This document shows positions 1 through 64,000 of a DNA stretch of 64,000 bases, piece by piece (the stretch's first letter is position 1; each line of letters opens with the position of its first letter). The position numbers and the translations under genes are program-made. The notes below the pieces were generated by a model. The model did not search any database, was not told the origin of the DNA, and saw nothing but the letters and a program-made list of their open reading frames with translations. This DNA comes from an uncultured Anaerolineales bacterium. GTDB taxonomy: Bacteria > Chloroflexota > Anaerolineae > Anaerolineales > UBA11858. Location: positions 1,255 through 65,254 of the forward strand of contig CAYWIC010000003.1 in the NCBI GenBank assembly GCA_964458115.1, written 5' to 3'.

Positions 1-346
1 CATCGTCACTTGTCCCAAGCCAGCCACTATCGCCCTCTGGCACTCCTGGATTGGCGCCGAATGTCGCTCCGCCTTCTTCGGCCCTATCATCCCAGACCTC
101 AGGTGTTCCGACTGCCTCCTGTGGTTCCTCTGGGGATGATTCGTCCGACGGCTCCACGGCTTCAGTTAGTACGCTCTCGACCGCCTCCGCCTGTTCATAA
201 TCTTGAGTCTCTTCTACGCGGGCACCAGGTTCATGAGCTGCTTCTTCGAGGGTACGCTCTTCAGCGCCCTCAGTTGACTCAACCGCCTCGGGGGTTTCCG
301 GGGCTTCTGGGGCTGCTTCCGATTGGGTGTTTTCCAGCTCATCCAT
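1..346 (-). CDS. Polyacidic protein, paralogue 3 of a tandem family (N-terminal part only; gene continues past the left edge)
   Basis: Absent from the ORF track because it has no stop inside the window. Minus-strand ATG 346-344 follows GGAG (ttttGGAGatagaaATG) and the frame stays open to nt 2. My translation MDELENTQSEAAPE...HEPGARVEETQDYEQAEAVESVLTEAVE aligns with the N-termini of the two genes upstream. Confidence 0.7.
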   Translation of the reverse strand, partial: MDELENTQSEAAPEAPETPEAVESTEGAEERTLEEAAHEPGARVEETQDYEQAEAVESVLTEAVEPSDESSPEEPQEAVGTPEVWDDRAEEGGATFGANPGVPEGDSGWLGTSDD

Positions 347-367
347 TTCTATCTCCAAAACTATTAT

Positions 368-1519
368 TTAAAGTACCTCTTGCTCTTCCAGGTTTGCTCC
401 CGGGAGGCTGCCTCCCTTACCAGGATTTTCAGCTACATTGCTACCTGGGCCAGGAGTTTCCGCAGGACGCGGGTAGGGGCTCGGGCCATCATCGGGATCT
501 TCAGATTTTTTCCCAAAACCAGGGTCTGGATTGATCGCAAAGCTACCATCTGGTTCAGGAGTGAGACCAAAAGCATCATCCTGGATTTGAAAAGTGTTCG
601 CTAGCTCAGGTTCTTCAGCAAAATTGCCATCAACGCCAAGACTGAGGCCGGGCTCGGAATTAAGTTCCAGCTCAAGGTTAGGACCTTCGGGATCAGGGGG
701 GTCATTTGTCTCAGCCACATTGCCATCTACCCCAGGGCTGAGACCTCGGGCATCTCCGAGATCTGAGCGTTCAGGCCCAAGGTTTGGCCCCTTGGGATCA
801 GGAGGATCATTTGTCTCTGCCACATTGCCATCAAACCCAGGGCTGAGGCCGGGCTCGGAATTAAGATCCAGGTCTAGGTTAGGGCCTTCAGGGTCAGGGG
901 GGTCATTAGTTTCAGCTACATGATTGGGCCCTGGGCCACTACCGCCAGGTTCGATAGGGAGTTCGACTTCATTGCCATCAACACCAGGGCTGAGATCTTG
1001 GGAATCACCTTGCTCTTCTTTAGCCGGATTGAACACGGGGAGCGGTAATCCCTCAACCTGTTCTCGACCTGATTCGTCCAAAATGGTTTGTTCTTCGAGT
1101 GCTTCTCCTTCTTGAGCTGAATCTACCAAAGTTATGGGCAACTCTTCTGCGCTGGGAGGGGTCTCGTCATAGCCGATTGCATTAGGCGTTTCCGAATCAT
1201 CTTCTAAAGCTGGCTCAGGTATCGGTAACGGCAACACACCCCCGTGCTCTCCACCTTCATCAGCAGGTTGAGGCAAAGGCAGCGGCAGCTCCCCAACGGA
1301 TGCTGCCTGCGCGGCTTCGACTGCTTCAGACAGTGCACTCTCTACGGCCTCAGCTTGCTCAAAGGTTTGCGTCTCTTCAATTACAGCACCGGGTTCGTGA
1401 GTAACATCATCCAGAGATTGTGCTTCTGCAACCTCTTCGACTTCAACAACTTCCGCTGCCTCAGCGGCATCACCAGCATCCAGGTTATCCTCGGGTTGGG
1501 TGATTTCTAATTCGTCCAT
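368..1519 (-). CDS. Polyacidic Asp/Glu/Pro-rich repeat protein, paralogue 2 (383 aa)
   Basis: ORF track gives 368-1558. I trimmed the start to ATG 1519 (GGAGcatttcaATG), giving MDELEITQPED..., which matches the paralogue N-termini. Internal repeats GLSPGVDGNVAETNDPPDPEGPNL; motifs LPLPLPQPA and LPLPIPEPA. No signal peptide or TM segment seen. Confidence 0.8.
   Translation of the reverse strand: MDELEITQPEDNLDAGDAAEAAEVVEVEEVAEAQSLDDVTHEPGAVIEETQTFEQAEAVESALSEAVEAAQAASVGELPLPLPQPADEGGEHGGVLPLPIPEPALEDDSETPNAIGYDETPPSAEELPITLVDSAQEGEALEEQTILDESGREQVEGLPLPVFNPAKEEQGDSQDLSPGVDGNEVELPIEPGGSGPGPNHVAETNDPPDPEGPNLDLDLNSEPGLSPGFDGNVAETNDPPDPKGPNLGPERSDLGDARGLSPGVDGNVAETNDPPDPEGPNLELELNSEPGLSLGVDGNFAEEPELANTFQIQDDAFGLTPEPDGSFAINPDPGFGKKSEDPDDGPSPYPRPAETPGPGSNVAENPGKGGSLPGANLEEQEVL
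620..925. repeat. Imperfect ~100-bp tandem repeats inside paralogue 2 coding sequence
   Basis: ctgaggccgggctcggaattaag...ggtcaggggggtcatt recurs at 642 and 843, with a diverged copy between them. It encodes the GLSPG.DGN.AETNDPPDP.GPNL units. Confidence 0.7.
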
Positions 1520-1534
1520 TGAAATGCTCCTACT

Positions 1535-1629
1535 AGACCCTAAGGGTTTACTTACCAAATATCAGACGCTAGATGTTTTGTTTTGCAGATATTATGTGTT
1601 TATTGGTAATCTTAAAACCCTTAGGGTCT
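1535..1629. repeat. Intergenic inverted-repeat element filling the gap between paralogues 1 and 2
   Basis: Perfect 15-nt arms AGACCCTAAGGGTTT (1535-1549) and AAACCCTTAGGGTCT (1615-1629), plus inner arms TTACCAA (1552-1558) and TTGGTAA (1603-1609). The same GACCCTAAGGGTTT core recurs at 63239-63267. Confidence 0.8.
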
Positions 1630-1634
1630 CACGT

Positions 1635-3626
1635 TTATGACAAATGCTTCTGAGGGATCTTATAGGCCAGGACATAGGCCAAACCGCCAGGGTTGAGATC
1701 CCTCCAAACAGCGTGAACGACCTTCTGCATCAATTGCTGGTGCGCATCGCTGAGCAGTTCCTCGGACACTGTAGCTTTCGCTTCGCTGAAGCGCTTTTCA
1801 ACCTCAGCTGCAAAGAAATCGAAGGCTTCTTGCGTCATTTCACCCAGGGCAGATTGATCATTCTCAGCAACAGCATAACCGGCGACTGCGGAGCGTGCAT
1901 CCGTCAACAGCGTACCGCGATATTCTTCATCATCGATCGCTTTGCTGATGATCTCAACAACAGATCGCTCAGACGTGTCCATATCCGCGAAATCCGGGGC
2001 GGGCTGTAAGTTTTCATGAATGCCGTCATCTTCCATGGCCTCATTGCCGCTTGGGAATTTCTCATCCCATGCCGGTTTAGGGATTGGCACAGGGAGCACA
2101 CCACCTACTTCATCTGCGCTGGCTCCCATATCTTCTTCCTGAGCCGGTTTGGGGATGGGGATCGGCAGTGTTCCCAACTCTTCACTCTCTGAGCTACCCG
2201 CGACACCCTGCTCTGGTGAAGGGATCGGCTCCATGTTGACACCCAGCTCATCGGCACCACCCCTGCCAGAGACCTCGACCTTGACATCATCAGGGGAAAG
2301 TCCCGTTTGGCCGCTCATATCTGGGGGCGGTGGCGGATCATGAGGGTCGCTAGCTACTTGTGCGGGAACAGGTCCGGGAAGATTGATGGGGGTGGCATCT
2401 TTACTGCCCTCGCCATCATCCTCACCGGAGGATTCGCTCAATTCGGAAGGATCCATCATGCCGGGGTCATCGCGGTCAACGGTGTCATCATCTCCAGCAA
2501 GTTCGAACTCCATGCCTTCCGGCACTTCAGCGACACTTGCGGGGCCGGGATCCCCAGGTTTCTCAGCCATTTCCATCGTTTGGTGAGGTTCTTCCAAGAT
2601 GCCGCTTCCCGGGGGCAAATCATCACGGTTGGGGCCGCTGATGAGCTGCATATCGTCGCCTTCTTCCTCGGCGACCGGGCCAGGCAAGTTGATGGGTGTA
2701 GCTTCATCTTTTCCATCGTCGTCGCCATCGGCAAGTTCGAACTCGATGCCCTCGGGGATCTCGGCCTGCTCAACGATGCCGCGATCTTCCAGCTTCTCTG
2801 CCATCTCGACCGACTGGTGCGGTTCTTCTAAGATGCCGGTACCATCAGGCAAATCATCGCGGTTGGGGCCGCTGATCAACTGCATATCGTCGTCTTCTTC
2901 CTCGGCGACAGGGCCGGGCAGATTGATGGGCGTGGCTTCATCTTTTCCATCGTCGTCGCCATCGGCAAGTTCGAACTCGATGCCCTCGGGGATCTCGGCC
3001 TGCTCAACGATGCCGCGATCTTCCAGCTTCTCTGCCATCTCGACCGACTGGTGCGGTTCTTCTAAGATGCCGGTACCATCAGGCAAATCATCGCGGTTGG
3101 GGCCGCTGATCAACTGCATATCGTCGTCTTCTTCCTCGGCGACAGGGCCGGGCAGATTGATGGGCGTGGCTTCATCTTTTCCATCGTCGTCGCCATCGGC
3201 AAGTTCGAACTCGATGCCCTCGGGGATCTCGGCCTGCTCAACGATGCCGCGATCTTCCAGCTTCTCTGCCATCTCGACCGTTTGGTGCGGTTCTTCTAAT
3301 ATGCCGCTGCCCGGGGGCAGATCCTGGGGATCAGGTCCGCTTTCTGGAACGTCTTCTTCACCAGTCTCGGGGGTGGGGATAGGAACAGGCGTACCGCTGG
3401 TCTGTTCAGCCGTTTCAACAGCTTCACTTAAAGCACTTTCGACTGCTTCGGCCTGTTCGAATGTTTGAGTCTCTTCAACACGGGCACCGGGATCGCTGGC
3501 TGCATCTTGCAGTGCTTGCTCCTCGGCTGCATCCTGGACTTCGCCGGTTTCGGTTATCTCGATTGCCTCGGCGGTATCCGCGCTTTCTGGGGTTTCTTCG
3601 GGTTGGGTAATTTCTAGCTCAGTCAT
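1635..3626 (-). CDS. Polyacidic repeat protein, paralogue 1 (663 aa) with C-terminal helical module
   Basis: ATG 3626 preceded by AAGGAG (aaaaaggagtgaccgATG). N-terminus MTELEITQPEE...ETQTFEQAEAVESALSEAVE is shared with the paralogues. Contains 78-aa tandem repeats (ILEEPHQ.VEMAEKLEDRGIVEQAEIPEGIEFELADGDDDGKDEATPINLPGPVAEEE). The non-acidic C-terminal ~125 aa read VVEIISKAIDDEEYRGTLLTDARSAVAGYAVAENDQSALGEMTQEAFDFFAAEVEKRF. Confidence 0.85.
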   Translation of the reverse strand: MTELEITQPEETPESADTAEAIEITETGEVQDAAEEQALQDAASDPGARVEETQTFEQAEAVESALSEAVETAEQTSGTPVPIPTPETGEEDVPESGPDPQDLPPGSGILEEPHQTVEMAEKLEDRGIVEQAEIPEGIEFELADGDDDGKDEATPINLPGPVAEEEDDDMQLISGPNRDDLPDGTGILEEPHQSVEMAEKLEDRGIVEQAEIPEGIEFELADGDDDGKDEATPINLPGPVAEEEDDDMQLISGPNRDDLPDGTGILEEPHQSVEMAEKLEDRGIVEQAEIPEGIEFELADGDDDGKDEATPINLPGPVAEEEGDDMQLISGPNRDDLPPGSGILEEPHQTMEMAEKPGDPGPASVAEVPEGMEFELAGDDDTVDRDDPGMMDPSELSESSGEDDGEGSKDATPINLPGPVPAQVASDPHDPPPPPDMSGQTGLSPDDVKVEVSGRGGADELGVNMEPIPSPEQGVAGSSESEELGTLPIPIPKPAQEEDMGASADEVGGVLPVPIPKPAWDEKFPSGNEAMEDDGIHENLQPAPDFADMDTSERSVVEIISKAIDDEEYRGTLLTDARSAVAGYAVAENDQSALGEMTQEAFDFFAAEVEKRFSEAKATVSEELLSDAHQQLMQKVVHAVWRDLNPGGLAYVLAYKIPQKHLS
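2587..3288. repeat. Three head-to-tail 234-bp (78-codon) tandem repeats within paralogue 1
   Basis: Units start at 2587, 2821 and 3055. Units 2 and 3 are identical by eye except the last few nt (cgaccgactggtgc vs cgaccgtttggtgc). Degenerate partial copies extend to about 2350 and 3340. Confidence 0.9.
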
Positions 3627-3737
3627 CGGTCACTCCTTTTTGACTAACATTAGCTTTCTCACTTATAGTCGCCGATACCGATAAAGAAGTAACAATTCTT
3701 GAAAATTGATATGCGCGGGACCACGCCCTATACAGAT

Positions 3738-4424
3738 CTATTTTTCAGACGTTTTGATGTTTTGGTAATGCTGAATAAGATCCTGATTCATGGCCTGGAA
3801 TTTGCGAATCTGCTCTTCGGGGAATCGATAACGGGATTTTGCTGTGGCCAGAGCAACCAGGCAATAGGACAGGTTTCCAAGATGGTCGGCGCTGATATGC
3901 CATTTGCCTGTCTGGAAAATGTTGAGCAGGTGATTCAGCGTGAAGCGCCAGACAACCTGGACGGGCTGACGCTGTTGGGGAGGGCGGGCGTTATCCACTT
4001 CGAGGAGATTTTGAAGCTCATCGAAGTTCGGCTCGCTGATCAGGGAAAAATACCCGTAGCGACAGGGGGCTTCGCAAATAAGGCAGCCGCGCTTGCGATG
4101 CAGACGGTTGACTTCTTTGGCGCGGCCTGGGAGTTTTGCCAGTTGGCGCATTTGTTCCTGAAAAGCGCGGCATTCATCTGGAGACGAATCAGCTCTCAGG
4201 GCTGCACGTGCCAGCCCAATTACAAGTTCGCTCTCCGGGTCGCGGCTGGCCTGGTGAAACGCGACGATCAGCCGCGATGCAGCCTCCACCGCCAGGGGCC
4301 AGGCTTCCCCAAAATCCCCTTTCACAGAAGGCAGTTCAGCCACCCGTTTGGGCGGGATTAAAGAGAGCAGGTTGAGGTAGATGATGGTCTGTTTAACTTG
4401 TGCGGCGGAGATTTTGTTACTCAT
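3738..4424 (-). CDS. Hypothetical helical protein (228 aa) with Cys cluster CLICEAPC
   Basis: ORF track 3738-4430 starts at GTG. ATG 4424 sits 5 nt after GGAG (tGGAGtgacaATG) and 12 nt after the stop of the upstream ATPase gene. No family recognised. An antisense ORF 3699-4361 exists, but it lacks operon context. Confidence 0.6.
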   Translation of the reverse strand: MSNKISAAQVKQTIIYLNLLSLIPPKRVAELPSVKGDFGEAWPLAVEAASRLIVAFHQASRDPESELVIGLARAALRADSSPDECRAFQEQMRQLAKLPGRAKEVNRLHRKRGCLICEAPCRYGYFSLISEPNFDELQNLLEVDNARPPQQRQPVQVVWRFTLNHLLNIFQTGKWHISADHLGNLSYCLVALATAKSRYRFPEEQIRKFQAMNQDLIQHYQNIKTSEK

Positions 4425-4436
4425 TGTCACTCCAGA

Positions 4437-7229
4437 CTACTGCAATTTCTGCATCGGTGTATAAGCCACTTTGACCCAGGAAGCCATATCATCCTGAATT
4501 CCGCAAACGATGGCCTGTCCAACTTTGAGACGGGCGATGACCTTGGCTTGATCCTCGGTCAGGGCTAGGGCACCTGCCATGGCCTGACGGTCGTCGGCAG
4601 CCACCAAGCGGTGGATGATCTTGAGATTGGTATTCTTGATGGCGTCAGGCACCAGCTTGGCGGGCACCTGGTCGATGATGGCCATACCCTGGCCATAGGC
4701 GCGGATCTCGGCCAGGATGTCGGCGAACATCTCGCCCATTTTGGCCTGAGGATTGGCTGAGTCGGAGCGCTGAGGGGCGGAGCGCAATACGCGGTGGGCC
4801 TCCTCGATGATCGCCAGATGGCGCAGCTCACTGGATTCGGGGGAGCCAAGACTCTCATGTTGGGCCTGGCGGTATTCATACATGAAGTTCAACAACAGTG
4901 CCATGGTGAAGCATTTATCAGCGTCATCGCCGAGATACTGCAAATTGACCACCACCGGGCGGTCGAAGAGATCGGCCCAGGGCGTAGAGAAAGGCTGGTC
5001 GTAGAGCTGGCCTTTCCAGCCGCGCAGCAAGCTGCCGATGCGCGTGCGCAAAGCGGCAGTGATATTGGCCGTAATGCGCTCTTCGTAACCCTTGCCGCGA
5101 ACCAATCCAGAAATGCGGTTGTGGAGCTGTTCCAGGGTGGGTCGGCCGATGCCATCGGGGGGCAATTTTTCTTCCAGCCAGCCCTGGCTGTCATAGAGAT
5201 CGACTAGGGCTTCCTCGAGAATCACGGGCAGGATTTCGTACATGGGGAAGCTGGCATTGAAGATCGATTTCAACCGGTCCAGGTGAGGCATCACCTGGGT
5301 GGTAGCGCCGGGGATCTGGACGATATCGAAGGGATTGAGTTGCAACTGTCCCAGAGGCTGGCCACCCCATTCACTGCGTCCTGGCATATAGACAGCGATC
5401 TCACGGTCAAAGGTTTTCGCCTTGTTGTAGGCCAGCGCCAACTGCACGTACTCGTCCTTGGCTGGCTCGATGACCAGGAAGTTCTTGCCGCTTTCCATCA
5501 ATTCGCTGATGATGCGACGGCAGGTGTTGGATTTGCCGCTGCCGGTGATACCGGTAATAAAGATATGTCGCGTCAGGGAATCGAGATCGACATCGTAGCC
5601 CAATCCTTCGATCTCTTCACCGCCCTCCAAAATATTGCCCAGGCTGAGAAGATTGGCTGGATCTTCCGGCACCGGAGGGTTGAGGCTGAAGAAGGCCGTG
5701 GGCTGCATGGGCATGCCTGGCATTTCACGGAGGGGCAGGTTTGCCAGTAACGAAAGTTCTTCAGTGTTCATAGGGGTGGTCAACCCCTCGAAGGCCCCCC
5801 CAATAGGATGTTGAATAGAAGTGCCTTCTTCAGGAGCAAATAACTTCAGCGGTGGCTGATAGAAGGTATCCAAAGCCACCTGGGCTTGACCATCCCATAC
5901 CGGGGAAAGGTCGTGGACGCGCATGGGCTCGAATGATGTCTTTTCGCCAGAGACCAGGGCTTTGAGCTGCGCCTGGCCTTGAGCAGCGGTCTCGCCCTGG
6001 TCGCTGATCAGGTAGACGCCGACATTCCAGCAGCCCTGAGATTTGGCAGCTTCGAAACGCTCCACGGTTTGAGTGAGCAGTTTCTCGCAGGCCTCAGCAT
6101 GACGATTGAGGTACTCACGTCCAAAGGAGAGTGACTCGCTGGAGGTTGCTCCCTCAGAGCTGGACGTCCCTGAGGAACGCCCAGTAGTCTGCGACTCGCT
6201 TTGTGAAGCTCCCCTAACAGCGGAACTGCTGGTGGAAGGGAGCAGTTGGCCGAACATGCCCAACATGCCGGATAGCAAGAAGGGTCCGCCAGTAGCAACC
6301 AACAAGGCCGATACCGCCCCGAAACCAACGCCTTTGAGTCCCTTGGTCAGGCCACGGGATTTGGCCATTTCTGTACCCAAGACACCCTTGCTGGCACCTT
6401 TGGTCTGACTTTCCGACCTGCCTGTGGTTTGCCCTGAGGATACAGATTCGCTTTCTGTTCGAGAAAGGCTCTCCGAGGTGCCGCTGCTGTGGCTGCGGTT
6501 GAGGGTCGCTTTGGTGAAGGCGTGCACCTGGCCGGAAAGGGTGTGACAAGACGAAATGATCTCCCCGACTTCGCTCTCGGGCATCGGCTCGGCAACGACC
6601 ATATAGAGATAGGGCTTGCCGCGCAGCCCGCGCATAAAGCGGTCTAGGCTCTGAGGGTGGGAGGCCGGTCTCTCGGCTTTCTTGATCGAAGGGATGCCGG
6701 TAAAGGCGCGCGCGTGGCGGTAGGTGCTCAGGGGGACATGCACGCGCTGGGCGATCTGATGGTAATCATCAACCAGCTTGACGCGCGTCCCAGGCCAATT
6801 GGAGCACAGGAACTGCCCTAACTGATCAGCGAACAGGCGCGGCTGGGTGCCGTGCTCCCGTGCGACCACCCCGATATAGATGCGGTTGCGCATCCCATCG
6901 CTGGAGATCATGAAGACCAGGGCAAAGCGCGGGTCGTGACAGGCTGCCAGCGAGGTCTGGATGGCAGTGAAGTACTCGCTCATATCCTCGGTGACCGGCT
7001 TGCCGACCTGCTCTAATTCCAAAATTGCCAGATCAGGCTGCTGTGAGATTTCTTCATCTCCCGAAATGCGCACATAATCATTCTCGAAAATTGGGCCATC
7101 TAAATAATCACGACCCAGCGTGAAGAGCAAGGACTTGGAGAGGGCGTCGCCAGCCTCCATGAGCATTTCAGGTGTCAAGTCTTCCGGGATGGCAGAATCG
7201 GTTTGGAGTATGAGGGATTCATCAGTCAT
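4437..7229 (-). CDS. 930-aa P-loop NTPase: C-terminal HerA/FtsK-superfamily (DUF87/COG0433-like) ATPase with ~470-aa N-terminal extension, Ser/Thr-rich tracts and a hydrophobic hairpin
   Basis: Walker A HIFITGITGSGKSNT (DNA 5552-5529) and Walker B LRHLAIIEEAHRVL. Pre-ATPase motif TEELSLLANLPLREMPG is typical of HerA-like ATPases. aa 245-368 read SHSSGTSESLSRTESESVSSGQTTGRSESQTKG...VGFGAVSALLVATGGPFLLSGMLGMFGQLL...STSSSAVRGASQSESQTTGRSSGTSSSEGATSSES. Confidence 0.85.
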   Translation of the reverse strand: MTDESLILQTDSAIPEDLTPEMLMEAGDALSKSLLFTLGRDYLDGPIFENDYVRISGDEEISQQPDLAILELEQVGKPVTEDMSEYFTAIQTSLAACHDPRFALVFMISSDGMRNRIYIGVVAREHGTQPRLFADQLGQFLCSNWPGTRVKLVDDYHQIAQRVHVPLSTYRHARAFTGIPSIKKAERPASHPQSLDRFMRGLRGKPYLYMVVAEPMPESEVGEIISSCHTLSGQVHAFTKATLNRSHSSGTSESLSRTESESVSSGQTTGRSESQTKGASKGVLGTEMAKSRGLTKGLKGVGFGAVSALLVATGGPFLLSGMLGMFGQLLPSTSSSAVRGASQSESQTTGRSSGTSSSEGATSSESLSFGREYLNRHAEACEKLLTQTVERFEAAKSQGCWNVGVYLISDQGETAAQGQAQLKALVSGEKTSFEPMRVHDLSPVWDGQAQVALDTFYQPPLKLFAPEEGTSIQHPIGGAFEGLTTPMNTEELSLLANLPLREMPGMPMQPTAFFSLNPPVPEDPANLLSLGNILEGGEEIEGLGYDVDLDSLTRHIFITGITGSGKSNTCRRIISELMESGKNFLVIEPAKDEYVQLALAYNKAKTFDREIAVYMPGRSEWGGQPLGQLQLNPFDIVQIPGATTQVMPHLDRLKSIFNASFPMYEILPVILEEALVDLYDSQGWLEEKLPPDGIGRPTLEQLHNRISGLVRGKGYEERITANITAALRTRIGSLLRGWKGQLYDQPFSTPWADLFDRPVVVNLQYLGDDADKCFTMALLLNFMYEYRQAQHESLGSPESSELRHLAIIEEAHRVLRSAPQRSDSANPQAKMGEMFADILAEIRAYGQGMAIIDQVPAKLVPDAIKNTNLKIIHRLVAADDRQAMAGALALTEDQAKVIARLKVGQAIVCGIQDDMASWVKVAYTPMQKLQ

Positions 7230-7327
7230 GGGAAATATCCAATATGGAGTAGGTAAAATGGTATCAGGTGATTAGTTCATGGGGTTCAGGTTTTGTGTAA
7301 CCCTAATGCCCAATACCTGCTACCCAA

Positions 7328-8917
7328 TCAACGAATACTCAAAGTAAACATTCGATCCCCGAAACGAATTTCGTCGCCTACTTGCAAATATTGCGGCAAT
7401 TGGGGTTGGATCCGCTCTCCATTCACAAACGTACCGTTGGTGCTGCCCAAATCGACGATTTCAGGAGCCTCGGCCGTTTGGCGCAGTTCAGCGTGGTTGC
7501 GGGAAACCTTGTCGCTCTCCAGCCAGACCTGGCATTCGCGAGCGCGGCCCACTTTGGTTACACTGAAGTTCAATGGATAAACTTTGCCATCGGGTGAGAT
7601 TAACTGCAATCCAGTCTTGGAGACAGGATCATTTGATCGGTCAGAATCAACCTTAGGAGGTGGTTCGATAACTAGGCTGGCGCCGGGTTCCAGGGTTCCC
7701 ATGGAGCTACCATATGCCAGCCCAACCCCGCGCACTACGATCTCGTCGGGGTTATCTGCCAATACAACTTTACCCTCCCCAAAGCGTTGCCTTAGATGCC
7801 GCACGATACTGAACAATTGCACTCCACCCCCCACCAAAGCCACCTGACCGATATCTTGATCGGCCAGCCCGATAGCATCGATGGCCTTGACAATCATAGA
7901 CTGGAAGGCCTGATCTAAATGTCCGGCGATCCGATTGAATGCCTCTTGATCGAGCTTGACCAGGCGTCGAAAGACCTGGCCATCCCGTAGCACCAGGGTG
8001 ATCATACGTTGGGCGTTGATTTCACCCTCACCATCGCTACTGTGCAGCAACCGGCGACTAAGTGATTCCTTCAGCCGCTGGGCGTAGATGCGCATAGTCG
8101 CCATTGCAGAAGGATCATCAGCCAACGCAGATGCGGGCACATTGAGCTCATCGGCCAGGTGTTTGGCCATCTCGGCATCATAAAGACCGCCACCAAATGG
8201 CTCACCATAGCGTCCTAGGTAGAGCAGCTCGCCGGTTCGGGGATCAAGTTGACCGGCGACGATGTCGGTGGTGCTGCCGCCCACATCGACGATCAGCGTC
8301 ACGCCACCACGGCTGCTATTCAAGAGGCCCTGGCGCTTTAGGCTCAAAATGGCACCCTCGGGTTCAGGGACAAATGCAATTTGGGAGTGAACGTTTTCCG
8401 GAAAGCAGGTCAAGACCAGGGCTTTGAAATCTTCCAGGATCGCCCCTTTTTGATCATGATTCCAATGCACCGGGTAGGCAAAGGCAAAGCGAACACTTTC
8501 ATCGAAAGCGCTGGCCCGCCACTTTTCCGCCCGAATCTGCTCAACCACAACCTCGAGCAACATGCGAGTGAACTCCAAGGCCTGGGCATGGGTGTAGCGC
8601 TTCTGGTGCGGCAGCGGGTTGGCTTCTAAATGCGCGCCAATGCAGGGTTTGAAATATTCTCGCACGCGCTCGCGGGCATTCTCATCCTCCAGTTGACCCT
8701 GTGAGACCTCCCCAAAGCATTCAACAGCCGACCCTTCAGGCGTCAGGGTCAGAATTGCGGGTAATTTTCTCTCGGAGAAACTGGTCAATGGCGAGGGTTG
8801 AGGATCCCCCAAAATGTGGATCACATTGCCATCCAGGCGATATCCCACCCGGTACAATCGCCAGTTCGTCGCCCCGCAATCCAAGGCGAAGAGTGTCACT
8901 TGTTTGCCATTGGCCAT
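7328..8917 (-). CDS. Hsp70/actin-fold (ASKHA) ATPase fused to a C-terminal FHA domain (529 aa)
   Basis: Phosphate-1 FALDCGATNWR, phosphate-2 LIVDVGGSTTDIV and adenosine motif VALVGGGVQL are present. C-terminus VGRARECQVWLESDKVSRNHAEL...IVDLGSTNGTFVNGERI is an FHA signature (G-R...S-x-x-H...N-G). Confidence 0.85.
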   Translation of the reverse strand: MANGKQVTLFALDCGATNWRLYRVGYRLDGNVIHILGDPQPSPLTSFSERKLPAILTLTPEGSAVECFGEVSQGQLEDENARERVREYFKPCIGAHLEANPLPHQKRYTHAQALEFTRMLLEVVVEQIRAEKWRASAFDESVRFAFAYPVHWNHDQKGAILEDFKALVLTCFPENVHSQIAFVPEPEGAILSLKRQGLLNSSRGGVTLIVDVGGSTTDIVAGQLDPRTGELLYLGRYGEPFGGGLYDAEMAKHLADELNVPASALADDPSAMATMRIYAQRLKESLSRRLLHSSDGEGEINAQRMITLVLRDGQVFRRLVKLDQEAFNRIAGHLDQAFQSMIVKAIDAIGLADQDIGQVALVGGGVQLFSIVRHLRQRFGEGKVVLADNPDEIVVRGVGLAYGSSMGTLEPGASLVIEPPPKVDSDRSNDPVSKTGLQLISPDGKVYPLNFSVTKVGRARECQVWLESDKVSRNHAELRQTAEAPEIVDLGSTNGTFVNGERIQPQLPQYLQVGDEIRFGDRMFTLSIR

Positions 8918-8984
8918 GAAATCTCGCTTGTTGATACGTACGAATTTATTTCGTTAGTCCTCTGAATAAACAAACCAGAGTTTC

Positions 8985-9037
8985 CGCCGGAATATAAGGG
9001 GATGGTGGTTTCACCACCATCCCCTTATATTCCGGCG
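8985..9037. repeat. Perfect 25-bp-stem / 3-nt-loop hairpin in the divergent kinase / FHA-ATPase intergenic region
   Basis: CGCCGGAATATAAGGGGATGGTGGT-ttc-ACCACCATCCCCTTATATTCCGGCG, verified base by base. A related hairpin lies at 34296-34344. Confidence 0.85.
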
Positions 9038-9249
9038 AGAACCTCGCGCGCCTTTTTCAGCAGAACCGTTCGTGATGTATGAAACTAATCTTATTATACA
9101 CACAGATTCGTTCATAATTCTCAAAAATCCCAACAAAATACTTACAGAATTGGAATCGTACGGGGCATTCCCGAGTGAATTCTTGTATAATAATTACGGG
9201 AACGATCTAGCCATCGAACACAGACATCGTGACTGCGGGAGGCACGCAT

Positions 9250-11100
9250 ATGGCAAGTCTAACCGGGACAATGCTAGGGAAGTACCAAATCATCGAGCGC
9301 TTAGGTCGCGGGGGTATGGCAGAAGTCTACAAAGCCTATCATCCTCAACTCGAGCGCTACGCGGCAGTCAAAGTGCTGCATGGATTCCTAGCTGAGGGGC
9401 AAGATTTTCAAGCCCGCTTTCAACGCGAGGCCAAGGCCATCGCCGCGCTGCGGCATCCCAACATCGTGCAGATATACGACATCGATACGTACGATGAGAA
9501 CTATTTCATGGTGATGGAATTCATCGATGGCGGCACCCTCAAAGACCGCTTGCTCCAAGCCAGTGGGCCCTTGGCCATCCGCGAGATGGCGCATATTTTC
9601 CGGGAGATTGCCTCCGCCTTGGATTATGCCCATCGCCAGGGAGTGCTGCACCGCGATATCAAACCCGCCAACGTGCTCCTCGATCAATCTGGACGAGTTG
9701 TGCTGACCGATTTTGGCATCGCCCGCATCGTTAGCGAGACGCAGTTCACCGTCACGGGAACCCTGGTGGGCACCCCCGCCTATATGTCCCCAGAACAAGG
9801 CATGGGGCTGAACATCTCCACCCCCAGCGATATCTATTCTTTAGGCATCATCCTTTACGAAATGGTCACTGGCAAAGTTCCGTTCGATGCCGATACCCCC
9901 CTAGCTGTGATCCACAAGCATATCAACGAACCGCTGCCCTCACCGCGCACCATCCGGGATGACATCCCCCAGGTTTTAGAAACCGTCATCGTCAAAGCCC
10001 TGGCCAAGGAGCCGGGTGAACGCTTCCAGTCCGCGGCTGAACTGGTCCAAGCAGCCGAGGCCGCCTTTGCCGATTTCACCAAGGTGACCATGGCTGAAAC
10101 GCAAATCGAAACTCCAAAGTGGGATGCTCAACCCGACCCCGAAGTTGCTCCTGAACCCGAGCAAACCATTGCCTCCAGGTCAACTATCGCCATGGAACCT
10201 GAGGAAAGCTCGCCACCAACCCTCACATCGAAACCTACAGTCGCTATGCACCAGGAGGATGACATCGCCGAGAAAGCCACTGTGGCCATGGAGCCTGAGC
10301 CAGAACCTACACCTCAACCCCCAGCAGTGGCGCCCATCTCGAAACCCGAGCCGGTGGCAGTACCAAAGCCGACAGTGGCAAAACCAAAAGTCAAACCGCT
10401 GCCCATTATCCTCGGGATCGTCGCAGTAGCCGCCATCGCTGGGCTGCTGGTGTGGGGCATCCCTAAACTTCCCACAGGAGACGGTGGAGAGAGTGAGGCA
10501 CCCATTGCTGAGTGCGAGTCCATAGAGACTTGCCAGGCTTTGGCGGAAGAACGCTGGGGCATTGAGGATCTCGAGGGTGTTATCCATGCCTTAGAGACCG
10601 CCATTGGCTTCGTCCCAGAAGACCAGCATCCCCCTCACGCTCACCTTTGGTGCCAGAGGGGAGAAGCCTTGGCCGCACTAGACCGCATCGATGAAGCGAT
10701 AGGAAGCTTCGAAGAGTGCATGGGTTGGACTGAGGATAATCCCGAATTCGAAGATATTCGCGTTTTCGCGCAAACTCAACTTGAATCTTTGACGACTGGA
10801 GCAAGCGATTGCGGTGCCCCCGAAGAATGCCATGCCCAGGCAGAGGAACATATGAACAGCGGGAACTTCGAGGGTGCAATCACATCAATTGATACCGCCC
10901 TTAGCAATGTGCCAGAAAACGAACACCCCGCCTTCGCGCAATACTGGTGCTTGAAAGGTGAAGCCCATTTGGCCTTGGAACAATTCGAAATGGCCCTGTG
11001 GAGCTTCGAAGATTGCCTGACCTGGACAGAGGGGGATCCCGGTCTGGAGGAATTGCGCGTCTTAGCCCAAGAGCAGATCGATATGATCAATAACCGCTGA
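9250..11100 (+). CDS. Transmembrane Hanks-type Ser/Thr protein kinase with duplicated Cys-containing TPR-like ectodomain
   Basis: GRGGMAEVYKA...AVK, HRDIKPANVLL, DFGIAR and GTPAYMSPE motifs. Pro-rich linker, then TM PLPIILGIVAVAAIAGLLVWGI, then two ~95-aa repeats. Start moved from GTG 9229 to ATG 9250 (GGGAGGcacgcatATG). Confidence 0.9.
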   Translation: MASLTGTMLGKYQIIERLGRGGMAEVYKAYHPQLERYAAVKVLHGFLAEGQDFQARFQREAKAIAALRHPNIVQIYDIDTYDENYFMVMEFIDGGTLKDRLLQASGPLAIREMAHIFREIASALDYAHRQGVLHRDIKPANVLLDQSGRVVLTDFGIARIVSETQFTVTGTLVGTPAYMSPEQGMGLNISTPSDIYSLGIILYEMVTGKVPFDADTPLAVIHKHINEPLPSPRTIRDDIPQVLETVIVKALAKEPGERFQSAAELVQAAEAAFADFTKVTMAETQIETPKWDAQPDPEVAPEPEQTIASRSTIAMEPEESSPPTLTSKPTVAMHQEDDIAEKATVAMEPEPEPTPQPPAVAPISKPEPVAVPKPTVAKPKVKPLPIILGIVAVAAIAGLLVWGIPKLPTGDGGESEAPIAECESIETCQALAEERWGIEDLEGVIHALETAIGFVPEDQHPPHAHLWCQRGEALAALDRIDEAIGSFEECMGWTEDNPEFEDIRVFAQTQLESLTTGASDCGAPEECHAQAEEHMNSGNFEGAITSIDTALSNVPENEHPAFAQYWCLKGEAHLALEQFEMALWSFEDCLTWTEGDPGLEELRVLAQEQIDMINNR

Positions 11101-11191
11101 TCCGTTTGACGAAGATTCTATCTTGACTATGGCAACTTCGCGAGAACTTCCAAAAATAAGGGGGTACGGGCTTCTCGTCTGAAAGTTAGCA

Positions 11192-11794
11192 TTGTCAAAC
11201 GATAAGTATTACACAAACCGAGATAAGGCCATCATGCTCGATTTTGTCGTACCACTCTTCATGACGCTGATATTCGATGCCCTGGTGGTCTTTCTTTTTC
11301 GCTGGGGGATGTCAAAAGGCTTCCATCAAAAGCAAAATTCAGATACTCCTTTTTCCCAACAAATCGCCAGAGGATGGACGCGCGGTTGGATATTCGTCAT
11401 CCTGCTCATGATCCCATGGTTCATCATTCTGGCAATGGCATCTATGGCTTCAGATTACGTCGGAAAACCTGAAATTGCATCGATGATGTTCTTTGGTAGT
11501 ATCATCGTTGTTTTCTTTTTCCCTGGAGTTGATATCTACAAGAGAGTTCGTGCGGCTCACCCTTCACTAAAATGGAAAACAGCCACGAAGATCGCGCTCG
11601 AATGGACAGTGCCCTTTTCTATCTTTTGGAGCTTTGGATTATGGATCTTATATTCGAACAGTCACCATCTCGGTAGTGCGATCGGTATTGAATTCGGAGC
11701 GGGTGCTTTATTCATCATAATTAGCCTGGTCATCAGCAGGGCGTCAGGCATCAGGGGGATGTCCAATCAATTAAAAGGAGTGCGAATAACATGA
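11192..11794 (+). CDS. Polytopic membrane protein, paralogue of the N-terminal half of 13807-14970
   Basis: Alignable by eye with the other gene: LFDALVVFLFRWGMS / LFDTLVVVLFRSGMS, ARGWTRGW / AKGWVRGW, AAHPSLKWK / SAHPSLAWK, SRASGIRGMSNQL / SRAIGMRVMSRQL. The track start is TTG; ATG 11234 is an alternative. Confidence 0.7.
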   Translation: MSNDKYYTNRDKAIMLDFVVPLFMTLIFDALVVFLFRWGMSKGFHQKQNSDTPFSQQIARGWTRGWIFVILLMIPWFIILAMASMASDYVGKPEIASMMFFGSIIVVFFFPGVDIYKRVRAAHPSLKWKTATKIALEWTVPFSIFWSFGLWILYSNSHHLGSAIGIEFGAGALFIIISLVISRASGIRGMSNQLKGVRIT

Positions 11795-13272
11795 TGAAAA
11801 TTGATCAGCATTCGAAAATCTCTCTCGTGAGTATTTTACTCGCCCTCTTGCTCAGCTTTGTACCCACCACTACTGTCCTAGCGGATGTGGCTCCCCCTGA
11901 AATGCCGCCGGGGGCGAATCCACACCCGGGCACCGAGGTCACCCAGGTGCGCATGGTCGCTGAAACGGTGCTCATCGAGGTCTTGGATACAGCGCCAGAA
12001 GTAGGTCTTGGTCAAGCGCGCGTGTCCGCAGAATTCCTCATGCAAAACCTGGGCAGCCAAACAGAAACGCTACGGGTCCGCTTCCCTATCAGCTCGAACG
12101 ACGGCTTCTATAATTACCCTGAAATCAACGATTTTCGGGTGGAGGTCGACGGCTCTCAGGTATCGAGCAGCCCAGCGGAGTATGAGGGTGGAAACTTCGA
12201 TGATCTGGTGCAATGGGCAGAGTTCGACGTCAGCTTCCCCCCAGGGGAGGATGTGATCATTGAGGTTTCCTACACCCTGGAGGGGACCGGTGAGTACCCA
12301 TTCATCGCATTCAAATACCTGTTGGAGACTGGTGCAGGCTGGAAAGATACTATCGGCAGCGCGGACCTGATCGTGCGGCTGCCGTACGAAGCCAACCCGC
12401 ACAATGTCTTCATCGATTCGTCGCCGGGGTGGGGGCATACTTCCCCAGGTGCAACACTGGAAGGGAGCGAAATCCGCTGGCATTACGACGATTTGGAACC
12501 TGAGTACCAGCACAACCTATCGATTGCTATGGTGATGCCCAGCGCCTGGGCTAAAGTGCTCACAGAACGAAAAAATGTAGCCAACAAACCTGACGATGGA
12601 GAAGCCTGGGGACGACTAGGGAAAACCTACAAGGAAACCGCTCTGCTCCGCCGGGGGATACGACGAGACGCAGGCGGTCAAGAACTGTACGAGCTCAGCA
12701 GGCAAGCTTATGAGCGCTGCCTGGAATTGCTTCCCGATGACGCCCTGTGGCACTTGGGGTATGCCAACCTGCTCTTTGCGCGTTACTACTGGGAGGAGTA
12801 CGCCATCGGCGGCACCCAGCGGGCGAACTTGCTCAAGGCCATCGAAGAGTACAGCATTGCTTACAACCTCGACCCTGATAACGAGACGATCATCTATTGG
12901 ATCGACGAAGCCTATTATGCTACGGATGCTATCGAGAGACTGGAAGATGGCAACGGATATACTTTTCACTGGCTGACTTCGACGCCCACCATCGTGCCGA
13001 CTCGAACCCTAACGGCAAGTGACACGCCTACACCAGCCCCAACAGCCACGGCTACTCCACTACCGCCGACCGTAACTCAGGGACCAACCAACAGCCCGCA
13101 GCTAACAACGACCCCCAAGGGCTTTGAGGCGCAACCCTCTGCTGAAACCACCCCCTCTCTTCCGATATGTGGTTCTCTGTTGATCATTCCGCTAGGTTTA
13201 GCACTGATTTTTGTGATGGGGGTCAATGGCCCGAAAACAAAAGCTAGTAAGTTTTCATCACGGAGACGATGA
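11791..13272 (+). CDS. Secreted/anchored protein: signal peptide, beta-rich domain, TPR-like helical region, Thr/Pro linker, C-terminal hydrophobic anchor with RRR tail
   Basis: N-terminus MMKIDQHSKISLVSILLALLLSFVPTTTVLA. C-terminus ...TPSLPICGSLLIIPLGLALIFVMGVNGPKTKASKFSSRRR. ATGA overlap with the upstream gene. Confidence 0.8.
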   Translation: MMKIDQHSKISLVSILLALLLSFVPTTTVLADVAPPEMPPGANPHPGTEVTQVRMVAETVLIEVLDTAPEVGLGQARVSAEFLMQNLGSQTETLRVRFPISSNDGFYNYPEINDFRVEVDGSQVSSSPAEYEGGNFDDLVQWAEFDVSFPPGEDVIIEVSYTLEGTGEYPFIAFKYLLETGAGWKDTIGSADLIVRLPYEANPHNVFIDSSPGWGHTSPGATLEGSEIRWHYDDLEPEYQHNLSIAMVMPSAWAKVLTERKNVANKPDDGEAWGRLGKTYKETALLRRGIRRDAGGQELYELSRQAYERCLELLPDDALWHLGYANLLFARYYWEEYAIGGTQRANLLKAIEEYSIAYNLDPDNETIIYWIDEAYYATDAIERLEDGNGYTFHWLTSTPTIVPTRTLTASDTPTPAPTATATPLPPTVTQGPTNSPQLTTTPKGFEAQPSAETTPSLPICGSLLIIPLGLALIFVMGVNGPKTKASKFSSRRR

Positions 13273-13797
13273 ATGCAAGTTCTTAGGATTCTCTTCGGTA
13301 TTTCTCTCTTAGCGTTTGGGCGCAAATTATATTGGCTCTTTGTGGGCGTGCTGGGGTTTGCTGCGGCATCATCCTTGGCAACACAATATCTCCATGGAAG
13401 GAACGAATGGCTGGTATTGGTCATTGCCCTTGGGATAGGGGTCCTTGGCGCGCTGCTGGCCTTGTGGGCACAGAATTTGGCCATCGGTCTGGCTGGTTTC
13501 TTCGGTGGCGGGCAAATCGCCATCAGCCTGCTGACATTCCTGGGGGTGGGTCTGCGAGGCTGGGCCTGGCTGCCGTTTATGATTGGGGGCGTGATCGGCA
13601 TGGTCCTGGTGCTGCTAATCTTCGACTGGGCCTTGATCATCCTCTCCTCGCTGGGTGGAGCATCCCTGCTGACACAGGCGTTCTCTCCCCCCAGGCCAAC
13701 GATGCTGCTTGTTTATTTCATTCTCGCGGTTCTGGGGATCATCATCCAATCTCGCATGATGAGTGCTGAGGAAAATATTAATTCAGATAGTATATAG
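13273..13797 (+). CDS. Gly/Leu-rich polytopic membrane protein (174 aa)
   Basis: Its ATG immediately follows the upstream TGA (cgaTGAATGcaa). 5-6 hydrophobic helices. Faint resemblance to DUF4203/TMEM198-type proteins, from memory only. Confidence 0.7.
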   Translation: MQVLRILFGISLLAFGRKLYWLFVGVLGFAAASSLATQYLHGRNEWLVLVIALGIGVLGALLALWAQNLAIGLAGFFGGGQIAISLLTFLGVGLRGWAWLPFMIGGVIGMVLVLLIFDWALIILSSLGGASLLTQAFSPPRPTMLLVYFILAVLGIIIQSRMMSAEENINSDSI

Positions 13798-13806
13798 GGA
13801 AACCAT

Positions 13807-14970
13807 TTGCTCTGGTATGTCATCATTCCCTTAGGTTTCACGCTCCTATTCGACACCCTGGTTGTCGTTCTATTCCGATCGGGTATGTCCTGGGGATTGC
13901 GAAGTCAAGATACTTCATTTATCAAACGAGTTGCTAAAGGCTGGGTGCGAGGTTGGCTCTTGGTGATCGCCCTCATGGTCCCCTGGCTGATGATCCTGAG
14001 AATTTTCCTGCTTGCGTTTGATTATGCGGGTTCCCCAGAATATGCCTATTACATGTTCTATGGCGGTATTATTGTCGTTCTACTCTACCCAGGTATAAAT
14101 ATCGCCCAATCGACGCGTTCGGCACATCCTTCCCTAGCCTGGAAACCGGCCATCGTATCAGCGTTGGGATGGACAGTCCCATTCGCCACCGTTTGGAGTT
14201 TGGGTTTTTGGGCCTGGATTTGGCGAGGATATCGCATCAATCGTTGGATTAGGTCCCTGGGGGTCGACACATCTACCAATTTTTACCTCTTTCTGGCAGC
14301 GCTAGTTGTCATCGCATCGATGTTCCTGAGCAGAGCGATCGGTATGAGAGTAATGTCTAGGCAATTGGATGACTTACCTGAACCCCCAGCACCTCCCCCA
14401 ATTCAATTTTTTCGCAAATTCCTTGACGCTCTCGCATCCTATCTAAGCAAGGTAATTACTGCTTTAATTCAAATTGTACGACCGCTTATTTCCGTTGGGT
14501 CTTTATCGCGTGCCAGGATCGGCTGGGGAGTCGCCTGGGTGTTCTTTACTTGGCTGGCAGCCCAACGTTTCGGAGCGTATGGGTTATCACGCGCTGACTT
14601 TTGGCTGTACACGTTGCGCTTCGCTTTAATCATTGCGCTGCTGGTTTCTGTAAGCGCAGGGTTTATTGCCGCTCTGCTCATGCGATCCCGGCAATCGGAA
14701 TGGAAACATACCTTCGTTACAGCGAAAACCTGGGCCTTTTACGGCTTATTGAGCTGGGCTATGGGGATGCCGCTTGGGTGGGGAGCAAATTTTCTATATC
14801 AACAGTTACTTATCTCGCTGGTCAAAAAAAGCCTAATAACCCATGCCACACTTAACAAAATGTTCCCCTCCCCCCAAACGAATATTCTGATAACTGGATT
14901 AATTGCCTTGCTCATTGGATATCTCATAACGCGCAGGAAGAGTGATCAATCAGAACTGAATTACTCCTAG
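13807..14970 (+). CDS. Polytopic membrane protein (387 aa); N-terminal half paralogous to 11192-11794
   Basis: TTG start 7 nt after AGGGA. About 10 hydrophobic segments. A terminator lies downstream. Confidence 0.7.
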   Translation: MLWYVIIPLGFTLLFDTLVVVLFRSGMSWGLRSQDTSFIKRVAKGWVRGWLLVIALMVPWLMILRIFLLAFDYAGSPEYAYYMFYGGIIVVLLYPGINIAQSTRSAHPSLAWKPAIVSALGWTVPFATVWSLGFWAWIWRGYRINRWIRSLGVDTSTNFYLFLAALVVIASMFLSRAIGMRVMSRQLDDLPEPPAPPPIQFFRKFLDALASYLSKVITALIQIVRPLISVGSLSRARIGWGVAWVFFTWLAAQRFGAYGLSRADFWLYTLRFALIIALLVSVSAGFIAALLMRSRQSEWKHTFVTAKTWAFYGLLSWAMGMPLGWGANFLYQQLLISLVKKSLITHATLNKMFPSPQTNILITGLIALLIGYLITRRKSDQSELNYS

Positions 14971-14994
14971 AAGTTCAACTTCTCTGATTTTAAT

Positions 14995-15024
14995 AAAAAC
15001 GCTCGATTTCAGCGAGCGTTTTTG
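14995..15024 (+). terminator. Intrinsic terminator after the membrane-protein operon
   Basis: AAAAACGCTCG-atttcag-CGAGCGTTTTTG. Confidence 0.75.
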
Positions 15025-15042
15025 CCCTAAGGAATACAATTA

Positions 15043-17097
15043 ATGAGCAATCCTTTTGAGATCCTCTTCGAACCAGTCCAAATCGGGCCGGTGGTCGCAC
15101 CAAACCGTTTCTACCAAGTACCCCATTGCAACGGGATGGGACACCGCATGCCGCGCGCTCACGCCGCTATGCGGGGCATGAAGGCCGAGGGTGGCTGGGG
15201 TGTAGTCTGCACCGAGGAAATCGAAATCCATCATAGCTCCGATCTATCGCCATACATCGAAGGTCGATTGTGGAGCGACAATGACATCCCTGCTTTGCAG
15301 TTAATGGTAGATGCGGTGCACGAACACGGCTCTTTAGCAGGCATCGAACTGACCTACGCCGGGCACAATGCGGTGAATCTCTACTCACGAGCAACCGCGC
15401 TTGGACCGCGTTCATTGGCTCTCACAGGGGGCAGCGGCTATAACCCCGGTCAAACACGTCGCATGGACAAAGAGGATATCCGTAACGTGCGTCGTTGGCA
15501 CCGGCAGGCCGCCCTGCGTGCCAAAGAAGCTGGTTTCGACATCATATATTGTTATGCTGCTCACGATCTATCCGTGGCAATGCACTTCTTGCTACGTCGC
15601 TACAACAACCGCACCGATGAATATGGCGGCAAGCTAGAAAACCGAGTGCGCTTCCTGCGTGAACTGATCGAAGACACCAAAGAAGCCGTTGGAGATACCT
15701 GCGCGGTGGCCGTGCGCCTGGCTGTAGATGAGCTGCTCGGCGAAGACGGTTTTACATACAAAGGGGAAGGCTATGACATTGTTGCTATGCTGGCGGAACT
15801 GCCTGATTTGTGGGATGTCAACATCAGCGATTGGGAGAACGACTCGGTGCCTTCTAGGTTCGCCAAAGAGGGCTACCAAGAAAAGTACATATCCTTCGTC
15901 AAATCGCTGACTAACAAACCCGTGGTCGGTGTGGGTCGCTATTCCTCACCCGAATCGATGGCATCCGTGATTCAGCGGGGAATCATGGACTTGATCGGCG
16001 CGGCTCGCCCTTCGATTGCCGACCCCTTTTTGCCGCAGAAGATCAAAGAGGGTCGCACCGAGGACATCCGCGAGTGCATTGGCTGCAATATTTGCGTGAC
16101 CGGTGACTTGTTATTCGTCCCCATCCGCTGCACGCAGAACCCCACCATGGGAGAAGAGTGGCGCCGAGGTTGGCACCCCGAAGTTATTGCCCCCAAAAAA
16201 AGGGAGGCTGAAGTGCTCGTCGTGGGTGGTGGTCCTGCTGGGTTGGAAAGTGCCCGTGCCTTAGGGCAACGCGGCTATGCTGTGGTGCTTACCGAATCTC
16301 AAAAGGAGTTGGGCGGACGCGTGCATCTGGAATCCCAATTACCCGGCTTGATCGAGTGGCGGCGCACCATCGAGTGGCGTCTAACCCAGATCGAGAAGTT
16401 GGAGAATGTGTCACTGTATCCTGGTAGCCTGATGACCAGCGCTGATGTTCTTGATTCGGGGATACCGAATGTGATTGTTGCTACGGGTGCCCAATGGCGG
16501 CGTGATGGCCTGGGCCGCAGCTTGTGGCATCCGATCCCAGGTCATGATCAAAACCCTGTATTTACACCAGACGATCTGATGGCTGGACAAACCCTTACTG
16601 GCAGGGTGGCTATTTATGACGATAACCATTTCTACATGGGAAGTGCTCTGGCTGAATTACTCATTGCCCAGGGATGTCAGGTCACACTGGTAACTCCTGC
16701 CCCTCTAGTTTCCTACTGGTCGCAGAACACACTGGAGCAACACCGCATACAAGAACGCCTGATGAAAGGCGGCGTAGGACTATATACCCAACACATCCTT
16801 GACGAGATCACCGAGAATGGTGTGATGATTTCACACATCATCACTGATTACACAATGGAACTCCGCTGTGACAACGTCCTCCTGGTCACGGACCGCCTCT
16901 CCAACGATGGACTGTACCTTGATCTCCAATCAGCCCTGAACGAGGGGAAACTATCCTCCTTGCGCGTCATCGGTGACGCTGAAGCGCCCAATATCATTGC
17001 CCAGGCGGTCTTTTCGGGCCACCGGGCGGCGCGGGAATTCGATGAAGTGCATAAGGATGGTCCACCCTTTATGATTGAATATCCTGCTCTTAAGTAA
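15043..17097 (+). CDS. Trimethylamine/dimethylamine/histamine dehydrogenase-family iron-sulfur flavoprotein
   Basis: N-terminus ILFEPVQIGPVVAPNRFYQVPHCNGMG...MKAEGGWGVV resembles TMADH, including the Cys that carries covalent FMN. 4Fe-4S motif CIGCNICVTGDLLFVPIRC. ADP-binding motif VLVVGGGPAGLESA. Confidence 0.9.
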   Translation: MSNPFEILFEPVQIGPVVAPNRFYQVPHCNGMGHRMPRAHAAMRGMKAEGGWGVVCTEEIEIHHSSDLSPYIEGRLWSDNDIPALQLMVDAVHEHGSLAGIELTYAGHNAVNLYSRATALGPRSLALTGGSGYNPGQTRRMDKEDIRNVRRWHRQAALRAKEAGFDIIYCYAAHDLSVAMHFLLRRYNNRTDEYGGKLENRVRFLRELIEDTKEAVGDTCAVAVRLAVDELLGEDGFTYKGEGYDIVAMLAELPDLWDVNISDWENDSVPSRFAKEGYQEKYISFVKSLTNKPVVGVGRYSSPESMASVIQRGIMDLIGAARPSIADPFLPQKIKEGRTEDIRECIGCNICVTGDLLFVPIRCTQNPTMGEEWRRGWHPEVIAPKKREAEVLVVGGGPAGLESARALGQRGYAVVLTESQKELGGRVHLESQLPGLIEWRRTIEWRLTQIEKLENVSLYPGSLMTSADVLDSGIPNVIVATGAQWRRDGLGRSLWHPIPGHDQNPVFTPDDLMAGQTLTGRVAIYDDNHFYMGSALAELLIAQGCQVTLVTPAPLVSYWSQNTLEQHRIQERLMKGGVGLYTQHILDEITENGVMISHIITDYTMELRCDNVLLVTDRLSNDGLYLDLQSALNEGKLSSLRVIGDAEAPNIIAQAVFSGHRAAREFDEVHKDGPPFMIEYPALK

Positions 17098-17101
17098 CCT
17101 T

Positions 17102-17860
17102 CTATGAGATCAATCCCCAAATTACATGCCAGATGATATCCGTCCAGAAATGGATTCCGACGGCGGCCAGGAAACCATATTGTCTGAAATAATGGGCCGC
17201 AAATAAGGAAAGGACGCCATTCAACAGGAAAATCTCGAACATCAAAGCCGCGGGAATTTGCGATACACTCTCCACCTCCAGCGCGAATTGAACCGAGGGC
17301 AGGTGCCCCGCTGCAAAAGCCGCCGCAGAGAAGATTGCCACAATCCAAAATACCTGCGTTTGCCACCTTCCTTGCAAAATCACGCTCGAAATTAGCCATA
17401 CCCAAAAAGGGATGAAAAACAAGCGAAAGATGACTTCTTCACCAATGCCCGCCACAGCCGAGGCCACCAGCGATGTCGGGAAGGGGGGATGGGGGAGTGC
17501 CCCAAAGGTGTGCCATCTCTTGAGGATTGAATCCGCCAGGATAAAGAAAATTCCCAAGGCGACGCCGATTACGGCTGGGATCAAGAACTTCTGCCGCGGG
17601 GTGACGGTTTCGTCCCACAACTCAGGAAAACCGAGTTTACGAGATAGCAACAAGCCAATAAAGCCCAATCCGCCATACAGGATCAACATCGTCCCTGCAG
17701 TAACCAGGGCGATCGTTGATTTCGAAGCAGGCATTTGTCCCTCGGGTAGCGTGGTTGTGAGTGACCCCTGGGGCAGAAACGCGTTGGCCGCTCCGAGAGC
17801 TGCCAGGATGATGATCAGAGATATATAAATGGTAATTGATGGTGATAGTGACGTTTTCAT
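17102..17860 (-). CDS. CPBP (CAAX-protease-like) intramembrane glutamic endopeptidase
   Basis: Motifs GIGEEVIFRLFF (EExxxR), FAAGHLP (FxxxH) and HFWTD (HxxxD/N) in a polytopic membrane protein. Confidence 0.85.
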   Translation of the reverse strand: MKTSLSPSITIYISLIIILAALGAANAFLPQGSLTTTLPEGQMPASKSTIALVTAGTMLILYGGLGFIGLLLSRKLGFPELWDETVTPRQKFLIPAVIGVALGIFFILADSILKRWHTFGALPHPPFPTSLVASAVAGIGEEVIFRLFFIPFWVWLISSVILQGRWQTQVFWIVAIFSAAAFAAGHLPSVQFALEVESVSQIPAALMFEIFLLNGVLSLFAAHYFRQYGFLAAVGIHFWTDIIWHVIWGLIS

Positions 17861-17863
17861 TGC

Positions 17864-18367
17864 TTATCCACCTTCCAGATAAATGATTTCTTCACAAAAT
17901 GATGCGTGTGGTCTGATGCAGTCATAATTCCTATCGAACCGAAGCCTGGGATGAATCTGTTCGAGAAACTTCCCCACAGGCCTATGGTAGGCTTTCTTGC
18001 AGATTACTCGGGTATCCAACCCGATTTTCTCACATGCCTCCAGGGTGGGACAGGCATTCCACCAGCGGGTAACAATCTTGTCATTGGAGCGCTCCACGAT
18101 CTCACCATCCGCTGGAACTGAAACGCCTAAGTACTCTTCATAAAATATTTGATACCCAACCATTATCGGATTATCAGTGGGAGAAACTTCTGCTAGGTTG
18201 GTTGTCAGCCAGGCCAATCTTTTTCCGATCACACAACTTTCCAAGATCGCCAACGCCTTATCCAATCCGATCTCATCAGTAACTTGCATAATTTCGCTGA
18301 ATAACGCGCTGAAATCACCTTGTGAGCGTTCATATTCATATTTGATGCGTTGGTAATTGCTCAACAT
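17864..18367 (-). CDS. Hypothetical Cys-containing cytosolic protein (167 aa)
   Basis: 3 nt from the downstream CPBP gene. WWNACPTLEACEKIGLDTRVICKK pattern, with a weak resemblance to ATC-hydrolase-like proteins from memory only. Confidence 0.5.
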   Translation of the reverse strand: MLSNYQRIKYEYERSQGDFSALFSEIMQVTDEIGLDKALAILESCVIGKRLAWLTTNLAEVSPTDNPIMVGYQIFYEEYLGVSVPADGEIVERSNDKIVTRWWNACPTLEACEKIGLDTRVICKKAYHRPVGKFLEQIHPRLRFDRNYDCIRPHASFCEEIIYLEGG

Positions 18368-18407
18368 AGGTCATCATTTCGCCCATAATTCTACCCTCAT
18401 TTTGGCT

Positions 18408-19475
18408 TCACTCGGTGTTGGAAATCGCTTCCGATAGGATCAAATACTTAGCGTGGGACCACAAGAGCGGTTTGGCAATCTCTCCCCAGCGCTGCACCCA
18501 GGGCAGATAGAATGAGTCATCATTCAAGGTTGCCGGGATTTGTTCGGCTAATTCCCCCTTTGGATCGGCCTGCATCTCCACCCATTGTTTCATCATCCGG
18601 GCCTTTCTTAACTCGCCTATTTTGGCATAGTACCAACCCAACCAGGCAGTCAATAAAACCCATTCGCCCCCGCCATAATATGTATCTTCGGCGTAGCGGT
18701 GGACCCCGCCTCCTTGCCGCAATGTGGTTTCGATTTCGACTACCGTTGCACTCATGAGAGGATCCGTAGGAGGAATCACATTATAAGGTACTGCCAACCC
18801 CAACAGACTGGTATCGACAGCGTTTGAGCCGATGAATTTGACATAGTGCCCATTCAATACCGCTCGATTCAATAAGAATTGGCGGATGTCGTCCAAGGTC
18901 CGATGGTGATCTGCGCCACTCAACTCCGTATGCGCCTGCAAACCAGCATAGATCGCGGCCAGGCTGTGAGGGTGGATCTGCTCAGGAAACTCCTCCCAAC
19001 AATCGAAACAAGGGCGCTGCCATAATACAGCGATATAATCTGCCACCAATTGCGCTGCTATCAACCAGTCTTCTTTGATCGCAGTTTGGGCGAATCGCTG
19101 ATGTTCTCCCAGTGCCCACAGCCAGGTACCAAAACCATCTATCTGGAAATTGGGCCAGTCTTCATCGGCATCATCCCCGCTGACACTGTAGCGTGTGTGC
19201 AAAATATCCTCAGGGTCTAAAGATTTTCCCTGGCTGCCCTTGCTGATGGCGCGCTGGACGATATCCGCCCGTTTGATCACATTCGCTGCTGCCCAATCGT
19301 GGAACTTCTCCGCGCTGTGATGCTCTCCAACGAGGTCCATGGCATAGGCAATGAAAGCGCCGTCACGATACCAGCTATACCGATACGTTGGGAAATTAGG
19401 GCAGGCCGGATAAGCGCCACTGGGACTTTGATTCTCTAGGATGATTTCGATGCTGCGTTGATACAGGTCGCTCAT
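18408..19475 (-). CDS. Glycoside hydrolase family 15 (glucoamylase/glucodextranase-like catalytic domain)
   Basis: SPSGAYPA...YSWYRDGAF, FQIDGFGTWLWAL, CFDCWEE and GGEWVLLTAWLGWYY are typical of the GH15 (alpha/alpha)6 barrel. Confidence 0.85.
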   Translation of the reverse strand: MSDLYQRSIEIILENQSPSGAYPACPNFPTYRYSWYRDGAFIAYAMDLVGEHHSAEKFHDWAAANVIKRADIVQRAISKGSQGKSLDPEDILHTRYSVSGDDADEDWPNFQIDGFGTWLWALGEHQRFAQTAIKEDWLIAAQLVADYIAVLWQRPCFDCWEEFPEQIHPHSLAAIYAGLQAHTELSGADHHRTLDDIRQFLLNRAVLNGHYVKFIGSNAVDTSLLGLAVPYNVIPPTDPLMSATVVEIETTLRQGGGVHRYAEDTYYGGGEWVLLTAWLGWYYAKIGELRKARMMKQWVEMQADPKGELAEQIPATLNDDSFYLPWVQRWGEIAKPLLWSHAKYLILSEAISNTE

Positions 19476-19489
19476 GGATTCGCATTCTC

Positions 19490-21070
19490 CTATTTTGCCA
19501 TCTCGATCACGATGATCCCCCAGTATTTCAGGCTGGGAAGCTTCACTTTCAAGCAGTGATCTCCTCCTTGCCAGGATATCGATTGTAGCTGGAGGTCGTC
19601 ACCATCAGGGCTAGCCCAATATACCTGATGGGGTCGCTCCAATAAATCGACTTCCACCATTAGATTTCTCTGTAAATCGGGTTCCTGATGAGGTTGATCC
19701 CAACCCGAATCATCAATCCCGTTTAGATTGACCAGACTGACCGTCATCCAGTGCTCGTTTTTCCGAGTAATTGACCAGACTCCTGGGGGGGCGTCAACCG
19801 GCCAATCGTGCATATCGTCAGCAGTAGGCCCCAGGAGGTCGCCATAACGAACAGCGAAATCATGGTATTTTCGTAATACACCCTCGAGCTCTGGGGAAAT
19901 TGTTTGGTGTTCAGGGAAATAAGGATCGCTCAACAGGCAGGTATGCTCACCGAGTTCGATGCGCGAGCCGCCACAGGAATAGATCAGCGCATCTGCCAGG
20001 CGGATATTGGCCGGCCGATCTGCTGGCAGGTAGAGGGCGATCACCACCGGTTTTCCACCAGAAAGCCCACGCGCACCGGACACGATCTCGGGCAGATCGA
20101 GGTAGTTAGTCTTGGGCGGCCAGACTTCAATGTAGGTGAAATCCTGAGCGGATGGTGCCAGCGCCTCGATGGGCCAGTTGCCCACTGCGTTAAAAACCAC
20201 CGCTTCATCAGGATAGGTATCCTTGAGCGTTTGGATGAAGGCGTTGAAGGCTCCCGGGATATCAATGGCCTCACCATCAACGTTGTAGCCTTCTTTAGGA
20301 TCACCATATTGGTCTACATGCAGGCCATCAAAGGGAAGCTCCGCCAGCACCCTTTGGCACTCTTGCTGCAAGTGGCGGATCCATTGGCTATCTGGGGTCG
20401 GGTCCATCAAACCTAAGAAGTCCATGAAGGTCATGGGCTGGCCCGCTTCATCATAGATGGCCCAGTCAGGATGATCGCGCCAGAATTCCAGGGAAGCGGC
20501 ATACACGGCCAGGTAGGGCATGGCCGCCATGCCGAATTTATGGGCCCCCTCAATAAAATTGCGTACAGTTTTCAGAGAGAGACGCCGATCCAGCGGGTCG
20601 ATGTATTCCTCGGCAGGCGGCAACAGTTGATCATGGCGGTACTGCCAATCGTAGAATTGCAGCCCGTTGATGTGGAAGCGCACCAGGGATTCCAGAGTGC
20701 TCTCGACATCATCTCGTTCGGCCGTGAAATCAGTCAGGAAGCCATAGCGAGGGAAAGCCGTCCAATTTGGGAGCACATCGAAGGCCGAGGAAATCTCCTC
20801 GGATATCTGACCCAAGCCATCGGTGAGCGTGCACACCACCCCATAGCCGCGCGGTGTCTCCAAAGGAGGAATCCACTCAAGGGTACAGGTTTGCTCTCCT
20901 AATATCAAGGGGACCTTGTGGGACTCCATCCTTACTTCTTCTGCGAGATGCCAGAATTTCAGGTGGATCAACACCTCTGTTGGCTCATCCATAAACAGTT
21001 TAAGGTGCAGTTGAACCATCTCACCCGGTTTGAAGGTCCCTTTGAGTGGGTAGAAATCGATCAGATTCAT
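19490..21070 (-). CDS. Glycoside hydrolase, GH66-like (dextranase / cycloisomaltooligosaccharide glucanotransferase family)
   Basis: FPRYGFLTDF, INGLQFYDWQYRHDQ, AMPYLAVYAA and FDGLHVDQYGDP match my memory of GH66 signatures. Not verified by search. Confidence 0.7.
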   Translation of the reverse strand: MNLIDFYPLKGTFKPGEMVQLHLKLFMDEPTEVLIHLKFWHLAEEVRMESHKVPLILGEQTCTLEWIPPLETPRGYGVVCTLTDGLGQISEEISSAFDVLPNWTAFPRYGFLTDFTAERDDVESTLESLVRFHINGLQFYDWQYRHDQLLPPAEEYIDPLDRRLSLKTVRNFIEGAHKFGMAAMPYLAVYAASLEFWRDHPDWAIYDEAGQPMTFMDFLGLMDPTPDSQWIRHLQQECQRVLAELPFDGLHVDQYGDPKEGYNVDGEAIDIPGAFNAFIQTLKDTYPDEAVVFNAVGNWPIEALAPSAQDFTYIEVWPPKTNYLDLPEIVSGARGLSGGKPVVIALYLPADRPANIRLADALIYSCGGSRIELGEHTCLLSDPYFPEHQTISPELEGVLRKYHDFAVRYGDLLGPTADDMHDWPVDAPPGVWSITRKNEHWMTVSLVNLNGIDDSGWDQPHQEPDLQRNLMVEVDLLERPHQVYWASPDGDDLQLQSISWQGGDHCLKVKLPSLKYWGIIVIEMAK

Positions 21071-21073
21071 GGT

Positions 21074-21913
21074 TCAGCCCTTCAGACCGGTGGTGGCGAT
21101 GCCGCGGATGAAATAGCGTTGGAAGACGGAGAAGACAAAAACCACCGGGATCAGGGCTACGATCGAAGCTGCAAACACCTGGCCCCACTCGGTAAGATGC
21201 TGCGATTGGAAGAGGGCTATAGCAATTGGCAGGGTCCTACGGGTGGTCTCTTTGATGGCAACATGCGCCCAGGGGAACTCGCCCCAACTGTAAAGGAAGG
21301 TAAAAATGGTCACCACGGCGATGCCCGAGCGTGAGAGCGGCATCACCACCCGCCAGAAGATCTTCCATTGGCTGGCGCCATCGATCAGGGCAGCCTCTTC
21401 TAGATCACGTGGAATGCCCTCGAAGAAACCCCGCAACAAAAACGTCTGCATGGAAAGGTTCATGGTCACATAGACCACCACCAAACCCAGGAATTTGTCG
21501 AGCAAATCCAATTGTTTGGCAATAATGAATTGGGGGATGATCAACATGACCGGGGGGATCATCATCCCCAGCAAGAAGACATAGAATAAGAACTCGCGGC
21601 CGGGGAATTTCAGGCGGGCAAAAGCATATGCCAGCATCGATGATACGACAACCGTGGCTGCGGTGCTGCTTACAGCGACAATCAGGCTGTTCAAAAAATA
21701 CAATCCAAAGAGATCCTTCCCCAAAGCCTCGGTGTAATTCTTCAAGGTGATTTCCTTGGGCCACAAGCGCGGCGGCATCTCGAAGATGTACGCTTGTGGT
21801 TTGAAGGATGTAATCAGCATGTACCAGAAGGGGATCAGAACAATCACAATCCCAACCAGCAATAAGGTATACGTTAACACCTTTGAGAGGGTGCGGCTGC
21901 TTTGGTTGTTCAT
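21074..21913 (-). CDS. Carbohydrate ABC transporter permease (MalG-like)
   Basis: Six TM segments and EAA loop EAALIDGASQWKIFWRVVMP. Confidence 0.9.
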   Translation of the reverse strand: MNNQSSRTLSKVLTYTLLLVGIVIVLIPFWYMLITSFKPQAYIFEMPPRLWPKEITLKNYTEALGKDLFGLYFLNSLIVAVSSTAATVVVSSMLAYAFARLKFPGREFLFYVFLLGMMIPPVMLIIPQFIIAKQLDLLDKFLGLVVVYVTMNLSMQTFLLRGFFEGIPRDLEEAALIDGASQWKIFWRVVMPLSRSGIAVVTIFTFLYSWGEFPWAHVAIKETTRRTLPIAIALFQSQHLTEWGQVFAASIVALIPVVFVFSVFQRYFIRGIATTGLKG

Positions 21914-22816
21914 CTAGATCTCTACCTCCTGACGGAGTAGCCTCATCTGGACGACGCTGATCACAAAAACGATGGTCGTCAGCAGATAGCTAATGGCAGA
22001 GCCGTAGCCAAAGTCTAAGCGGGTGAAGGTAGCTTCGTACATCAGTGTCAATATGAAGTGAGTCAGATCGAGGGGATCACCCCCGTTGGTGATCAGCAAA
22101 TTGGAAATATAGGCATTCAGCGCGCCGATGGTCAAGGCCACCAGCACGAACACGGTCGTCGGGCGCAAGAGCGGCAAGGTGATACTTGTGAAGCGGTTCA
22201 AGGCGTTGGCGCCATCGACCTCGGCAGCTTCATACAGGTGTCCTGGGATGGCCTGCAAGCCGGCCAGAAAGATGATCGCCGTCCAGCCAACGCCTTTCCA
22301 AATCCCCAACAGGTGCACGGGAACAAATGCTAGAACCGGGTCCGCCAGCCACAGAATATTTTTGGGGATGATGTGAAATACATCCCGCAAAATGTAATTG
22401 ATCAACCCGGCCTGACCGCTGAACATGTACTCGAAAAGCAGACTGACGATCACCCAAGAAGTGATCACAGGCAGATAGTACACCACACGAAAGAAAGCAC
22501 GCGCACGGATATCCTGGTTCAATAAAGTGGCCACGGTCAATCCGATCACCATCTGGCCTGTCACGGTCACTACAGCATAGGCCATGGTGTTTAGCACAGC
22601 CCGACGGAAGATGGGGTTGACCAGCGCCCTGGTGTAATTGGCCATCCCTACCCATTCCGATTGCGCCGGGTTGACGATCTTCCAATCGTAGAAACTGATG
22701 CGAAAAGAATACAGCATCGGCCCGATCAGAAAGGTAACGAAGAGCAGCAATCCCGGCAGGATGAATAATAATGCCGTCAAAATTTGGGTTAGATTACGTC
22801 TGGTGCGAGTGCGCAT
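21914..22816 (-). CDS. Carbohydrate ABC transporter permease (MalF-like)
   Basis: EAA loop EAAEVDGANALNRFTSITLP. Start trimmed to MRTRTRRNLTQILTALLFILPG (ATG 22816), because the longer track ORF would read through a terminator-like hairpin. Confidence 0.85.
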   Translation of the reverse strand: MRTRTRRNLTQILTALLFILPGLLLFVTFLIGPMLYSFRISFYDWKIVNPAQSEWVGMANYTRALVNPIFRRAVLNTMAYAVVTVTGQMVIGLTVATLLNQDIRARAFFRVVYYLPVITSWVIVSLLFEYMFSGQAGLINYILRDVFHIIPKNILWLADPVLAFVPVHLLGIWKGVGWTAIIFLAGLQAIPGHLYEAAEVDGANALNRFTSITLPLLRPTTVFVLVALTIGALNAYISNLLITNGGDPLDLTHFILTLMYEATFTRLDFGYGSAISYLLTTIVFVISVVQMRLLRQEVEI

Positions 22817-22838
22817 TAGCTGGATATTCCCGAAAAAC

Positions 22839-22866
22839 GGGTGGCCGGGGAGCTCCCCGGCCACCC
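22839..22866 (-). terminator. Intercistronic GC hairpin between the binding-protein and permease genes (attenuator / mRNA stabiliser)
   Basis: GGGTGGCCGGGG-agct-CCCCGGCCACCC (12-bp stem), flanked by an A-run and a T-run on both strands. Confidence 0.7.
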
Positions 22867-22992
22867 ATTTTTTCGGTTTTCCTATCTGCAATATGTGATA
22901 TTCAGAGCAGTCAATTCGAGTTTGGACTGTGGGGTAGAAGGGATACTAGATACCATTCTACACCAGCAATTATCGTGTGATCGCGAATTCCT

Positions 22993-24240
22993 CTATTGAG
23001 TTATTAACGCATCGATCTCTGCAGCGGCCTGATCGAGAGCCTCTTGCACAGTCTGATCACCGCGCAGCATGCGCTGGAATGCGTTGTTGATGGCGCCATC
23101 CATGTCGCCCCAAGCGGGATGCGGCACGCGGGCCTGAGCGGTCTCTAGCTGATTCAAGAAGACATCGAAGTAAGCTGGCATAGCTTCATCACCAATCAGG
23201 CTTGACAGAGTAGGGATCACACCCACTTCGGCCATCATCTTCTGGGATTCTTCACCCAGCAAGAAAGCCGCCCACTTCATAGCTGCTTCGGCGTTGGGTG
23301 AATCGGCGAAGATAACCACATCCTCACCACCCACCACTGAGCTGGTCGTGTCTTCTGGGCCGGTGGGGATGGGAGCGAAGTTGACTTCGAAGTCAGGATA
23401 GTTGCCTTTGTAGATATCCACCATCCAGGGGCCGTCGATGATCATGGCGTACAAGCCCGTGGCGTGTCCATCAGCCGTGCCGATACCGCCGCCCAACAGG
23501 TTGGGGGAAATGCAGCCCTGATCGAACAGGTCTTTAAGCATCGTGAAAGCTGCCACGCTCTCGGGGCCGTTGACGTAGCCTTCGGCGGTGGTGATGTCTT
23601 CATCCACCACCACGCCGCCCATGGCGTAGAACACCGGCGCAGGCGCCCAAAAGTAGGTGCCTCCTAGGGCATAGCCATACTGGGTTTCACCCTCTGTCAG
23701 GGCGCAAGCAACCTCAGCGAACTCTTCCATGGTAGCGGGTGGTTCTGTGTAACCGCCAGCCTCAAAGATTTCCTTGTTCCATAGCAGTACCTGTGTGTTG
23801 GTGTTTTGCGGCAGACCGTAGTAGTGTCCATCCCAGAAATTGGTCGAGAGAGGGCCAGGGAAGGTCGCGGCGGCGATCTCTTCGAAATCTGGCATTACGC
23901 CATCCAGCTGCATCAGCGCACCCTGGGCAGCGAACTCGGAAACCCAAGCAATGTCCATGCGGGCCGTATCAGGTGCTGAGCCGCCTGCCAAGCCAGTTAG
24001 GATGGCCGTCTTGAAGTCATCGTAGGCGTAGCGGGTGGTCTCGACCTTGATGCCAGGGTTGGCTGCTTCGAATGCAGCGACGACCTTCTCAAGTTGTTCG
24101 GTTTCCGCATCACTCATGGTGTGCCAATAACTAATGGTTGCTTCTTGCATGAAGTTAGCCGCCGGAGCGAATGCAGCCAAGACGAACATTGTGACTACTG
24201 AGATGCTCAGAAAGAGCATCATTCTCTTCGTGTTTTTCAT
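22993..24240 (-). CDS. ABC transporter extracellular sugar-binding protein (family 1)
   Basis: Signal/anchor MKNTKRMMLFLSISVVTMFVLAAFA, typical SBP_bac_1 length and composition, first gene of the ABC operon. Confidence 0.9.
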   Translation of the reverse strand: MKNTKRMMLFLSISVVTMFVLAAFAPAANFMQEATISYWHTMSDAETEQLEKVVAAFEAANPGIKVETTRYAYDDFKTAILTGLAGGSAPDTARMDIAWVSEFAAQGALMQLDGVMPDFEEIAAATFPGPLSTNFWDGHYYGLPQNTNTQVLLWNKEIFEAGGYTEPPATMEEFAEVACALTEGETQYGYALGGTYFWAPAPVFYAMGGVVVDEDITTAEGYVNGPESVAAFTMLKDLFDQGCISPNLLGGGIGTADGHATGLYAMIIDGPWMVDIYKGNYPDFEVNFAPIPTGPEDTTSSVVGGEDVVIFADSPNAEAAMKWAAFLLGEESQKMMAEVGVIPTLSSLIGDEAMPAYFDVFLNQLETAQARVPHPAWGDMDGAINNAFQRMLRGDQTVQEALDQAAAEIDALITQ

Positions 24241-24378
24241 TTCAATCCTCCAGATAGTTTTGGTTTATGAACATTTGCTTTTTCTCACTGATCTTTATCT
24301 TCTTACAAACCACCTCCTTTTTGAGTTGGCAACTTTCTTCAATGAGTAAATAATCTTCGGCAAAAAAAGTGGAAATTC

Positions 24379-25590
24379 TCATGAGGAACTCGAACCTTTG
24401 CCGCGCTCGATGGGGGATTTAAACAACTCTTGCAGAATCAAGCTGGCCGCGCCGCGTGCCCAGGCATCATCCTCCCATACATCCAGCCGAATTTGAGTAT
24501 CTTGTGCCAACCCCGGCATGACATGCTGGTTGATCGCCGCGCGCATAGGTGCAAATAACAATTCACCCGCCCGTACTCCCTCTCCACTGATGATGATTTC
24601 TTTAGGACTGAGAACATTGATAAGATTGGAGATACCATAGCCCAATCTCTCTCCAGCTTGTTCAAAAATTGCTTGCGCTGCCGGATTGCCAGCGCCAGCG
24701 ACCTTGATCAAGGCATCGATGTCGCCAACATCCGCTACAATCTCCCCTCGAACAGTTGCTTCCTCTGCCTTATGCAAGAGGGCCGGGTCGGAGATGTAGG
24801 TTTCGATGCATCCGCGTTTACCACACGCACATTGCGGCCCATCCGGGTCAACGACGGTGTGCCCAAACTCCCCGCCACCGCCATTCACACCACGATACAA
24901 CTGCCCGTTGACCACCATTCCCAAACCAATCCCCCGTCCGACTGTCACCACCAAGAAATTATCGATTCCCTGACCAGCGCCAAATAACTGCTCATTCAGC
25001 GTGAGCGTGTTGACATCATTGTCAATGTGTACCGGGACTTGAAGGCGCGAAAACAGCAAGTCTTCTAAGGGAACATCGTGCCAGCCAAAAATCGGAGAAT
25101 ATCTCAAGATACCGTTCCGAGCATCCACGATACCGGCTAACCCAATCCCAACCCCCAGGAGCTGCTCCCTTTCGATGCCAGCCTCTACAACCAACCTCTC
25201 AACGAGACTCTCGAGCGTTTCCAGGGTGTTATCCAAAGAGAGGTCCTGAAGGCCTTCTTCCCGCTTGGCAATGATGGTAGCTTCCAAATCCGTGATCGCG
25301 CCGATGGCATGATCTTCCATCAACTTGATGCCTACAACATATCCGCCACGTGGGTCAATCGCCAGAAGTATCGGCTTGCGACCGCCACTCGAATCACCTT
25401 CGGCCTTTTCAAAGATCAGGCCTTCGTCAATGAGTTTCGCGGAGATCCCAGTAACTGTTGCCGCGCTAAGCCCGGTCAGCCGGGCAATTTCGGCGCGCGA
25501 AATCGATCCTTGGGTTTTGATGGTGTTCAAAACTGTGGAGCGGTTGATAGCACGGATCAGATCACGGTTGCCAAGAGGGTGTTTAGTCAT
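24379..25590 (-). CDS. ROK-family transcriptional repressor (N-terminal wHTH + sugar-kinase fold)
   Basis: wHTH SRAEIARLTGLSAATVTGISAKL. ROK motifs GIGLGMVVNG, GGGEFGH and zinc motif CACGKRGCIETY. Confidence 0.9.
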   Translation of the reverse strand: MTKHPLGNRDLIRAINRSTVLNTIKTQGSISRAEIARLTGLSAATVTGISAKLIDEGLIFEKAEGDSSGGRKPILLAIDPRGGYVVGIKLMEDHAIGAITDLEATIIAKREEGLQDLSLDNTLETLESLVERLVVEAGIEREQLLGVGIGLAGIVDARNGILRYSPIFGWHDVPLEDLLFSRLQVPVHIDNDVNTLTLNEQLFGAGQGIDNFLVVTVGRGIGLGMVVNGQLYRGVNGGGGEFGHTVVDPDGPQCACGKRGCIETYISDPALLHKAEEATVRGEIVADVGDIDALIKVAGAGNPAAQAIFEQAGERLGYGISNLINVLSPKEIIISGEGVRAGELLFAPMRAAINQHVMPGLAQDTQIRLDVWEDDAWARGAASLILQELFKSPIERGKGSSSS

Positions 25591-25716
25591 AAATTTACTT
25601 TATTCAATGAATGAAGTATCTATACTATACATTTTTTCTGCACTCTTGTCAAGTCCATCTGCAAAGAAAATGGTAAAATCCTTTTTCCGCTTTCAGAAGA
25701 CCCCTGGAGAAAAGCT

Positions 25717-26901
25717 GTGTTCACGCCTGAAAAAATCGAAGAGTGGCTGGCTGAGATCGAGCAGCGCCCCAGTTCTGCGCCCACCATCATCCAGTTCATC
25801 GCCAACCGCCTAAATGATCTCAGCGAGTGGAATGAGCAATTGCGGGCTGAAAACACATCCTTGCGTTCCAAAGAACGTGTGGAGGAGTACGAACGCCAGA
25901 TCGCTCATCTTCTATACCAACTCGACCTGATCAAACGCCAACATGGGGGTCAGATTCCGCAAAAAGACCAACTCGAATTAGATAAAACGCTAGAAGATGT
26001 CCAAGCAGTGAGTGTGTTGATCTACTTGCCGGATGGCCGCTTGTTGCGTATCGAACGGGATCTTACTGATCTCGAGGACGGAGACACGATCGGGTATTTG
26101 AGTGGGGTGCAGTTCCCTGATGATATGCCTCGCCTTTTGGCGGTCCCGGCGAATGAAGAGCTGCTCTTTTTGTTTTCCTCGGGCCGCATCGCGACTTCCC
26201 CAGTAGCCAAGCTTCCCAGCGCTCTAAATGAGCCTTTCGACTGGGAGACAGCTCTCATCCCCCACGCGCCCCAAGCGGGAGATACTTTGGTCTGCCTGGC
26301 ACCCATCTCCAAGCTGGCCTTGAGCGATTACTTCGTCCAGACCAGCCGGCGCGGCTTCATCAAGAAGATCCGTATGGCCTTAGCACCATCGATCATGGAA
26401 AACCAGTATATCGGCACGGGCACCAAGCTCCCCAATGACCAACCCTTCGATCTGACGCTCTCGGGTAAAGATGAGCAAATCGTACTGGTCAGCAAAGATG
26501 GCTATCTGCGCTATGCACCGGTCGATGTTTCTCCCTATGCCATTGTGGAAGCCATGAAAGTAAAACACGCCGACTACCTGGTTTCTGCATTCATCATACC
26601 GCCTGGCAAATCACTGCTCGTCATGACACAGTTAGGCAAGGCCGTCCAGCGCACGAGTGACAATCTTGAACTGGTCACAGACTTAGGACGAGTAGGCAAA
26701 GCGCTCTATTCCAAAACGCGCCGTGAGGCCGGGGTTCGGGTGGTCGGAGCTGCCGCGGTGGCAGAATCCGATTGGGGCCTGGCACTCCACACAAACGGTC
26801 GCCTGAGCATCCATGCTACTGCGCAGATCTTCGCCAACGGTACGATCCCCGTTGAAGAGGAATTGTCCGCATTTACAGTATTCTCAATAGCTAATTCGTA
26901 G
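25717..26901 (+). CDS. Coiled-coil protein with six GyrA-C-terminal-like beta-pinwheel blades (no topoisomerase core)
   Basis: GTG start 7 nt after GGAG. N-terminal heptad-like region LRAENTSLRSKERVEEYERQIAHLLYQLDLIKRQ. Blades: LLFLFSSGRIATSP, YFVQTSRRGFIKKI, IVLVSKDGYLRYAP, LLVMTQLGKAVQRT, LALHTNGRLSIHA. Confidence 0.65.
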   Translation: MFTPEKIEEWLAEIEQRPSSAPTIIQFIANRLNDLSEWNEQLRAENTSLRSKERVEEYERQIAHLLYQLDLIKRQHGGQIPQKDQLELDKTLEDVQAVSVLIYLPDGRLLRIERDLTDLEDGDTIGYLSGVQFPDDMPRLLAVPANEELLFLFSSGRIATSPVAKLPSALNEPFDWETALIPHAPQAGDTLVCLAPISKLALSDYFVQTSRRGFIKKIRMALAPSIMENQYIGTGTKLPNDQPFDLTLSGKDEQIVLVSKDGYLRYAPVDVSPYAIVEAMKVKHADYLVSAFIIPPGKSLLVMTQLGKAVQRTSDNLELVTDLGRVGKALYSKTRREAGVRVVGAAAVAESDWGLALHTNGRLSIHATAQIFANGTIPVEEELSAFTVFSIANS

Positions 26902-26925
26902 AGACGTAGCATGCTACGTCTCTAC
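26898..26925 (+). terminator. Perfect 28-nt palindrome overlapping the stop codon, followed by a T-run
   Basis: GTAGAGACGTAGCA|TGCTACGTCTCTAC, then aatatcaTTTTTT. Confidence 0.5.
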
Positions 26926-26945
26926 AATATCATTTTTTGAAAATA

Positions 26946-28301
26946 ATGGGTCTAAAAGTAGGACTTGACTTCGGGACATCCAATTCTGGCGTGGCGATCT
27001 GTGACGGTGGGAGCGAAGCCGTGCGCTTGCTGCCCCTCGATCCAGGCAATCCCATCCCTGAGGTGGTAAAGACCATCCTCTACATCACCCGCGATCAGCG
27101 TAGCTACATTGGTCAGGAAGCCATTGAGCTGTACTACCAGCACAACATCAACCGGGTGCGGCGCTACGAGAAGCGCTGGGCTGGGGCAGTGCGCGTGATC
27201 GCCTCCGAAGTCGATTATATGCACGATGTCTTCGTCGATGTGGATGTGCTCAAACCAGGCCGTCTGTTGCAATATCTAAAAACCGCATTGCGCAAGAGCG
27301 GCGGAGCCAGCGATATCGCGGGAACGTTGATTTTCGAGCGTTATTTTAATGTAGGGGAATTGATCCAGATCTATCTGGCGCACTTGAGGAACAGAGCAGA
27401 GGAGATCTTAGGAGAATCCATCACGGGGGTGACCCTGGGACGTCCGGTCAAGTTCTCTGAAGACCCCGAGCTAGACCGCCAAGCGGAGGCTACTCTGCGT
27501 GAAGCAGCCCAGGCTGCCGGCTTCGATGAGGTCGATTTCGAACTCGAGCCCATCGCCGCGGCTCTGTTCTACGAAAAGACACTCGCGGAACCCCAAACGG
27601 TACTAATATTCGACTTTGGCGGTGGCACGCTCGATATCACCATTATGCGCTTGGGCGAAATGGGGGCAAGGCAGGTTTATGCAAACGGCGGCATCGACAT
27701 CGCCGGGGCTGACTTCGACCGGGCCATCATCGAAAAACGCCTGCTGCATCACTTTGGCAATGGCGACAGCCAGATCCAACACATGCCGGAGATCAGCGAA
27801 TTGATCGAGACCATCCCCGACTGGATGGCGCTGCCCGATTTGAGCACACCGGTGATCAACAACACCTTGGAGAAAGCCATCCAGCGTGGCATTGCTCCAG
27901 TAAGATTGAAAACTTTGCAATCCCTGATATTCAACGATCTGGCATTCCCCTTCTACAATCAGGTCGAGCAAGCCAAGATGACACTCTCCAAGCTGGGGAC
28001 CACGGTGATCGAACTCCAGGGGAAAGATTTTGATCTGTGGGAGTTGTACACCCGCGCCCAATTCGAAGTTGATATCTTAGAATACTACGACCAAATCGAA
28101 AAAGTTCTCTTGGATACAGTGGCAGCTTCGGGTCTGGAACCCGCACAGATCGATGCAGTAGTCAAGACAGGTGGCTCCTCGAGTATTCCTTTGTTTTCGG
28201 AGATGTTGAAACATATTTTCGGGGCGGAAAAGGTCAAAGTATCGGATGCCTTTAGTAGTGTCACCGCAGGGCTGGCGATCAGGGCAACGGAATCCACCTA
28301 A
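26946..28301 (+). CDS. Hsp70-family ATPase, nucleotide-binding-domain type (no canonical substrate-binding domain)
   Basis: VGLDFGTSNSGVA, LIFDFGGGTLDITIM and VVKTGGSSSIPLF motifs. The track start is TTG 26937; I prefer ATG 26946. Confidence 0.85.
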   Translation: MGLKVGLDFGTSNSGVAICDGGSEAVRLLPLDPGNPIPEVVKTILYITRDQRSYIGQEAIELYYQHNINRVRRYEKRWAGAVRVIASEVDYMHDVFVDVDVLKPGRLLQYLKTALRKSGGASDIAGTLIFERYFNVGELIQIYLAHLRNRAEEILGESITGVTLGRPVKFSEDPELDRQAEATLREAAQAAGFDEVDFELEPIAAALFYEKTLAEPQTVLIFDFGGGTLDITIMRLGEMGARQVYANGGIDIAGADFDRAIIEKRLLHHFGNGDSQIQHMPEISELIETIPDWMALPDLSTPVINNTLEKAIQRGIAPVRLKTLQSLIFNDLAFPFYNQVEQAKMTLSKLGTTVIELQGKDFDLWELYTRAQFEVDILEYYDQIEKVLLDTVAASGLEPAQIDAVVKTGGSSSIPLFSEMLKHIFGAEKVKVSDAFSSVTAGLAIRATEST

Positions 28302-28320
28302 CCAAGCTCGCTTTTTCTCC

Positions 28321-28492
28321 TTGGGCGGTTATAATCGATATACGAAACGCCATGTGCAAGTTTTCTAATTAACCTTCATTCTGAGCCCTCGCCCGCCGGA
28401 GGCGCGCCGGTCGAAGCCCCGCCAGAGGCGGGGCGAAGTATCTCCCCGTACATAAATCCAGATCCTTCGCTCCGCTCAGGATGACAGTAATA
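28321..28492. repeat. Dispersed GC-rich structured element, copy E1
   Basis: TTGGGCGG...CATTCTGAGCC...TCGAAGCC...CCTTCGCTCCGCTCAGGATGAC, with an internal CCCCGCC-aga-GGCGGGG hairpin. A shorter relative lies at 39821-39897 (TTGGGCGGAGGCTGAGCC...TCGAA...CCTTCG...CTCCGCTCAGGCAT). Confidence 0.4.
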
Positions 28493-28557
28493 TGGTAAAT
28501 TCCTGCACATCAGGTTTTGAAGATAATGTTAGGACTTACGCAGTTCAGCGAGAAAAT

Positions 28558-28593
28558 GGCTGGGAAAGGGGGCGACGCCCCCTATTCCCAGCC
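28558..28593 (+). promoter_or_regulatory. Strong stem-loop in the long leader upstream of the CDGSH gene
   Basis: GGCTGGGAA-a-GGGGGCG-a-CGCCCCC-ta-TTCCCAGCC. No T-run follows on the plus strand. Confidence 0.4.
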
Positions 28594-28655
28594 CAATCCG
28601 CTTCAGGTGCGTAACTCCTTAATGTATTATTCGTATGGCCAAAGGAGTAACCCAA

Positions 28656-29345
28656 ATGACAGATCAGAAGATCAACATTTCTGAAAATGGCCCTTTTCAT
28701 GTTCAGGGCAGCGTGCCGCTGGTACGCAAATCGCAAATCAGTTCCGAACACGGGGAACCAATGACCTGGAAAAAGGCCGGTGAAGTGGAAACGCAAGGTG
28801 AATACTGGCTGTGCCGCTGTGGAGGCTCGAGCAACAAACCTTTCTGCGATGGCACACATCGCAAGAACGGCTTCGATGGTACGGAAACCGCCGACACCAA
28901 TACTTTCGAAGAGCGCAAAATCATCCACGCTGGGAGCACAGACATTGTGATCAAGCGGGATTATTCCATCTGCGCCAGTTCAGGTTACTGTGGCAACCGC
29001 TTCGCCAATATCGAGAAGCTAGCCAAAGACACGGATGAATCCACGGTGCGCGCCCAGGTGATGGCGATGGTCGAACGCTGTCCCTCGGGATCGTACACGT
29101 ATGCCTTGTCAAGCGATACCGAAGATATCGAAGTCGATCTGCCCAAGCAAATTGCAGCGACGACTGAAATGACCTCGGAGGGACCTATTCAGGTCCCTTT
29201 ATGGGTGACAGGAAGAATCGAGATCCAAAGAGCTGACGGGCAGCCCATGGAAGTTCGCAATCGCGTCACGCTTTGTCGCTGTGGCAAATCGAAGAATAAA
29301 CCCCTATGTGATGGCACCCATAGGGAATTGGGTGTAAAGGAATAG
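28656..29345 (+). CDS. CDGSH iron-sulfur domain protein (two CDGSH motifs plus a central Cys-rich module)
   Basis: CRCGGSSNKPFCDGTH and CRCGKSKNKPLCDGTH, plus central CASSGYCGN...ERCPSGS. Start set at ATG 28656 (AAAGGAGtaacccaATG). Confidence 0.9.
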   Translation: MTDQKINISENGPFHVQGSVPLVRKSQISSEHGEPMTWKKAGEVETQGEYWLCRCGGSSNKPFCDGTHRKNGFDGTETADTNTFEERKIIHAGSTDIVIKRDYSICASSGYCGNRFANIEKLAKDTDESTVRAQVMAMVERCPSGSYTYALSSDTEDIEVDLPKQIAATTEMTSEGPIQVPLWVTGRIEIQRADGQPMEVRNRVTLCRCGKSKNKPLCDGTHRELGVKE

Positions 29346-29383
29346 GATCTATTCCCCCAACATATCTTGAAAGGGAGATGCTC

Positions 29384-29430
29384 AAAAATAAGTGCGTGCT
29401 AGCGCCTTGCGCTAGCACGCACTTATTTTT
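29384..29430. terminator. Strong bidirectional intrinsic terminator
   Basis: AAAAATAAGTGCGTGCTAGCGC-cttg-GCGCTAGCACGCACTTATTTTT. Confidence 0.85.
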
Positions 29431-29476
29431 GAATTTTTTAGAACCAATATTCTAAATTATGGGTATAATGGGGATC

Positions 29477-30949
29477 ATGACCGATCTCTTCGATCACGCC
29501 ATGAAGGAAAAGATGAAGCACGAGGCTCCGCTGGCGGCTCGCATGCGCCCACGCACGTTGGATGAATTCGAGGGGCAGGAGCATATCGTCGGCGAGGGCA
29601 AGCTGCTGCGCAGGGCCATCATCGCTGATCGGCTCTTTGCGTCCATCATCCTGTGGGGGCCGCCCGGCACAGGCAAAACGACTTTGGCTATGGTCATCGC
29701 CAATCAGACTAAATCCCACTTCGAGACGCTCTCGGCAGTATTGGATGGCAAACCGCGCTTGCGCCAGGTTGTGGACGAAGCCATCGAGCGCCGCCGCCTG
29801 TACCAAAAGAAAACTATTCTGTTCGTCGATGAGGTCCATCGCTGGAACAAAGCCCAGCAGGACGCACTGTTGCCGCACGTTGAGAATGGCACGGTTACAC
29901 TGATCGGTGCGACTACGGAGAATCCTTACTTCGAGGTCATTGGGGCGCTGGTTTCGCGCTCGCGCGTCTTTCAACTACATGCCCTGGGAGAAGAACACGT
30001 TCGTTCTCTCATGGAACGCGCATTGAAAGATCCCGAACTCGGATATGGCGAGCGAAATATTGAGATAGACGAAGAGGCCTTACAGCACCTGGTCTTTGTC
30101 TCTGGGGGAGATGCCCGCAATGCGCTTAACGCCCTGGAATTAGCAGTCGAATCCACGCCTCCTTCGACTTCCGCTTCGAAATCCCCTCCAGGGACAGCGT
30201 CCGCTCAGGAAGACACCCAAGTTGAGGAAGGGGTTATCCACATCACCCTTGAGGTCGCCCAGGATTCGATCCAGCGCCGAGCGGTGCTCTACGACAAGGA
30301 TGGCGATGCCCATTACGATACCATCTCAGCCTTCATCAAGTCTGTGCGCGGCTCTGACCCTGATGCAGCCCTATATTGGCTGGCAAAAATGCTCTATGCA
30401 GGAGAAGACCCGCGTTTCATCGTCCGCCGCTTGTTGATTCTTGCAGGGGAAGATATCGGATTGGCAGACCCCATGGGCTTAGTGGTTGCTAACGCTGCTG
30501 CGCAAACTTTCGAATATATCGGTATGCCCGAAGGCATTTTCCCCATTGTCGAAGCTACGCTCTATCTGTCCACAGCACCGAAATCGAATTCCGCCACGCA
30601 CTATTTCAAAGCCTTCCAATTGATCGAGCGCCAGGGGGTCGGTGATGTACCCAATCATCTCAGAGATGCCAACCGAGATGCGGTCGCACTGGGGCACGGC
30701 AAAGGCTACCAGTATGCCCACGCTGGTATTGATCATTTCGTTCCCCAGCAATATCTGCCCACCGAATTGCTGGGAACATATTTCTACAATCCCACTGACC
30801 AGGGCTACGAAAACCAGGTCATCGAACGTTTAGAGCGCTGGCGAGAAGCGCAGCGCAAAGCCTTGGGAGTCGAGATGGCGGAAACCGTCCCTGACCTTTC
30901 CGAAGACACCATCACTGACATCAAACGTAAGCACAAAGGTGGTAGATAA
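29477..30949 (+). CDS. rarA: Replication-associated recombination protein A (AAA+ ATPase)
   Basis: PLAARMRPRTLDEFEGQEHIVG, GPPGTGKTTLA, LFVDEVHRWNKAQQD and MgsA C-terminal region YLPTEL. Carries a low-complexity insert STPPSTSASKSPPGTASAQED. Start ATG 29477 (MTDLFDH); the track gives 29459. Confidence 0.9.
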   Translation: MTDLFDHAMKEKMKHEAPLAARMRPRTLDEFEGQEHIVGEGKLLRRAIIADRLFASIILWGPPGTGKTTLAMVIANQTKSHFETLSAVLDGKPRLRQVVDEAIERRRLYQKKTILFVDEVHRWNKAQQDALLPHVENGTVTLIGATTENPYFEVIGALVSRSRVFQLHALGEEHVRSLMERALKDPELGYGERNIEIDEEALQHLVFVSGGDARNALNALELAVESTPPSTSASKSPPGTASAQEDTQVEEGVIHITLEVAQDSIQRRAVLYDKDGDAHYDTISAFIKSVRGSDPDAALYWLAKMLYAGEDPRFIVRRLLILAGEDIGLADPMGLVVANAAAQTFEYIGMPEGIFPIVEATLYLSTAPKSNSATHYFKAFQLIERQGVGDVPNHLRDANRDAVALGHGKGYQYAHAGIDHFVPQQYLPTELLGTYFYNPTDQGYENQVIERLERWREAQRKALGVEMAETVPDLSEDTITDIKRKHKGGR

Positions 30950-30959
30950 ATAATCACAG

Positions 30960-31007
30960 AAAAATAAGAGCTGGTTGGTTCTTTGAACCAACCAGCTCTT
31001 ATTTTTC
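30960..31007. terminator. Bidirectional intrinsic terminator between convergent genes
   Basis: AAAATAAGAGCTGGTTGGTTC-tttg-AACCAACCAGCTCTTATTTTT. Confidence 0.85.
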
Positions 31008-31024
31008 TTTATCACTTCTTGGAA

Positions 31025-32209
31025 TCAGGTATTATTTAACGCTTGCTCTAGATCGGCGATCAGATCATCGACATCCTCAATCCCAACCGAGTAGCGGATA
31101 AGACTCTCCGGGATGCCCATGGCAGCTCGCTGCTCGGGGGAGACTTCTACATGACTGGTGGTGCGCGGCGGGCCTGCGACTGTCTCCACGGGTCCTAAGT
31201 TAGCAGCAAGATGGGCGTATTTCAATTTCGGGAGGAAGGCGCGCACGGCGTCGAAATCACCTTTCAACATGAAGCTCATCATGCCACCAAAATCGCGCAT
31301 CTGCTTCTTGGCAATCTCATGATGTTTGTGAGTCTCTAGTCCGGGGTAGAAAACATCTTCAACCATGGAGTGTGATATCAAGAAGCGGGCAATCTCCATC
31401 GCGTTTTGGCTTTGTCGTTCAATGCGCAGTGCCAGCGTTTTCAAGCCGCGGATCATCAAATAGGCGGCCATGGGATGCAGGGTAGCGCCATTGATCTCAC
31501 GGTACGCAAAGGCCCCTTTGACCAGTTCCTCTGATCCACACAACACACCACCCAGGGCATCGGCGTGCCCACCCAAATATTTCGTAGCGCTGTGGATCAC
31601 CAGATCCGCGCCCAGTGCCAAGGGGTTGGTGTTGATCGGTGTGGAGAAGGTGTTATCGACAACTACCGTCGCACCAACATCGTGCCCGGCTTTAGCCAAG
31701 CGAGCGATGTCGACAACTTTCAACGTGGGGTTGGTGGGAGTTTCCAAATATAGAACTGTGCAGCCCTTGGCGACCTCGGCTTCGATGGCTTCATGGTCGG
31801 TGGTAGGGCAAAGCTGCACATCAACGTTGAGACGCGGCAAGAAGCGCGTAAAAATCTCATTGGTGCCACCATAGGTATCCTTAATGGAAACCACACGGTC
31901 TCCGGGCTTAAGCAAGGAGTAAAGCGTGTTGCTAATAGCTGCCATGCCCGTGGAGAAGCTGGTTGCGGCTTCAGCGCCCTCGAGTTGGCGCATCTTCTCT
32001 TCGAAAACGTCCACGGTGGGGTTAGTATTGCGGCTGTAGATATGCCCTGGCTTTTCCCCAAGCCCGACATCATACCAATAATCCAGGTCGTCATACCCGT
32101 AAGAGACACTGTGGACAACCGGGACTTGCGTCGAACGCTGCCAGCCATCCTTTTTTTCTTCGCCCGCCCATACGGAAAGTGTGCCAAACTGATGTTTTTT
32201 GTCTGCCAT
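31025..32209 (-). CDS. Cys/Met-metabolism PLP-dependent enzyme (cystathionine gamma-synthase / beta-lyase / methionine gamma-lyase family)
   Basis: SATKYLGGHADALGG (PLP lysine), YSRNTNPT, and typical ~390-aa length. Confidence 0.9.
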   Translation of the reverse strand: MADKKHQFGTLSVWAGEEKKDGWQRSTQVPVVHSVSYGYDDLDYWYDVGLGEKPGHIYSRNTNPTVDVFEEKMRQLEGAEAATSFSTGMAAISNTLYSLLKPGDRVVSIKDTYGGTNEIFTRFLPRLNVDVQLCPTTDHEAIEAEVAKGCTVLYLETPTNPTLKVVDIARLAKAGHDVGATVVVDNTFSTPINTNPLALGADLVIHSATKYLGGHADALGGVLCGSEELVKGAFAYREINGATLHPMAAYLMIRGLKTLALRIERQSQNAMEIARFLISHSMVEDVFYPGLETHKHHEIAKKQMRDFGGMMSFMLKGDFDAVRAFLPKLKYAHLAANLGPVETVAGPPRTTSHVEVSPEQRAAMGIPESLIRYSVGIEDVDDLIADLEQALNNT

Positions 32210-32283
32210 TTTATCTCCTTAAATTCCATGTTCATCTCCGGTTTATCAACCAGAGATAAACGGCGATGAACAACTGTAATTTT

Positions 32284-33459
32284 CTATGCCTCACAACAAA
32301 ACTCGATTGCTGTTTCTGCTAGTACGTACGCCAAGTCGATGGTCGAATTAATATCCACCCATTCCTCGGCGCTGTGCAGGCCATAGCCTGTTGGCCCGAT
32401 GAGCACGGTTTCCATCCCGGCGTCGGCAAATAAGGCCGCGTCGGTCCAGAAAGTTTGGCCTCTATGGGGAGGCTTGTTACCCAGCCGATGTACCAACGCA
32501 GTCTCCAGGATCTGTACGATTTCGGCATCCTCTTCAACCACAAAGGGCTCACGCCGAAAAGTGGGTTTTACTGTGGCCTTAAAGGTGCCGTCCGCAGCAG
32601 ACAGCCGGTCGACGATCTCCTGCAATTCGGCTGTGGTTTGGTCCTGGGTCTCTCCGGGGGCGGTACGGCGCTCAATTTGCAGTAAGCAACTCGCAGCGTA
32701 GATACTGACCTCCTTGCCCCCTCGCAAGCGAGCGGCATGAAGAGAAGGAGGGCCTGTGAGGGGATGCCCCTCTCGCGTCAGCAATTCCTGTTCCAAAATT
32801 TCCAGCTGCCCAAGGAAACGTCCCATGCGCATATTGGCATCTATGCCCTCGGCATAGCGGCTGCCATGAGCTGCCCGGCCTTGGGTCTCGACATCGTACC
32901 AGATGAAGCCACGGTGCGCCCGACAGATTTGCATATCGGTTGGTTCAGTAACGATGACTGCATCTGCCGTATACTGTTCGATCAGCGCTTCGGTGCCAAT
33001 GCTGGCATATTCTTCATCGGCCACACCGGTGATCAACAAATCCCCACCTAGGGTGATGCCGGCATCGACAAAGGCTTTGGCAACCGCCATCATCCCCGCC
33101 AGACTGGCCTTCATATCCTGCGAGCCACGGCCATACAGCCGCCCATCCTTGATCTCTCCCCCAAAAGGATCAATAGTCATGCCTTCCACACCAACGGTAT
33201 CCATATGAGCATTCAAGAGCAGCGAGCGGCCTTCACCGCTCCCCTTGAGCACACCTACGGTATTGGCGCGCCTGGGCTCGATCTCATGGAAAGTTGTTTC
33301 CAGACCCAACTTGTCGAGCTCATCAGCCAAGAAAATTCCCAAATCAGCTTCCCCCTTGCCTTCTGGGGTAAGCGAAGGGTTCACCGAATTGATACTCACC
33401 ATCTTTCTCAGTGTTTCAATCAGATATTGCTCATCGATAGTAAATTTATTATCACACAT
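32284..33459 (-). CDS. M20-family metallopeptidase / deacylase (ArgE/DapE-like)
   Basis: LLLNAHMDTV, GRGSQDMK and GVADEEYAS metal-ligand motifs. Confidence 0.85.
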   Translation of the reverse strand: MCDNKFTIDEQYLIETLRKMVSINSVNPSLTPEGKGEADLGIFLADELDKLGLETTFHEIEPRRANTVGVLKGSGEGRSLLLNAHMDTVGVEGMTIDPFGGEIKDGRLYGRGSQDMKASLAGMMAVAKAFVDAGITLGGDLLITGVADEEYASIGTEALIEQYTADAVIVTEPTDMQICRAHRGFIWYDVETQGRAAHGSRYAEGIDANMRMGRFLGQLEILEQELLTREGHPLTGPPSLHAARLRGGKEVSIYAASCLLQIERRTAPGETQDQTTAELQEIVDRLSAADGTFKATVKPTFRREPFVVEEDAEIVQILETALVHRLGNKPPHRGQTFWTDAALFADAGMETVLIGPTGYGLHSAEEWVDINSTIDLAYVLAETAIEFCCEA

Positions 33460-33586
33460 TTATGCCTCCTTAATGCAGTAACTGTCTCTCAGAAAATCGG
33501 TATGGCGAGATACGATGCTCGTTTCCTTTCGAAGTAAGAGGATAGACCATATCCCCGTCAACAATAATGGAGTATTATATACCCGT

Positions 33587-34201
33587 ATGCCTACATTCTT
33601 ACTCATTCGTCACGGAGAAAATGAATACGTTGCCAAAGGGCGATTGGCTGGCCGGATTCCTGGTGTGCATCTCAACGAAAATGGGGTGGCACAGGCCGAA
33701 GCCTTAGCCGAATCTCTTGCTAACGCCCCGGTCAAGGCCATCTATGCTAGTCCATTAGACAGGACCATGGAGACAGCTCAGCCTATTGCCAAAGCCCTCG
33801 GGCAGGAGATCATTTCAGAGCCTGGGTTGCTGGAAGTTGACTTTGGCGACTGGCAAGATAAGACCCTCAAGCAATTACGCCGCCGCAAGCTATGGAGAAC
33901 GGTCCAGAGCAGCCCGTCGCTGATGCGCTTCCCAGAGGGTGAAACCTTCGCAGATGCGCAACAACGGATTGTGGGAGCGATCGAAAAACTCAGTAAGCAG
34001 CACAAACCAAAGGACTTGGTCGTCTGCGTCTCGCACAGCGATATCATCAAATTAGCCGTAGCCTATTACCTAGGTTTACACATCGATCTCTTCCAACGCC
34101 TGATGATTGCACCAGCCTCGATTTCGACTTTGCATATCGGGGAAAATCATGCCCGGATCATCAATCTAAATACCAGTGTAAAATCGCTCGCAGCAAGCTA
34201 A
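33587..34201 (+). CDS. Histidine-phosphatase superfamily protein (MSMEG_4193-type putative phosphomutase)
   Basis: FLLIRHGENEY (RHG motif) and CVSHSDIIK (second His). Start trimmed to ATG 33587 from track 33515. Genomic partner of the next two genes. Confidence 0.8.
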   Translation: MPTFLLIRHGENEYVAKGRLAGRIPGVHLNENGVAQAEALAESLANAPVKAIYASPLDRTMETAQPIAKALGQEIISEPGLLEVDFGDWQDKTLKQLRRRKLWRTVQSSPSLMRFPEGETFADAQQRIVGAIEKLSKQHKPKDLVVCVSHSDIIKLAVAYYLGLHIDLFQRLMIAPASISTLHIGENHARIINLNTSVKSLAAS

Positions 34202-34295
34202 GCGCTACATGCTCAGCTTGGCAACGTTCATCATTGCAATGGTATACTCTCTATAGAATGTCTCTACAAAAACAAGTCTCTACGCGAGATACTCA

Positions 34296-34344
34296 CTGGA
34301 ATATATAGGGGTGGTGGCTCCGTCATCACCCCTATATATTCCAG
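34296..34344. repeat. Hairpin related to the 8985-9037 element
   Basis: CTGGAATATATAGGGGTG...CACCCCTATATATTCCAG (18-bp perfect stem, extendable with G-U pairs). It shares GGAATATA(A/T)AGGGG(A/T)(T/G)GGTGG with the other copy. Preceded by two direct GTCTCTAC octamers. Confidence 0.75.
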
Positions 34345-34382
34345 CGAACTCTCCCATCTCATAGAATTATTCCAAGAAAATC

Positions 34383-34955
34383 ATGCCACAAGAAGAATTC
34401 AACCTACAACCTGTAGATCACATCACCACCGACGCAATCGGCCCTGCTGGCCAACGCGTTTTCTATATCCAGGCGCAAAAGGGACACCAGACCATCACCC
34501 TTCTCGCCGAAAAATTCCAGGTGCAATCCCTGGCGGTCGGCATAGAACGATTTTTGGAAGAGATCGATGAAAAATACCCCGAGCTTCCGGCTGCCTCGGC
34601 CGATTACGTCGAAGATGCCATGCGCATCCACCCCCCGGTAGACCCAGTCTTCCGGATCGCCAACATTGGGCTGGGATTCAACATCGATGAAGATCTTATC
34701 GTGCTGGTCATACATGAACTGGTACCTGAACTCGAAACCGATGAAGATGACGATGACGAGTTTGAGTCAGAAGAGCCGGAAATCGAGGCCAGCGTTGCCC
34801 GGTTCTGGTGCACTCGCTCCCAATTGCTGGCAATGGGTCTCTGGGGGATCGAAGTCTCATCTCGAGGCCGTCCGTTATGTCCCCAGTGTGGGGAACCCAT
34901 GGACCCCGAAGGCCATTTCTGCGTCAAGAAGAACGGTGGTCACCGCCGCGATTAA
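34383..34955 (+). CDS. DUF3090-type protein with C-terminal zinc ribbon
   Basis: ITTDAIGPAGQRVFYIQA...TLLAEKFQV...RFWCTRSQL...GRPLCPQCGEPMDPEGHFCVKKNGGH matches my memory of the Actinobacteria/Chloroflexi DUF3090 family. Confidence 0.75.
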   Translation: MPQEEFNLQPVDHITTDAIGPAGQRVFYIQAQKGHQTITLLAEKFQVQSLAVGIERFLEEIDEKYPELPAASADYVEDAMRIHPPVDPVFRIANIGLGFNIDEDLIVLVIHELVPELETDEDDDDEFESEEPEIEASVARFWCTRSQLLAMGLWGIEVSSRGRPLCPQCGEPMDPEGHFCVKKNGGHRRD

Positions 34956-34964
34956 CCTATTCCC

Positions 34965-35705
34965 TTGACTGAAGCACTGTCTACACTATCGAAAGATAAA
35001 GTCCTCGCGGCTCTCCAGCGCGGGGACTTATCCCTTGAGGGGGAGTTCGTGCGCGGCTATAACTATACCTTTCTGATGCAAATCGAATATCAGAAGGATA
35101 CTTTCAAAGCTGTTTACAAACCTCAGGAGGGTGAACAACCTTTATGGGATTTTCCAGATGACACCCTGGCCCATCGGGAAGCGTCTGCCTATCTGGTCAG
35201 CGAGGCGGTGGGATGGGGGTTCGTGCCTCCAACCATCTACCGGGAAGATGGTCCTTTCGGCCCGGGATCGCTGCAATACTTCATCGAACACAATCCCAAC
35301 TACCACTACTTCAACCTGCGAGAGCAGGATTTTCAACGCCTTCTCCCGGTAGTACTCTTTGACCTGTTGATCAACAACGCCGACCGCAAAGGCAGCCATA
35401 TGATCTTTGGGCCCGAAGGGGAATTGTGGTTGATCGATCACGGGTTGTGCTTCAATGTGGATGAAAAACTGAGGACAGTAATCTGGGATTTCGCCGGTCA
35501 GCCAATTCCCGAAAACCTGCTTGACGACCTGGTCAAATTTAAGGATGGTCTGGAATCTAGCCCTGAGTTGGTCCGCGCCTTGGGGGAACACCTTTCTCCC
35601 AGCGAGATCAATGCACTAATGGTCCGCGCCCTGCGACTGATCGAGATAGATGAGTTCCCCTACCCACCCCAGGATCGCAGAGCCTATCCTTTTCCACCGT
35701 TATAA
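34965..35705 (+). CDS. SCO1664-family protein (PI3/PI4-kinase-like catalytic core)
   Basis: LINNADRKGSHMIF and LWLIDHGLCF are kinase-like catalytic and DxG motifs. TTG start in the track, no clear SD. Confidence 0.75.
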   Translation: MTEALSTLSKDKVLAALQRGDLSLEGEFVRGYNYTFLMQIEYQKDTFKAVYKPQEGEQPLWDFPDDTLAHREASAYLVSEAVGWGFVPPTIYREDGPFGPGSLQYFIEHNPNYHYFNLREQDFQRLLPVVLFDLLINNADRKGSHMIFGPEGELWLIDHGLCFNVDEKLRTVIWDFAGQPIPENLLDDLVKFKDGLESSPELVRALGEHLSPSEINALMVRALRLIEIDEFPYPPQDRRAYPFPPL

Positions 35706-35708
35706 ATT

Positions 35709-36716
35709 ATGGAAGCTAAAACCCTGAACGCCGCCCTGGCTGGTGATCGACAAGCTTTTGGACAGCTCGTAGAACCCCATCGCAATGAATTGATAGCCCA
35801 TTGCTACCGCTTCACCGGGTCGGTGCAGGATGCCGAAGATATGGTGCAAGAGACCATGCTGCGCGCCTGGCGCAAACGGGACACGTTTGCCGGTCGAGCG
35901 ACATTTCGAGCCTGGCTGTACAAAATTGCCACAAATGCTTGTCTGGATACGCTAAAGAAAGCTTCACGACGCACACTGCCCTCAACGATTCACCCCCCAG
36001 CAAACCCTCATGAACCTTTTGCTCCGCCCATCAATGAACCGATCTGGCTTGAGCCGCTCCCTGACGAGGTGCTTTCTGGCATCAGCATCACCCCTGAAGC
36101 GCGCTACAGCCTAAAAGAGAGTGTGACTCTGGCCTTTACCATCGCCATTCAAACTCTACCGCCACGACAACGCGCCGTGTTATTGCTCAGAGATGTGCTC
36201 GGCTGGCGCTCACGCGAAACTGCACAAGCCCTCGAGATCTCTCTTTCTGCTGCGAACAGTGCCCTATTCCGGGCCCGGCGAACCATGGAAAAAGCAGGTG
36301 TGTTTTCAATAATTCATGAACCGAAAGACCCTGTTGAACCATTACTCAAGCAATATATTCGCGCCTGGGAAACTGCCGATATCGATGGGCTGGTCAAGCT
36401 AATCAAGGAAGATGCCAGCTTTGTGATGCCACCCTCGCCGTCCTGGTATTTCGGGAGAGAGGCGATTGCGACTGCCATCGGAAACATGCTCTTGGCAGGC
36501 GAAGCTCGCGGTCGCTGGCATCTGGAGAGAACGCAAGCCAACACCCAACCCGCGTTCGGATTTTATCGGCTCGATGAAACAAGCGGAGAATATCATCCTT
36601 TCGGGGTGCAAGTGCTGACTATCGCTGGAGATGAAGTCGCTTCGATTAGTCACTTCTTGAATGAAGGTCTGTTCAGGCGCTTTGGTTTGCCAGAAACGAT
36701 AAGTCCCCGGGGCTAG
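35709..36716 (+). CDS. ECF sigma factor with C-terminal SnoaL-like extension (ECF41-type)
   Basis: Region 2 HCYRFTGSVQDAEDMVQETMLRAW. Region 4 LPPRQRAVLLLRDVLGWRSRETAQALEISLSAANSALFRARR. ~130-aa extension YIRAWETADIDGLVKLIKEDASFVMPP. ATG lies 3 nt after the upstream TAA. Confidence 0.9.
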   Translation: MEAKTLNAALAGDRQAFGQLVEPHRNELIAHCYRFTGSVQDAEDMVQETMLRAWRKRDTFAGRATFRAWLYKIATNACLDTLKKASRRTLPSTIHPPANPHEPFAPPINEPIWLEPLPDEVLSGISITPEARYSLKESVTLAFTIAIQTLPPRQRAVLLLRDVLGWRSRETAQALEISLSAANSALFRARRTMEKAGVFSIIHEPKDPVEPLLKQYIRAWETADIDGLVKLIKEDASFVMPPSPSWYFGREAIATAIGNMLLAGEARGRWHLERTQANTQPAFGFYRLDETSGEYHPFGVQVLTIAGDEVASISHFLNEGLFRRFGLPETISPRG

Positions 36717-36748
36717 CCGGGGACTCATCCAACCATCGCAGGAATTTG

Positions 36749-36997
36749 CTACCCTTCATTGATGGCTTTGGCCTCGCTGTATCCATCATAGGCGAAAAAG
36801 ATATTCATAAAGAATACCGTGCCGAACATGATGGCATACAGGTTGGGGGCAACATCTCTGACCTGGAACTCAAGCCAGCTCAGTACTAATGCGCCAATGG
36901 TCAGGCCAATCCCGAGGGCTTTCCGGTTCCCATTATAGAGGGTTCCAGCCCCCATCAGGAAGAAATTCAGCAACGCAGCAAGCCATGGTTTTTTCAT
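36749..36997 (-). CDS. Small two/three-helix membrane protein (82 aa)
   Basis: MKKPWLAALLNFFLMGAGTLYNG... is hydrophobic. No family assigned. Confidence 0.55.
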   Translation of the reverse strand: MKKPWLAALLNFFLMGAGTLYNGNRKALGIGLTIGALVLSWLEFQVRDVAPNLYAIMFGTVFFMNIFFAYDGYSEAKAINEG

Positions 36998-37088
36998 CGT
37001 ACACTACTCCTTTCATGATGATAGTTTGCTTATATGACGACAAACCACTCAAAAACTGCGCGAAATTGGTGAAAACAAAGGAGAGATC

Positions 37089-38117
37089 ATGCCCCACTAT
37101 AATCTGGCTATTTTAGGCTTTGGCAATGTTGGTAAAGCGCTGTCACAATTGCTGCTCAGAAAACAAGCTGACATTCAGTTCCAACAAGGAATTACCTTTT
37201 CTGTCACCGGCATCGCCACCGGCAGCCATGGATTGGCTGTTGATACAGAAGGAATCGATCTAAATGAAGCCCTTCAAATCATCAACACCGGAGAATCTCT
37301 AAACCCGATTTCCAATCTAAAATCTCCGCTCGCTACTCCACAAGATTTCATCCAGCAATGTGGCGCGGACGTGCTCTTTGAATCCATACCCGTAAATTAC
37401 GAGACTGGCCAGCCCGCCGTGGATCTGCTCCGCTCTGCTTTGCAGGCTGGCATGCACGTTGTTACGGCGAACAAAGGTCCGGTGGTGCATGCCTATCAAG
37501 AGCTGACTGAGCTGGCGGAATCAAAAGGGCGCAAGTTCTTCTTCGAATCCGCGGTGATGGATGGGGCACCGGTCTTTGCAATGTTCCGTGAGACATTGCC
37601 AGCAGCCAAGTTGCGCGCCTTCCGTGGGGTGCTCAATTCCACCACCAACCTGCTGCTGACTCTTATGGAAGAGGGTCAAAGTTTCGTGGAAGCTGTTGCA
37701 CATGCTCAATCGATTGGCATCGCGGAGACAGATCCCAGCGGGGACGTCGACGGGTGGGACGCAGCGATTAAGGTCTGCGCGCTGGTCACAGTGTTGATGG
37801 GAATCCCCCTCAAGCCAGAAGATGTAGAACGCACGGGTATCCGGGAGATAACTCCAGAAGATATCGCCGAAGCTCAATCTGAAGGAAAACGCTGGAAACT
37901 GGTTTGCGAGGCTGTTCGGGAGCATGATCGAGTTCGGGCACGGGTAGCACCCCAAAAGGTCGGCATCGAATCGCCCCTCTATGGGGTTACGGGAACAACT
38001 TCGATAGTGGAGTTCGAATCCGATGTTCTGGGGAATCTCTCTTTGATCGAAACAGATCCCAGCCCTCACACCACAGCATACGGCATGCTGGCGGACTTTC
38101 TGAATGCAGTAAAATAA
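37089..38117 (+). CDS. hom: Homoserine dehydrogenase (short form without ACT domain)
   Basis: ILGFGNVGKA NAD fold, VVTANKGPV, FFESAVMDGAPVF. SD GGAGAGatcATG. Confidence 0.75.
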   Translation: MPHYNLAILGFGNVGKALSQLLLRKQADIQFQQGITFSVTGIATGSHGLAVDTEGIDLNEALQIINTGESLNPISNLKSPLATPQDFIQQCGADVLFESIPVNYETGQPAVDLLRSALQAGMHVVTANKGPVVHAYQELTELAESKGRKFFFESAVMDGAPVFAMFRETLPAAKLRAFRGVLNSTTNLLLTLMEEGQSFVEAVAHAQSIGIAETDPSGDVDGWDAAIKVCALVTVLMGIPLKPEDVERTGIREITPEDIAEAQSEGKRWKLVCEAVREHDRVRARVAPQKVGIESPLYGVTGTTSIVEFESDVLGNLSLIETDPSPHTTAYGMLADFLNAVK

Positions 38118-38121
38118 GGCT

Positions 38122-38832
38122 ATGAGCCCTCTCCAAGAGTTAAACTGTGCAAATTGTGGCGCTACTCTGGCAATTGATGCACCAAAAGGCAGGGTGATCG
38201 ATTGCGAGTATTGTGGGACATCCTTCCGCGTGCCATCATCGTTGACCCCGCAACCTGAATTAGGTGACCTGATTTTAGGCGCAGATTTTCGTGACCCTGA
38301 GGTTCCCGGTTGGGTGATCCCATACAAAGATAAAATTCAATTCAAGAACGACCAGGGGCCCGAGCTGTGGGCAAATTTCGAGCCCGCAGATGTGATCTAC
38401 CCTGCAATCCGCACGCCTGGCTCCTTCGATGATTTCGATATCAGCGTCACCATCCGATTCATCGAGGGGAATTATGAGCAAATGAGTGCTGGTTTCGAAT
38501 TGCGCTATGGAGATATTGGTGATTATGTTTTCCGCATCTCAGCACAAGGCACCTTCCAGATTGGCTGGCATAAAGAAAAGGAATGGGGCGATACGTTGGT
38601 AAAATGGACCACTCACCCAAATTTGCGCACCGAAATTGGCGACGCCAACCGGCTACGGGTTGCTCTGCAGGGAGAAAAAATTCGGGTCTATTTGAATGGG
38701 GTTCTGGCAACTTCATTACGGGATAATCGATTTGAATCGGGGCTCATCCGAGTGATCGTCTCTCCCGGCTATGAGAAACCGAATACAGTGGTCGCTTATT
38801 CTGACCTGCAATTACGCGAAACCGCCAGTTGA
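38122..38832 (+). CDS. Zinc-ribbon protein with C-terminal concanavalin-like beta-sandwich (DUF1080-like?)
   Basis: N-terminus CANCGATL...CEYCGTSF. C-terminus RLRVALQGEKIRVYLNGVLATSL. Starts 4 nt after the hom stop. Confidence 0.6.
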   Translation: MSPLQELNCANCGATLAIDAPKGRVIDCEYCGTSFRVPSSLTPQPELGDLILGADFRDPEVPGWVIPYKDKIQFKNDQGPELWANFEPADVIYPAIRTPGSFDDFDISVTIRFIEGNYEQMSAGFELRYGDIGDYVFRISAQGTFQIGWHKEKEWGDTLVKWTTHPNLRTEIGDANRLRVALQGEKIRVYLNGVLATSLRDNRFESGLIRVIVSPGYEKPNTVVAYSDLQLRETAS

Positions 38833-38912
38833 GGGGACAATAGGGGGATACAACTGCCTTTGGTACAATAGAAGCACTATTAGTGTAGTGACCCCCAAGG
38901 AAGGAGGTCGCC

Positions 38913-39791
38913 ATGAAGACATCCCGAGTATGGCCTGTGTTTGTGGACGCTTTGCGTGCCCTGGGAAAACAATACTATCCAGCAATGGACAGTGTCATGA
39001 CCAAAGCTGGCTTAGATGGAGGAATTGGGGGGCTCTTACTGACCCTCTTCACATTCGATCCTGTCCCCGTCTCCAATGAAATCCTTCAAAAAAGAATGCC
39101 CTATCAACAGTATTCCGAAAGACTGGAGAATACAGCTGAATTGGGGTTGCTGAAAGCCGTCGGCGAAGGAGAGTTTCGACTTGCTGAAAAAGGTCGCTCT
39201 CTCGTAGTAGAAGCGATTTCGGCAGCCTATGCCTGCATGCAACAGCTTGACCCTATGGGGCCCAATGATTTGCATTGTTTGAGCGTGTTGCTGCATCGTC
39301 TGGTGAAGGCTAGCTACGCATCACCCGATCCGCCTGGTAAATGGAGTATCGCACACAGTCGCCGCATCGATCCTGGAGAAAACGCTCCCATCCTAGTACA
39401 GATCGATCAATATTTGAGCGACCTGATGGCCTATCGCGATGATGCGCACTTAGCAGCCTGGCAACCCCTGGGTCTCGACGGGCCAACCTGGGAAACATTG
39501 TCGCTTCTCTGGGATGAGAGAGTCGAAACCCTGGATGAACTGAACGAGAAACTGCGTTTCCGTGGGCAATCAGAGTCAGTCTACGAGAAGGCACTGAATA
39601 CGTTGAGCGATAATGGCCTGGCAAAATTGTCCAAGGGGACGTACAGCATCACGAAGAAGGGGAGGAAAATGCGAGAGCAGGCCGAACTACTCACCGAGGA
39701 ATATTTTTTTGCCCCCTGGGAATGTCTCAGTGAGGAAGACTTGGAAACCCTGGAGAATCTACTGAAAGTATTGGCAGATGGTTTAAATTAA
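38913..39791 (+). CDS. Hypothetical protein, possibly tandem winged-helix modules (292 aa)
   Basis: Strong SD (GGAAGGAGGtcgccATG). ELGLLKAVGEGEFRLAEKGR and DNGLAKLSKGTYSITKKGR resemble wHTH wings. Confidence 0.6.
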   Translation: MKTSRVWPVFVDALRALGKQYYPAMDSVMTKAGLDGGIGGLLLTLFTFDPVPVSNEILQKRMPYQQYSERLENTAELGLLKAVGEGEFRLAEKGRSLVVEAISAAYACMQQLDPMGPNDLHCLSVLLHRLVKASYASPDPPGKWSIAHSRRIDPGENAPILVQIDQYLSDLMAYRDDAHLAAWQPLGLDGPTWETLSLLWDERVETLDELNEKLRFRGQSESVYEKALNTLSDNGLAKLSKGTYSITKKGRKMREQAELLTEEYFFAPWECLSEEDLETLENLLKVLADGLN

Positions 39792-39820
39792 CCAGACTTG
39801 CTTATCTCGCAGATAAACCG

Positions 39821-39897
39821 TTGGGCGGAGGCTGAGCCACAGTCGAAACTCTCAAAATTACCTTCGAATTCGGCATACTCCGCTCAGGCATTTGACA
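39821..39897. repeat. Dispersed structured element, copy E2 (short relative of 28321-28492)
   Basis: TTGGGCGGAGGCTGAGCCACAGTCGAAAC...CCTTCGAATTCGGCATACTCCGCTCAGGCATTTGAC. Confidence 0.4.
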
Positions 39898-39946
39898 TGG
39901 TTTCTTTTCCGCAACTCAAGACAAATTTTGTTGCCCACTGGGAGTT

Positions 39947-39992
39947 AAAATGAGGATGCGATGTTGTAAAGAGCCATCGCATCCTCATTTTT
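39947..39992. terminator. Bidirectional intrinsic terminator between convergent genes
   Basis: AAAATGAGGATGCGATG-ttgtaaagagc-CATCGCATCCTCATTTTT. Confidence 0.85.
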
Positions 39993-40022
39993 ATTGGGAA
40001 AGGGGGAAAAATAGGACGTTGA

Positions 40023-41795
40023 TTATTCTACGGGAATCGCCTCTAACTGCTCGACCATCTCCTTGATCACATCAAAGCCGCCTTGCCAGAACTCAGGCTT
40101 GGTGATGTCCAAACCGGCCTCAGCGCAAATTTCAACCGGGGAGGCTGAACCACCTGCCTCCAAAATCTTGATGTAACGCGGCTTGAAGCTATCGCCCTCA
40201 GCTTTGAATTGCTTGTACAGCGATAGGACGAGCAATTGTCCAAAGGCATAGGCATAGACATAGAAGGGATAATGGTAGAAGTGGGGAACTGAGACCCATT
40301 CCCATTTGAATTCATCGCTCAGCTCAACAGCATCCCCAAAATGCTTCTCGATGTTCTCCATGTACGCTTCGGAAAGTTGGTCAATGGTCGCGCCTTCAGC
40401 AACCATATTGTGGGCAGTCACTTCGAACATGGCGAAGAAGGCCTGGCGCATGATGGTGGCATAGGCATCATCAACCTGGCGGAAGAGGATATCGCGACGC
40501 ACCGCAGGATCATCTTCTATCTCAAGCAGACGATCAATCAATAACATTTCTGCAAACGTGGAAGCGTTCTCTGCCATGGGCAGTGAGGAGTGGAATGTGA
40601 AGACATTATGATCGAAAGCCAGCATGGCATGGATAGCATGCCCCAATTCATGGGCTATCGTGCCCACATCGGAAATCTTGCCTTGATAATTGATTTTGAC
40701 GTAAGGTGTGTGGCCGGGCACAGTTGACGCACAGAAAGCACCGCTCTGTTTGCCTTTTCTAACTTCACTGTCGACATGATCGTCATCGAATACTTTCTTG
40801 GCCAACTCAGCAATACGTGGTTCAAAATCTTCGAAAGCATTCAAGGTCAGTTTGACGGCTTCATCATACTCAAAGGTTTTATCCGCCTCAGCTACGGGTG
40901 CATAGATATCATATCGACGCAGCTTTTCCACACCTAACCATTTGGCTTTGACATTGAAATAGCGCTGGAAGATATCAGCATTCTTTTCACAGACATCCAG
41001 AAGAATTTTGACGACATCATCCGGCACATCATTGACTAAATTGCGGGCAGAGATTGGTGTGGCATAGTTGCGCAACTCGATATTTTCGGCCTGCCAGTCG
41101 CGGATCAGTGTCTGGTACATCTGACCCAAAATGGGACCATCATCACCATAGATTTTGTACATTTCCTGATAAGCCGCTTCACGTAAGTCGGGATCAGCCC
41201 CCTGCACGTAAGTAGTCAATTCGCCACGCGTCATTTCTTTGACTTCGCCATCGATTTCGAGTTTAAAAACGTAGCGGTTGGTGATGGCATCGTATAAGGT
41301 CACCAATGCCTGAGCCCCAGTAACATCTTTGATATTGACGATTTTCTCTTCGGGCTCTGTAAGAATATGGGGCTTAAAATGTCGCATCTCTTCTAACCAA
41401 TACGTGTAACCGTCAGAGATGGACATAAGTTTTTCAGCAACCTCGACATCCAGGTTTTTCCACCAAAGGGAGAAAAACAGGGTCTGGTTCTGCAATTTGG
41501 CCATGAACTGCTGAACCTTGGCATACAACGCCTGAGCATCCTGACTTTGGGTGTCAGCGGAAAACCACAAGCTAGGATAAGCATATAGGTTGTAAGCAGC
41601 TTCAGTAGCACCTTCCAAGGCTTTGATGGCATCCATGAAATCCTCGAAATCGATTTCGGGGGTCAATTTGTCACGAAAGGCCTCAAATTCAGCAGCTTTT
41701 GCCTCTAGATCCTCGAAAGCCTTTTCGATCTCCGGCCCATCGTGGGAGGGGAACAAATCTTCCAGGCTCCAGGGAGATAATTTATATTCGCTCAT
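40023..41795 (-). CDS. pepF: M3B oligoendopeptidase F
   Basis: HELGHAIH zinc motif and overall PepF-like length. Start trimmed to MSEYKLSPWSLEDLFP (ATG 41795). Confidence 0.9.
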   Translation of the reverse strand: MSEYKLSPWSLEDLFPSHDGPEIEKAFEDLEAKAAEFEAFRDKLTPEIDFEDFMDAIKALEGATEAAYNLYAYPSLWFSADTQSQDAQALYAKVQQFMAKLQNQTLFFSLWWKNLDVEVAEKLMSISDGYTYWLEEMRHFKPHILTEPEEKIVNIKDVTGAQALVTLYDAITNRYVFKLEIDGEVKEMTRGELTTYVQGADPDLREAAYQEMYKIYGDDGPILGQMYQTLIRDWQAENIELRNYATPISARNLVNDVPDDVVKILLDVCEKNADIFQRYFNVKAKWLGVEKLRRYDIYAPVAEADKTFEYDEAVKLTLNAFEDFEPRIAELAKKVFDDDHVDSEVRKGKQSGAFCASTVPGHTPYVKINYQGKISDVGTIAHELGHAIHAMLAFDHNVFTFHSSLPMAENASTFAEMLLIDRLLEIEDDPAVRRDILFRQVDDAYATIMRQAFFAMFEVTAHNMVAEGATIDQLSEAYMENIEKHFGDAVELSDEFKWEWVSVPHFYHYPFYVYAYAFGQLLVLSLYKQFKAEGDSFKPRYIKILEAGGSASPVEICAEAGLDITKPEFWQGGFDVIKEMVEQLEAIPVE

Positions 41796-41908
41796 AATCG
41801 TTTCTAACCTTCCTATTTTTATATTTTCTTTCACAACGAGACGTAATTATACTCGATTAGGATTACCCTCCCACGACGAAACGGGTTCAGTGTGCAAAGA
41901 AAAATAAA

Positions 41909-42493
41909 TCACTCAAGTCTTAGCTTTTGTAATGCTGGAAGGTTGTCCTCCAACTCAGGGTTCAGAGCATAATACTCTTCCCTTAGCAAATCCATACTGA
42001 CGTTATCATACAGCTTTCCCCCTTTGAAAATTGATTCCCGCTGACGATATGACAGCTTGAAACCCAGTTTCTCCGCTGAGCCAATGGCACGCGGGTTCCC
42101 GGAGTGTGTCCAGAGACGCACAACGCGCACACCCTGCTCCTCGAACAGGAATAATAACAAAACTTCCAGCGCGTCGACGGCCGCACCGGTCCCCCAAAAC
42201 TCCTTGGCAATCATAATGCCAATGGTCACATCCCAGCGCAATTTTAGTCCAGTGTAACTGATATAGCCGATCTTCTCTCCAGATTCTTTGTTATCTATGA
42301 TGAATCGCCCATCATCCCGACTGTAAGAAAACTCGCGTTGCTCGAATTGAGTGAGAAACATCCTCTCAGTGTAATCCGGAGGCAGAGTCTTGCTCCAGGC
42401 TTGTGTTTCCAGATCATTGCGTAGATCAACCAAAAATTGCATATCTTCGGGGCGTTGTTCACGCAAAATCACGGTGTTTCCTTCCAAAGCCAT
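41909..42493 (-). CDS. GNAT N-acetyltransferase (RimJ/RimL-like)
   Basis: VILREQRPEDMQF..., IAKEFWGTGAAVDALEVLLLFLFEE, ...NPRAIGSAEKLGF. Start trimmed to ATG 42493, just after the upstream stop. Confidence 0.85.
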   Translation of the reverse strand: MALEGNTVILREQRPEDMQFLVDLRNDLETQAWSKTLPPDYTERMFLTQFEQREFSYSRDDGRFIIDNKESGEKIGYISYTGLKLRWDVTIGIMIAKEFWGTGAAVDALEVLLLFLFEEQGVRVVRLWTHSGNPRAIGSAEKLGFKLSYRQRESIFKGGKLYDNVSMDLLREEYYALNPELEDNLPALQKLRLE

Positions 42494-42495
42494 GA

Positions 42496-43056
42496 CTACG
42501 CTCCCTTCCACTGCTGCCATTCAGGGCGCAAGATGTCCACCCCGATCCAATCATAGTATTCACCATCTCGAAATCCCGCCCGGCGCATCTTCCCATTCTC
42601 TTTGAATCCGAGTTTCTGCGCAAATGTACGCCCAGACTGGTTCCACTCACTCATACCCCCAGCAATATTATGGGCTTGAGTGTGATCAAAGAGGTAACGC
42701 AACAACAATTTCAGCACCTCTTCACCAAAGCCTTGACGTTGATAATCGGGAGCAATAACCAGGGAGATGTTTGGGCAATGGGGATCCCACCCCCAGTCGC
42801 AGTTGGCATGCCCAATTACTTTGTCTATACCGCTGGCTACAACGGCCAGATGGAATTGTTTCTCCGCTTTGCCCCATTTTTCAATAACTCCATCAACCTG
42901 TGATGCAGAAAGCGGCAAATTATGCGGGACACTCCATGGGATATAACGCCGTCCTGCCAACACTGGGTGATTTAGATAAGCATGCAAAACTACCAAATCA
43001 TCAGGCTCGAATGCCCGTAAATAGAAATGTTCTACACTGAATAAATCCAGGTTCAC
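42496..43056 (-). CDS. GNAT N-acetyltransferase
   Basis: YLRAFEPDD..., IAPDYQRQGFGEEVLKLLLRYLFD, ...NQSGRTFAQKLGF. Confidence 0.85.
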   Translation of the reverse strand: MNLDLFSVEHFYLRAFEPDDLVVLHAYLNHPVLAGRRYIPWSVPHNLPLSASQVDGVIEKWGKAEKQFHLAVVASGIDKVIGHANCDWGWDPHCPNISLVIAPDYQRQGFGEEVLKLLLRYLFDHTQAHNIAGGMSEWNQSGRTFAQKLGFKENGKMRRAGFRDGEYYDWIGVDILRPEWQQWKGA

Positions 43057-43084
43057 AATTCACTCCCTTTGGTCTGTCTGAAGT

Positions 43085-43597
43085 TCACTCCGCAAGCGAT
43101 TGACGCACTTTATCGGCATCGAGGCTACCAATTTCTCGCCACAACTCTTCACCTCGCGGGTCGAAAAATACAAAAGTTGGTGTAAAAGAGCCATAATCGC
43201 GTGCAAGTTGTTGTCCTAAATCTGACTGCACATCTACCCGTACAACTTTCAGGCTATCTGGGAATTCAATTTCTAATCCATCCACGATGGGTTTTGCTGC
43301 TGCGCAAGCAAATCAATAAGGCGATTGCATCTCCAATAACACTGCCTGGCCTTGGCCTATTTCAGACTCGTACTGGTCCAACTCAATACTGGTACCTGGT
43401 TGGGGGCGCATGGAGAACCAACCAAAAAATAGAAAGACAGCAAGTACGATCAATATCACACCATCCTTGGGTGTGTATCCATCTCTTAAAAGTAGGAGTG
43501 CTGTAAAACCAAATACAAATAGAGCACTGATTAATATTGAGTAGTGGTTAATTATTTGCACCTTATCTCCTAGTTTCGTCCTTGACCCGTTATCCAT
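43085..43597 (-). CDS. Membrane-anchored thioredoxin-fold protein with in-frame TGA (43315-43313) at the first position of the redox motif: candidate selenoprotein (U-F-A-C)
   Basis: Track ORFs 43313-43597 and 43085-43285 are in one frame, separated by TGA plus 9 sense codons. The joined read is ...AVLLEMQSPY-TGA-FACAAAKPIVDGLEIEF..KVVRVDV..GSFTPTFVFFD. The Trx fold, including the cis-Pro TPT, is intact downstream of the TGA. Confidence 0.65.
43275..43312 (-). promoter_or_regulatory. Candidate bacterial SECIS hairpin(s) downstream of UGA
   Basis: mRNA UGA-UUUGCU-ugcgcagc-AGCAAA, and AACCCAUC-GUG-GAUGGAUU (one mismatch, G-first loop starting 27 nt after UGA). Folded by eye only. Confidence 0.35.
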
Positions 43598-43631
43598 CTT
43601 TCGTTAAAATTGCCACACCCTAATGGGTGAC

Positions 43632-43713
43632 GCCAAAGTGGCGGAACTGGCAGACGCGCACGACTCAAACTCGTGTTCCTTCGGGAGTGTGGGTTCGATT
43701 CCCACCTTTGGCA
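43632..43713 (+). tRNA. tRNA-Leu (anticodon CAA), type II with long variable arm
   Basis: Acceptor GCCAAAG/CTTTGGC, anticodon arm CACGA-CTCAAAC-TCGTG, variable arm TTCCTTCGGGAGT, T arm GTGGG-TTCGATT-CCCAC, discriminator A. CCA is not encoded. Confidence 0.9.
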
Positions 43714-43729
43714 CAGCGATTATAATTGA

Positions 43730-43770
43730 AAGAGTGGAGCCTGAATATAGCGGCTCCACTCTTTGATTTT
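43730..43770 (+). terminator. Intrinsic terminator after tRNA-Leu
   Basis: AAGAGTGGAGCC-tgaatatagc-GGCTCCACTCTT-TGATTTT. Confidence 0.75.
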
Positions 43771-44042
43771 CACACATTTTCACTTCAATGAATCCCCCAC
43801 TTAGGATCGAGAAGAAACGCACACCAAACTGAATCAACCTATCAGTTGTTATCGCTTCTAACGGTCCTACTACCAAATCGCGTTTGGCAAAGACGCTGTC
43901 GGCTTGTTATATTTGGCCCTCTTGCAAGAACAGAGGGGTTTATTCAATTCTAAGCTATTTTATTTTGCCGTCAAAAAATTATATGCAATAACTTAGTGCA
44001 TAATGGTCAATGTTGCAATACCTGACCATAGAGAGCTAAGAT

Positions 44043-45203
44043 TTAGGGTTCACAAGCGCTATCAGGAATGCCTATCGAGCCGCCATTCGAAAGGTCAATC
44101 TTGAGGTTTTTCGTCAACTTGCCACCACACGTATTCAGATTATAGGTGTATGTCGTTCGATCGACGGTGAATGTCTCTGCCTTTTCAGCACCTACAGTCA
44201 AGTAATAGAACTGCCCGCCTGCTCCATGCATATACACATATGCGGGTTTTTCGCTATTGTTATCAACAAGGAATCTGGCCAATTGGGGACGAGCAGATAG
44301 TACCTGGGCTGAAGGGGTTGTGGTTTTCGTCTCACAGGTTGCCGGAACGACCAGGCTGCCACCGTTGGAAAGGTTGAGAGCGTTATTTTTCGACATCTTC
44401 CCGTCACATGAGCCCAAATTATACGTGTAGGTCGTTCTTTCAACTGTGAATGTTTTTGAAGTATTCGCAGCAACTGCCAGGTAATAGTACTGACCGCCCG
44501 CGCCATGCAAATAGACATAGGCAGCATATGCACTGCGGTTGTCAACGGTGAATCTGCCCAATTGTGGTCGAGCGGATAGTACTTGGGCAGAAGGAGATGT
44601 GGTCGATGTCTCACAAGTTGCTGGGACGACCAAACTGCCACTGTGGGAAAGGTCGATCGCTTTGTTCTTAGAAAGTTTTCCACCACACGAATTCAAATCA
44701 TACTTATAGGTCGTTCGATCCACTGTGAATGTTTTCTCAGTCTTCGCTGCAACCGTCAGGTAATAGAACTGCCCACCTGCACCACGTAGATAAACATATG
44801 CGGTATATGCGCTGCGGTTATCAACCGTGAATCTACCCAATTGCGGTCGAGCAGATAGAACTTGTGCTGAAGGAGTTGTGGTTTTAGTCTCACAAGTGGC
44901 TGGAACAACTATGCTACCACCGTCTTTCAGATCGATCGATCCACTGGCAGATGTTCCACCACAAGTCACTAGCTTGTAAGTATATTTCACTCGCTCTACA
45001 GTGAATGTGCTCGAGGTCCCCGCCGCGACAGTCAAGTAATAGTATTCTCCCCCGGCGCCATTCATGTAAATATATGCAGGATAAGCACTATTATTATCAA
45101 TCGTAAATCGGGCTAATGTGGGTCGGGCGAATGCTGTCGAAGTCGATATTAGCAACAACGCCATAACAATGAATAATACTGCGGACAGTTTCTTGATCTT
45201 CAT
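44043..45203 (-). CDS. Secreted protein made of four ~88-aa tandem repeats, two Cys per repeat
   Basis: Start at ATG 45203/45206 after GAGGAGG. Signal peptide MKIKKLSAVLFIVMALLLISTSTAFA. Repeat unit ARPQLGRFTVDNRSAY.AYVYL.GAGGQ.YYLTVAA.T.KTFTV.RTTY.Y.L.SCGGK...VVPATCET.TT.PSAQVLS, four times. Confidence 0.8.
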   Translation of the reverse strand: MKIKKLSAVLFIVMALLLISTSTAFARPTLARFTIDNNSAYPAYIYMNGAGGEYYYLTVAAGTSSTFTVERVKYTYKLVTCGGTSASGSIDLKDGGSIVVPATCETKTTTPSAQVLSARPQLGRFTVDNRSAYTAYVYLRGAGGQFYYLTVAAKTEKTFTVDRTTYKYDLNSCGGKLSKNKAIDLSHSGSLVVPATCETSTTSPSAQVLSARPQLGRFTVDNRSAYAAYVYLHGAGGQYYYLAVAANTSKTFTVERTTYTYNLGSCDGKMSKNNALNLSNGGSLVVPATCETKTTTPSAQVLSARPQLARFLVDNNSEKPAYVYMHGAGGQFYYLTVGAEKAETFTVDRTTYTYNLNTCGGKLTKNLKIDLSNGGSIGIPDSACEP

Positions 45204-45409
45204 CATGATCCTCCTCATGAAACGTGTGAATAAAAACCCTATAAACAGAATATTCAAAAATAATTTTTAAACAATAGTACTTTCGGTTTATTTTCGGATT
45301 AAAGAGGTCATAAATGTGGGCAGCTTTGTTAAATTTCGCGTTAACGTCATGAAACAATGGGAAACCAGCATATAATTGCGAATACATAAACTTATTCCGG
45401 GAGGATCTT

Positions 45410-46336
45410 GTGCCATCACTAAACGAAGTTCTTGGTGTGATCATGGGGGGCGGTCGCGGTTCCCGACTCTACCCGCTGACCCGCGACCGAGCAAAACCAG
45501 CTGTACCCATCGCCGGGAAATATCGCATCATCGATATTCCTATCAGCAATTGCATCAATTCACGTATCGACCGCATTGCTGTTCTGACACAATTTAACTC
45601 GTTATCCCTGCATCGGCACATCACCAGCACGTACAACTTCGACCCATTCCACCAGGGATGGGTACAAATATGGGCTGCTGAACAAACAGATATCAATCCA
45701 AACTGGTATCAGGGCACAGCGGATGCGGTGCGTCAACAACTCCTTGAGATTCGCTCAACAGGCGCGAAGTATGTGATCATCCTGGCAGGCGATCATCTGT
45801 ACCGAATGAGCTATGCTGAGATGGCTCGCTTCCCTTGGGAAAAAAGCGCGTACATCACTGTGGCTGTTCAACCGGTATCCCCAGAACAAGCTCCTCGTTT
45901 TGGGTTACTTAAAAAGGATACAAACTTTGCGATTTCCGATTTTGTAGAGAAACCGAAAGATCCACAAATTCGAGCTCATTTTGCAAGCCGGGAAGACCCT
46001 TCTCGTCCCTACTTAGGTTCCATAGGTTTCTATTTCTTCAACACGATGCACTGATACAGGTCTTGGAAGGAAGCACAGAGGACGATTTTGGTGGGGAAGT
46101 GATCCCCAAGGCGATCCTCAGCCACAGAGTGTATTGTTTTGATTTTGACGACGGGTTGCGCACCCAGATCCAACGCGAAACCAAAATCTCAACTACCATT
46201 TTAATGGGTGTCGATTATTATGATCCTCACAATGGATATCGACAGCCAAGACTACTTTGTACGCGATGGAATAGTCGTCATCCCCAAGAATTCAACACTT
46301 CTCCCCGGATTTGTAATTGGACCGAAAAATTTATAA
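45410..46336 (+). pseudogene. glgC: Decayed glucose-1-phosphate adenylyltransferase gene
   Basis: N-terminal 214 aa are intact (GVIMGGGRGSRLYPLTRDRAKPAVPIAGKYRIIDIPISNCINS). A frameshift near 46040 creates TGA 46052. The next frame continues DALIQVLEGSTEDDFGGEVIP...FDFDDG, then about 100+ codons are missing. The C-terminal remnant DGIVVIPKNSTLLPGFVI is in a third frame and ends at TAA 46334-46336. Confidence 0.8.
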
Positions 46337-46343
46337 AAAAAGC

Positions 46344-46378
46344 CTGCGCAATACTGAACTGCGCAGACTTCTTTCTTT
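46344..46378. terminator. Weak hairpin + T-rich tract between the glgC remnant and the osmC-like gene
   Basis: CTGCGCA-atactgaac-TGCGCAG-acTTCTTTCTTT. Confidence 0.45.
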
Positions 46379-46380
46379 GC

Positions 46381-46788
46381 CTATGACATTGCTACCTCGG
46401 CGGTAGTGATTTCGAATATAGGGGGCATCTCCATGTGCTTCTTAACGGCACATTGCTCTGCAGAGCGAACCAAAGCGCTGCGATATTTTTCGGGGAATTC
46501 CGGGGGCACCTGAATTTCGAGCTGAACTGTACCAACCATACCGCGATTGATGGGGTCAGGAACAGCTCGCTGCACAATGCGGATTCCCTCCGTAGACAAG
46601 CCTCGCTGTTTGCAGAAACCCAAAACATAGATCCCCGCGCAGGTTCCCAGGGAAGAAAGAAACACTGCAAAAGGCGTTGGGGCAGAACCTTCTCCGCCAC
46701 CCATGGGAGGTTGATCTGTCTTTACGGTATAAGGGCCAAAGCTGGCATCTACGCGTGCGCCGCCGGGGAAGTTTATGATCATTTCCAT
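46381..46788 (-). CDS. OsmC/Ohr-family peroxiredoxin-like protein
   Basis: 135 aa with two conserved Cys contexts, LGTCAGIYV and SAEQCAVKKH. Confidence 0.85.
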   Translation of the reverse strand: MEMIINFPGGARVDASFGPYTVKTDQPPMGGGEGSAPTPFAVFLSSLGTCAGIYVLGFCKQRGLSTEGIRIVQRAVPDPINRGMVGTVQLEIQVPPEFPEKYRSALVRSAEQCAVKKHMEMPPIFEITTAEVAMS

Positions 46789-46978
46789 CTGATGATTTCT
46801 CCTGATTAATTCTCTGTTTTATCCATTGGATGCAAAAATGCGAATCAGGTTACATAGTTCATTGTTTTCGAAGTCGCAGGAAAAAATTCAGTTCGATTTC
46901 AGCCCCCCTTCAGAAAATCTTCAGAACAGCTATATACAATTGTCTCAAATTATCACTCAGAAGATCTGGAGATGATTC

Positions 46979-48388
46979 ATGAAAAAGTTGATTACACCCC
47001 TCATCATCATTATCGCTATCGCCGGTGGGGTCTATGGTTTCACTCGCTTCCGCCAACAGAAAAAGACAATAGATACACAGGCCAGTTATCGTACCCAAAT
47101 TGTTGAACGTGGCACTTTGGAGGCTATTGTGGGTGCCACGGGCAACGTCCGCTCGAATCAAAGTGCCACTCTGGTATGGAAAGCTTCGGGGACAGTTGAG
47201 GACATGTATGTAAATGCTGGCGATTCTGTAACCAAAGATGAGATTTTAGCCCAATTGCTAAAAGAGTCCCTCAGCGAAACATTGATCAACGCTCAGGCAG
47301 AGTTGGTTAGCGCTAAGAATGCTCTCGATGATCTCTACAAGAGATTTAATGATCTGGCGGTTTCTCAGGCCGAGAAAGCTGTTGCTGATGCAAAAAAAGC
47401 CTTACAGACAGCTGAACGCAAGCTAGCTACCCTTCAATCTCAGGCCCCCTCAGCTGACATCGACGCCGCAAAAGCGCAACTCGTACTGGCTCAGATCGAA
47501 CTGGAAAAAGCCCAAAAGGATTTCAAACCCTACGAGAATAAACCTGAAAATGATATGGAACGGGCAGTGTTTCTACAAAGGCTCTCTGAAGCGCAAAAAG
47601 CCTACGATGCCGCCGCTCGAAGGGTGAACAGTTTACAAGGAACTGCCAACGCCAATGACCTGGCTGTCGCGGAGGCAGATTTAGCTTTGGCAGTTGAACA
47701 GCTTGCCGATGCCGAAAAAGAGCTGGACAAAATACTCAAGGGTCCAAAGCCTGAAGACATCGAAGCTGCTCAAGCGCGCATCACAGCTGCCCAAATTACG
47801 CTCAACCGCGATCACATCAAAGCCCCCTTCGATGCCACAGTAACGTTGGTCGAAAGTAAACCTGGCGATATCGTTGCTGCTGAAACAACCGCCTTCCGCC
47901 TGGATGATCTTTCCCGTCTGCTGGTCGATGTACAGGTTTCAGAGGTGGATATCAACCGTGTCGCTATTGGTCAACCGGCTACGTTGAACTTCGACTCCAT
48001 CTCGAACAAGACCTTTCAGGGTGAAATTACGAAAGTCGCCCTGGTAGGAAATACTTCTTTGGGTGTGATCAACTTCAAAGTCACCATAGAAATCAATGAT
48101 GTCGATGAAAATATCAAACCCGGAATGCGAACTTCCACCAATATTACCGTAGAAGTCCTGGAAGATGTCTTATTGATTCCCAACGGTGCCGTCAGGCTCA
48201 AAGATAATCAACGCGTGGTCTATATCATAAAAGATAATTTCTTGACCCCGGTGAACATCACTTTAGGATCATCATCGGAAACCATGAGTGCTGTCATCGA
48301 AGGGGATTTGGAAGCTGGCGACGAATTGGTACTGAATCCGCCATCCCAGGATAGCGCCATGGATCTTTTGCTTCAAGAAGAAGAATAG
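46979..48388 (+). CDS. HlyD/MacA-type periplasmic adaptor (membrane fusion protein)
   Basis: N-terminal TM segment, long Ala/Leu/Lys coiled-coil hairpin (aa ~100-290), and beta-barrel C-terminus. Confidence 0.85.
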
Positions 48389-48401
48389 AGGCTTATGCAC
48401 C

Positions 48402-49094
48402 ATGTCTGAAAATAACTTTGTCATTACCACCAAAGATTTGACCAAAACCTACCAGATGGGCGAGGTCGAGGTGCATGCGCTGCGCGGGGTATCAATTAAC
48501 ATAGTAAACGGAGAACTAATCTCGATTATGGGTCCTTCTGGTTCGGGAAAATCGACCCTGATGAATTTGATCGGCTGTTTGGATAGTCCCACCTCCGGTG
48601 AATATTACCTGGACAGCGGTGAGGTTTCAAAACTCAATGAAAACCAATTGGCCAACGTACGCAATCGCCGCATTGGCTTCGTTTTTCAGAGTTTCAACTT
48701 GCTGCCCCGGGCTTCGGCACTGGCAAATGTGGAACTTCCCATGCGTTACGCCAGCGCCAGTCGCAAACAGCGTAAAGACAAAGCCATAGCGGCCCTGGAA
48801 GCTGTGGGCTTGGCTGACCGCATGAGCCACCGCCCCAACGAAATGTCGGGTGGGCAGCAACAGCGAGTGGCCATTGCCCGCGCGCTGGTCAATGATCCGG
48901 CCATCATTCTGGCGGATGAACCCACCGGCAACCTCGACACCAAATCTGGCGATGAGATCATGAACTTGCTGCTCTCCCTCAACAAGGATCAGGGAAAAAC
49001 CATCATCGTCGTCACCCACGACCCCGAAATTGGCGAGTTGACCGAGCGCATCATCCGTCTACGCGATGGAAAGCTCGAAAAGGAACGAATATGA
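48402..49094 (+). CDS. ABC transporter ATP-binding protein (MacB/LolD-type)
   Basis: [35 protein letters not shown]. Confidence 0.9.
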
Positions 49095-50338
49095 ACGTCT
49101 GGCAATCCCTAGTAGAAGCACTCGAAAGTATTTCAGCGAATAAGTTGCGTTCGTCACTGACCATCCTGGGAATTGTGATCGGTGTGGCCGCCGTTGTCGC
49201 CATGATCGGCATTGGCCGCGGTGCAGAAAGCTCCATCACGTCAGAAATCCAGGGCATTGGTGCCAATTCACTCTATCTTTTCTCAGGCAGCGAAGCTGCC
49301 TATGAAGATGATGCTCAAATCATAAACATCAAACCGCTTACCATGGCTGATGCTCGAGCTTTGCTCGACCCTCTCAATGCCCCCTCGGTGAAATACATTT
49401 CACCCGAGATCAGCACCGACGCCGATATAACTTTTGGCAAAAGATACAAAAACACAACCGTAACTGGAATTGCTCCGGCAATCGCCATGATCAGCAACCT
49501 TCAAGTAAGCGAGGGCGAATTCATCACCGAAGCCCACATGCTGGGGCGTTCATCTGTTGTCGTCATTGGACCCAAGATCGGCATTAAACTATTTGGGCGC
49601 GCCGAAGCTTTGGTCGGTGAAATGGTGCGTATCAATGGGCAACCCTTCCGCATAATCGGCGTATTGAAATCGCGCGGCGGCTCAGGAGGTACAAGCGATG
49701 CCGATAATGCTGCCTATGTACCCATCACCACCGCTCAAAACCGTCTTATCTATCTCAGCGAGGTCGATCAGGTAGATGTGATCAATATTGGAGCAACCAG
49801 TGCAGACACAGTTAAATCTGCCAAAGAAGAGGTTGCTCAAATCATTCGCATGCGCCACCGCTCCCCAATTGGCAGAGATGATTTCACAATTTTGTCTCAG
49901 CAGCAATTTGTGGAAGCTTTCAAAAGCGTCACCAAAGTGCTCACTGTTTTCCTCGGAGGCATTGCCGGGATTTCCCTGCTCGTCGGCGGCATCGGGATTA
50001 TGAACATCATGCTGGTTTCGGTCACCGAACGCACCCGTGAGATTGGCTTGCGCAAAGCCCTGGGGGCGCGCAAGAGTGACATCCTGGTGCAGTTCCTGGC
50101 CGAATCGTCTTTGCTTAGCTTGTTGGGTGGCATCATCGGTGTTCTGCTGGCGATAGGCATTTCATCAATTGTTGCTCAAGTTGCTACTGCACAAAATGCC
50201 AATTTCACCCCAAAAATTACCAGTGATGCTGTTTTGTTGGCGACCGCTTTTTCAACCGTGATTGGTTTATTTTTTGGACTTTATCCCGCTAACCGGGCCG
50301 CCAGCCTTGTCCCGGTGGAAGCTCTGCGGTCTGAATAA
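49091..50338 (+). CDS. ABC transporter permease, MacB/FtsX-type
   Basis: ATGA overlap with the ATPase gene. N-terminal TM, large periplasmic domain, and C-terminal FtsX helices with [14 protein letters not shown]. Confidence 0.9.
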
Positions 50339-50345
50339 AATAATT

Positions 50346-52214
50346 ATGAAAAGAAGAAAATTCCCATCCAGGTTGATCCTTCTCATATGCCTTGGTTTTA
50401 GCTTCCTGGGCCAGGAAACCCCCGCCTTTGGAGCCAGCGATCCGGATTCAAACATTCCTGAGTTTTTTGTATCCCAAAACGTAATCCTTTCTGCCGAGGA
50501 TAGCAGTTTGGAGGATAACTTCGGCTGGTCGCTGGCCGTCTCCGGTGACACCCTGGTTGTGGGTGCGCGCAATGAAGACCCAGAGATCGACGGCACAGTT
50601 GTTAGCAACGCTGGTTCCGCCTATGTCTTTGTCAAAGAAGATTCGATCTGGGCCCAGCAAGCCAAACTGGTTGCCTCCGACGCGGCCAGTTATGATGGCT
50701 TCGGCACATCCGTCGATATCCATGGTGATGTGATTGTAGTGGGAGCCAACGGCGCCAATCTCACCAGGGATAAGAAATCCTACAACAATGCCGGCGCCGC
50801 CTACGTATTCGAACGTAACGGCACTGCCTGGGAACAGCGCATCAAACTGACTGCCGGTGATCCTGCAAAGGATGATTTCTTTGGAGCCTCCGTAGCGATC
50901 CGAAAAGGGAGAATCGCCGTAGGTGCAGACGGTGTGGATCTCCAGGGCACCCCCAATGCCGGGGCAGTATATGTATATCTGCGCAGCGGCAAATTGTGGT
51001 ACCAAAACAGCAAACTCATCGCGGATGATCCGCAACCTGATGCGCTTTTAGGCTCCTCCGTGGACATTGATGGAAACTACCTGATCACCGGCGCCCCAGA
51101 ACCGGGGTCATATCTTGTCCGTCCAGGGGCCGCATATATTTTCCAGTACAACGGTGGCAGCAATTGGGTTCAGGCAATCAAGCTGACCTCCGACACAACT
51201 ACCGGTGGCGATTTCTTCGGACAATCCGTTGCTATTCACGGTGGAACAGCAGTGGTCGGAGCGGTGTACCAGGATATCACGCCCAAGGATAGAAACAATC
51301 CAGCGGGGTTGACCATCAAAGACGCTGGTGCTGCCTTTGTATTCTCACGAAGCGGAAGCAAATGGCAGCAGAAAGCCAAGCTGGTTGCCCGGGATGCCAG
51401 CCCGTTTGATAACTTTGGCGAATCAGTTGCGATCGACGACAATCTAATCGTGGTCGGTGCGGTCGGGGATGATCCCATCGGAACATATGCTGCCGGATCA
51501 TCTTATGTTTTTCGGCATGAAAAAAGCGAATGGCAGCAACTGAGCAAACTGGTGACGTTTGCACCAGAAGTCGATGATGCCATGGGGAAATCCGTGGCTG
51601 TAAGTGGAGACACCATCATCGTCGGTGCGACTGGCCGGGATGCCAATCAGCACCGCAATGCCGGGGCGGCGATGACCTTCTCTCTAAAGCAAGGAAGCTT
51701 GCCGTCAACGGGTTTTCCACGGGGCCAAAGTGCTGTGAAAATCCCTGAGAAACCTTCTTTGGGCGTGGTTCCCGAAACCCCTGGGGGCGGGCTCGCCCTC
51801 GAGCTTCCCAGCAGCCCACACTCAATTCCAATTGTTGATGTTCCGTTTGGTTCAGATGGCTGGGACGTCAGTTGGCTTCACAATCAGGCTGGCTATCTTC
51901 AGGGCAGCGCCTATCCCACCTGGAAGGGAAATACTGCCATTGCGGCCCATGTTCATAACTTCGATGGCCGTCCGGGACCATTTGCCAACCTGCACCAATT
52001 AAAATGGGGGGACCGCATTATCATCCACGCCTGGGGAATGCAGCATATTTACGAGATCCGAGAAGTCAAAGAAGTCTCACCCGATGACCTGTCGGTGCTG
52101 GCCCACTCAGAACAGGATGTCTTGACCCTGATCACGTGTAAAGACTTCAATGAAGACAAGTCTGCTTACGATCTCCGTTTAGCTGTCCGTGCTGTCCTGA
52201 TCTCTGTAGAATAA
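50346..52214 (+). CDS. Secreted seven-bladed FG-GAP-like beta-propeller - LPSTG motif - sortase-domain fusion protein (622 aa)
   Basis: Start at ATG 50346 (MKRRKFPSRLILLICLGFSFLGQETPAFGA). Seven units of D.FG.SVA..G....VGA...D....AG.AYVF. LPSTGFPRG at 51699-51713. Sortase motifs TAIAAHVH (His), LTLITC (Cys codon 52137-52139) and LAVRAV (Arg). Confidence 0.85.
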   Translation: MKRRKFPSRLILLICLGFSFLGQETPAFGASDPDSNIPEFFVSQNVILSAEDSSLEDNFGWSLAVSGDTLVVGARNEDPEIDGTVVSNAGSAYVFVKEDSIWAQQAKLVASDAASYDGFGTSVDIHGDVIVVGANGANLTRDKKSYNNAGAAYVFERNGTAWEQRIKLTAGDPAKDDFFGASVAIRKGRIAVGADGVDLQGTPNAGAVYVYLRSGKLWYQNSKLIADDPQPDALLGSSVDIDGNYLITGAPEPGSYLVRPGAAYIFQYNGGSNWVQAIKLTSDTTTGGDFFGQSVAIHGGTAVVGAVYQDITPKDRNNPAGLTIKDAGAAFVFSRSGSKWQQKAKLVARDASPFDNFGESVAIDDNLIVVGAVGDDPIGTYAAGSSYVFRHEKSEWQQLSKLVTFAPEVDDAMGKSVAVSGDTIIVGATGRDANQHRNAGAAMTFSLKQGSLPSTGFPRGQSAVKIPEKPSLGVVPETPGGGLALELPSSPHSIPIVDVPFGSDGWDVSWLHNQAGYLQGSAYPTWKGNTAIAAHVHNFDGRPGPFANLHQLKWGDRIIIHAWGMQHIYEIREVKEVSPDDLSVLAHSEQDVLTLITCKDFNEDKSAYDLRLAVRAVLISVE

Positions 52215-52393
52215 CTTCATTCACCATCAATGTACTGTCATGATCACATCAATTGTTCTAGCATTTCTCGTAAAATTTTATTTTCAGTATCAGGAAAAAA
52301 TATATCGGCTCTTCTCAAAAACTTTAGCCCCCCAAGAAGAGCGCAATTAGCCGGTCATTATTTTGAGCTACGATTTACAGTACAATAGAAACC

Positions 52394-52546
52394 ATGCACA
52401 ATTTCATCCAGACACAGAAACGCAACCTCAGTCAAGAAAAGGTAAACTCGGGCAGACAATTCGCCGTGGATTTTGCCCGCGGGCTAGCCGTACTTTTCAT
52501 GATCTGGGTGCACGTGCTTGAAATGTTCGCCAATACCGATGCCTAA
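52394..52546 (+). pseudogene. Possible 50-codon remnant of an acyltransferase-3/DUF1624-type membrane protein gene
   Basis: MHNFIQTQKRNLSQEKVNSGRQFAVDFARGLAVLFMIWVHVLEMFANTDA-stop. R..A.D..RG.A...M..H resembles the family N-terminus. Too short for the ORF track. Confidence 0.3.
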
Positions 52547-52625
52547 GACACATATTTTCAGTGATGTTATCGAATTCCTGGGTGGCCCACCAGCTGCCCC
52601 CGGCTTGATGCTGCTATCGTCCGAG

Positions 52626-52645
52626 TTATCCGTGTTCATCCGTGT
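52626..52645 (+). promoter_or_regulatory. Two tandem 10-bp direct repeats just upstream of the OmpR-family regulator gene (candidate autoregulatory box)
   Basis: TTATCCGTGT-TCATCCGTGT, followed by cCTAATAATc (-10-like) and ATG 52663 with no SD. Confidence 0.45.
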
Positions 52646-52662
52646 CCTAATAATCTAAGCTC

Positions 52663-53379
52663 ATGCCACAAACCATCCTCGTTGTAGATGACGACCCCCA
52701 AATTGCGCGTCTGGTGCGTGAATACCTGGAGCAAGCAGGCTACCACGTTCTTATGGCCTACGATGGCAATACCGCCATTCACAATGTTTATCAAAATAAA
52801 CCCGACCTCGTGATCTTAGACCTTGGCCTGCCAGACCGAGATGGATGGGATGTCACCCGCATTATCCGCAATGATGAAAGGGTGGCAACCATTCCCATTA
52901 TCATGCTAACGGCACGCGTAGATGATAGTGACAAAATCGTTGGACTGGAGCTTGGGGCGGATGACTACATCCCCAAGCCGTTCAATGCTCGTGAAGTTGT
53001 GGCCCGGGTGCGGGCGCTGCTGCGTCGCCAGGAATGGGACCAAAAACCATCAATACGTGCCATCCAACACGGGAACTTGAGACTCGACCCCGCCACGCAT
53101 GAATTAAGGGTCAGTGGCCGTCTTGTGGATCTAACACCTGCTGAATTCAAATTGCTGCAAACACTGATGGAAAACCCGCGCATAACCTTTCACCGCGAGG
53201 AATTGCTAGAAAAAGCCCTCGGCTATGGTTACGAGGGACTGGGCCGCACCCTGGATACGCATATAAAGAATCTCAGACAGAAAGTCGAACCAGACCCCAA
53301 GAACCCAACGTATATTCAAACTGTTTATCGTGTGGGTTATCGTTTTATTATCCCTGAAATGGAAGCAGGCACAGCATGA
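52663..53379 (+). CDS. OmpR/PhoB-family response regulator
   Basis: REC domain ILVVDDD...DLVILDLGLPDRDG...MLTA. wHTH domain LTPAEFKLLQTLM...IQTVYRVGYRF. Confidence 0.9.
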   Translation: MPQTILVVDDDPQIARLVREYLEQAGYHVLMAYDGNTAIHNVYQNKPDLVILDLGLPDRDGWDVTRIIRNDERVATIPIIMLTARVDDSDKIVGLELGADDYIPKPFNAREVVARVRALLRRQEWDQKPSIRAIQHGNLRLDPATHELRVSGRLVDLTPAEFKLLQTLMENPRITFHREELLEKALGYGYEGLGRTLDTHIKNLRQKVEPDPKNPTYIQTVYRVGYRFIIPEMEAGTA

Positions 53380-54431
53380 ATCGTTTGTGGGTTCGTATGG
53401 GTTTTATCGTTGGAATTGTGCTGGTGATGGTCATTACCGTACCTACAATGTTCTTCTATTTCTCGGCTGAACGTCAGGAATTGGAAGAGTATTATTTTGC
53501 AGACACGGACATAACTTTGGAACAAGCTATTTTTGAAGAATTTGTTTCAAATATTATTTTCGGTGCGTTCATTGGCCTGATCGCTGGTTTGTTGGTAAGT
53601 CGAAGTCTGAGGCAATCATTTATTAAATTGCTCGCCGCTACCAGATCCATCGACTACGAAAATCTCAGTCATCGCGTCGAAGTAGAGGGGGTAAAAGAGT
53701 TCGAAGAATTGGCCGCTTCCTTCAACTTGATGATCGATAAACTTGAACAAGCACATCAGGAGCGGCGCAATTTGCTGGCCGATGTCTCCCACGAATTACT
53801 CACGCCATTGACCGTGTTGGAAGGCAATCTACGCGCCCTGCTGGATGGTGTCTACGAAACTACGGATGAGGAAATCAGCTACCTCTACGACCAGACTCAC
53901 CACCTGATCCGGCTGGTCAAAGATTTACGCCAACTGGCTCAGGCCGAAGCGCACCAACTTCCCATTGAGAAACAATCCGTGGATATCCGCGAGTTCACCC
54001 AGGATATTGTCACACTGTTCGAGCCTCTGTGCGCCGAGAAGAGTATCTCGCTAGAAGTCACATATTCCGAAGAACTGTTTAAGGCATACATAGACCCCGG
54101 CCGTATTCGACAGGTAATTAGCAATCTCCTGACCAACGCGATCCGCCATACGCCCATGGGAGGTAAGATCAGTTTGATATGGGGCGTTGAAGAGCAGGAT
54201 ATTACATTAGCCGTACAGGATTCTGGCGAGGGAATGACCCCAGAAGAAGCCGCCTCGATCTTCACGCGTTTTTACCGCAGCGATAATGCTCAACGGCGTG
54301 ACGCCGGCGGCACTGGGTTAGGATTGGCGATTGTGAAGGGAATTGTGGAATCCCATGGCGGGTATGTTATGGCACACAGCGAGGGGGCCCATCGGGGGAG
54401 TTGCTTTACGATCTCAATACCAAATGCGTAA
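53376..54431 (+). CDS. Sensor histidine kinase (TM-HAMP-HisKA-HATPase)
   Basis: ATGA overlap with the RR gene. H-box LADVSHELLTPLT, N-box LLTNAIRHT, G-boxes DSGEGM and GTGLGLAIV. Confidence 0.9.
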   Translation: MNRLWVRMGFIVGIVLVMVITVPTMFFYFSAERQELEEYYFADTDITLEQAIFEEFVSNIIFGAFIGLIAGLLVSRSLRQSFIKLLAATRSIDYENLSHRVEVEGVKEFEELAASFNLMIDKLEQAHQERRNLLADVSHELLTPLTVLEGNLRALLDGVYETTDEEISYLYDQTHHLIRLVKDLRQLAQAEAHQLPIEKQSVDIREFTQDIVTLFEPLCAEKSISLEVTYSEELFKAYIDPGRIRQVISNLLTNAIRHTPMGGKISLIWGVEEQDITLAVQDSGEGMTPEEAASIFTRFYRSDNAQRRDAGGTGLGLAIVKGIVESHGGYVMAHSEGAHRGSCFTISIPNA

Positions 54432-54494
54432 AATATTGCGCCGTTATGGCTACGCCCCCACAGAGTCAATTCATCCACCAGATTGGTACGTTAG

Positions 54495-55778
54495 TTAATC
54501 CCCTGGGATCGGTGCCACCGCGGAGCGACGTTGGTGTCGGATGAAGAACCTCCAATATAGAGACACAGCCACCGCATAGAGCGAGATCGCTATCGCAAAG
54601 GGCGGACCGAAGCCGTAGTGAACCTGCAAATAACCGCTGATCGTTGGGCTGAAGGATCGCCCAAAACTCCACACCAGGCTTACCAGGCTGGCCACCGTCG
54701 CCCGGGCAGAAGCGTCCACCTGCTCCATCACGAAGGTTTGGTAGATCGGGTTGCTCATATTCATCAGCGCCATTCGCACGTAGTAAGCCCCGGCGCTGAC
54801 GCCGAAGACGGGAGCGAAACCTAACATGATCATGAAAGGAATCGACAACCCCTGGGTGATCACCACAAGGCGGATTTTTCCGATGCGGTCGGCGATTGGA
54901 GGTGCGATCATCAGCCCGATCCCCATGGCCAGCGATCCCCAGGCAAATAGAGTTCCGATCACCTGGTCAGTCTGGTTGTGCACCACGCGGAAGAATACAT
55001 TCATGAAAGGCATGAACATCCCCGCCCCAATCGAAATCAACACCGAAGGGAATAACAACTTGCCCAATAATTTTGGCTGCCTGAGCGCATACTGAATTGG
55101 GGCAAATTTCGTCGAGTCATCCCCTGTTGATCGCTGCTCGGGGCGCACAAAAACCATCGGGGCAAACCCGGCCAATGCAATCAAAGCCACTGCCAGCAGA
55201 GCGAACCCATAGGCCGAACTGCTCGTCGGGTCAAAACCACTGATTCCCGACACCCAGGTTGGCAAGTAGCCACCCAGCCAGCTCCCCACAAACACGGCCC
55301 CCATGCGGAAACCTGAACTCAAGCTGAAGAGATATGTCCTTTCTTCCTCACCGCTATTTTCCATTAAAAACGGCGCTTGAGCTACCGCAGAAATCCCCTG
55401 CACGATCCCAAATACGGCATTCATGGCGTAGAACATCACCACAGACGGCCACAATGCCATGAAAGCAACCGACATCCCCAACAGGACACTCCGTGCCATC
55501 AGCACCGATTTTCGTCCTACTCGATCAACCAGGTACCCCAGGGGCAAGGATAGGATCAACGCCGTGAACTGGTGAGTGGTGATCAGGTTCCCCAATAAGG
55601 CTTCATCATATCCCAGGCTGAGCACGTAGAAGTTGAAAAGCAGCCGGTACACACCCATCGCCACCCCGGTAGCCAGCACACTGACCAAATAAAGGCGCGC
55701 ATTCGGCCGAAACCTACGCACTCGACGCGCGTACTCACCCATTGCATTTTTTGATTTTTTGATGATCTGCAAGGCCAT
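54495..55778 (-). CDS. MFS transporter (paralogue of the upstream gene)
   Basis: 12 TM-type profile and GYLVDRVGRK loop. Start trimmed to ATG 55778 (MALQIIKKSKN), 2 nt after the upstream stop. Confidence 0.85.
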   Translation of the reverse strand: MALQIIKKSKNAMGEYARRVRRFRPNARLYLVSVLATGVAMGVYRLLFNFYVLSLGYDEALLGNLITTHQFTALILSLPLGYLVDRVGRKSVLMARSVLLGMSVAFMALWPSVVMFYAMNAVFGIVQGISAVAQAPFLMENSGEEERTYLFSLSSGFRMGAVFVGSWLGGYLPTWVSGISGFDPTSSSAYGFALLAVALIALAGFAPMVFVRPEQRSTGDDSTKFAPIQYALRQPKLLGKLLFPSVLISIGAGMFMPFMNVFFRVVHNQTDQVIGTLFAWGSLAMGIGLMIAPPIADRIGKIRLVVITQGLSIPFMIMLGFAPVFGVSAGAYYVRMALMNMSNPIYQTFVMEQVDASARATVASLVSLVWSFGRSFSPTISGYLQVHYGFGPPFAIAISLYAVAVSLYWRFFIRHQRRSAVAPIPGD

Positions 55779-55780
55779 AT

Positions 55781-57067
55781 TTAGCTCGAGGAACTGCTCA
55801 CGGTTTCGGGAGCACAGACAGATGGTTCGCGCAAGAAGAAGACCCAATACATGCTTATGGCAATCGTGTACAGTATTATCGTCCCAATGAATGATGGCCC
55901 AAAGCCGTATTTCACTTGCAGGGAGCCACTGATCGTTGGGCTAAATGCCCACCCAAAACTCCAGGCCATACTGGTCAAGCTGGCTACGGTTGCGCGGGCT
56001 GATGAGTCAACCTGCTCCATCACAAACGCCTGGTAGATAGGCGTGCTCATATTCATCAACCCCAAGCGAACATAATATGCTCCAGCGCTCAACCAGAACC
56101 AGGGTGAGAATCCAAGCAACGCCAAGAATGGCACCGATAATCCCTGCGTTACCACCACAAATTGGATTTTGCCCATGCGGTCTGCCAAAGCTGGTGCCAG
56201 CAAGAATCCGATCCCCATAGCCAGTGATCCCCAAGCAAACAAGGTACCGATCACCGGGTCAGGCTGCTTGTGCACCACCCTGAAAAAGACATTCATAAAG
56301 GGCATGATCAAACCCGCACCAATCGATGTGATCAGCAGTGGCACAACAAGCTTCCCTAACATAGCCGGATGCTCGGCGGCATACTTCAGTGGGGCAAACA
56401 CAGAACGCTGCTCGCTTTCAAGGCGCTGGCGGCGTAAGAACATCAGTGGAGTGATCCCCAGGGTGAAGGAAATCGCCACAACGACCAGCGACCAACCATA
56501 GGCTACACTATCCGTTGCTGAGACATTCTGCCAGGAACCCATCCACCCAGGCAGATATCCACCGACCCAGTTGCCAGCAAATGCTGATAGCATCTGCAAA
56601 CCCTGGCCGAAACTGAATAGGTAGGCACGCTCCTCTTCTCCGCTGTTCTCCACTAGGAAGGGAGCCATGGTGATACCCCACAGGCTTTGAGCGATCCCAG
56701 ATAAAATGTTCATGGCATAGAACATCGGTTCGGTTGGAAATATCACGAGCCCAAAGACAGAGAGCCCAATGAATACTCCACCCAAAACCAAAGAAAACTT
56801 CCTACCGATCAAATCGGCCAGATAGCCCATAGGCAACGCCGCGATCAGCGCAGTAAAACTGGACGTCGTGATTAAACGTCCCAACAAAGCCTCATCAAAA
56901 CCAAGACTGAGCGCATAGAAATTGAACAGCAATCGATAAACCCCCATCGAGATCCCGGTAATGATCACATTAACTAAATACAAACGGGCATTGGGTCGAA
57001 AAGCCCGCAAACGAGCCCCATAGTCTCGAAGGGTGGTGCCCATCGAGTCAAACCAAGTTGTTGACAT
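55781..57067 (-). CDS. MFS transporter
   Basis: GYLADLIGRK loop. Alignable along its length with 54495-55778 (e.g. RLLFNFYALSLGFDEALLG / RLLFNFYVLSLGYDEALLG). Confidence 0.85.
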   Translation of the reverse strand: MSTTWFDSMGTTLRDYGARLRAFRPNARLYLVNVIITGISMGVYRLLFNFYALSLGFDEALLGRLITTSSFTALIAALPMGYLADLIGRKFSLVLGGVFIGLSVFGLVIFPTEPMFYAMNILSGIAQSLWGITMAPFLVENSGEEERAYLFSFGQGLQMLSAFAGNWVGGYLPGWMGSWQNVSATDSVAYGWSLVVVAISFTLGITPLMFLRRQRLESEQRSVFAPLKYAAEHPAMLGKLVVPLLITSIGAGLIMPFMNVFFRVVHKQPDPVIGTLFAWGSLAMGIGFLLAPALADRMGKIQFVVVTQGLSVPFLALLGFSPWFWLSAGAYYVRLGLMNMSTPIYQAFVMEQVDSSARATVASLTSMAWSFGWAFSPTISGSLQVKYGFGPSFIGTIILYTIAISMYWVFFLREPSVCAPETVSSSSS

Positions 57068-57076
57068 CTTATTCCT

Positions 57077-58141
57077 CTAGTTATCTTCCAAATCCCCGCC
57101 CAAAAACTCTTCCAACGTGGAAAACATCCCAGTTATCGCTTCAAACCGAGTTGTATATTGCATTCTTTTTTTCTCGCCCAGGGTGAGAAACACCAATCCT
57201 GCCAGACGCAAGGCGCTAAGATGGTGGGTTACTGTTGGCGCCCGCAGCCGCAGCCGGCGTGCCAATTGTGCAGGCGACATAGTCTCTTGCGAGAGATACC
57301 GCAATATCCGCAGTCGGGTTGGATCAGCCAATGTTTTCAACGTACGCAACATACTATCCGGAACGTGCGCTCCAGGGACAAGCGAATCATCCTCAGGTCT
57401 CGCACCAAACAAGAACAGATGGCTTTCGTCACCCTCAAGAGGTTGATCGACCACCAGGGGCGTGATCCAATAGGAAGGCACCATCACCAATTCCGCTACA
57501 TCCATGCCCTCCGCGAAGCGAACCCCATGGGATACTCTTTCGATGAAATTATCCAACGTCAATTCATCAGCCCACTGCTGCGCATTGTGTAGAGCAGATT
57601 CCAAGGCTGGCTGAATACGTTCCTCTTCTTCAGCAAAGAATGCTTCCCGATACACCTGCATCGCAGAAAGATATCGTTCTCCAAATGCAGATAGATCCGA
57701 CCAAATTTCAAGGATGTTCTCGATTTTCTTTGTGGGGATGGTTGCTTTATATTGTTTATACTCTTCCCTGAGCTGATCCTGATCATCAGGGCCCCAGCCC
57801 CCGCGCTGCGCTACATTCTGAAGGTGCTCTAATACGTTTGCCGGCATTCCTGACGATTTCGACAGAGCGGGCAAACGTTCTTCGGGAGCCATTTGTCGCA
57901 AACGTCTAACCACAGATGCGCTGTCCTTCGTATCCTGAAGGCTATAAACCCAGCTCAGGGGGAAAAGAACGACGGTTTGCGCTTGCTCCAGGACCTCACG
58001 ATCCTCAACTGGCAAACGAGATCGCACGCCAGCAGCCCAAGAGGGGCGTAACCCAAATTCGTCCGGTTCATGCAAAATATACAGGCTAACGAAAAAATCG
58101 TAGCCTGTGCCTCTATCCCAAGATATTGTTGTTGTATTCAT
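57077..58141 (-). CDS. ArsR/SmtB-family wHTH regulator with ~250-aa N-terminal domain
   Basis: C-terminus LKTLADPTRLRILRYLSQETMSPAQLARRLRLRAPTVTHHLSALRLAGLV. The N-terminal domain is uncharacterised (possibly DUF5937-like, from memory). Confidence 0.85.
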   Translation of the reverse strand: MNTTTISWDRGTGYDFFVSLYILHEPDEFGLRPSWAAGVRSRLPVEDREVLEQAQTVVLFPLSWVYSLQDTKDSASVVRRLRQMAPEERLPALSKSSGMPANVLEHLQNVAQRGGWGPDDQDQLREEYKQYKATIPTKKIENILEIWSDLSAFGERYLSAMQVYREAFFAEEEERIQPALESALHNAQQWADELTLDNFIERVSHGVRFAEGMDVAELVMVPSYWITPLVVDQPLEGDESHLFLFGARPEDDSLVPGAHVPDSMLRTLKTLADPTRLRILRYLSQETMSPAQLARRLRLRAPTVTHHLSALRLAGLVFLTLGEKKRMQYTTRFEAITGMFSTLEEFLGGDLEDN

Positions 58142-58155
58142 GTAGACACTTCACA

Positions 58156-58177
58156 ATGTTAGATATATATCTAACAT
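58156..58177. promoter_or_regulatory. Perfect 22-bp palindrome 15 nt upstream of the ArsR-family gene (candidate operator)
   Basis: ATGTTAGATAT|ATATCTAACAT. Confidence 0.6.
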
Positions 58178-58431
58178 AATGGACATTATACTCCACTGCA
58201 TAGGTTGTGTCAATTAATGTGCGCATGCCAGAAAATTCCGCGCAAAGAATAGACAACGAAAAAACCGGGTTGATCACTCGGCTTTTCTTAGATCTTTTAT
58301 TTTATTTAGGAGTTTCACACTTGAAGCGTAGTGTTTCGGAAATAGGAGGTGGGAGCTTCGTTCCCACCCCCTTTTTCTGACAATTTCCTGGCCGAAATGA
58401 GTAAGACCAAAAATTTATTAGCCATCTCTAT

Positions 58432-59568
58432 TTATGGAGTTATTCTAAACATCTCAGTGCCTGTAAGGTCTTCAAATCCATGGGATCGTGAAGCACCAAA
58501 ATTTTGGCAAGCCGCCCCATCGCTGCATATCTTATAGGTGATTGCATAATCACCGGCCGGATAAGGTTCACTCGTTGAGTTGCAGTTACAGATGCAAAAT
58601 CCAGGTGGTAAACCATCAGAACCATATTCACCCATCCATTCATCTGTATCATCGTTGATAAGTTGGATTGTAGATATGTAATCAGTTGTATCGTTACAAA
58701 AACAAATCAAATACCTTGACTCAGGTGAGGGTGTGGGGGTGGGTGTAGGCAAAGGCGGGGGCACATAAACCGTTAATTGGTCAGTATCCCCGCTAACCAC
58801 GGCATAATACCCCCATAACCAGCATTCGCGCCCGACATTTGGCTCAAAGATGATCCAATAGTTCGAGTCTGGGTACTTGCCCACGATTTCGGCCGTTTCG
58901 CCCACTCTTAATGCGCCGATAATATCATAAGCCTTACCCGGCCCTACACGGCAGTTGGTGTTGGTGGTAACAGAAACCACAGGTACACCGGTCACCTCAC
59001 TTGCAGCAGACACGGTCACATCATACTCCCAGTTTAATTCGCCAGCAGGATAATCTCCCCAACCATCATTAATTTCTTCATCAAAGGAAAGCGCATATTT
59101 GATGTTATGCTCACCTTGAGGCCAATTACTGAGCAGTCCGCGATATCCATGACATACCATTCGTTGCCCACTTTCATCGAAATCTACCTCTTCGAAATTG
59201 TGTAGGCTGGATACAACATCAAGCCCATTGACTTCGAATGCAAAGTGAATGTGGCCCAGATTTTGGTGGAGAATGGTTTCCGTCTTGGTGCACCAGCGGT
59301 TGACCATGCTCACTTCCCCATTCGATGCAATATCAATTTCATATATTCCAGGCCCGCGATAGCTATTCGCCAGACTGGTAAGGGTGGGCACATCCGTTAC
59401 ACTTTCAATCAAAGGCTCTATCCTGGGATTCGGTGTATCAACCCTTTGGTCAGGGAAAGCATAAACAGATCCCACTCCCAGTAGTAACAAGACAAGAACA
59501 CCCATTGCCAGAAAAAATCCCCATTTCGATCTCTTCACCATTCTATGGAATTCGATGTTGCCTATCAC
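58432..59568 (-). CDS. Membrane-anchored extracytoplasmic protein with bacterial SH3 domain and Cys-rich C-terminal module
   Basis: TM WGFFLAMGVLVLLLLGVGSVYA. SH3b-like NCRVGPGKAYDIIGALRVGETAEIVGKYPDSNYWII. PPPLPTPTPTPSP linker. C-terminus has 8 Cys (CFCND...CICNCNS...CSDGAAC). Start GTG 59568 (GGAGGtggttGTG); ATG 59541 is an alternative. Confidence 0.75.
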   Translation of the reverse strand: MIGNIEFHRMVKRSKWGFFLAMGVLVLLLLGVGSVYAFPDQRVDTPNPRIEPLIESVTDVPTLTSLANSYRGPGIYEIDIASNGEVSMVNRWCTKTETILHQNLGHIHFAFEVNGLDVVSSLHNFEEVDFDESGQRMVCHGYRGLLSNWPQGEHNIKYALSFDEEINDGWGDYPAGELNWEYDVTVSAASEVTGVPVVSVTTNTNCRVGPGKAYDIIGALRVGETAEIVGKYPDSNYWIIFEPNVGRECWLWGYYAVVSGDTDQLTVYVPPPLPTPTPTPSPESRYLICFCNDTTDYISTIQLINDDTDEWMGEYGSDGLPPGFCICNCNSTSEPYPAGDYAITYKICSDGAACQNFGASRSHGFEDLTGTEMFRITP

Positions 59569-59732
59569 AACCACCTCCAGGAAAACGAAAAACTGAGAAT
59601 TTCAACGATGATTTTTAGAATACCACAATAAAATCTGACACACAATTCAATTTCCTTTCATTATCTCATCCCCTGAAAATCTATATATTGGGGCATTGCG
59701 AACGAAGGGGTCACAAATTTACAACGTAAATC

Positions 59733-59782
59733 TGTGGATAACTCGCCAAAAACTGTGGAAAACTGCCTCGAATTGTTGAAAA
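59733..59782. repeat. Three phased (21/20-bp) direct repeats with DnaA-box-like core TGTGGAWAACT
   Basis: TGTGGATAA (59733-59741, perfect complement of TTATCCACA), TGTGGAAAA (59754-59762) and TGTTGAAAA (59774-59782). Further degenerate boxes at 59863, 59894 and 59910. Confidence 0.5.
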
Positions 59783-60105
59783 CTCGTTCTAGTAATACAA
59801 ATCTCTAAATCCAGCCACCCCTATATATGGGATGTGCTTATAGTCCATACCCAAATACAAAGCCATCCACAATGGGGTCAAACACCTCGCGATCTATCCA
59901 CGCATACACTGGGGATAAACACTCTGAAATAAAGTCCTTTATCTGGTTTGAATATTTCAAAGCCCCCAACATATAGGGGCATTTTTGGAACAAATACTGT
60001 TCATCCACATATCCCCAGGCCCTACTAAGATTACTGTTAAATATTCTTATGATACACTGTGAGGGAAAATAATGATAACTTCCCACAACAGAAACTGGAA
60101 ACCTA

Positions 60106-60483
60106 ATGACTAAGATTTACCAACATCGTTTAGCACTACCCGATAAACAAATCGGACGCATCGATCAGGATACAGGTAATGTATATGAGACCCGCATAGG
60201 CCTGGATAAAAAAATCGGTCGAGTTGATTTTAATACTGGCAAAGTGTACAAGCGTTTGCTTGGGCCTGATGATTATATCGGTGGCGTTGATTTGGACAAT
60301 GGCCGTATCTATCTCCAACGCTTCGGCCCGGATGATTACATTGGACGAGTGGAGCCAGACGGCAAGCTCTATCGTCACATCCCCCTGGGGCTGGATGAAT
60401 ATGTAGGCAAAGTCGAAGGAGAAGGCTTGCTCGTTTGTGGGGCAGCCGCTTTTCTACTGTTCTTTGCAAAGGAAGAAGATTGA
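60106..60483 (+). CDS. Small protein of ~5 tandem 21-aa repeats with hydrophobic C-terminal tail
   Basis: IGRIDQDTGNVYETRIGLDKK / IGRVDFNTGKVYKRLLGPDDY / IGGVDLDNGRIYLQRFGPDDY / IGRVEPDGKLYRHIPLGLDEY / VGKVEGEGLL, then VCGAAAFLLFFAKEED. Confidence 0.6.
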   Translation: MTKIYQHRLALPDKQIGRIDQDTGNVYETRIGLDKKIGRVDFNTGKVYKRLLGPDDYIGGVDLDNGRIYLQRFGPDDYIGRVEPDGKLYRHIPLGLDEYVGKVEGEGLLVCGAAAFLLFFAKEED

Positions 60484-60522
60484 TTCATGAATATCCCAGA
60501 AACATAAAAAGTTTCCGGGATA

Positions 60523-61284
60523 TTAGATGTTTCTGATTTGCAATTCCCTCACCTGTAGTTGCGCTCTACTTTCAAAAGGCAGTGTTCCATACGCCAGCCC
60601 ACCATCCGGAGGCAACGCGGCGTATTGGTTGTCGATCCACAATACAAACCCTAACGGAGAGAAGGGCGATACGGGAGTCTCGAAGATCAGATCACCATCC
60701 ACATCGAAACGGACCGTATCAATTTGCCAGTTCAGTCTGTAGTTATGCCATTGGGTGACATCAATGCTTATTCGGGCTGCATCTTGTTGGATGATTTTGC
60801 TGGTAACTCGCCGGAGCGACCGGGCAGTGTACTTCCAGATCAATAAAGGGAGCACAGGTACACCCAAGGCTAGGAGCGGCGATGGCCACGGTGATGAACG
60901 AAATGTTGCTGCTAGCAGACCATTGGCGGGGAGATCGTCTCGAAAGGAAAGGTAATTTTGTGGGGAAGCAAAGAAGAACCAGGCCGCGTTCGGCAAGGCT
61001 GGAAATCGGCGTGAACCACCGCCAAAGCCTAGCGACAAGCTGAAAGGGTCGTTCCAAAAGCCAAAGCCCCAAGTCCCCGGAATGTTGGGATCGGAGACAC
61101 GAGCCTGTAGAGATAAAGTAAGGGGAGGCCCCCAAGGGAATTCTCTACGTACTAAGCTCCCATAATCATCCAATTGAGCCAACCGATAGCGTCCTTTGGG
61201 GCCTGGGGGAATCTCTAGGTCCCACGCGCCAGCACCGAGGTCATTTATGTTTGAGCCAGGAGTGATGTTGGGGATCAGGTTCAT
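60523..61284 (-). CDS. Hypothetical protein, probable beta-sandwich (glucanase/lectin-like) fold with one hydrophobic insert
   Basis: GTWGFGFWNDPF...WHNYRLNW...VRFDVDG...GFVLWIDNQY is a jelly-roll-like pattern. No family assigned with confidence. Confidence 0.6.
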   Translation of the reverse strand: MNLIPNITPGSNINDLGAGAWDLEIPPGPKGRYRLAQLDDYGSLVRREFPWGPPLTLSLQARVSDPNIPGTWGFGFWNDPFSLSLGFGGGSRRFPALPNAAWFFFASPQNYLSFRDDLPANGLLAATFRSSPWPSPLLALGVPVLPLLIWKYTARSLRRVTSKIIQQDAARISIDVTQWHNYRLNWQIDTVRFDVDGDLIFETPVSPFSPLGFVLWIDNQYAALPPDGGLAYGTLPFESRAQLQVRELQIRNI

Positions 61285-61334
61285 TTCGTAATGGATCAGT
61301 TACCATCATTTCGTGACTGATCACTGAATACTGG

Positions 61335-62492
61335 TTACCTTGATTCAAAAATGTGCGTCAAAATCGTTGCCCCACTACCGCCAATATTCTGTGCCATACC
61401 AATTTTGGCCCCTTCTACTTGTGACCCTGAGGCTTGACCGCGCAATTGTTCCACTACTTCCACGATTTGGTACATCCCTGTAGCTCCGACGGGATGCCCG
61501 CGCGCCTTCAGCCCCCCGCGCGTGGTCACCGGAATGCGCCCATCAAGGCCAATTTCTCCCTCCAATCCCAACCGTAGCCCTCGCCCGCGCTCAGCAAAAC
61601 CAGATGCTTCCAGAGACAACGTCGCCATGATCGAGAAAGCATCGTGCAACTCGAAGAGATCGATATCTTCAGGCCCCAGACCCGCCTGGCGATAGGCTTG
61701 CTTTGCCGATCTCTCCGCGGCACCCAGCCACAGGGGGTCGTGACGATCGTGCACTGCGATGGAATCTGTTGATGCTCCAGAACCGGCTACAGTGATCAGG
61801 GGACGATCCTCTCGGTGGGGAATCGCATCAGCTGGCACGATCACTGTCGCTGCAGCGCCATCCCCAATAGCAGAAGAATCCATCAGGTTGATAGGGTTTG
61901 ACACCATAGCAGCCTTGAGATAGCGCTCTTTGGTCAGAGGGATGTGCAGACGCGCGTTGGGATTGTGTAAGGCATTGGCATGGGCGTTGATCGAGAAGGG
62001 GGCGAAGTCTGCATGCTTCCAGCCATATTCGTGCATGTAGCGCTGCATAACCAGGGCGTTGATGCCAATGAAGGACAAACCGTGGATGATTTCCCAATCG
62101 GCATCAGCAGCGGTGGCCAGACCAGCCGTGGTTTCCTTTGGGAGCGAGTCGGTCATCTTCTCCACACCGACTACGACAGCACTGTTGACCTCCCCAGACG
62201 CCACGGCCATCAAGCCCATGCGAAAGGCCGCTGCCCCAGACCCACAAGCCGCCTCGATCTTGAAGGCCTCGCGGCCGCGCATCCCCACCCAATCGACGAT
62301 CAGTGTGCCCAGTTGGTTTTGCTTGTCCAACAAACCGGAGAGCATATTGCCGACATACAGCGCCTGGGTGGATTTCACCTCAGCATCTTCCCAGGCAGCA
62401 AAGACCGCCTCCCCAGCCAATACCAACAGAGATTTATCCCAATGTTCCGAGACCGGTGTTTGCCCGATTCCTAATATAGCAACTTCACGCAT
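61335..62492 (-). CDS. Thiolase-domain protein (archaeal/SCP-x-like acetyl-CoA acetyltransferase type)
   Basis: MREVAILGIGQTPV..., EAACGSGAAAF (active-site Cys), ...HPVGATGM, ...NIGGSGAT. Start trimmed to ATG 62492 (AGGAtttatatATG). Confidence 0.85.
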   Translation of the reverse strand: MREVAILGIGQTPVSEHWDKSLLVLAGEAVFAAWEDAEVKSTQALYVGNMLSGLLDKQNQLGTLIVDWVGMRGREAFKIEAACGSGAAAFRMGLMAVASGEVNSAVVVGVEKMTDSLPKETTAGLATAADADWEIIHGLSFIGINALVMQRYMHEYGWKHADFAPFSINAHANALHNPNARLHIPLTKERYLKAAMVSNPINLMDSSAIGDGAAATVIVPADAIPHREDRPLITVAGSGASTDSIAVHDRHDPLWLGAAERSAKQAYRQAGLGPEDIDLFELHDAFSIMATLSLEASGFAERGRGLRLGLEGEIGLDGRIPVTTRGGLKARGHPVGATGMYQIVEVVEQLRGQASGSQVEGAKIGMAQNIGGSGATILTHIFESR

Positions 62493-62504
62493 ATATAAAT
62501 CCTG

Positions 62505-62549
62505 AAAATAGGTTGTGTAATCTGCGAAGCACATTACACAACCTATTTT
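62505..62549 (-). terminator. Strong intrinsic terminator after the NarL-type regulator gene
   Basis: AAAATAGGTTGTGTAAT-ctgcgaagcac-ATTACACAACCTATTTT. Confidence 0.85.
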
Positions 62550-62573
62550 CAACCATTTTCCTGGCAAAAGCTA

Positions 62574-63224
62574 TCAACTCTCATCATCTAGTGGGACGAT
62601 GCGTTGTTTAATGGCAAAAATGGCTGCCTGGGTGCGGTCGGTGAGTTGTAATTTGCTGAGGATATTGCTGACGTGGGTTTTGACGGTTTTCTCACTGACT
62701 ACCAGGGAAGCCGCGATTTGGCGATTATCCAGCCCTTGAGCGATTAGCTTCAATACCTCTAGCTCGCGCGCAGTCAGACTTTCAAGGGAGGGTGCATCTC
62801 CGGAGATCTCCTCCATTAGCCGCTTGGCAATGCGGGGATGCAGACGAGCTTCGTGTCGCGCTGCCGCCTGGACTGCCTCGATGACTTCTTCGGGAAGGGA
62901 ACTTTTCAACAAGTAGCTCAAAGCCCCGGCCTTGATTGCGGGAAAGACCAGGGCATCTTCGTGATGGCTGGTGAGCACCACCACTTGTGTATGAGGGCTG
63001 ATTTCACGGATCTGGCGGGTGGCCTCGACACCGGTCATTCCAGGCATGACCAGGTCCATCAGCACAACATCTGGAAGCAAGTCAGCGGTGTTCTCGACGG
63101 CCGATTGTCCATCTTCTGCTTCACCAAGGATTTCAAGATCATCCTGAACTTCAAGCAGTTGGCGCAAGCCCTGGCGAACGATAGGATGATCATCGACAAT
63201 CAGGACGGTTATGGTTTCGGTCAT
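62574..63224 (-). CDS. NarL/LuxR-family response regulator
   Basis: REC domain VLIVDDHP...DVVLMDLVMPGMTG. HTH domain LTARELEVLKLIAQGLDNRQIAASLVVSEKTVKTHVSNIL. Confidence 0.9.
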   Translation of the reverse strand: MTETITVLIVDDHPIVRQGLRQLLEVQDDLEILGEAEDGQSAVENTADLLPDVVLMDLVMPGMTGVEATRQIREISPHTQVVVLTSHHEDALVFPAIKAGALSYLLKSSLPEEVIEAVQAAARHEARLHPRIAKRLMEEISGDAPSLESLTARELEVLKLIAQGLDNRQIAASLVVSEKTVKTHVSNILSKLQLTDRTQAAIFAIKQRIVPLDDES

Positions 63225-63240
63225 TCTATATTTCTCGAGA

Positions 63241-63267
63241 CCCTAAGGGTTTTCAAAACCCTTAGGG
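63241..63267. repeat. 27-nt palindrome sharing the GACCCTAAGGGTTT core with 1535-1629
   Basis: CCCTAAGGGTTTT-c-AAAACCCTTAGGG, lying between the C_GCAxxG_C_C gene stop and the regulator start. Confidence 0.75.
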
Positions 63268-63282
63268 GATGATTGAATTTTT

Positions 63283-63726
63283 TTATACATCTTCCAACAA
63301 AGACAACGTCATTTCGGTCACGACTTCAACATAGTGATAGCAATGTTCGGCCTGATTTTTTGCCCGAAACTCGGCCTGGCCTTCTTCAGTAGCCAAATCA
63401 ACCTGGGTTAGTTGTCCGCAGTTGGTTGAGCCAAACTCAGCATCGAACCTTGATACCAATTTCCGAACCAGCCGATAGTTCTCTTCCACAGATTCATGGG
63501 GAGCGCTCCTACCGGTAAGCATGCTGATCCCCAGGATCGCACCACTCAGCGCGCCGCACTGGCTACTTGTGCGGGCGATGCCGCTGCAAAATCCGGTGGC
63601 AATCTTGGGAATCAATTCGGATTGAATACCTTTCGTTTCGGCAACTGCCAAAAGGACACTTTCCGCTCAGTAGAATCCGCCGGTGCTGAAGAGTTCTCTG
63701 GCGCGTTGGGGGGCATTATCGGTCAT
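63283..63726 (-). CDS. C_GCAxxG_C_C-family putative redox protein with in-frame TGA (63669-63667) at the first conserved Cys: candidate selenoprotein
   Basis: The track ORF starts at a TTG that is really internal. Upstream in frame: AAGGAGataccaATG (63726) MTDNAPQRARELFSTGGFY-TGA-AESVLLAVAETKG... The remaining family positions are present (SQCGALSG, TNCGQL, AEHCYHY). Confidence 0.65.
63629..63655 (-). promoter_or_regulatory. Candidate bacterial SECIS hairpin downstream of UGA
   Basis: mRNA CCUU-UUGGC-AGUU-GCCGA-aacga-AAGG. The tetraloop starts 20 nt after UGA and has G at its second position. Folded by eye only. Confidence 0.35.
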
Positions 63727-63737
63727 TGGTATCTCCT

Positions 63738-64000
63738 TCAAGTTGATTCTACTGGAACTGTGATGTGGATCTGCGTTCCTGTTCCGAGTGTACTCTCCAT
63801 GCTGAACTCTGCACCAATCTCTGCACTGCGCTCGTTCATGCTGCGTACCCCTAAGGATTGTGGCGGATGGACAATCTCTGTGTCAAATCCCAGGCCGTTG
63901 TCTATGATGGTCAGGCATACATTGGCTGGATCATACGCTAGCACGATGGAGACCTGGCTAGCCTCTGCGTGGCTGGCGATATTATTGAGCGCTTCTTGGG
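63738..64000 (-). CDS. Sensor histidine kinase, C-terminal HATPase part (NarL-partner type; gene continues past the right edge)
   Basis: The frame is open to the window edge: QEALNNIASHAEASQVSIVLAYDPANVCLTIIDNGLGFD...GVRSMNERSAEIGAEFSMESTLGTGTQIHITVP. Confidence 0.8.
   Translation of the reverse strand, partial: QEALNNIASHAEASQVSIVLAYDPANVCLTIIDNGLGFDTEIVHPPQSLGVRSMNERSAEIGAEFSMESTLGTGTQIHITVPVEST

Follow-up and report, generated by a model that had tools for sequence, protein, structure and literature searches.

At one end of a 64,000-nucleotide stretch of DNA from an uncultured Anaerolineales bacterium (hereafter the window), three consecutive genes encode long polyacidic proteins that begin almost identically and continue very differently. 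This arrangement raises the question of whether the shared beginning is a genuine module or an effect of biased composition and, if genuine, what the acidic proteins are connected to by it. The comparative analyses reported here revealed a strictly N-terminal module genetically linked to a four-gene ATPase/kinase-sensing machine. Both are previously undescribed, and no description of the module or of its gene cluster was found in the literature. The machine probably handles or exports the module-bearing proteins. In our preferred reading, given a probability of roughly 40%, the module is a docking tag and a small basic adaptor passes polyanionic clients to an ATPase, with phospho-threonine marks controlling the process and non-classical export as its probable purpose.

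A common head on three acidic proteins

The three genes lie on the same (reverse) strand, as originally predicted, and start with MTELEITQPE (p1), MDELEITQPE (p2) and MDELENTQSE (p3). The first, p1 (positions 1635-3626), is a 663-aa open reading frame whose module (aa 1-72; 3411-3626) scores 72 bits against the module HMM. The second, p2 (368-1519, ATG at 1519), encodes 383 aa, including its module (aa 1-69; 1313-1519), and the exact protein is present on two public contigs. The window holds the first 115 codons of p3 (1-346), with the module at aa 1-66 (149-346). Leftward extension was provided by L001, a 9.8-kb contig of the same organism, in which p3 is full-length (7218-9398; 726 aa) and carries four beta-rich repeats of about 75 aa in its C-terminal half. 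The array, which had been thought possibly longer, ends there at three genes, p3 being followed by a lipoprotein-like gene.

The N-terminal ends share a module of about 60 aa, and the block initially noticed, EPGA(R/V)(V/I)EETQ(T/D)(F/Y)EQAEAVES(A/V)L(S/T)EAVE, is seen in all three proteins. This likeness is not a compositional artefact: the heads align with Smith-Waterman scores of 167-217, whereas 1000 shufflings of their residues gave 46-52 +/- 7 (best shuffle at most 81), so that z = 17-23. An exhaustive profile search, also proposed at the outset, retrieved the module in 186 protein clusters (E <= 1e-3, 1.84 billion representatives), and in all 150 matches listed of these clusters it begins at or before residue 35, as befits a true, position-specific N-terminal module. 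No relative was detected in Pfam, NCBIfam or the PDB. The logo built from 235 unique modules is dominated by E (1.00), A/S (0.99), E (0.99), P (0.94) and T (0.91) around the core L-D-D-A-T-x-E-P-G-A-x-V-E-Q-T-G-D-F/Y-x-Q-A-E-A-V/I-E/Q, and the module is predicted to fold, past a Pro-Gly turn, into an amphipathic helix of acidic character.

Over their whole length, p1 contains 26.5% D+E and 4.8% K+R (net charge -144) and p2 24.3% and 2.3% (net charge -84), within the range of 21-27% D+E found among such proteins. Behind the module, the bodies of all three proteins are polyacidic, Pro-rich and disordered; Uversky windows class p1 as disordered except at the C-terminus. The reported recurrence of LPxPIPxPA-type motifs in p1 and p2 is real, P-phi-P-phi-P motifs being enriched over shuffles in p1 (7 against 0.05 expected) and p2 (2 against 0.06, p = 0.002). 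In p2 they read LPLPLPQPA/LPLPIPEPA and are accompanied by GLSPGVDGNVAETNDPPDPEGPNL repeats, and p2-type bodies bear GLSPGVDGN repeats. A tandem repeat in p1 detected by TRF (2560-3306; 3.2 copies of 234 nt, or 78 aa) has copies matching at 94%, each unit with DLPxG(S/T)GILEEP and EATPINLPGP motifs, and the version of p1 on L001 is one 78-aa unit shorter (585 aa). In agreement with the first description, no hydrophobic segment was found, the maximal 19-residue Kyte-Doolittle mean being 0.75 in p1 and 0.68 in p2. The folded C-terminal domain of p1 (about 110 aa; 1638-1970) resembles the NHLP clan, with scores under the cut-off against NF038399 (27 bits) and PF14407 (21.5 bits); the latter matches 10 of 150 family representatives, with a best E of 1.9e-19. 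In p1-type proteins this domain is followed by NPGG and a tail that is nearly invariant rather than hypervariable past the GG (VVHAVWRDLNPGGLAYVLAYKIPQKHLS).

Across the family, bodies range from 100 to 1700 aa, the median pI is 4.07, the median Cys content is 0% and TM segments are absent. The TPINLP motif occurs in 90 of 265 proteins, TPGDKDGDDDSGKF-like motifs recur, and LysM domains, Big_1 domains or beta-repeats are found in some members. The initial view of paralogues diverging into different bodies is only half retained. The bodies do differ, but each belongs to a distinct, conserved orthologous type, the types keep their order across genomes, and p1, p2 and p3 are not free-drifting paralogues.

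The gene cluster that accompanies the module

The three genes belong to a cluster conserved in Anaerolineales, composed of a receptor Ser/Thr kinase, an Hsp70-FHA protein, an ATPase, a small basic protein (p228) and then one to seven module genes. With p228 as seed, module genes were found downstream in 33 of 35 genome loci, a divergent giant homologue taking their place in the two others. With the module as seed, p228 was upstream in eight of ten metagenome loci, the two contigs without it each being shorter than 3 kb. The only families common across loci are p228 (55), Hsp70-FHA (52), the ATPase (50), the module (41, by BLAST) and the kinase (33); none of them is a polytopic membrane or channel protein. 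Homologues are therefore not scattered away from the ATPase genes, and this tight linkage, together with z = 17-23, dispels both doubts attached to the original prediction, namely artefact and scattering. That prediction is borne out as regards an N-terminal module linked to the ATPase and p228, and fails as regards drift among three paralogues and a longer array.

Adjacent to p1, p228 (3738-4424, reverse strand) is a 228-aa protein with homologues in 102 clusters, all from Anaerolineales/Chloroflexota. Its AF2 model is all-helical (pLDDT 91.5) and matches no fold in the PDB or BFVD, and no similarity to a known enzyme or RRE was detectable. It is basic (pI 9.3; family median 8.8), with a GRAKxxNRLHRKKGC patch, and its charge is opposite to that of the module. 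Four invariant cysteines (C114, C117, C121 and C188, as CxxCxxxC...C plus His) suggest a metal or Fe-S site. Additional p228 paralogues occur within arrays, immediately upstream of module genes; modules behind the B-type paralogue constitute a separate subtype, DATY(D/E)A..., without the otherwise 94%-conserved Pro, a co-variation that mere block duplication could explain. One source labels a p228 homologue PopZ, but this annotation stands alone and unverified, and Pfam gave no PopZ match.

The next gene (4437-7229, reverse strand) encodes a 930-aa HerA/VirB4-like P-loop ATPase. Besides an N-domain and, at the C-terminus, a DUF87 (Pfam) ATPase domain, it has an insert rich in Ser/Thr (aa ~244-369), which encloses a hydrophobic stretch that is Gly-rich and invariant (aa 300-330). 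Walker motifs are readable, and identity is at least 59% over 540 aa across 120 clusters. HerA, CedD and VirB4 models of NCBIfam and PADLOC match it below cut-off, the NCBIfam VirB4 models at 16-18 bits for cut-offs of 325-590. Foldseek places TrwK/VirB4 at the top, then HerA, from a low-confidence model (TM ~0.2). Its relatives are the translocation ATPases HerA, CedD, VirB4 and TraD.

Further along, a 529-aa protein (7328-8917, reverse strand) joins an Hsp70/actin-fold ATPase (Pfam HSP70, 1.5e-11), without substrate-binding domain, to a C-terminal phospho-threonine-binding FHA domain (Pfam, 1.6e-20) whose PDB relatives include those of OdhI/GarA. Catalytic and pThr-binding residues are conserved, both ATP-binding (ASKHA) and pThr-binding positions being retained in 45 orthologues. 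The divergently transcribed receptor-type Ser/Thr kinase (9229-11100, forward strand; Pfam Pkinase 3.3e-56 plus TPR) comprises a kinase domain, one TM segment and a TPR-like ectodomain, and is present in 23 of the 35 long genome loci.

A candidate route for the acidic proteins

In the proposed mechanism, p1, p2 and p3 would be client genes of the cluster and their module a docking tag, recognised by p228, encoded directly upstream, as a dedicated adaptor or chaperone. Through p228 the disordered, polyanionic, Pro-rich bodies would reach a hexameric HerA/VirB4-type ATPase. The transmembrane kinase may gate the machine, its phospho-threonine marks being read by the FHA domain of the Hsp70-like ATPase and possibly placed on the Ser/Thr-rich insert, the conserved module Thr, or both. 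Most likely, the acidic proteins would then be exported non-classically or deployed at the surface, their different C-terminal domains acting outside the cell. The adaptor role is put forward because p228 is basic and its clients acidic, paralogues of it precede modules, and the subtypes match; the four cysteines, however, would suit an enzyme or redox sensor no less than a chaperone.

The comparative evidence leans towards ATPase targeting and possibly export, with no channel protein at hand. Export is favoured because in 14 loci lipoprotein genes occur among the genes of the array (including directly after p3), because some clients carry LysM, Big_1 or beta-repeat domains, and because clients lack TM segments, have a median Cys content of 0% and vary in repeat copy number between samples. 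Conversely, disordered proteins are Cys-poor and repeat-variable at any location, the LysM variant is similar to that of YgaU/gpX, a type found in cytoplasmic proteins too, and the hydrophobic stretch of the ATPase is short, Gly-rich and located in a region of pLDDT ~30.

Several known systems share parts of this organization. Type VII secretion (PE/PPE-PGRS, LXG; EspG; EccC/EssC) combines a conserved helical N-domain with polymorphic, repeat-rich, low-complexity bodies, multigene arrays, an adjoining dedicated binding-protein gene, no Sec signal, an FtsK/HerA-superfamily ATPase and an FHA domain. The present ATPase, unlike those, has one P-loop domain (DUF87/HerA) instead of three FtsK/SpoIIIE domains, the FHA domain belongs to another protein, which is Hsp70-like, and the substrates are hyper-acidic and disordered. 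Membership was rejected, with no WXG100/PE/PPE/LXG homology and no EccB/D/E or EsaA/EssA/EssB. Type IV membership was likewise rejected (VirB4 scores far below cut-off; VirB3/6/8/VirD4 genes absent), although TrwK/VirB4 match the low-confidence ATPase model over nearly its full length. The logic is also similar in Dot/Icm, whose adaptor complex (DotM/IcmSW-DotL) reads Glu-rich 'E-block' signals, a basic adaptor on a hexameric translocation ATPase reading an acidic signal; in the present cluster the signal would be N-terminal and a defined 60-aa domain. Type III triads of effector, class I chaperone and ATPase also have an N-terminal targeting region, a small chaperone gene beside the client gene and a hexameric ATPase as receiving end, but here the polarity of charge is reversed (basic adaptor, acidic client), the unmatched all-helical fold of p228, with its four invariant Cys, is unrelated, and injectisome genes are absent. 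In type VI secretion, PpkA-Fha1-PppA controls the machine by threonine phosphorylation, and a receptor-type Ser/Thr kinase and an FHA protein are similarly encoded beside an ATPase-driven machine; the present cluster lacks type VI structural genes and a conserved phosphatase gene, and has its FHA domain in one polypeptide with an ASKHA ATPase. Membership in HerA defence systems was rejected; PADLOC matches were below cut-off and no system was assigned.

Alternative readings

The acidic proteins could instead remain in the cytoplasm as scaffolds or tethers, the module docking on filaments or oligomers of the actin-fold ATPase, as MamJ does on MamK and the FtsZ tail on FtsA, or they could form a phospho-regulated polyanionic hub or condensate remodelled by the HerA-like ATPase. 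We regard this as unlikely, while recognising what it accommodates: the lack of signal peptide, TM segment and conserved channel, an ASKHA-fold partner without substrate-binding domain that weakly matches ParM_N and PRTRC-D, and multivalent short motifs such as TPINLP which, with FHA domain and kinase, suit multivalent assembly. In magnetotactic bacteria, MamJ is an acidic repetitive protein tethered to the actin-like MamK filament, and the parallel extends to hyper-acidic Pro/Glu-rich tandem repeats of variable number partnering an actin-fold ATPase. Sequence homology and magnetosome genes are nevertheless missing, the ATPase concerned is Hsp70-like, bears an FHA domain and matches Hsp70 best, not MamK, ParM or MreB, and the cluster adds a HerA-like ATPase and a kinase. 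The PopZ label would also fit a scaffold, were it more than one source's unverified annotation, unmatched in Pfam, and the interspersed lipoproteins, LysM/Big_1 domains and kinase ectodomain would be left without a role. A RiPP-like modification, in which the module is a leader recruiting an enzyme (p228 as a Cys4 metalloprotein, plus radical-SAM enzymes in some loci) to the repeated motifs or the NHLP-like C-terminus, seems very unlikely to us. Tandem paralogues with a long conserved head and variable remainders do recall Nif11/NHLP precursor arrays of the prochlorosin type, as do the NHLP-clan domain and NPGG of p1, the CxxCxxxC...C plus His of p228, and three radical-SAM-like genes in the arrays of L011, L019 and L021. 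The latter are confined to a few related loci and absent from the window, and RiPP precursor membership was rejected: the module is neither NHLP nor Nif11, the NHLP-like domain of p1 is C-terminal, bodies reach hundreds of residues and are not peptides, the post-GG tail is invariant, no maturase or peptidase-ABC exporter is conserved, and p228 resembles no known enzyme or RRE.

Membership of the ATPase in the FtsK-HerA-VirB4 group of DNA-handling motors, together with the very high negative charge density of the clients, could also point to nucleic-acid mimics that regulate, or are pumped by, a DNA pump, for example as phage-conflict decoys or in DNA transfer. This is more doubtful still, since nucleases, relaxases and other DNA-processing partners are absent, as is any PADLOC system, the context is ordinary chromosome, and Pro-rich motifs and folded C-terminal domains would be unexpected in such proteins. 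PHROGs gave no phage-family match for the acidic proteins or p228, and weak or uninformative ones for the ATPase, Hsp70-FHA and p3. The reading we find least credible is that cation or mineral binding is primary, the bodies buffering or nucleating Ca, Mg or Fe beside loosely related neighbours: it leaves unexplained a strictly N-terminal conserved module whose linkage to p228, the ATPase and Hsp70-FHA is near-obligate. The high D+E content of the clients and the TPGDKDGDDDSGKF-type motifs that speak for such binding may be properties of cargo, compatible with the docking-tag model.

Gene organization and the N-terminal module of the acidic proteins

Seven relevant genes are located at the left end of the window, six of them on the minus strand: those of a 529-aa Hsp70-like ATPase with an FHA domain (Hsp70-FHA; 7328-8917), a 930-aa DUF87 ATPase (4437-7229), a basic 228-aa Cys4 protein (p228; 3738-4424) and three neighbouring polyacidic proteins, p1 (663 aa; 1635-3626), p2 (383 aa, counted from the ATG giving MDELEITQPE; 368-1519) and p3, which starts at 346 and runs off the window. 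The seventh gene encodes a divergently oriented Ser/Thr kinase (9229-11100, plus strand). From their shared strand and the 6-115-nt gaps between them, we infer only that the minus-strand genes could be co-transcribed; a promoter and terminator scan of positions 1-9400 gave a result no better than shuffles.

The first ~70 residues of p1, p2 and p3 display 52-55% identity in pairwise alignments, with a nearly invariant EPGA.VEETQ..EQAEAVES.L.EAVE block. The shared N-terminal block initially recognized from the sequence alone in these consecutive genes is confirmed by local alignment scores of 167-217, against 46-52 +/- 7 for shuffles of fixed composition (z = 17-23). Acidity alone therefore does not account for the similarity, a compositional artefact being ruled out by this shuffling together with the positional conservation of the block. 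p1 and p2 contain 24-27% D+E, 2-5% K+R and 10-14% Pro, have net charges of -144 and -84 respectively, and are predicted to be disordered by charge-hydropathy analysis, save for the last ~110 residues of p1. No hydrophobic segment was found in either of them, the 19-residue hydropathy maxima being just 0.75 (p1) and 0.68 (p2), in agreement with the original prediction that they have neither a signal peptide nor a TM segment; this sets them apart from Sec/Tat-exported and membrane proteins. The LPxPIPxP-type motifs reported as recurring in both proteins also exceed chance, with seven P-phi-P-phi-P motifs in p1 and two in p2 where ~0.05 is expected. In addition, p1 encloses a 234-nt repeat in 3.2 copies (2560-3306).

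The exact p2 protein is present on two public contigs, including the 9.8-kb contig L001, which we attribute to the same organism because p2 and p228 are identical to those of the window. Despite this identity, p1 of L001 (4172-5929) has 585 aa, exactly one 78-aa repeat fewer than the 663 aa of the window, the repeat number thus being polymorphic between samples. The full p3 deduced from L001 has 726 aa and is composed of the N-module, an acidic Pro/Gly-rich body sharing GLSPG(V/F)DGNVA motifs with p2, and four ~75-aa beta-rich repeats of the pattern KIYSDEDGNPVVVD...TGKYYFVTE. The array had been suspected to be longer, but p3 is followed on L001 by a lipoprotein-like gene (9377-9796), with a signal sequence and Cys, and not by a fourth paralogue. 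This gene belongs to a family of 20 ORFs from 14 loci, located within N-module arrays or immediately behind them in the same orientation, which combine a Cys-containing signal peptide, an E/P-rich linker and a domain of the pattern F.A....I..GEC..L.W.V.G (other members in L015, 14461-15369; L025, 10070-10945 and 11420-12295; L035, four copies; L038, L039 and L046).

An exhaustive search of 1.84 billion cluster representatives with a six-module profile retrieved 186 proteins at E <= 1e-3, of which 43 reached E <= 1e-10. The exhaustive search was needed, as a three-sequence profile used in a word-indexed homologue search gave just 3 hits; a 38-sequence alignment had no stretch conserved enough for a collection scan, for which the six-sequence alignment was used instead. 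In all 150 listed hits, from proteins of 63-909 aa, the match begins within the first 35 residues, which establishes the module as a position-specific head. Across 235 unique modules (conservation in brackets), the core reads L(0.90)-[DE]-D-A(0.82)-T(0.91)-x-E-P(0.94)-G-A-x-V/I-E(1.00), continued by Q-T/S(0.73)-G/Q-D-Y/F(0.82)-x-Q(0.80)-A/S(0.99)-E(0.99)-A-I/V(0.94)-E/Q(0.98)-x-A-L/F, and in more than half of them a P-x-P-x-P motif follows ~15 residues later. Read from the sequence, the second half of the module has the i, i+3/4 hydrophobic spacing of a putative amphipathic helix with an acidic face. Median values for the family are 4.07 for pI and 0% for Cys content, and only 2 of 265 members exceed, marginally, a hydropathy of 1.6 indicative of TM segments. 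The N-module is a conserved, strictly N-terminal acidic module carried by otherwise disordered polyanionic proteins. Searches of Pfam, NCBIfam, PADLOC and PHROGs revealed no family for it, and its profile has no sequence relative in the PDB.

A gene cluster shared among Anaerolineales

Contigs carrying distant p228 members (37-49% identity) repeat the order Hsp70-FHA, ~930-aa DUF87 ATPase, p228 and large unannotated genes, with a Ser/Thr kinase near the gene run; these large genes have the same N-module start and (I/L/T)P(I/L)x(I/L)P motifs. A p228 alignment scan of one genome per GTDB species retrieved 49 loci, all from Anaerolineales-type MAGs, several of which harbour two or three of them. 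An ORF and HMM census covered the 35 p228-seeded loci in which 1.5 kb or more of sequence lies downstream of p228. N-module genes, one to seven of them and on the same strand, are present in 33 of these loci and a kinase in 23, the two loci without N-module genes having instead a 1468-aa or 1766-aa ORF with a divergent module-like N-terminus. Conversely, p228 is located upstream, usually with the ATPase too, in 8 of 10 metagenome loci seeded with the module, the remaining two being contigs shorter than 3 kb. All-against-all clustering of the ORFs of 55 loci showed that just five families are widely shared: p228 (55 loci), Hsp70-FHA (52), the ATPase (50), the kinase (33) and the N-module proteins (41 by BLAST, more by HMM). 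The linkage of the N-module is near-obligate and extends to four partners: the receptor kinase, the FHA-bearing ASKHA ATPase, the translocase-type ATPase and the basic Cys4 protein p228. The similarity of the modules beats shuffles and their linkage to the ATPase genes, one of the points raised by the original prediction, holds from both starting points, as opposed to a scattered distribution.

Homologues of p228 form 102 clusters, all unnamed, and every labelled one is assigned to Anaerolineales, Anaerolineae or Chloroflexota. The protein has a pI of 9.3 (family median 8.8), invariant residues C114, C117, C121, C188 and H165, and a conserved patch GRAKxxNRLHRKKGC. Its AlphaFold model is confident and all-helical (pLDDT 91.5, pTM 0.88) and has no match in the PDB or BFVD at E <= 1e-3 (TM at most 0.26); likewise, its profile has no sequence relative in the PDB and no family in Pfam, NCBIfam, PADLOC or PHROGs. 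Additional p228 paralogues are found inside arrays, directly upstream of N-module genes. Modules following the B-type paralogue constitute their own subtype, DATY(D/E)A.AHVEQSG..E.SE.VET, which is devoid of the otherwise 94%-conserved Pro. This is consistent with a cognate pairing of paralogue and module subtype, although block duplication would explain the pattern as well.

Over its first 540 residues, the ATPase shows at least 59% identity among the best 120 clusters, and its Walker A (GITGSGKS) and Walker B (AIIEEAH) motifs are legible. It matches DUF87, whereas the HerA, CedD, VirB4 and TraD models match far under their cut-offs. Between two conserved regions, an insert (aa 244-369) displays Ser/Thr/Glu-rich low-complexity tracts of variable sequence and maintained composition, surrounding a Gly-rich hydrophobic stretch that is almost invariant, KGxLGT...GGPFLLSGMLGMFGQLLP. 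AlphaFold modelled the full-length protein poorly (mean pLDDT 57.7, below 50 in the insert), and the fold matches obtained with this model are only a lead: Foldseek ranked first TrwK/VirB4 of the R388 type IV system, over approximately the full length (E = 2.7e-8, TM ~0.2), and next HerA of anti-phage complexes, over the ATPase half alone. The NCBIfam "serine-rich protein" model NF033849 also matches aa 332-890 with 82 bits (cut-off 650), a possible sign of a sister family made up of Ser-rich HerA-like ATPases.

Among 45 orthologues, the Hsp70-like protein retains the ASKHA phosphate and adenosine motifs, and the pThr-binding residues of its FHA domain (GR / SR.H / NG) are at least 95% conserved. 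Pfam scores are 73.7 bits for the FHA domain (cut-off 20.7) and 191 bits for Pkinase, and the closest solved FHA relatives include OdhI/GarA. In the kinase, whose ectodomain is TPR-like, HRD and DFG motifs are legible and a single TM segment is present. The residues for catalysis and for pThr binding are conserved throughout, and the canonical FHA residues with a nearby Hanks-type kinase point to an FHA-mediated phospho-threonine signalling module. In one sub-clade, the gene of a ~213-221-aa protein, which matches the Hsp70-FHA query presumably through an FHA domain, separates p228 from the first N-module gene (L010, 4054-4695; L013, 9783-10430; L014, 9629-10270; L020, 2799-3464; L061, 8324-8965).

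The N-module proteins, hereafter clients, are typed and not random. Iterated searches on 116 N-module ORFs of the loci identified 15 with the p1 C-terminal domain, 14 with p3 beta-repeats (6-7 copies) and 28 with p2-type repeats, and the gene order p1-type, p2-type, p3-type occurs in L001, L021, L041 and L047. Short motifs cross types and genomes: TPINLP, mostly in the form (D/E)EATPINLPGP, in 90 of 265 proteins, LSPDDVK in 34 and DPPPPPD in 31. They look like functional linear motifs and not drift. The last ~110 residues of p1 correspond to a domain of the NHLP clan; in p1 itself the similarity (aa 555-614) is under cut-off (27.1 vs 40 bits and 21.5 vs 48 bits), and PF14407 is matched by 10 of 150 family representatives, down to E = 1.9e-19. 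This domain ends with a nearly invariant tail, VVHAVWRDLNPGGLAYVLAYKIPQKHL. Neither it nor the p3 repeats matched any PDB chain by profile or sequence, and the similarities of p3-type repeats to DUF4585, WW, NlpE and DUF4124 were rejected as short fragments of unrelated Pfam families reflecting beta-hairpin noise.

Several variations on this organization were observed. In single ~20-kb loci, one ATPase gene can be followed by as many as nine N-module genes together with two p228 paralogues (L019 with L041 on contig CAZLNX010000006.1; L021 with L047 on contig JADHTJ010000018.1; L058). Stand-alone genes of 113-140 aa encode the NHLP-like p1 C-terminal domain alone, with the tail ...VWRDLNPGGLAYILAYKIP.KYL (L037, 12625-12966, and L041, 15013-15435, both on the minus strand); they are found at the far end of long arrays and adjoin an ECF-sigma-like gene, a 506-aa gene and a ~211-aa FHA protein. 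Directly after p228, some loci (L049, 9731-15031; L050, 5857-10263; L045, 5619-8909, the latter with AIPAS repeats as well) encode giant proteins of 1096-1766 aa, in which a LysM-type motif, Y.V..GDTLS.IAL..YGNA..W..IY.AN...IG.NPN.I..GQ...IP, comes after a divergent N-terminus resembling the module. The LysM motifs of these giants are real, and their subtype is no proof of an extracellular location.

Known systems and possible roles of the cluster

The logic of the cluster resembles that of the T7SS, with PE/PPE or LXG substrates, EspG and EccC, of the effector-chaperone-ATPase triads of the T3SS, and of Dot/Icm, with acidic signals read by a basic adaptor. By the defining features compared, it does not belong to the T7SS: the ATPase has one P-loop region (aa ~545-925), assigned to DUF87 by Pfam, in place of the tandem FtsK/SpoIIIE domains of EccC/EssC (FtsK_SpoIIIE scores 17.2 bits, cut-off 24), and a single hydrophobic stretch in mid-protein, unlike the N-terminal TM segments of EccC/EssC. 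WXG100-superfamily substrates are absent according to Pfam and the PDB profile search, no Pfam match to WXG100, PE, PPE or LXG being found in p1-p3 or in 150 family members, and EccB/D/E or EsaA/EssA/EssB are absent among the families conserved over the 55 loci. Membership of the T4SS was rejected on sequence models and partner genes: the VirB4-type equivalogues of NCBIfam reach 16-18 bits (cut-offs 325-590), and VirB3/B6/B8, a coupling protein and a relaxase are not among the conserved neighbours. An assignment to HerA-NurA repair or to SIR2-HerA, DUF4297-HerA or MADS was similarly rejected, HerA models scoring 20-50 bits against cut-offs of 800-970; PADLOC matched the ATPase alone (mad8/HerA) and no partner protein, and no nuclease was found among the conserved neighbours by clustering of the 55 loci. 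Neither PADLOC nor PHROGs gave a defence-system or phage assignment. As a unit, the five-part cluster has no annotation in Pfam, NCBIfam, PADLOC or PHROGs, and full-text searches of the literature yielded no description of it.

We propose, with a probability of about 0.4, that the N-module is a docking tag for which p228 would act as adaptor, considering their charge complementarity, adjacency and subtype co-variation, that the ATPase would be the receiving motor, and that the kinase-FHA pair would gate the process, with a leaning towards export of the clients or their deployment at the surface. Candidate pThr sites are the 91%-conserved Thr of the module and its T/S-x-x-F/Y site, whose pT+3 aromatic resembles the GarA/OdhI self-recognition site, as well as the ATP(I)NLP motifs and the insert of the ATPase. 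Kinase-FHA control is typical of secretion machines, and this is one reason for the leaning towards export. Others are that the ATPase relatives are translocation motors and its hydrophobic element is invariant, that the arrays of 14 loci contain scattered lipoprotein genes with E/P-rich linkers, among them the gene after p3, that some clients carry LysM, Big_1 or beta-repeat domains, and that the clients lack Cys and vary in repeat number. The strongest counter-argument, which keeps our confidence modest, is that the ORF clustering of the 55 loci revealed no conserved polytopic membrane protein that could serve as a channel.

The same observations can be arranged differently. The actin-fold ATPase could hold the clients as a cytoplasmic scaffold or tether, which we regard as unlikely; it would dispense with the missing channel, and would leave the interspersed lipoproteins, the LysM and Big_1 domains and the kinase ectodomain without a role. 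Leader-guided modification is improbable: three consecutive radical-SAM-like genes with CxxxCxxC motifs do occur inside N-module arrays of a few related genomes, just upstream of p1-type or other N-module genes (L011, 10514-14042; L019, 8109-11631; L021, 11275-14776), and are absent from the window, where neither maturase nor exporter was found. An NHLP/Nif11 RiPP precursor was rejected on the grounds that the N-module has no Pfam or NCBIfam match, that the NHLP-like part of p1 is C-terminal and under cut-off, and that the 15-aa tail after NPGG is nearly invariant across about 30 proteins and not a hypervariable core. The polyanionic bodies could also recall DNA mimicry, which seems very improbable to us, or have cation binding as their primary role, the least credible of these options.

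To return to the docking-tag proposal, a broader and more doubtful version of it would see in the cluster an unrecognised protein-handling system of Anaerolineales, in which a VirB4/HerA-derived hexameric motor, once a DNA pump, would now move or deploy hyper-acidic disordered proteins. The clients would be chosen by a new N-terminal acidic helical signal via a new-fold Cys4 adaptor, and the transmembrane Ser/Thr kinase would switch the motor on via the FHA-Hsp70-like ATPase. If so, the cluster would represent a specialised secretion or assembly pathway of a new type, outside the numbered systems, in a monoderm-like, filamentous and uncultured lineage belonging to an abundant, yet almost uncultured order of anoxic waters and sediments. 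Three novelties would be combined: an N-terminal targeting domain, an adaptor fold and a use of FtsK/HerA/VirB4 motors on polyanionic disordered proteins and not DNA. Such a pathway would account for arrays that reach seven or more hyper-acidic genes in a locus, with several loci per genome, and would offer a clean natural model for phospho-threonine-gated handling of intrinsically disordered clients. Even without export, the cluster constitutes a well-delimited testable unit. The initial reading of the acidic proteins as head plus cargo gains support from comparative genomics, with the acidic body as a putative cargo. Judged from gene content, the N-module proteins represent a new protein family within a new, well-delimited five-part system of uncultured Anaerolineales.

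Other features of the window

The rest of the window consists of ordinary chromosomal genes. A 650-aa protein (50262-52214, plus strand) associates seven FG-GAP repeats with a C-terminal sortase domain, an unusual fusion unconnected with the N-module finding. The G+C content falls to 0.46-0.48 at ~40000-48000, compared with ~0.52-0.57 elsewhere, and this region, which contains the sole tRNA gene of the window (tRNA-Leu, 43632-43714), may be an island.

Follow-up and report, generated by a model that had tools for sequence, protein, structure and literature searches.

Sec thioredoxin (UxxC, PF00085; for example the Trx of Treponema denticola) is an experimentally verified prokaryotic selenoprotein family, and selenocysteine (Sec) is described as seldom replaced by Cys in bacteria, except in FdhA and SelD (PMC13188914). 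Within the Chloroflexota, 46-49 selenoprotein genes were reported from Dehalococcoidia MAGs (PMC13326102) and Sec-type hydrogenases were found (PMC13582414). Our literature search returned no paper on selenoproteins of the Anaerolineae. Among membrane-tethered relatives of thioredoxin, the ResA/TlpA/CcmG-type oxidoreductases carry one anchor helix, and their domain, of TlpA/Redoxin type, contains an insertion.

The gene described here was found on the minus strand of a 64-kb stretch of DNA from an uncultured Anaerolineales bacterium, which was analysed as a whole (the window). Its predicted product resembles Sec thioredoxin in the thioredoxin fold, the putative Sec at the first position of U-x-x-C, the existence of Cys homologues and a SECIS-like element inside the gene just downstream of the codon. 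It differs in carrying an N-terminal two-helix membrane hairpin with a domain that is probably extracytoplasmic, in its motif (SPY-U-[FILMV]-x-C in the family, W-U-G-P-C in Sec thioredoxin) and in belonging to a family centred on Anaerolineales. The canonical cytoplasmic TrxA (soluble, about 105 aa, WCGPC) was ruled out by the score against the NCBIfam thioredoxin equivalog TIGR01068 (32.7 bits, cut-off 96.8), the motif YUFAC and the two membrane helices.

Other thioredoxin-fold UxxC selenoprotein families in the review table follow the same TGA/Cys logic. The Pfam domains of the window protein's Cys homologues include PF13098, against which the window protein itself scored 23.2, under the gathering threshold of 27. 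A two-helix anchor is not among the features that the table gives for these families. The selenoprotein NCBIfam families SaoT (NF040730), HUIPC (NF047660), VPGUxxT (NF041383) and TsoA LULAxC (NF045695) gave no match, and only generic thioredoxin models were hit (E up to 1).

Like the ResA/TlpA/CcmG proteins, the window protein has a thioredoxin domain of CxxC type on an N-terminal hydrophobic tether preceded by positive charges, with a likely location outside the cytoplasm; unlike them, it combines two helices with a minimal thioredoxin-type domain. Assignment to the TlpA/ResA/Redoxin type was rejected, as neither PF08534 nor PF00578 was matched (E up to 1) and the best structural matches were plain thioredoxins. 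No ccdA, dsbD or cytochrome c maturation gene was conserved near the gene in the related loci.

Reading frame and predicted protein

From 43597 to 43085 the minus strand forms a single frame of 170 codons whose sole internal stop is TGA 43315-43313 (features in Table 1). Read through this codon, the peptide runs ...AVLLEMQSPY-[TGA]-FACAAAKPIVDGLEIEF...KVVRVDV...GSFTPTFVFFDPRGEEL..., and direct reading confirmed that the two ORFs listed in the earlier note are one frame broken only there. The start at ATG 43597 that went with that description did not hold, since GTG 43561-43559 fits the N-terminus of the family and is also where the 82-aa ORF in public records begins. The GTG is the likely start, and the in-frame upstream ATG (43597-43595) is less favoured. 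In the public annotation the gene is divided into ORFs of 82 aa and 66 aa.

Table 1. Coordinates of features in the window (all on the minus strand)
Feature	Position	Strand	Remarks
Proposed CDS of the thioredoxin-like selenoprotein	43085..43561	-	158 codons plus terminator; single frame
Shine-Dalgarno-like GGAG	43567..43570	-	5 nt before the GTG start; read from sequence
Start GTG (likely)	43561-43559	-	N-terminus MQIINHYS; family consensus M-x-x-[IF]-[IV]-N-H-Y-S
TM helix 1, residues 9-25	43487..43537	-	ILISALFVFGFTALLLL; hydropathy 2.0 over 19 residues
TM helix 2, residues 35-50	43412..43459	-	VILIVLAVFLFFGWFS; hydrophobic stretch; helical in model
Thioredoxin-fold domain, residues ~61-156	43094..43381	-	Pfam PF00085
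In-frame UGA, proposed Sec codon, residue 83	43313..43315	-	First position of the U-F-A-C redox motif
First hairpin, UUUGCU/AGCAAA	43293..43312	-	43312-43307 with 43298-43293; directly 3' of UGA
Resolving Cys codon TGC, residue 86	43304..43306	-	T10 and G11 invariant, position 12 C/T (62 distinct TGA forms)
SECIS-like hairpin over the P-I-V-D-G codons	43277..43291	-	Arms 43291-43286 and 43282-43277; loop GUG 43285-43283
T-P-T cis-Pro loop, residues 127-129	43175..43183	-	T, P, T, F (nearly) invariant in family alignments
Final terminator, again TGA	43085..43087	-	Frame reading
C_GCAxxG_C_C family protein, separate gene, 147 codons	63283..63726	-	Pfam PF09719, 95.6 bits, E 2.7e-27

Of the 51 window ORFs that reach 200 aa or more, 17 terminate in TGA, which marks the genetic code as the standard one. 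This count, together with the TGA that ends the thioredoxin-like gene itself, led us to reject a reassigned code (table 4 or 25). The cell must therefore distinguish two UGAs on one mRNA, a task that a local SECIS element performs.

When the internal stop is replaced by Cys, the product matches the Thioredoxin family PF00085 at 29.3 bits (cut-off 23.5; E 8.7e-7), spanning 73-168 in the 170-aa numbering. A helix follows U83-F-A-C86, and both the CxxC position at the N-terminus of helix 1 and the cis-Pro of the thioredoxin fold are present. The structure was modelled with AF2 on a Cys homologue 48% identical to the window protein (P0003, pLDDT 91.9), used in its place. Foldseek aligned this model to solved thioredoxins, which were the top PDB matches, with E ~2e-8 and a TM-score on the target of 0.74-0.81. 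Both TM segments were helical in the model, and the segment of TM helix 1 held no charged residue in any of 78 family members. Hydropathy, the PF00085 match and the model together bear out the two N-terminal TM helices and the Trx fold proposed in the earlier note.

The loop between the helices (9 residues) is rich in K and R throughout the family, with a mean K+R of 2.77, compared with 0.10 in the N-terminal tail and 1.76 in the 15 residues following TM2, where the net charge is about 0. Topology was assigned with the positive-inside rule as its sole basis. The distribution of positive charge would place the inter-helix loop in the cytoplasm and hence the thioredoxin domain on the outer face of the membrane, an orientation that we modestly favour.

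The TGA/Cys column in related loci

We compared 84 orthologues, consisting of the window, three metagenome contigs and 80 Anaerolineales/Chloroflexota genome loci that include the isolate Longilinea arvoryzae KOME-1. The genome loci, and likewise the neighbour-joining (NJ) tree, represent the best 80 of about 220 genome matches, those most similar to the query in its Sec form. Within this selection of the best 80 of about 220, the first column of the redox motif is TGA in 63/84 and TGC or TGT in 21/84, which is the U/C column expected from Cys-containing orthologues. The cultured isolate L. arvoryzae KOME-1 (NZ_DF967972.1) is among the TGA forms. The Cys forms are unbroken proteins of 157-162 aa, and 17 database homologues read QSPYC[LIV]xC. 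TGA is present in all three of the nearest metagenomic relatives (93%, 64% and 59% identical), in two of which gene callers had written W, while they had truncated the third.

The TGA might also have arisen by nonsense mutation from a codon for Cys (TGC/TGT) or for Trp (TGG), with the downstream part unexpressed. It lies one step away from TGC, TGT and TGG, and the public annotation of the locus as two short ORFs would suit a decayed gene. The only close pair in the clade of the window (the window and locus L004) shows few substitutions, with non-synonymous about equal to synonymous, so that selection within that clade alone cannot be shown. Across the family the picture is a different one: 63 orthologues, the most distant of them about 40% identical, retain the TGA and carry no extra stops or frameshifts. 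Bias of substitutions towards the third codon position is alike on either side of the TGA (5, 3 and 14 downstream and 15, 9 and 25 upstream for the pair L044/L055), as in coding sequence. The codon for Cys86 is TGY in every distinct TGA form and TPTF is invariant, in keeping with the earlier report of an intact resolving Cys and TPT loop 3' of the TGA in a gene that is not dead. By parsimony, TGA is the root state of the family as sampled (again the best 80 of about 220 genome matches). Decay of the gene is thus very improbable, the least credible of the alternatives considered here.

The hairpin downstream of the in-frame UGA

Both hairpins previously noted 3' of the UGA exist in the window, and conservation in the family holds for the second only. 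The first folds in the window, yet only 54% of its cells are paired family-wide, and on this figure it was rejected as part of the signal; it is clade-specific and lies outside the conserved element.

In the window the second hairpin reads CCAUC-GUG-GAUGG (43290-43278), with an inner stem of 5 bp (43290-43286 with 43282-43278) and a loop that begins 27 nt past the UGA. With GGA as the Gly codon, the outer pair becomes a C-A mismatch. This copy is of the weakest type in the family, where the stem is 6 bp (CCNRUC/GAYNGG) around a GUG loop. Folded alone, the window hairpin reached -5.0 kcal/mol (z -1.4); for the 45-nt segment that holds both hairpins the value was -11 kcal/mol (z -1.0). Singly, the window hairpins are no better than shuffled sequence. 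As single-sequence folding stays at chance level, the significance of the hairpin comes only from comparison with its relatives, and the hairpin argument of the earlier note would have failed by itself.

In that comparison, 95.4% of cells were paired in the 62 distinct TGA forms and 62.7% in the Cys forms. Sliding the 3' partner by 1-3 columns lowered pairing to 31-61%, and the covariation score was reached by none of 500 shuffles. Pair 28/36 is AU in 32 forms, GC in 29 and other in 1, with Ile AUC or Val GUC set against the synonymous Asp codons GAU and GAC, and it switched at least 11 times on the NJ tree. Pair 27/37 is CG in 54 forms and UA in 6, the latter with Pro CCU and Arg AGG. Codons that favour pairing predominate: Pro is CCC in 56 and CCT in 7 (CCG and CCA in none), Ile is ATC in 34/34 and Gly is GGG in 44/50. 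Gly follows Asp in 50/63 TGA forms as against 3/21 Cys forms (p 1.5e-7), and for the 27-nt region TGA forms have a median MFE of -8.1 kcal/mol, compared with -3.4 for Cys forms (p 2e-5). The full 6-pair hairpin is retained in 4/21 Cys forms, and it is therefore not exclusive to TGA forms. Conservation of the PIVDG peptide could explain part of the conservation of the hairpin. The covariation at synonymous sites argues against it as the whole explanation.

PMC13188914 gives a bSECIS model with a loop of 3-9 nt opening with G then U, a stem of 4-16 bp, a distance from UGA to loop of 16-37 nt and a stability limit of MFE <= -7.5 kcal/mol. The geometry of the hairpin (GUG loop, 6-bp stem or 5 bp in the window, 27-nt spacing) lies within this model. 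On the 27-nt segment, 53/63 family members attain the stability limit, of which the window mini-hairpin alone falls short at -5.0, the 45-nt stretch giving -11. With the bSECISearch consensus the element shares a 3-nt apical loop opening G-U, an upper stem of 6 bp and the 27-nt spacing; it differs in lying at the small end, its loop being minimal and neither a conserved lower stem nor a bulged U being present. No Rfam family matched the hairpin. The SECIS proposed in the earlier note thus finds support in the second hairpin, which fits the published geometry and whose pairing is kept by compensatory and synonymous changes, much less so in Cys forms.

The weakness of the hairpin in the window bears on the possibility that termination at the UGA dominates and read-through is marginal, with a working product that would be an 82-residue two-helix peptide, alone or together with a 66-residue C-terminal fragment started at GTG 43285. 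Sec insertion competes with RF2, and its efficiency in E. coli is reported to be 30-40% (PMC4513850). Both ORFs were called, and many family fragments of 82-86 aa and 70-75 aa occur in the representative library. The 66-aa fragment, however, would be missing CxxC as well as the fold's first strand and helix. Its supposed start, GTG, forms the loop of the conserved hairpin, with no Shine-Dalgarno sequence before it. The stretch from the TGA to GTG 43285 (F-A-C-A-A-A-K-P-I, including the resolving Cys) is conserved as protein with synonymous variation, and the Cys forms are single proteins of full length. We regard dominant termination as improbable.

Proposed selenocysteine decoding and its setting

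A separate gene in the window, encoding a C_GCAxxG_C_C family protein, contains a TGA at 63669-63667, the position of the first Cys of the family, where full-length homologues read ..YYCAESVLLA... Contigs with an 88%-identical product retain both the TGA and the N-terminal 19 codons, and C_GCAxxG_C_C is a listed selenoprotein family (PMC13188914). The second case that had been pointed out at 63669 is therefore real, and this gene supports Sec decoding in the source organism.

As the earlier note had said of selA, selB, selD and tRNA-Sec, none lies within the 64-kb window. ARAGORN found no tRNA-Sec in the window or the related loci (about 1.4 Mb, a tiny sample of each genome). Searches of the window and 89 loci by tblastn with approximate E. 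coli SelA, SelB and SelD queries gave only two GTPase-domain matches, and no sel gene was present on same-species contigs extending past the end of the window. The loci searched are a tiny part of each genome, so missing sel genes are uninformative and do not count as negative evidence. We infer that the source genome contains selA, selB, selD and selC.

The conserved neighbours in the related loci comprise a divergent EF-G-like gene, present in 68 of them, and a PF01676 metalloenzyme, present in 46, as well as cysK and a MoaD-like gene; none of these adjoins the thioredoxin-like gene in the window. The EF-G-like gene stands beside 48/63 Sec forms and 20/21 Cys forms. Since it accompanies both forms alike and the neighbours are not adjacent in the window, the arrangement looks like synteny and offers no functional clue; no conserved neighbouring gene in the related loci suggests a redox partner.

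Read-through might instead insert Trp, Cys or Arg by a near-cognate or suppressor tRNA in a lineage without Sec machinery, possibly stimulated by the hairpin. Downstream hairpins are able to stimulate read-through generally, two gene callers gave W under an alternative code, and the machinery did not appear in the small sample of sequence searched. This reading does not account for the alternation of UGA with Cys codons only, at the catalytic CxxC position, which is the signature of Sec, nor for the SelB-type features of the hairpin (small apical loop opening G-U, 27 nt distance). Elsewhere in the window, as at the gene's own end, TGA serves as a normal stop; another redox gene of the window carries TGA in place of a Cys codon, and Sec use is documented in Chloroflexota. 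Insertion of another amino acid is accordingly unlikely, on a par with dominant termination.

Decoding of UGA 43315-43313 as Sec is the reading that we prefer, with a probability of about 0.88; that the inserted residue is Sec is what we infer from the genomic comparison. The product would be a selenoprotein of 158 residues, with a two-helix N-terminal membrane hairpin followed by a thioredoxin domain with U-F-A-C. By the standard bacterial route, SelB with Sec-tRNA(Sec) would bind the small hairpin inside the gene and the UGA would be read as Sec, while translation would end at the final UGA, which has no SECIS element. Because the hairpin is made of the P-(I/V)-V-D-G codons, the RNA requirement would constrain both protein and codon usage there. 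Sec, N-terminal in the motif, would be the attacking nucleophile and form a selenenylsulfide with Cys86, and given this chemistry the protein is predicted to act as a membrane-tethered thiol-disulfide oxidoreductase.

The gene is almost certainly an addition to the known UxxC thioredoxin-fold selenoprotein class, a sound and fairly ordinary one, judging from its sequence and its relatives, and its small membrane-anchored product is of a kind common in Anaerolineales. BSepDB may already list these genes as 'Thioredoxin'. A more far-reaching view, which we hold tentatively and at slightly less than even odds, is that it belongs to a distinct, so far uncatalogued subfamily widespread in Anaerolineales, in which Sec is ancestral and in the majority, the thioredoxin domain hangs on two membrane helices and probably faces outward, Cys forms have arisen at least 9 times, and the SECIS within the gene dictates P-I/V-V-D-G and its codon usage.

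The understanding of Sec decoding and of thioredoxin chemistry is unchanged by these results. The source record and many related genomes list the gene either as a pair of unnamed ORFs (about 82 and 66-75 residues) or with W. A repair rule of QSPY-TGA-xx-TGY followed by the CCNRUC-GUG-GAYNGG hairpin would fix dozens of species-level genomes. The family also offers a clean natural case in which 15 nucleotides serve an RNA signal and a protein at once, with covariation at synonymous sites, and it is possibly an example of a thiol oxidoreductase in which Sec reverted to Cys repeatedly. Two selenoprotein genes in 64 kb and TGA in 63/84 sampled loci indicate common Sec use in Anaerolineales. If the subfamily reading is true, Sec decoding would be common across a class of bacteria for which it is not discussed in the papers found.

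Reading frame and conservation of the TGA column

The thioredoxin-like (Trx-like) gene was read as one frame interrupted by a single internal stop, TGA 43315-43313. Its product of 158 codons contains two hydrophobic helices, a thioredoxin domain above the Pfam threshold for PF00085, a redox motif reading Y-[TGA]-F-A-C and a TPT cis-proline loop, bearing out the architecture described in the earlier note. That description was accurate overall except for the start codon: a GTG at 43561-43559 is likelier, its product beginning MQIINHYS... in agreement with the N-terminal consensus of the family, and the 82-residue ORF in public records begins there too.

Features of the window discussed in the text
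Feature	Position	Strand	Remark
Trx-like frame	43597..43085	-	uninterrupted except for the internal TGA
GGAG	43570-43567	-	five bases before GTG start
Probable start GTG	43561-43559	-	5 bases past GGAG; N-terminus fits family consensus
Hydrophobic helix 1	residues 9-25		Trx-like product
Hydrophobic helix 2	residues 35-50		Trx-like product
True terminator	43087-43085	-	also TGA; Trx-like gene
66-aa ORF of public gene calls	43088-43285	-	starts at GTG 43283-43285
GNAT acetyltransferase genes	41909-42520, 42496-43056	-	PF13302; 25-base overlap
tRNA-Leu(CAA)	43632-43714
404-aa protein gene	44043-45257	-	DUF6759
glgC-like gene	45410-46054	+	PF00483 positions 2-182/245
Apparent glgC-like continuation	46063-46386	+	other frame
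LuxR-type response regulator	62574-63224
C_GCAxxG_C_C protein gene	63726..63283	-	PF09719, E 2.7e-27
In-frame TGA of C_GCAxxG_C_C gene	63669-63667	-	family's first Cys

A protein search of databases returned about 17 full-length homologues, which carry QSPYC[LIV]xC, and three closer relatives, whose DNA has TGA at the same column as the window (3/3) and whose gene calls are truncated in one case and translated with W in two. A scan covering one genome per species gave 220 relatives; the 80 best were retrieved, consisting almost entirely of Anaerolineales/Chloroflexota MAGs along with the isolate Longilinea arvoryzae KOME-1. In the combined set of these 80 genome loci, the window and three metagenome contigs, the column following LLExQSPY is TGA in 63 of 84 and TGC/TGT in 21, which confirms the expected selenocysteine (Sec)/Cys column.

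The TGA was rejected as a lesion: the column is conserved, every one of the 62 distinct TGA forms has TGY for the resolving Cys, TPTF is invariant 3' of the TGA in the family, and substitutions between related pairs fall mostly at third positions downstream of the TGA, likewise upstream. The earlier argument against a dead gene, from the intact resolving Cys and cis-Pro loop, therefore holds across the family. The organism has the standard code, since TGA closes 17 of the 51 window ORFs of at least 200 aa.

A covarying SECIS-like hairpin

Two hairpins had been proposed after the UGA. The one directly adjoining it was rejected as a conserved element (54% of cells paired across the family), and the second was retained. 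With the U of UGA as base 1, bases 25-30 (CCNRUC) pair with 34-39 (GAYNGG) around a loop at 31-33, which is GUG in 55/63 TGA forms. Paired cells amounted to 95.4% in the 62 distinct TGA forms; sliding the 3' partner by 1-3 columns as a control dropped pairing to 31-61%, and the covariation score was matched by 0/500 shuffles. The central pair, in which base 1 of an Ile/Val codon meets the synonymous third base of the Asp codon, is AU in 32 and GC in 29 of these forms and is unpaired in one, with at least 11 switches on a tree. Codons in TGA forms were CCC (56) or CCT (7) for Pro, with zero CCG/CCA, ATC for Ile (34/34) and GGG for Gly (44/50); Pro CCU is accompanied by Arg AGG, not Gly GGG, as partner codon, with UA in 6 forms.

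In the published bacterial SECIS model, 16-37 nt separate the UGA from a loop beginning G then U (PMC13188914), and the hairpin fits in loop size, G-U loop start, stem length and UGA-to-loop distance. The window and its closest relatives (loci L003 and L004) have a 5-bp stem (-5.0 kcal/mol) because their Gly codon is GGA, and the stability of this type of hairpin alone was not distinguishable from that of shuffled sequence.

The TGA/Cys column, the protein-level conservation downstream and the covarying hairpin support the earlier interpretation of the gene as a selenoprotein, and the probability that UGA 43315-43313 encodes Sec is put at about 0.88. No tRNA-Sec, SelA, SelB or SelD homologue was found in the window or 89 related loci, nor in the 10 kb past the window end on a same-species contig, all of which cover little of each genome. 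For other Chloroflexota, Sec decoding is well documented (PMC13326102, PMC13582414); a literature search returned nothing on Sec specific to Anaerolineae.

In the 21 Cys forms 62.7% of hairpin cells were paired, and the Pro codons CCG, CCT and CCC were in about equal use. Gly follows Asp in 3/21 Cys forms versus 50/63 TGA forms (p 1.5e-7), and the segment median MFE was -3.4 versus -8.1 kcal/mol (p 2e-5). Four Cys forms (L035, L043, L045 and L050) keep the perfect stem at bases 25-39 after the TGY codon, probably left over from a recent switch from Sec to Cys. A neighbour-joining tree of the 84 proteins (midpoint-rooted; ~150 residues; genome loci being the 80 matches most similar to a Sec-form query) has Sec as the root state by parsimony and requires nine or more changes to Cys. 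These probable relics fit that picture, which tentatively suggests an ancestral Sec repeatedly changed to Cys. That would be mildly unusual, since apart from FdhA and SelD such replacement is reported to be rare in bacteria (PMC13188914).

Second candidate, topology and gene neighbourhood

The second case noted earlier, at 63669, withstood comparison: the gene matches PF09719, full-length C_GCAxxG_C_C homologues have Cys at the TGA position (..YYCAESVLLA..), and three contigs with an 88%-identical product retain the TGA and the 19 codons preceding it. Among database relatives, the nearest (73-90% identical) are annotated as 122-residue, N-terminally truncated proteins. A hairpin with an AGUU loop starting 20 nt past the UGA is present, and the family is listed among selenoprotein families (PMC13188914). 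The gene is a second selenoprotein candidate; with the Trx-like gene, at least two TGA-for-Cys genes therefore occur in 64 kb of this organism. In relatives its neighbours are a HisKA_3 histidine kinase on one side and a LuxR-type response regulator on the other, the latter also found in the window, and this neighbourhood suggests a redox-sensing accessory of a two-component system.

In an AlphaFold model of a Cys homologue of the Trx-like protein (48% identical, pLDDT 91.9), two long helices lead into a compact thioredoxin fold, and the solved structures best matching it are ordinary thioredoxins. Among 78 family members the 9-residue inter-helix loop has a mean of 2.8 K/R and the N-terminal tail 0.1, while the 15 residues past helix 2 are net neutral. 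Because a K/R-rich loop is cytoplasmic by the positive-inside rule, the balance leans towards an outward-facing thioredoxin domain. Sec at the first UxxC position would make the nucleophilic attack, leaving a selenenylsulfide for Cys86 to resolve.

Conserved neighbours in relatives are a divergent EF-G-like gene (upstream in most), a PF01676 metalloenzyme gene (downstream in most) and cysK; all are found with Sec forms just as with Cys forms, and none adjoins the gene in the window. There, two tandem GNAT genes lie directly downstream, a neighbourhood specific to the window's clade. Just upstream, past tRNA-Leu(CAA), is a 404-aa secreted-looking protein built of four tandem ~95-residue repeats (..RPxLxRFTVDNxSAYxAYVY..GAGGQxYYLTVAA..TFTV.R..Y.Y.L..C..). 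A CysK/CysM-like cysteine synthase and a small MoaD/ThiS-like protein ending GG recur in 16-29 loci, 3-5 kb upstream of the Trx-like gene (e.g. L016, L011); the pair is reminiscent of cysteine synthesis by the CysO-CysM route. The glgC-like nucleotidyl-transferase gene ends at TGA after 214 codons, seems continued for ~100 codons in another frame and is missing the usual C-terminal domain. Either the gene is frameshifted or truncated, or the assembly is in error here, and the gene's TGA was rejected as a Sec candidate for want of an in-frame continuation.

Classification and annotation

Selenoproteins with a UxxC thioredoxin fold form a classic class. The window protein scores well under the cut-off of the TrxA equivalog model, has no match to any selenoprotein-specific model, and is a new member of the known class, arguably as a new subfamily; its two-helix anchor and its SPY-U-x-x-C motif are not described in the selenoprotein family table of a review (PMC13188914). 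Public gene calls (NCBI/ENA/JGI) split the gene into two unnamed ORFs, one of 82 aa ending at the Sec codon and one of 66 aa whose GTG start forms the conserved hairpin's loop. In a profile search of 1.84 billion representative proteins, many entries of 82-86 aa stop exactly at the Sec column and proteins of 70-75 aa begin at the hairpin loop, the same type of split recurring in many clusters. BSepDB, which covers 64,762 genomes by homology to known families, may already hold these genes. The value of the finding lies in correcting the annotation, in showing Sec use to be widespread in Anaerolineales, and in providing a clear example of a SECIS element and a coding sequence constraining each other.

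Follow-up and report, generated by a model that had tools for sequence, protein, structure and literature searches.

A large family of Anaerolineae surface proteins carries an LPxTG motif and a sortase in one chain and may process itself

To our knowledge, every sortase characterised so far is anchored in the membrane, turns over many times and acts on substrates encoded by other genes. The classical sortase acceptor is lipid II. In engineered self-cleaving tags, the usual order is tag–sortase–LPXTG–target, the enzymes are of the S. aureus class A type, and the purpose is release rather than anchoring. Such fusions, reported as the BISOP method (PMC2901362) and as a sortase self-cleave display (PMC10726597), unite the sortase and LPXTG in one chain, and the enzyme thereby cuts its own fusion. 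In class C sortases, a lid serves as a pseudo-substrate and fills the LPXT-binding groove (PMC3493515). The gene described here lies in a 64,000-nucleotide stretch of DNA (the window) from an uncultured Anaerolineales bacterium. The Anaerolineae are a major and poorly understood lineage of filamentous, monoderm-like bacteria, and they abound in sediments, digesters and oxygen-minimum zones.

The gene encodes a secreted, integrin-like propeller, an LPSTG motif and a sortase in one chain (Table 1), and identical copies of the 622-residue protein occur on four independent metagenome contigs from different samples. Its N-terminus, with KRRK, a hydrophobic stretch and a site between G and A in AFGAS, has the look of a cleavable Sec signal, and the FG-GAP–sortase orthologues have similar N-termini, with AxA-type sites. 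In the Pfam search of the window protein, seven FG-GAP_2 repeats were detected (PF14312, E 1.7e-91). The AlphaFold (AF2) model arranges them as 28 strands, in seven blades of four, at a pLDDT of ~95, and the top Foldseek matches of the propeller are integrin alpha propellers or headpieces (E ~1e-17). Past residue 40, no 19-residue stretch of the window protein exceeds a hydropathy of 1.12, and the protein thus has no internal or C-terminal transmembrane segment. A pilin motif such as YPKN is absent from the passenger. A sequence-only reading of this DNA had described a signal peptide, seven FG-GAP blades, LPSTG at 51699–51713 and a sortase domain in place of a transmembrane anchor, and this description is confirmed.

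Table 1. Features of the gene and of its surroundings (positions in the window)
Feature	Position	Strand	Residues	Basis or remark
HlyD/YknX-type adaptor, upstream	46979-48388	+		profile match
ABC ATPase, upstream	48402-49094	+		profile match
MacB/FtsX permease, upstream	49091-50338	+		profile match
FG-GAP propeller–LPSTG–linker–sortase gene, complete with signal peptide	50346-52214	+	1-622	uninterrupted translation
Predicted Sec signal peptide, MKRRKFPSRLILLICLGFSFLGQETPAFG followed by A	50346-50432	+	1-29	sequence inspection; cleavage inferred
Seven-bladed FG-GAP_2 beta-propeller passenger	50460-51695	+	39-450	Pfam, AF2, Foldseek
Sorting motif LPSTG (51699-51713) with extension FPRG	51699-51725	+	452-456 (LPSTG)	family consensus LPxTGFAPG
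Linker from motif to first sortase strand, without transmembrane segment	51726-51800	+	~30 residues	pLDDT ~31 in full-length model
Sortase catalytic domain	51801-52199	+	486-618	Pfam PF04203, TIGR01076, AF2, Foldseek
Catalytic codon, His	51948-51950	+	535	triad invariant in 228 cassettes
Catalytic codon, Cys	52137-52139	+	598	triad invariant in 228 cassettes
Catalytic codon, Arg	52176-52178	+	611	triad invariant in 228 cassettes
OmpR-type response regulator, downstream	52663-53379	+		profile match
HAMP histidine kinase, downstream	53376-54431	+		profile match

The profile matches assign the C-terminal domain to the sortase superfamily (PF04203/TIGR01076; MEROPS C60), with predicted transpeptidase activity on a signal of the LPXTG type. 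The Pfam Sortase model matches at E 2.6e-21 (76.1 bits, cut-off 26.6), and TIGR01076 at 51.8 bits (cut-off 39.35). The AF2 model of the cassette shows the eight-stranded sortase beta-barrel with a domain pLDDT above 90, and Foldseek matches the domain to sortases C, D, E and A at E ~1e-10 with a probability of 1.00. His535, Cys598 and Arg611 are conserved in every one of 228 family cassettes, which argues that the domain has been kept as an enzyme. The triad proposed from the sequence consisted of the His of AAHVH, the Cys of LTLITC and the Arg of LAVRAV. The first two residues stand, whereas the arginine is R611, in the context YDLRLAV at Cys+13, presumably the same spacing as that between C184 and R197 of SrtA; the LAVRAV arginine, R615, is kept in fewer than 85% of the 228 cassettes.

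To which sortase class does the enzyme belong? None of the NCBIfam cut-offs for classes A–F or GN is reached by the window sortase, and the scores lie far below them (bits/cut-off: C 47.8/160, SrtD 43.9/140, D 42.3/165, E 39.1/160, F 32/166, GN 27.2/158). Four canonical members of the family likewise fall below the cut-off of every named class. In addition, the enzyme has no membrane anchor: no hydrophobic segment lies between the motif and the C-terminus of the window protein, and the same holds for 82 family ORFs.

Across the six reading frames of the window, the motif that precedes the enzyme is the only LPxTG in any ORF of at least 100 residues. At the composition of this protein the chance expectation of an LPxTG is 0.0097 (187 of 20,000 shuffled sequences contain one), and in the zone preceding the sortase domain it is ~0.001. 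The putative scissile bond joins T455 and G456. A motif that varied among orthologues had been named in the sequence-only reading as a ground for giving up its idea; L452, P453, T455 and G456 proved invariant in 26 FG-GAP–sortase orthologues. When compared with the cell wall sorting signal (CWSS, TIGR01167-type), the window protein has the LPXTG pentapeptide, while a proline-rich linker and a 133-residue enzyme domain follow instead of a transmembrane segment and a positive tail. The profile search of the window protein gave no match to TIGR01167.

Beyond the pentapeptide, the linker of the window protein is divergent. It reads FPRG where the family has FAPG, and it keeps IPEKP, the counterpart of the family's LPxQP, without the conserved Tyr. 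The motif lies 146 residues ahead of the catalytic Cys, and the tail past this Cys comprises 24 residues. In the full-length AlphaFold model, residues 450–481, including LPSTG and the linker, are disordered (pLDDT ~31) and not docked in the active site, and in the cassette-only model the motif region has a pLDDT of 63–73. These values lend no support to a pre-docked state.

We defined the family by [L/I/M]PxTGF located 140–146 residues upstream of the catalytic Cys, a cassette at the extreme C-terminus and an N-terminal signal peptide, all of which the window protein displays. The architecture that the sequence-only reading had thought worth searching for, a sortase preceded by LPxTG in the same ORF, ends ~1,600 protein clusters (at 50% identity) and is found at no fewer than 582 loci in species-representative genomes. 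These genomes belong almost entirely to the Anaerolineae and often carry several copies, in agreement with that reading, which had placed similar LPxTGF–sortase proteins in this class; public databases label the members merely “sortase”. In the openly accessible full-text literature, we found engineered fusions alone, and no description of a natural LPxTG–sortase fusion or of sortases in Anaerolineae. The cassette proteins are apparently a very large, undescribed group of Anaerolineae surface proteins.

The cassette spans ~170 residues in all and consists of [L/I/M]P-x-T-G-F-A-P-G, a conserved linker and the sortase. Over 80 genome loci, the P, T and G of the motif are present in all 80, F in 79 and L in 69, while x is free. 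Of the 149 best cluster representatives, 147 contain P-x-T-G-F, and P0186 is a 148th. Such an invariant core with a free x is the pattern expected of a sortase recognition site. Moreover, the motif precedes the Cys by 140–145 residues in 136 of these 149 representatives, and the linker has conserved positions (V, T, LPxQP and Y), which together argue for a defined geometry between the motif and the enzyme. Among the best 150 representatives, the cassette stands at the extreme C-terminus in all except P0110.

The regions ahead of the cassette are as diverse as the cassette is uniform. Complete members bear N-terminal signal peptides, and their passengers range from ~100 to more than 5,000 residues, in proteins of up to ~5,500 residues. 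They include propellers, beta-helices, Big_9, CARDB, Flg_new and DUF11 repeats, and an RrgB-type isopeptide pilin domain. This diversity, combined with the multiple copies per genome, is the pattern of a substrate and not that of an enzyme. Homologous FG-GAP propellers from other lineages and phyla end in a type IX secretion system (T9SS) C-terminal sorting domain, a dockerin, RTX repeats, or a transmembrane segment with a basic tail, and the cassette therefore occupies the usual slot of a sorting or anchoring module. Two candidate short members were discarded: P0023 is an isolated remnant that has lost its C-terminal end, and L033 is a standalone domain without the motif. A candidate natural split version was also observed (P0002), in which a 595-residue gene and a 143-residue sortase are separated by a 24-nucleotide gap.

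How does this arrangement compare with the described systems? It shares with the canonical LPXTG system the sortase fold, the His-Cys-Arg triad and the TLxTC motif, as well as the LPxTG pentapeptide with its free x and the secreted, adhesin- or pilin-like passengers with signal peptides. In contrast to that system, the enzyme and the substrate are one polypeptide, the enzyme is unanchored, the substrate lacks the transmembrane segment and basic tail, and each substrate would come with one enzyme. The canonical signals also have no counterpart of the extended P′ side of the cassette (GFAPG, then LPxQP and Y). In the T9SS CTD/PorU and PEP-CTERM/exosortase systems, modular C-terminal tags likewise reside on very diverse passengers, and on homologous FG-GAP propellers the T9SS CTD takes the exact place of the cassette; there, however, the tag is not itself catalytic, and processing falls to a distinct protein of the membrane. 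The engineered tags are man-made and differ from the cassette order of passenger–LPxTG–sortase. The C-terminal domains of Hedgehog/Hint proteins form a thioester at the junction, transfer the N-terminal domain to a nucleophile (cholesterol in Hedgehog) in a single turnover and are discarded. This is a functional analogy only, since their fold and chemistry (an intein-like N–S acyl shift) are unrelated to those of the cassette and the two are not homologous.

The closest solved relatives of the cassette enzyme, by both sequence profile and fold, are the class C sortases, and both have an N-terminal segment located ~30–40 residues ahead of strand 1. In profile-versus-PDB alignments, the DPW/DPF of the class C lid aligns on FAPG or within 4 residues of it; in 2xwg and 24rr, it is aligned to FAPG or inserted just past it. 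Because the lid fills the LPXT groove and aligns near FAPG, a segment at such a position can reach the active site in cis. The cassette itself has no DP[F/W/Y] lid motif, as the aligned segment reads TGFAPG in the family and TGFPRG in the window protein. Thus, the cassette differs from class C in having a genuine LPxTG site rather than a DPx mimic, and in having neither the N-terminal helices nor an N- or C-terminal transmembrane segment.

We also examined the surroundings of the family genes. All-against-all clustering of 407 neighbouring ORFs revealed no conserved partner gene, whether acceptor, anchor or wall enzyme; the recurring neighbours are giant surface proteins, response regulators and ABC ATPases, each at no more than 8 loci. 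Conventional LPxTG–transmembrane–basic C-termini were not found in ~1.02 Mb of family loci plus the window, a biased sample that makes this a weak negative. These two results point to a self-contained system. Anaerolineae and Chloroflexota commonly possess standalone sortases of ~200–240 residues with an N-terminal transmembrane anchor, some of which carry the name class F.

We consider it somewhat probable that the cassette replaces both the sorting signal (LPXTG, transmembrane segment and basic tail) and the separate anchored sortase, and that the passenger would become covalently attached by self-processing. Of the mechanisms considered, self-processing, whether in cis or from one molecule to another, has the best support. 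The sequence-only reading had likewise suggested it, and those points of its interpretation that lend themselves to computation all stood. In this model, the protein would first be exported by the Sec pathway and its signal peptide removed. Then, Cys598 of a cassette sortase would attack the T455–G456 bond of LPSTG, the sortase being either that of the same chain, acting through the ~30-residue tether, or that of a neighbouring family member. The resulting thioacyl intermediate bearing the propeller would be resolved by an amine nucleophile, most likely a cell-wall peptide or another envelope component. Finally, the propeller would be covalently attached, and the 167-residue sortase fragment (G456–E622) would be released as the leaving group. 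Since the fragment would leave with each reaction, each copy of the enzyme would be used essentially once. We infer the cleavage itself, its cis or trans course, the identity of the acceptor and the choice of attachment over release as parts of this model. Four considerations weigh against it: AlphaFold leaves the motif undocked; the unanchored enzyme would not be placed beside lipid II; the standalone anchored sortases of Anaerolineae might process the motif instead; and it is FAPG, not LPxT, that falls on the lid residues, so that an autoinhibitory role would also fit.

A fuller picture is offered tentatively, as one that we find plausible without holding it to be probable. These would be “self-sorting” surface proteins, in which a disposable, membrane-independent sortase ligates its own passenger to an acceptor of the wall, sheath or envelope in a single turnover, in cis or on a neighbour, and is then shed. 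Such an enzyme may have arisen from a lid-bearing, class C-like ancestor, the pseudo-substrate position having turned into a real substrate.

The architecture and the conservation that favour self-attachment would equally suit a self-cleaving release module. The chain would be cut between T and G of LPSTG and water would resolve the thioester, and the cassette would be an autoprotease or pro-domain that frees the passenger, either soluble or non-covalently bound. Sortases without a nucleophile do hydrolyse their acyl intermediate slowly, no membrane anchor brings this enzyme near lipid II, and the neighbouring ORFs contain no conserved acceptor or partner. However, sortases are transpeptidases and poor hydrolases, and a simple protease would be the cheaper solution. 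In addition, adhesin- and pilin-like passengers are covalently anchored in other monoderm bacteria, and the slot filled by the cassette in homologous propellers is that of anchoring and sorting modules. We therefore regard release as unlikely, while it is the foremost of the alternatives.

The class C alignments bear on a second alternative, in which LPxTGFAPG would remain uncleaved as an autoinhibitory homologue of the lid, the enzyme would act on other substrates, and the N-terminal domain would serve targeting or localisation. The alignment of DPW/DPF to FAPG or just after it, and the pseudo-substrate nature of the lid in the closest solved relatives, speak for this explanation. Against it, the motif matches the canonical cleavage site perfectly and has a free x, unlike a degenerate mimic. 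The ~1 Mb yielded no candidate substrates with conventional signals, and the enzyme would again be without a membrane anchor. Moreover, N-terminal parts of ~100 to more than 5,000 residues with unrelated adhesin-like folds, in many paralogues per genome, are atypical of enzymes. This explanation is less likely still.

Might the standalone sortases do the work? They would then act as housekeeping enzymes that cleave and anchor the cassette proteins, while the fused domain would serve another purpose, such as cross-linking them to other proteins, as in the two-enzyme pilus pathway, or retaining them before processing. The standalone enzymes are 35–37% identical to the cassette enzyme, and no substrate gene is evident beside the one standalone sortase inspected, both of which agree with this proposal. 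Nevertheless, the invariant triad and the fixed spacing are most simply explained by a fused enzyme acting on the fused motif, and the conserved FAPG and linker would be unnecessary for recognition by an external sortase; we rate this proposal as improbable, below the two preceding ones. That two genes were wrongly joined in assembly or gene calling, or that the LPxTG arose by accident, is refuted by the identical ORF on four contigs, the hundreds of homologous loci with the same architecture and the low number of such motifs expected by chance (~0.01 over the whole protein, ~0.001 before the domain).

The cassette family appears to break the rule of separate enzyme and substrate at the scale of ~1,600 clusters. 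If self-sorting is true, it would be a natural substrate–enzyme fusion that abolishes the division of labour found in all described sortase systems. Self-processing by the cassette would constitute a new mode of surface-protein attachment in Anaerolineae, would explain how these bacteria display giant adhesins and would connect the family evolutionarily with the lid of class C sortases. Protein engineering would also gain a small, genetically encoded tag of ~170 residues that ligates or cleaves itself.

In the window, the stop of the MacB-type permease gene (50338) and the ATG of the sortase-fusion gene (50346) are separated by 7 nucleotides. The sequence-only reading had called attention to this exporter adjacency; the 7-nucleotide gap holds, whereas the adjacency as a family trait is rejected, since tblastn found the window's HlyD and MacB at 0 of 80 family loci. 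The response regulator and HAMP kinase pair is also located 3′ of an orthologue with 75% identity. ABC exporters do lie immediately upstream of FG-GAP subfamily genes in three independent contexts, and they are of three different types.

The sequence-only reading had described the window protein as a signal peptide, seven blades, an LPSTG motif with no transmembrane (TM) anchor behind it and a sortase domain in one chain, and this fused architecture is borne out. At the N-terminus, KRRK, a hydrophobic core of 12 residues and AFG↓AS make up a typical Sec signal. Pfam assigns seven FG-GAP_2 repeats (E 1.7e-91) and, to residues 486-618, a Sortase domain (E 2.6e-21); against the general sortase model TIGR01076 the protein scores 51.8 bits, above the cut-off of 39.35. 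Since the hydropathy beyond residue 40 does not exceed 1.12 over any 19-residue window, no TM segment follows LPSTG. The AlphaFold model, built with 26 orthologues, predicts a seven-bladed propeller (pLDDT about 95) and a sortase barrel; the top structural matches of the propeller are integrin alpha headpieces. LPSTG is the only LPxTG among the window ORFs of at least 100 aa. The chance expectation for the composition of the protein is 0.0097, and 187 of 20,000 shuffles contain such a motif.

How widespread is this arrangement? With the C-terminal 180 aa as query, 64 relatives were retrieved, most of them partial genes of Anaerolineales-type metagenomes; where the upstream part is long enough, nearly all have LPxTG about 143-146 residues N-terminal of the catalytic Cys. 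A pattern scan of species-representative genomes yielded at least 582 confirmed matches to the C-terminal cassette of motif, linker and sortase domain. By MAG labels, the best 80 of these loci comprise 68 of Anaerolineae class, 11 generic Chloroflexota/Chloroflexia and one Phycisphaerae, in agreement with the earlier statement that similar proteins occur in Anaerolineae. At these 80 loci, [L/I/M]PxTGF is present in 79 of 82 ORFs; two of the others are truncated at contig ends, and one (at locus L033) is a standalone domain. P, T and G are each found in 80/80, x is free (A, E, D, S, K, N and others), the first position is L (69), M (6) or I (5), and the extension is F in 79/80, A in 64, P in 75 and G in 61, followed downstream by a conserved V-T-x-L-P-x-Q-P-(4)-Y. 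When 1.84 billion cluster representatives were searched exhaustively with HMMER, 1,600 proteins matched at E ≤ 1e-30. In the best 150 of them (248 to 5,482 aa), the cassette forms the extreme C-terminus, with the single exception of P0110; among the best 149, 136 have [L/I/M/V]Px[T/S]GF at a distance of 140-145 residues to the Cys, and a further 11 show xPxTGF with another first residue.

His535, Cys598 and Arg611 are 100% conserved in 228 cassettes, as are W506, W510, L511, G516 and P524. The His and Cys originally named thus stand, while the invariant Arg is R611 (YDLRLAV, Cys+13) instead of the proposed R615 (LAVRAV). A motif that varied among orthologues had been named beforehand as counter-evidence; instead, the motif is conserved across the family, and L452, P453, T455 and G456 are invariant in 26 FG-GAP-sortase orthologues. 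The linker of the window protein is atypical for the family (FPRG vs FAPG, 146 vs 143 residues, the conserved Tyr absent). Cassette genes also occur in tandem or close pairs (L031, 3-1229 and 1725-6014; L081, 7674-8537 and 11965-15510), and L025 and L026 lie about 10 kb apart on one contig. These pairs, together with the at least seven of the best 80 loci supplied by the MAG CAZLNX01 alone, indicate large paralogous expansions inside a genome.

The passengers, the parts N-terminal of the motif, are mutually unrelated and surface-adhesin-like, and the complete proteins carry N-terminal signal peptides with AxA-type sites. Some are propellers (FG-GAP, SBBP, lactonase-type, DUF5122); others are beta-helix with Flg_new and Big_9, CARDB, Chlam_PMP, or DUF11 repeats with an RrgB-type isopeptide pilin domain. 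Residues 106-314 of P0067 comprise an RrgB-type isopeptide-forming fimbrial domain (TIGR04226) as well as a DUF11 repeat; such modules are typical of Gram-positive sortase-dependent pilins and adhesins. The cassette behaves like a sorting module: it terminates at least 17 of the best 120 homologues of the window propeller, and homologues in other phyla end with a T9SS C-terminal sorting domain, a dockerin, RTX repeats or a TM segment with a KKRKSK tail. P0250 (655 aa, 'Chloroflexi bacterium'), in which a homologous FG-GAP propeller is combined with TIG domains, ends in ...GGGCGASAAVATSEAIASSFGLLGFLSVSGLYVGHRQKKRKSK, a hydrophobic segment with a basic tail and no LPxTG, which suggests that other Chloroflexota use a different C-terminal sorting signal.

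The window sortase domain scores below every NCBIfam class cut-off (best, class C, 47.8 vs 160 bits), as do four other cassette members. By profile and fold, the nearest solved structures are class C pilus sortases, then class D and E. In profile alignments, the lid 'LDPW' of A. oris SrtC-1 falls on FAPG, the Ebp SrtC lid 'NPG-LDPF' is an insertion directly after it, and the conserved Tyr is also aligned with class C sortases. The class C lid acts as a pseudo-substrate lying in the LPXT-binding groove (PMC3493515); in cis, the active site is therefore within reach of a segment so placed in the sequence.

We consider the cassette best read as a self-contained sorting device. After export, a cassette sortase would attack the motif between T455 and G456; the tether of ~30 residues would let it act on the chain to which it belongs, a neighbouring chain being the other possible target. 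The passenger would pass by way of a thioacyl intermediate to an amine acceptor, and the enzyme fragment of 167 aa would be shed. Several features argue for this reading: the cleavage motif is canonical and invariant with a free x, the triad is invariant, the motif-to-enzyme spacing is fixed and the linker conserved, passenger diversity and copy number are substrate-like, and the cassette sits in the position of a sorting module. In addition, conventional LPxTG-TM-basic C-termini were absent from ~1.02 Mb of loci plus the window, a biased sample, and no recurrent partner gene family was found around the best 80 loci. The reading is weakened by the lack of an anchor placing the enzyme by lipid II and by the predictions, which show no docked state (motif-region pLDDT 63-73 in the cassette-only model, about 31 at full length).

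Hydrolytic self-release of the passenger, the foremost alternative, is unlikely. That the motif is an uncleaved autoinhibitory lid, as the alignment with class C lids might suggest, is distinctly improbable. We give still less credence to processing by a separate sortase. Anaerolineae do possess standalone, N-terminally anchored sortases, 35-37% identical and some named class F, which count against self-sorting; no LPxTG substrate is obvious beside those at L095-L097. These (P0380 and relatives) are ~220 aa with an N-terminal TM segment and occur widely among Anaerolineae and Aggregatilineales; a single sequence lies on at least 24 contigs. An assembly artefact can be dismissed, because the identical protein occurs with the same neighbours on four independent metagenome contigs.

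As originally noted, the gene starts 7 nt after a MacAB-type exporter operon, the ATG lying 7 nt past the MacB/FtsX permease stop. With the downstream regulators, the module resembles monoderm two-component-linked ABC exporter (detoxification/envelope-stress) modules.

Features of the propeller-sortase region
Feature	Position in window	Strand	Remarks
404-aa ORF	44043-45257	-	upstream of exporter module; DUF6759 (E 4.6e-17), otherwise without annotation
Whole module	46979-54431		
HlyD/YknX-type adaptor, ABC ATPase, MacB/FtsX permease	upstream of propeller-sortase gene	+	
Alternative in-frame TTG start at 50262	50262-50345		longer ORF, overlapping MacB gene end by 77 nt
Propeller-sortase ORF	50346-52214	+	uninterrupted, 622 aa; ATG directly precedes signal peptide, start called on all four contigs
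LPSTG motif	51699-51713	+	nucleotides encoding the motif
50-aa ORF	52394-52546	+	MHNFIQTQKRNLSQEKVNSGRQFAVDFARGLAVLFMIWVHVLEMFANTDA; between sortase gene and response regulator; called on 3/4 contigs
OmpR-type regulator, HAMP histidine kinase	downstream of propeller-sortase gene		

An exporter neighbourhood as a family-wide feature is ruled out, since MacB or HlyD homologues occur at 0/80 family loci. Among FG-GAP-sortase orthologues, L086 has same-strand TetR-ABC2-HlyD/YknX-ABC-ABC directly upstream and L089/L090 have same-strand ABC-ABC2, a type differing from both L086 and the window; L087/L088, L091 and L092 have no ABC exporter there. As the signal peptide points to Sec, the exporter is an unlikely secretion route for the window protein; the two may be co-regulated or share a function in the envelope. 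At L085, the locus of the 75%-identity orthologue, a 362-aa Acyl_transf_3 gene takes the place of the 50-aa ORF, which may therefore be a remnant of its N-terminus.

Full-text searches of the literature open without subscription matched engineered self-cleaving sortase fusions only and yielded no description of a natural LPxTG-sortase fusion or of Anaerolineae sortases; subscription-only papers may hold an earlier mention. NCBIfam has no family-specific model, and public annotation is plain 'sortase', even for the 3,239-aa MBI4762444.1. The chemistry is presumably that of ordinary sortases. The architecture is out of the ordinary—an enzyme fused behind its own recognition site, with no anchor and one enzyme per substrate. 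For the field it is a subject of high interest, and one that can be tested directly.

A few members depart from the common plan. P0110 (1,048 aa; motif at 691, Cys at 835) continues for ~210 residues beyond the sortase domain, which may reflect a fusion made in gene calling or an architecture of another kind. The standalone L033 domain (8043-8438, 131 aa) has no LPxTG, passenger or signal peptide; an ABC-2 permease lies upstream, and an in-frame stop immediately 5′ of it. P0023 (L093/L094, 6001-6432), a lone 143-aa fragment that begins within the linker and stops short of the catalytic Arg between unrelated opposite-strand genes, looks like a decayed cassette-gene remnant; it comes from the sampling project SUTE22-1, as does one contig carrying the window protein. 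Finally, at 64% identity, P0002 (JGI 3300072015) is the closest relative of the window sortase domain; its gene call, of 143 aa, starts 24 nt after a 595-aa gene without Pfam match. This may be a frameshift or a natural passenger/enzyme split; if a true split, P0002 would be a natural trans-acting version.
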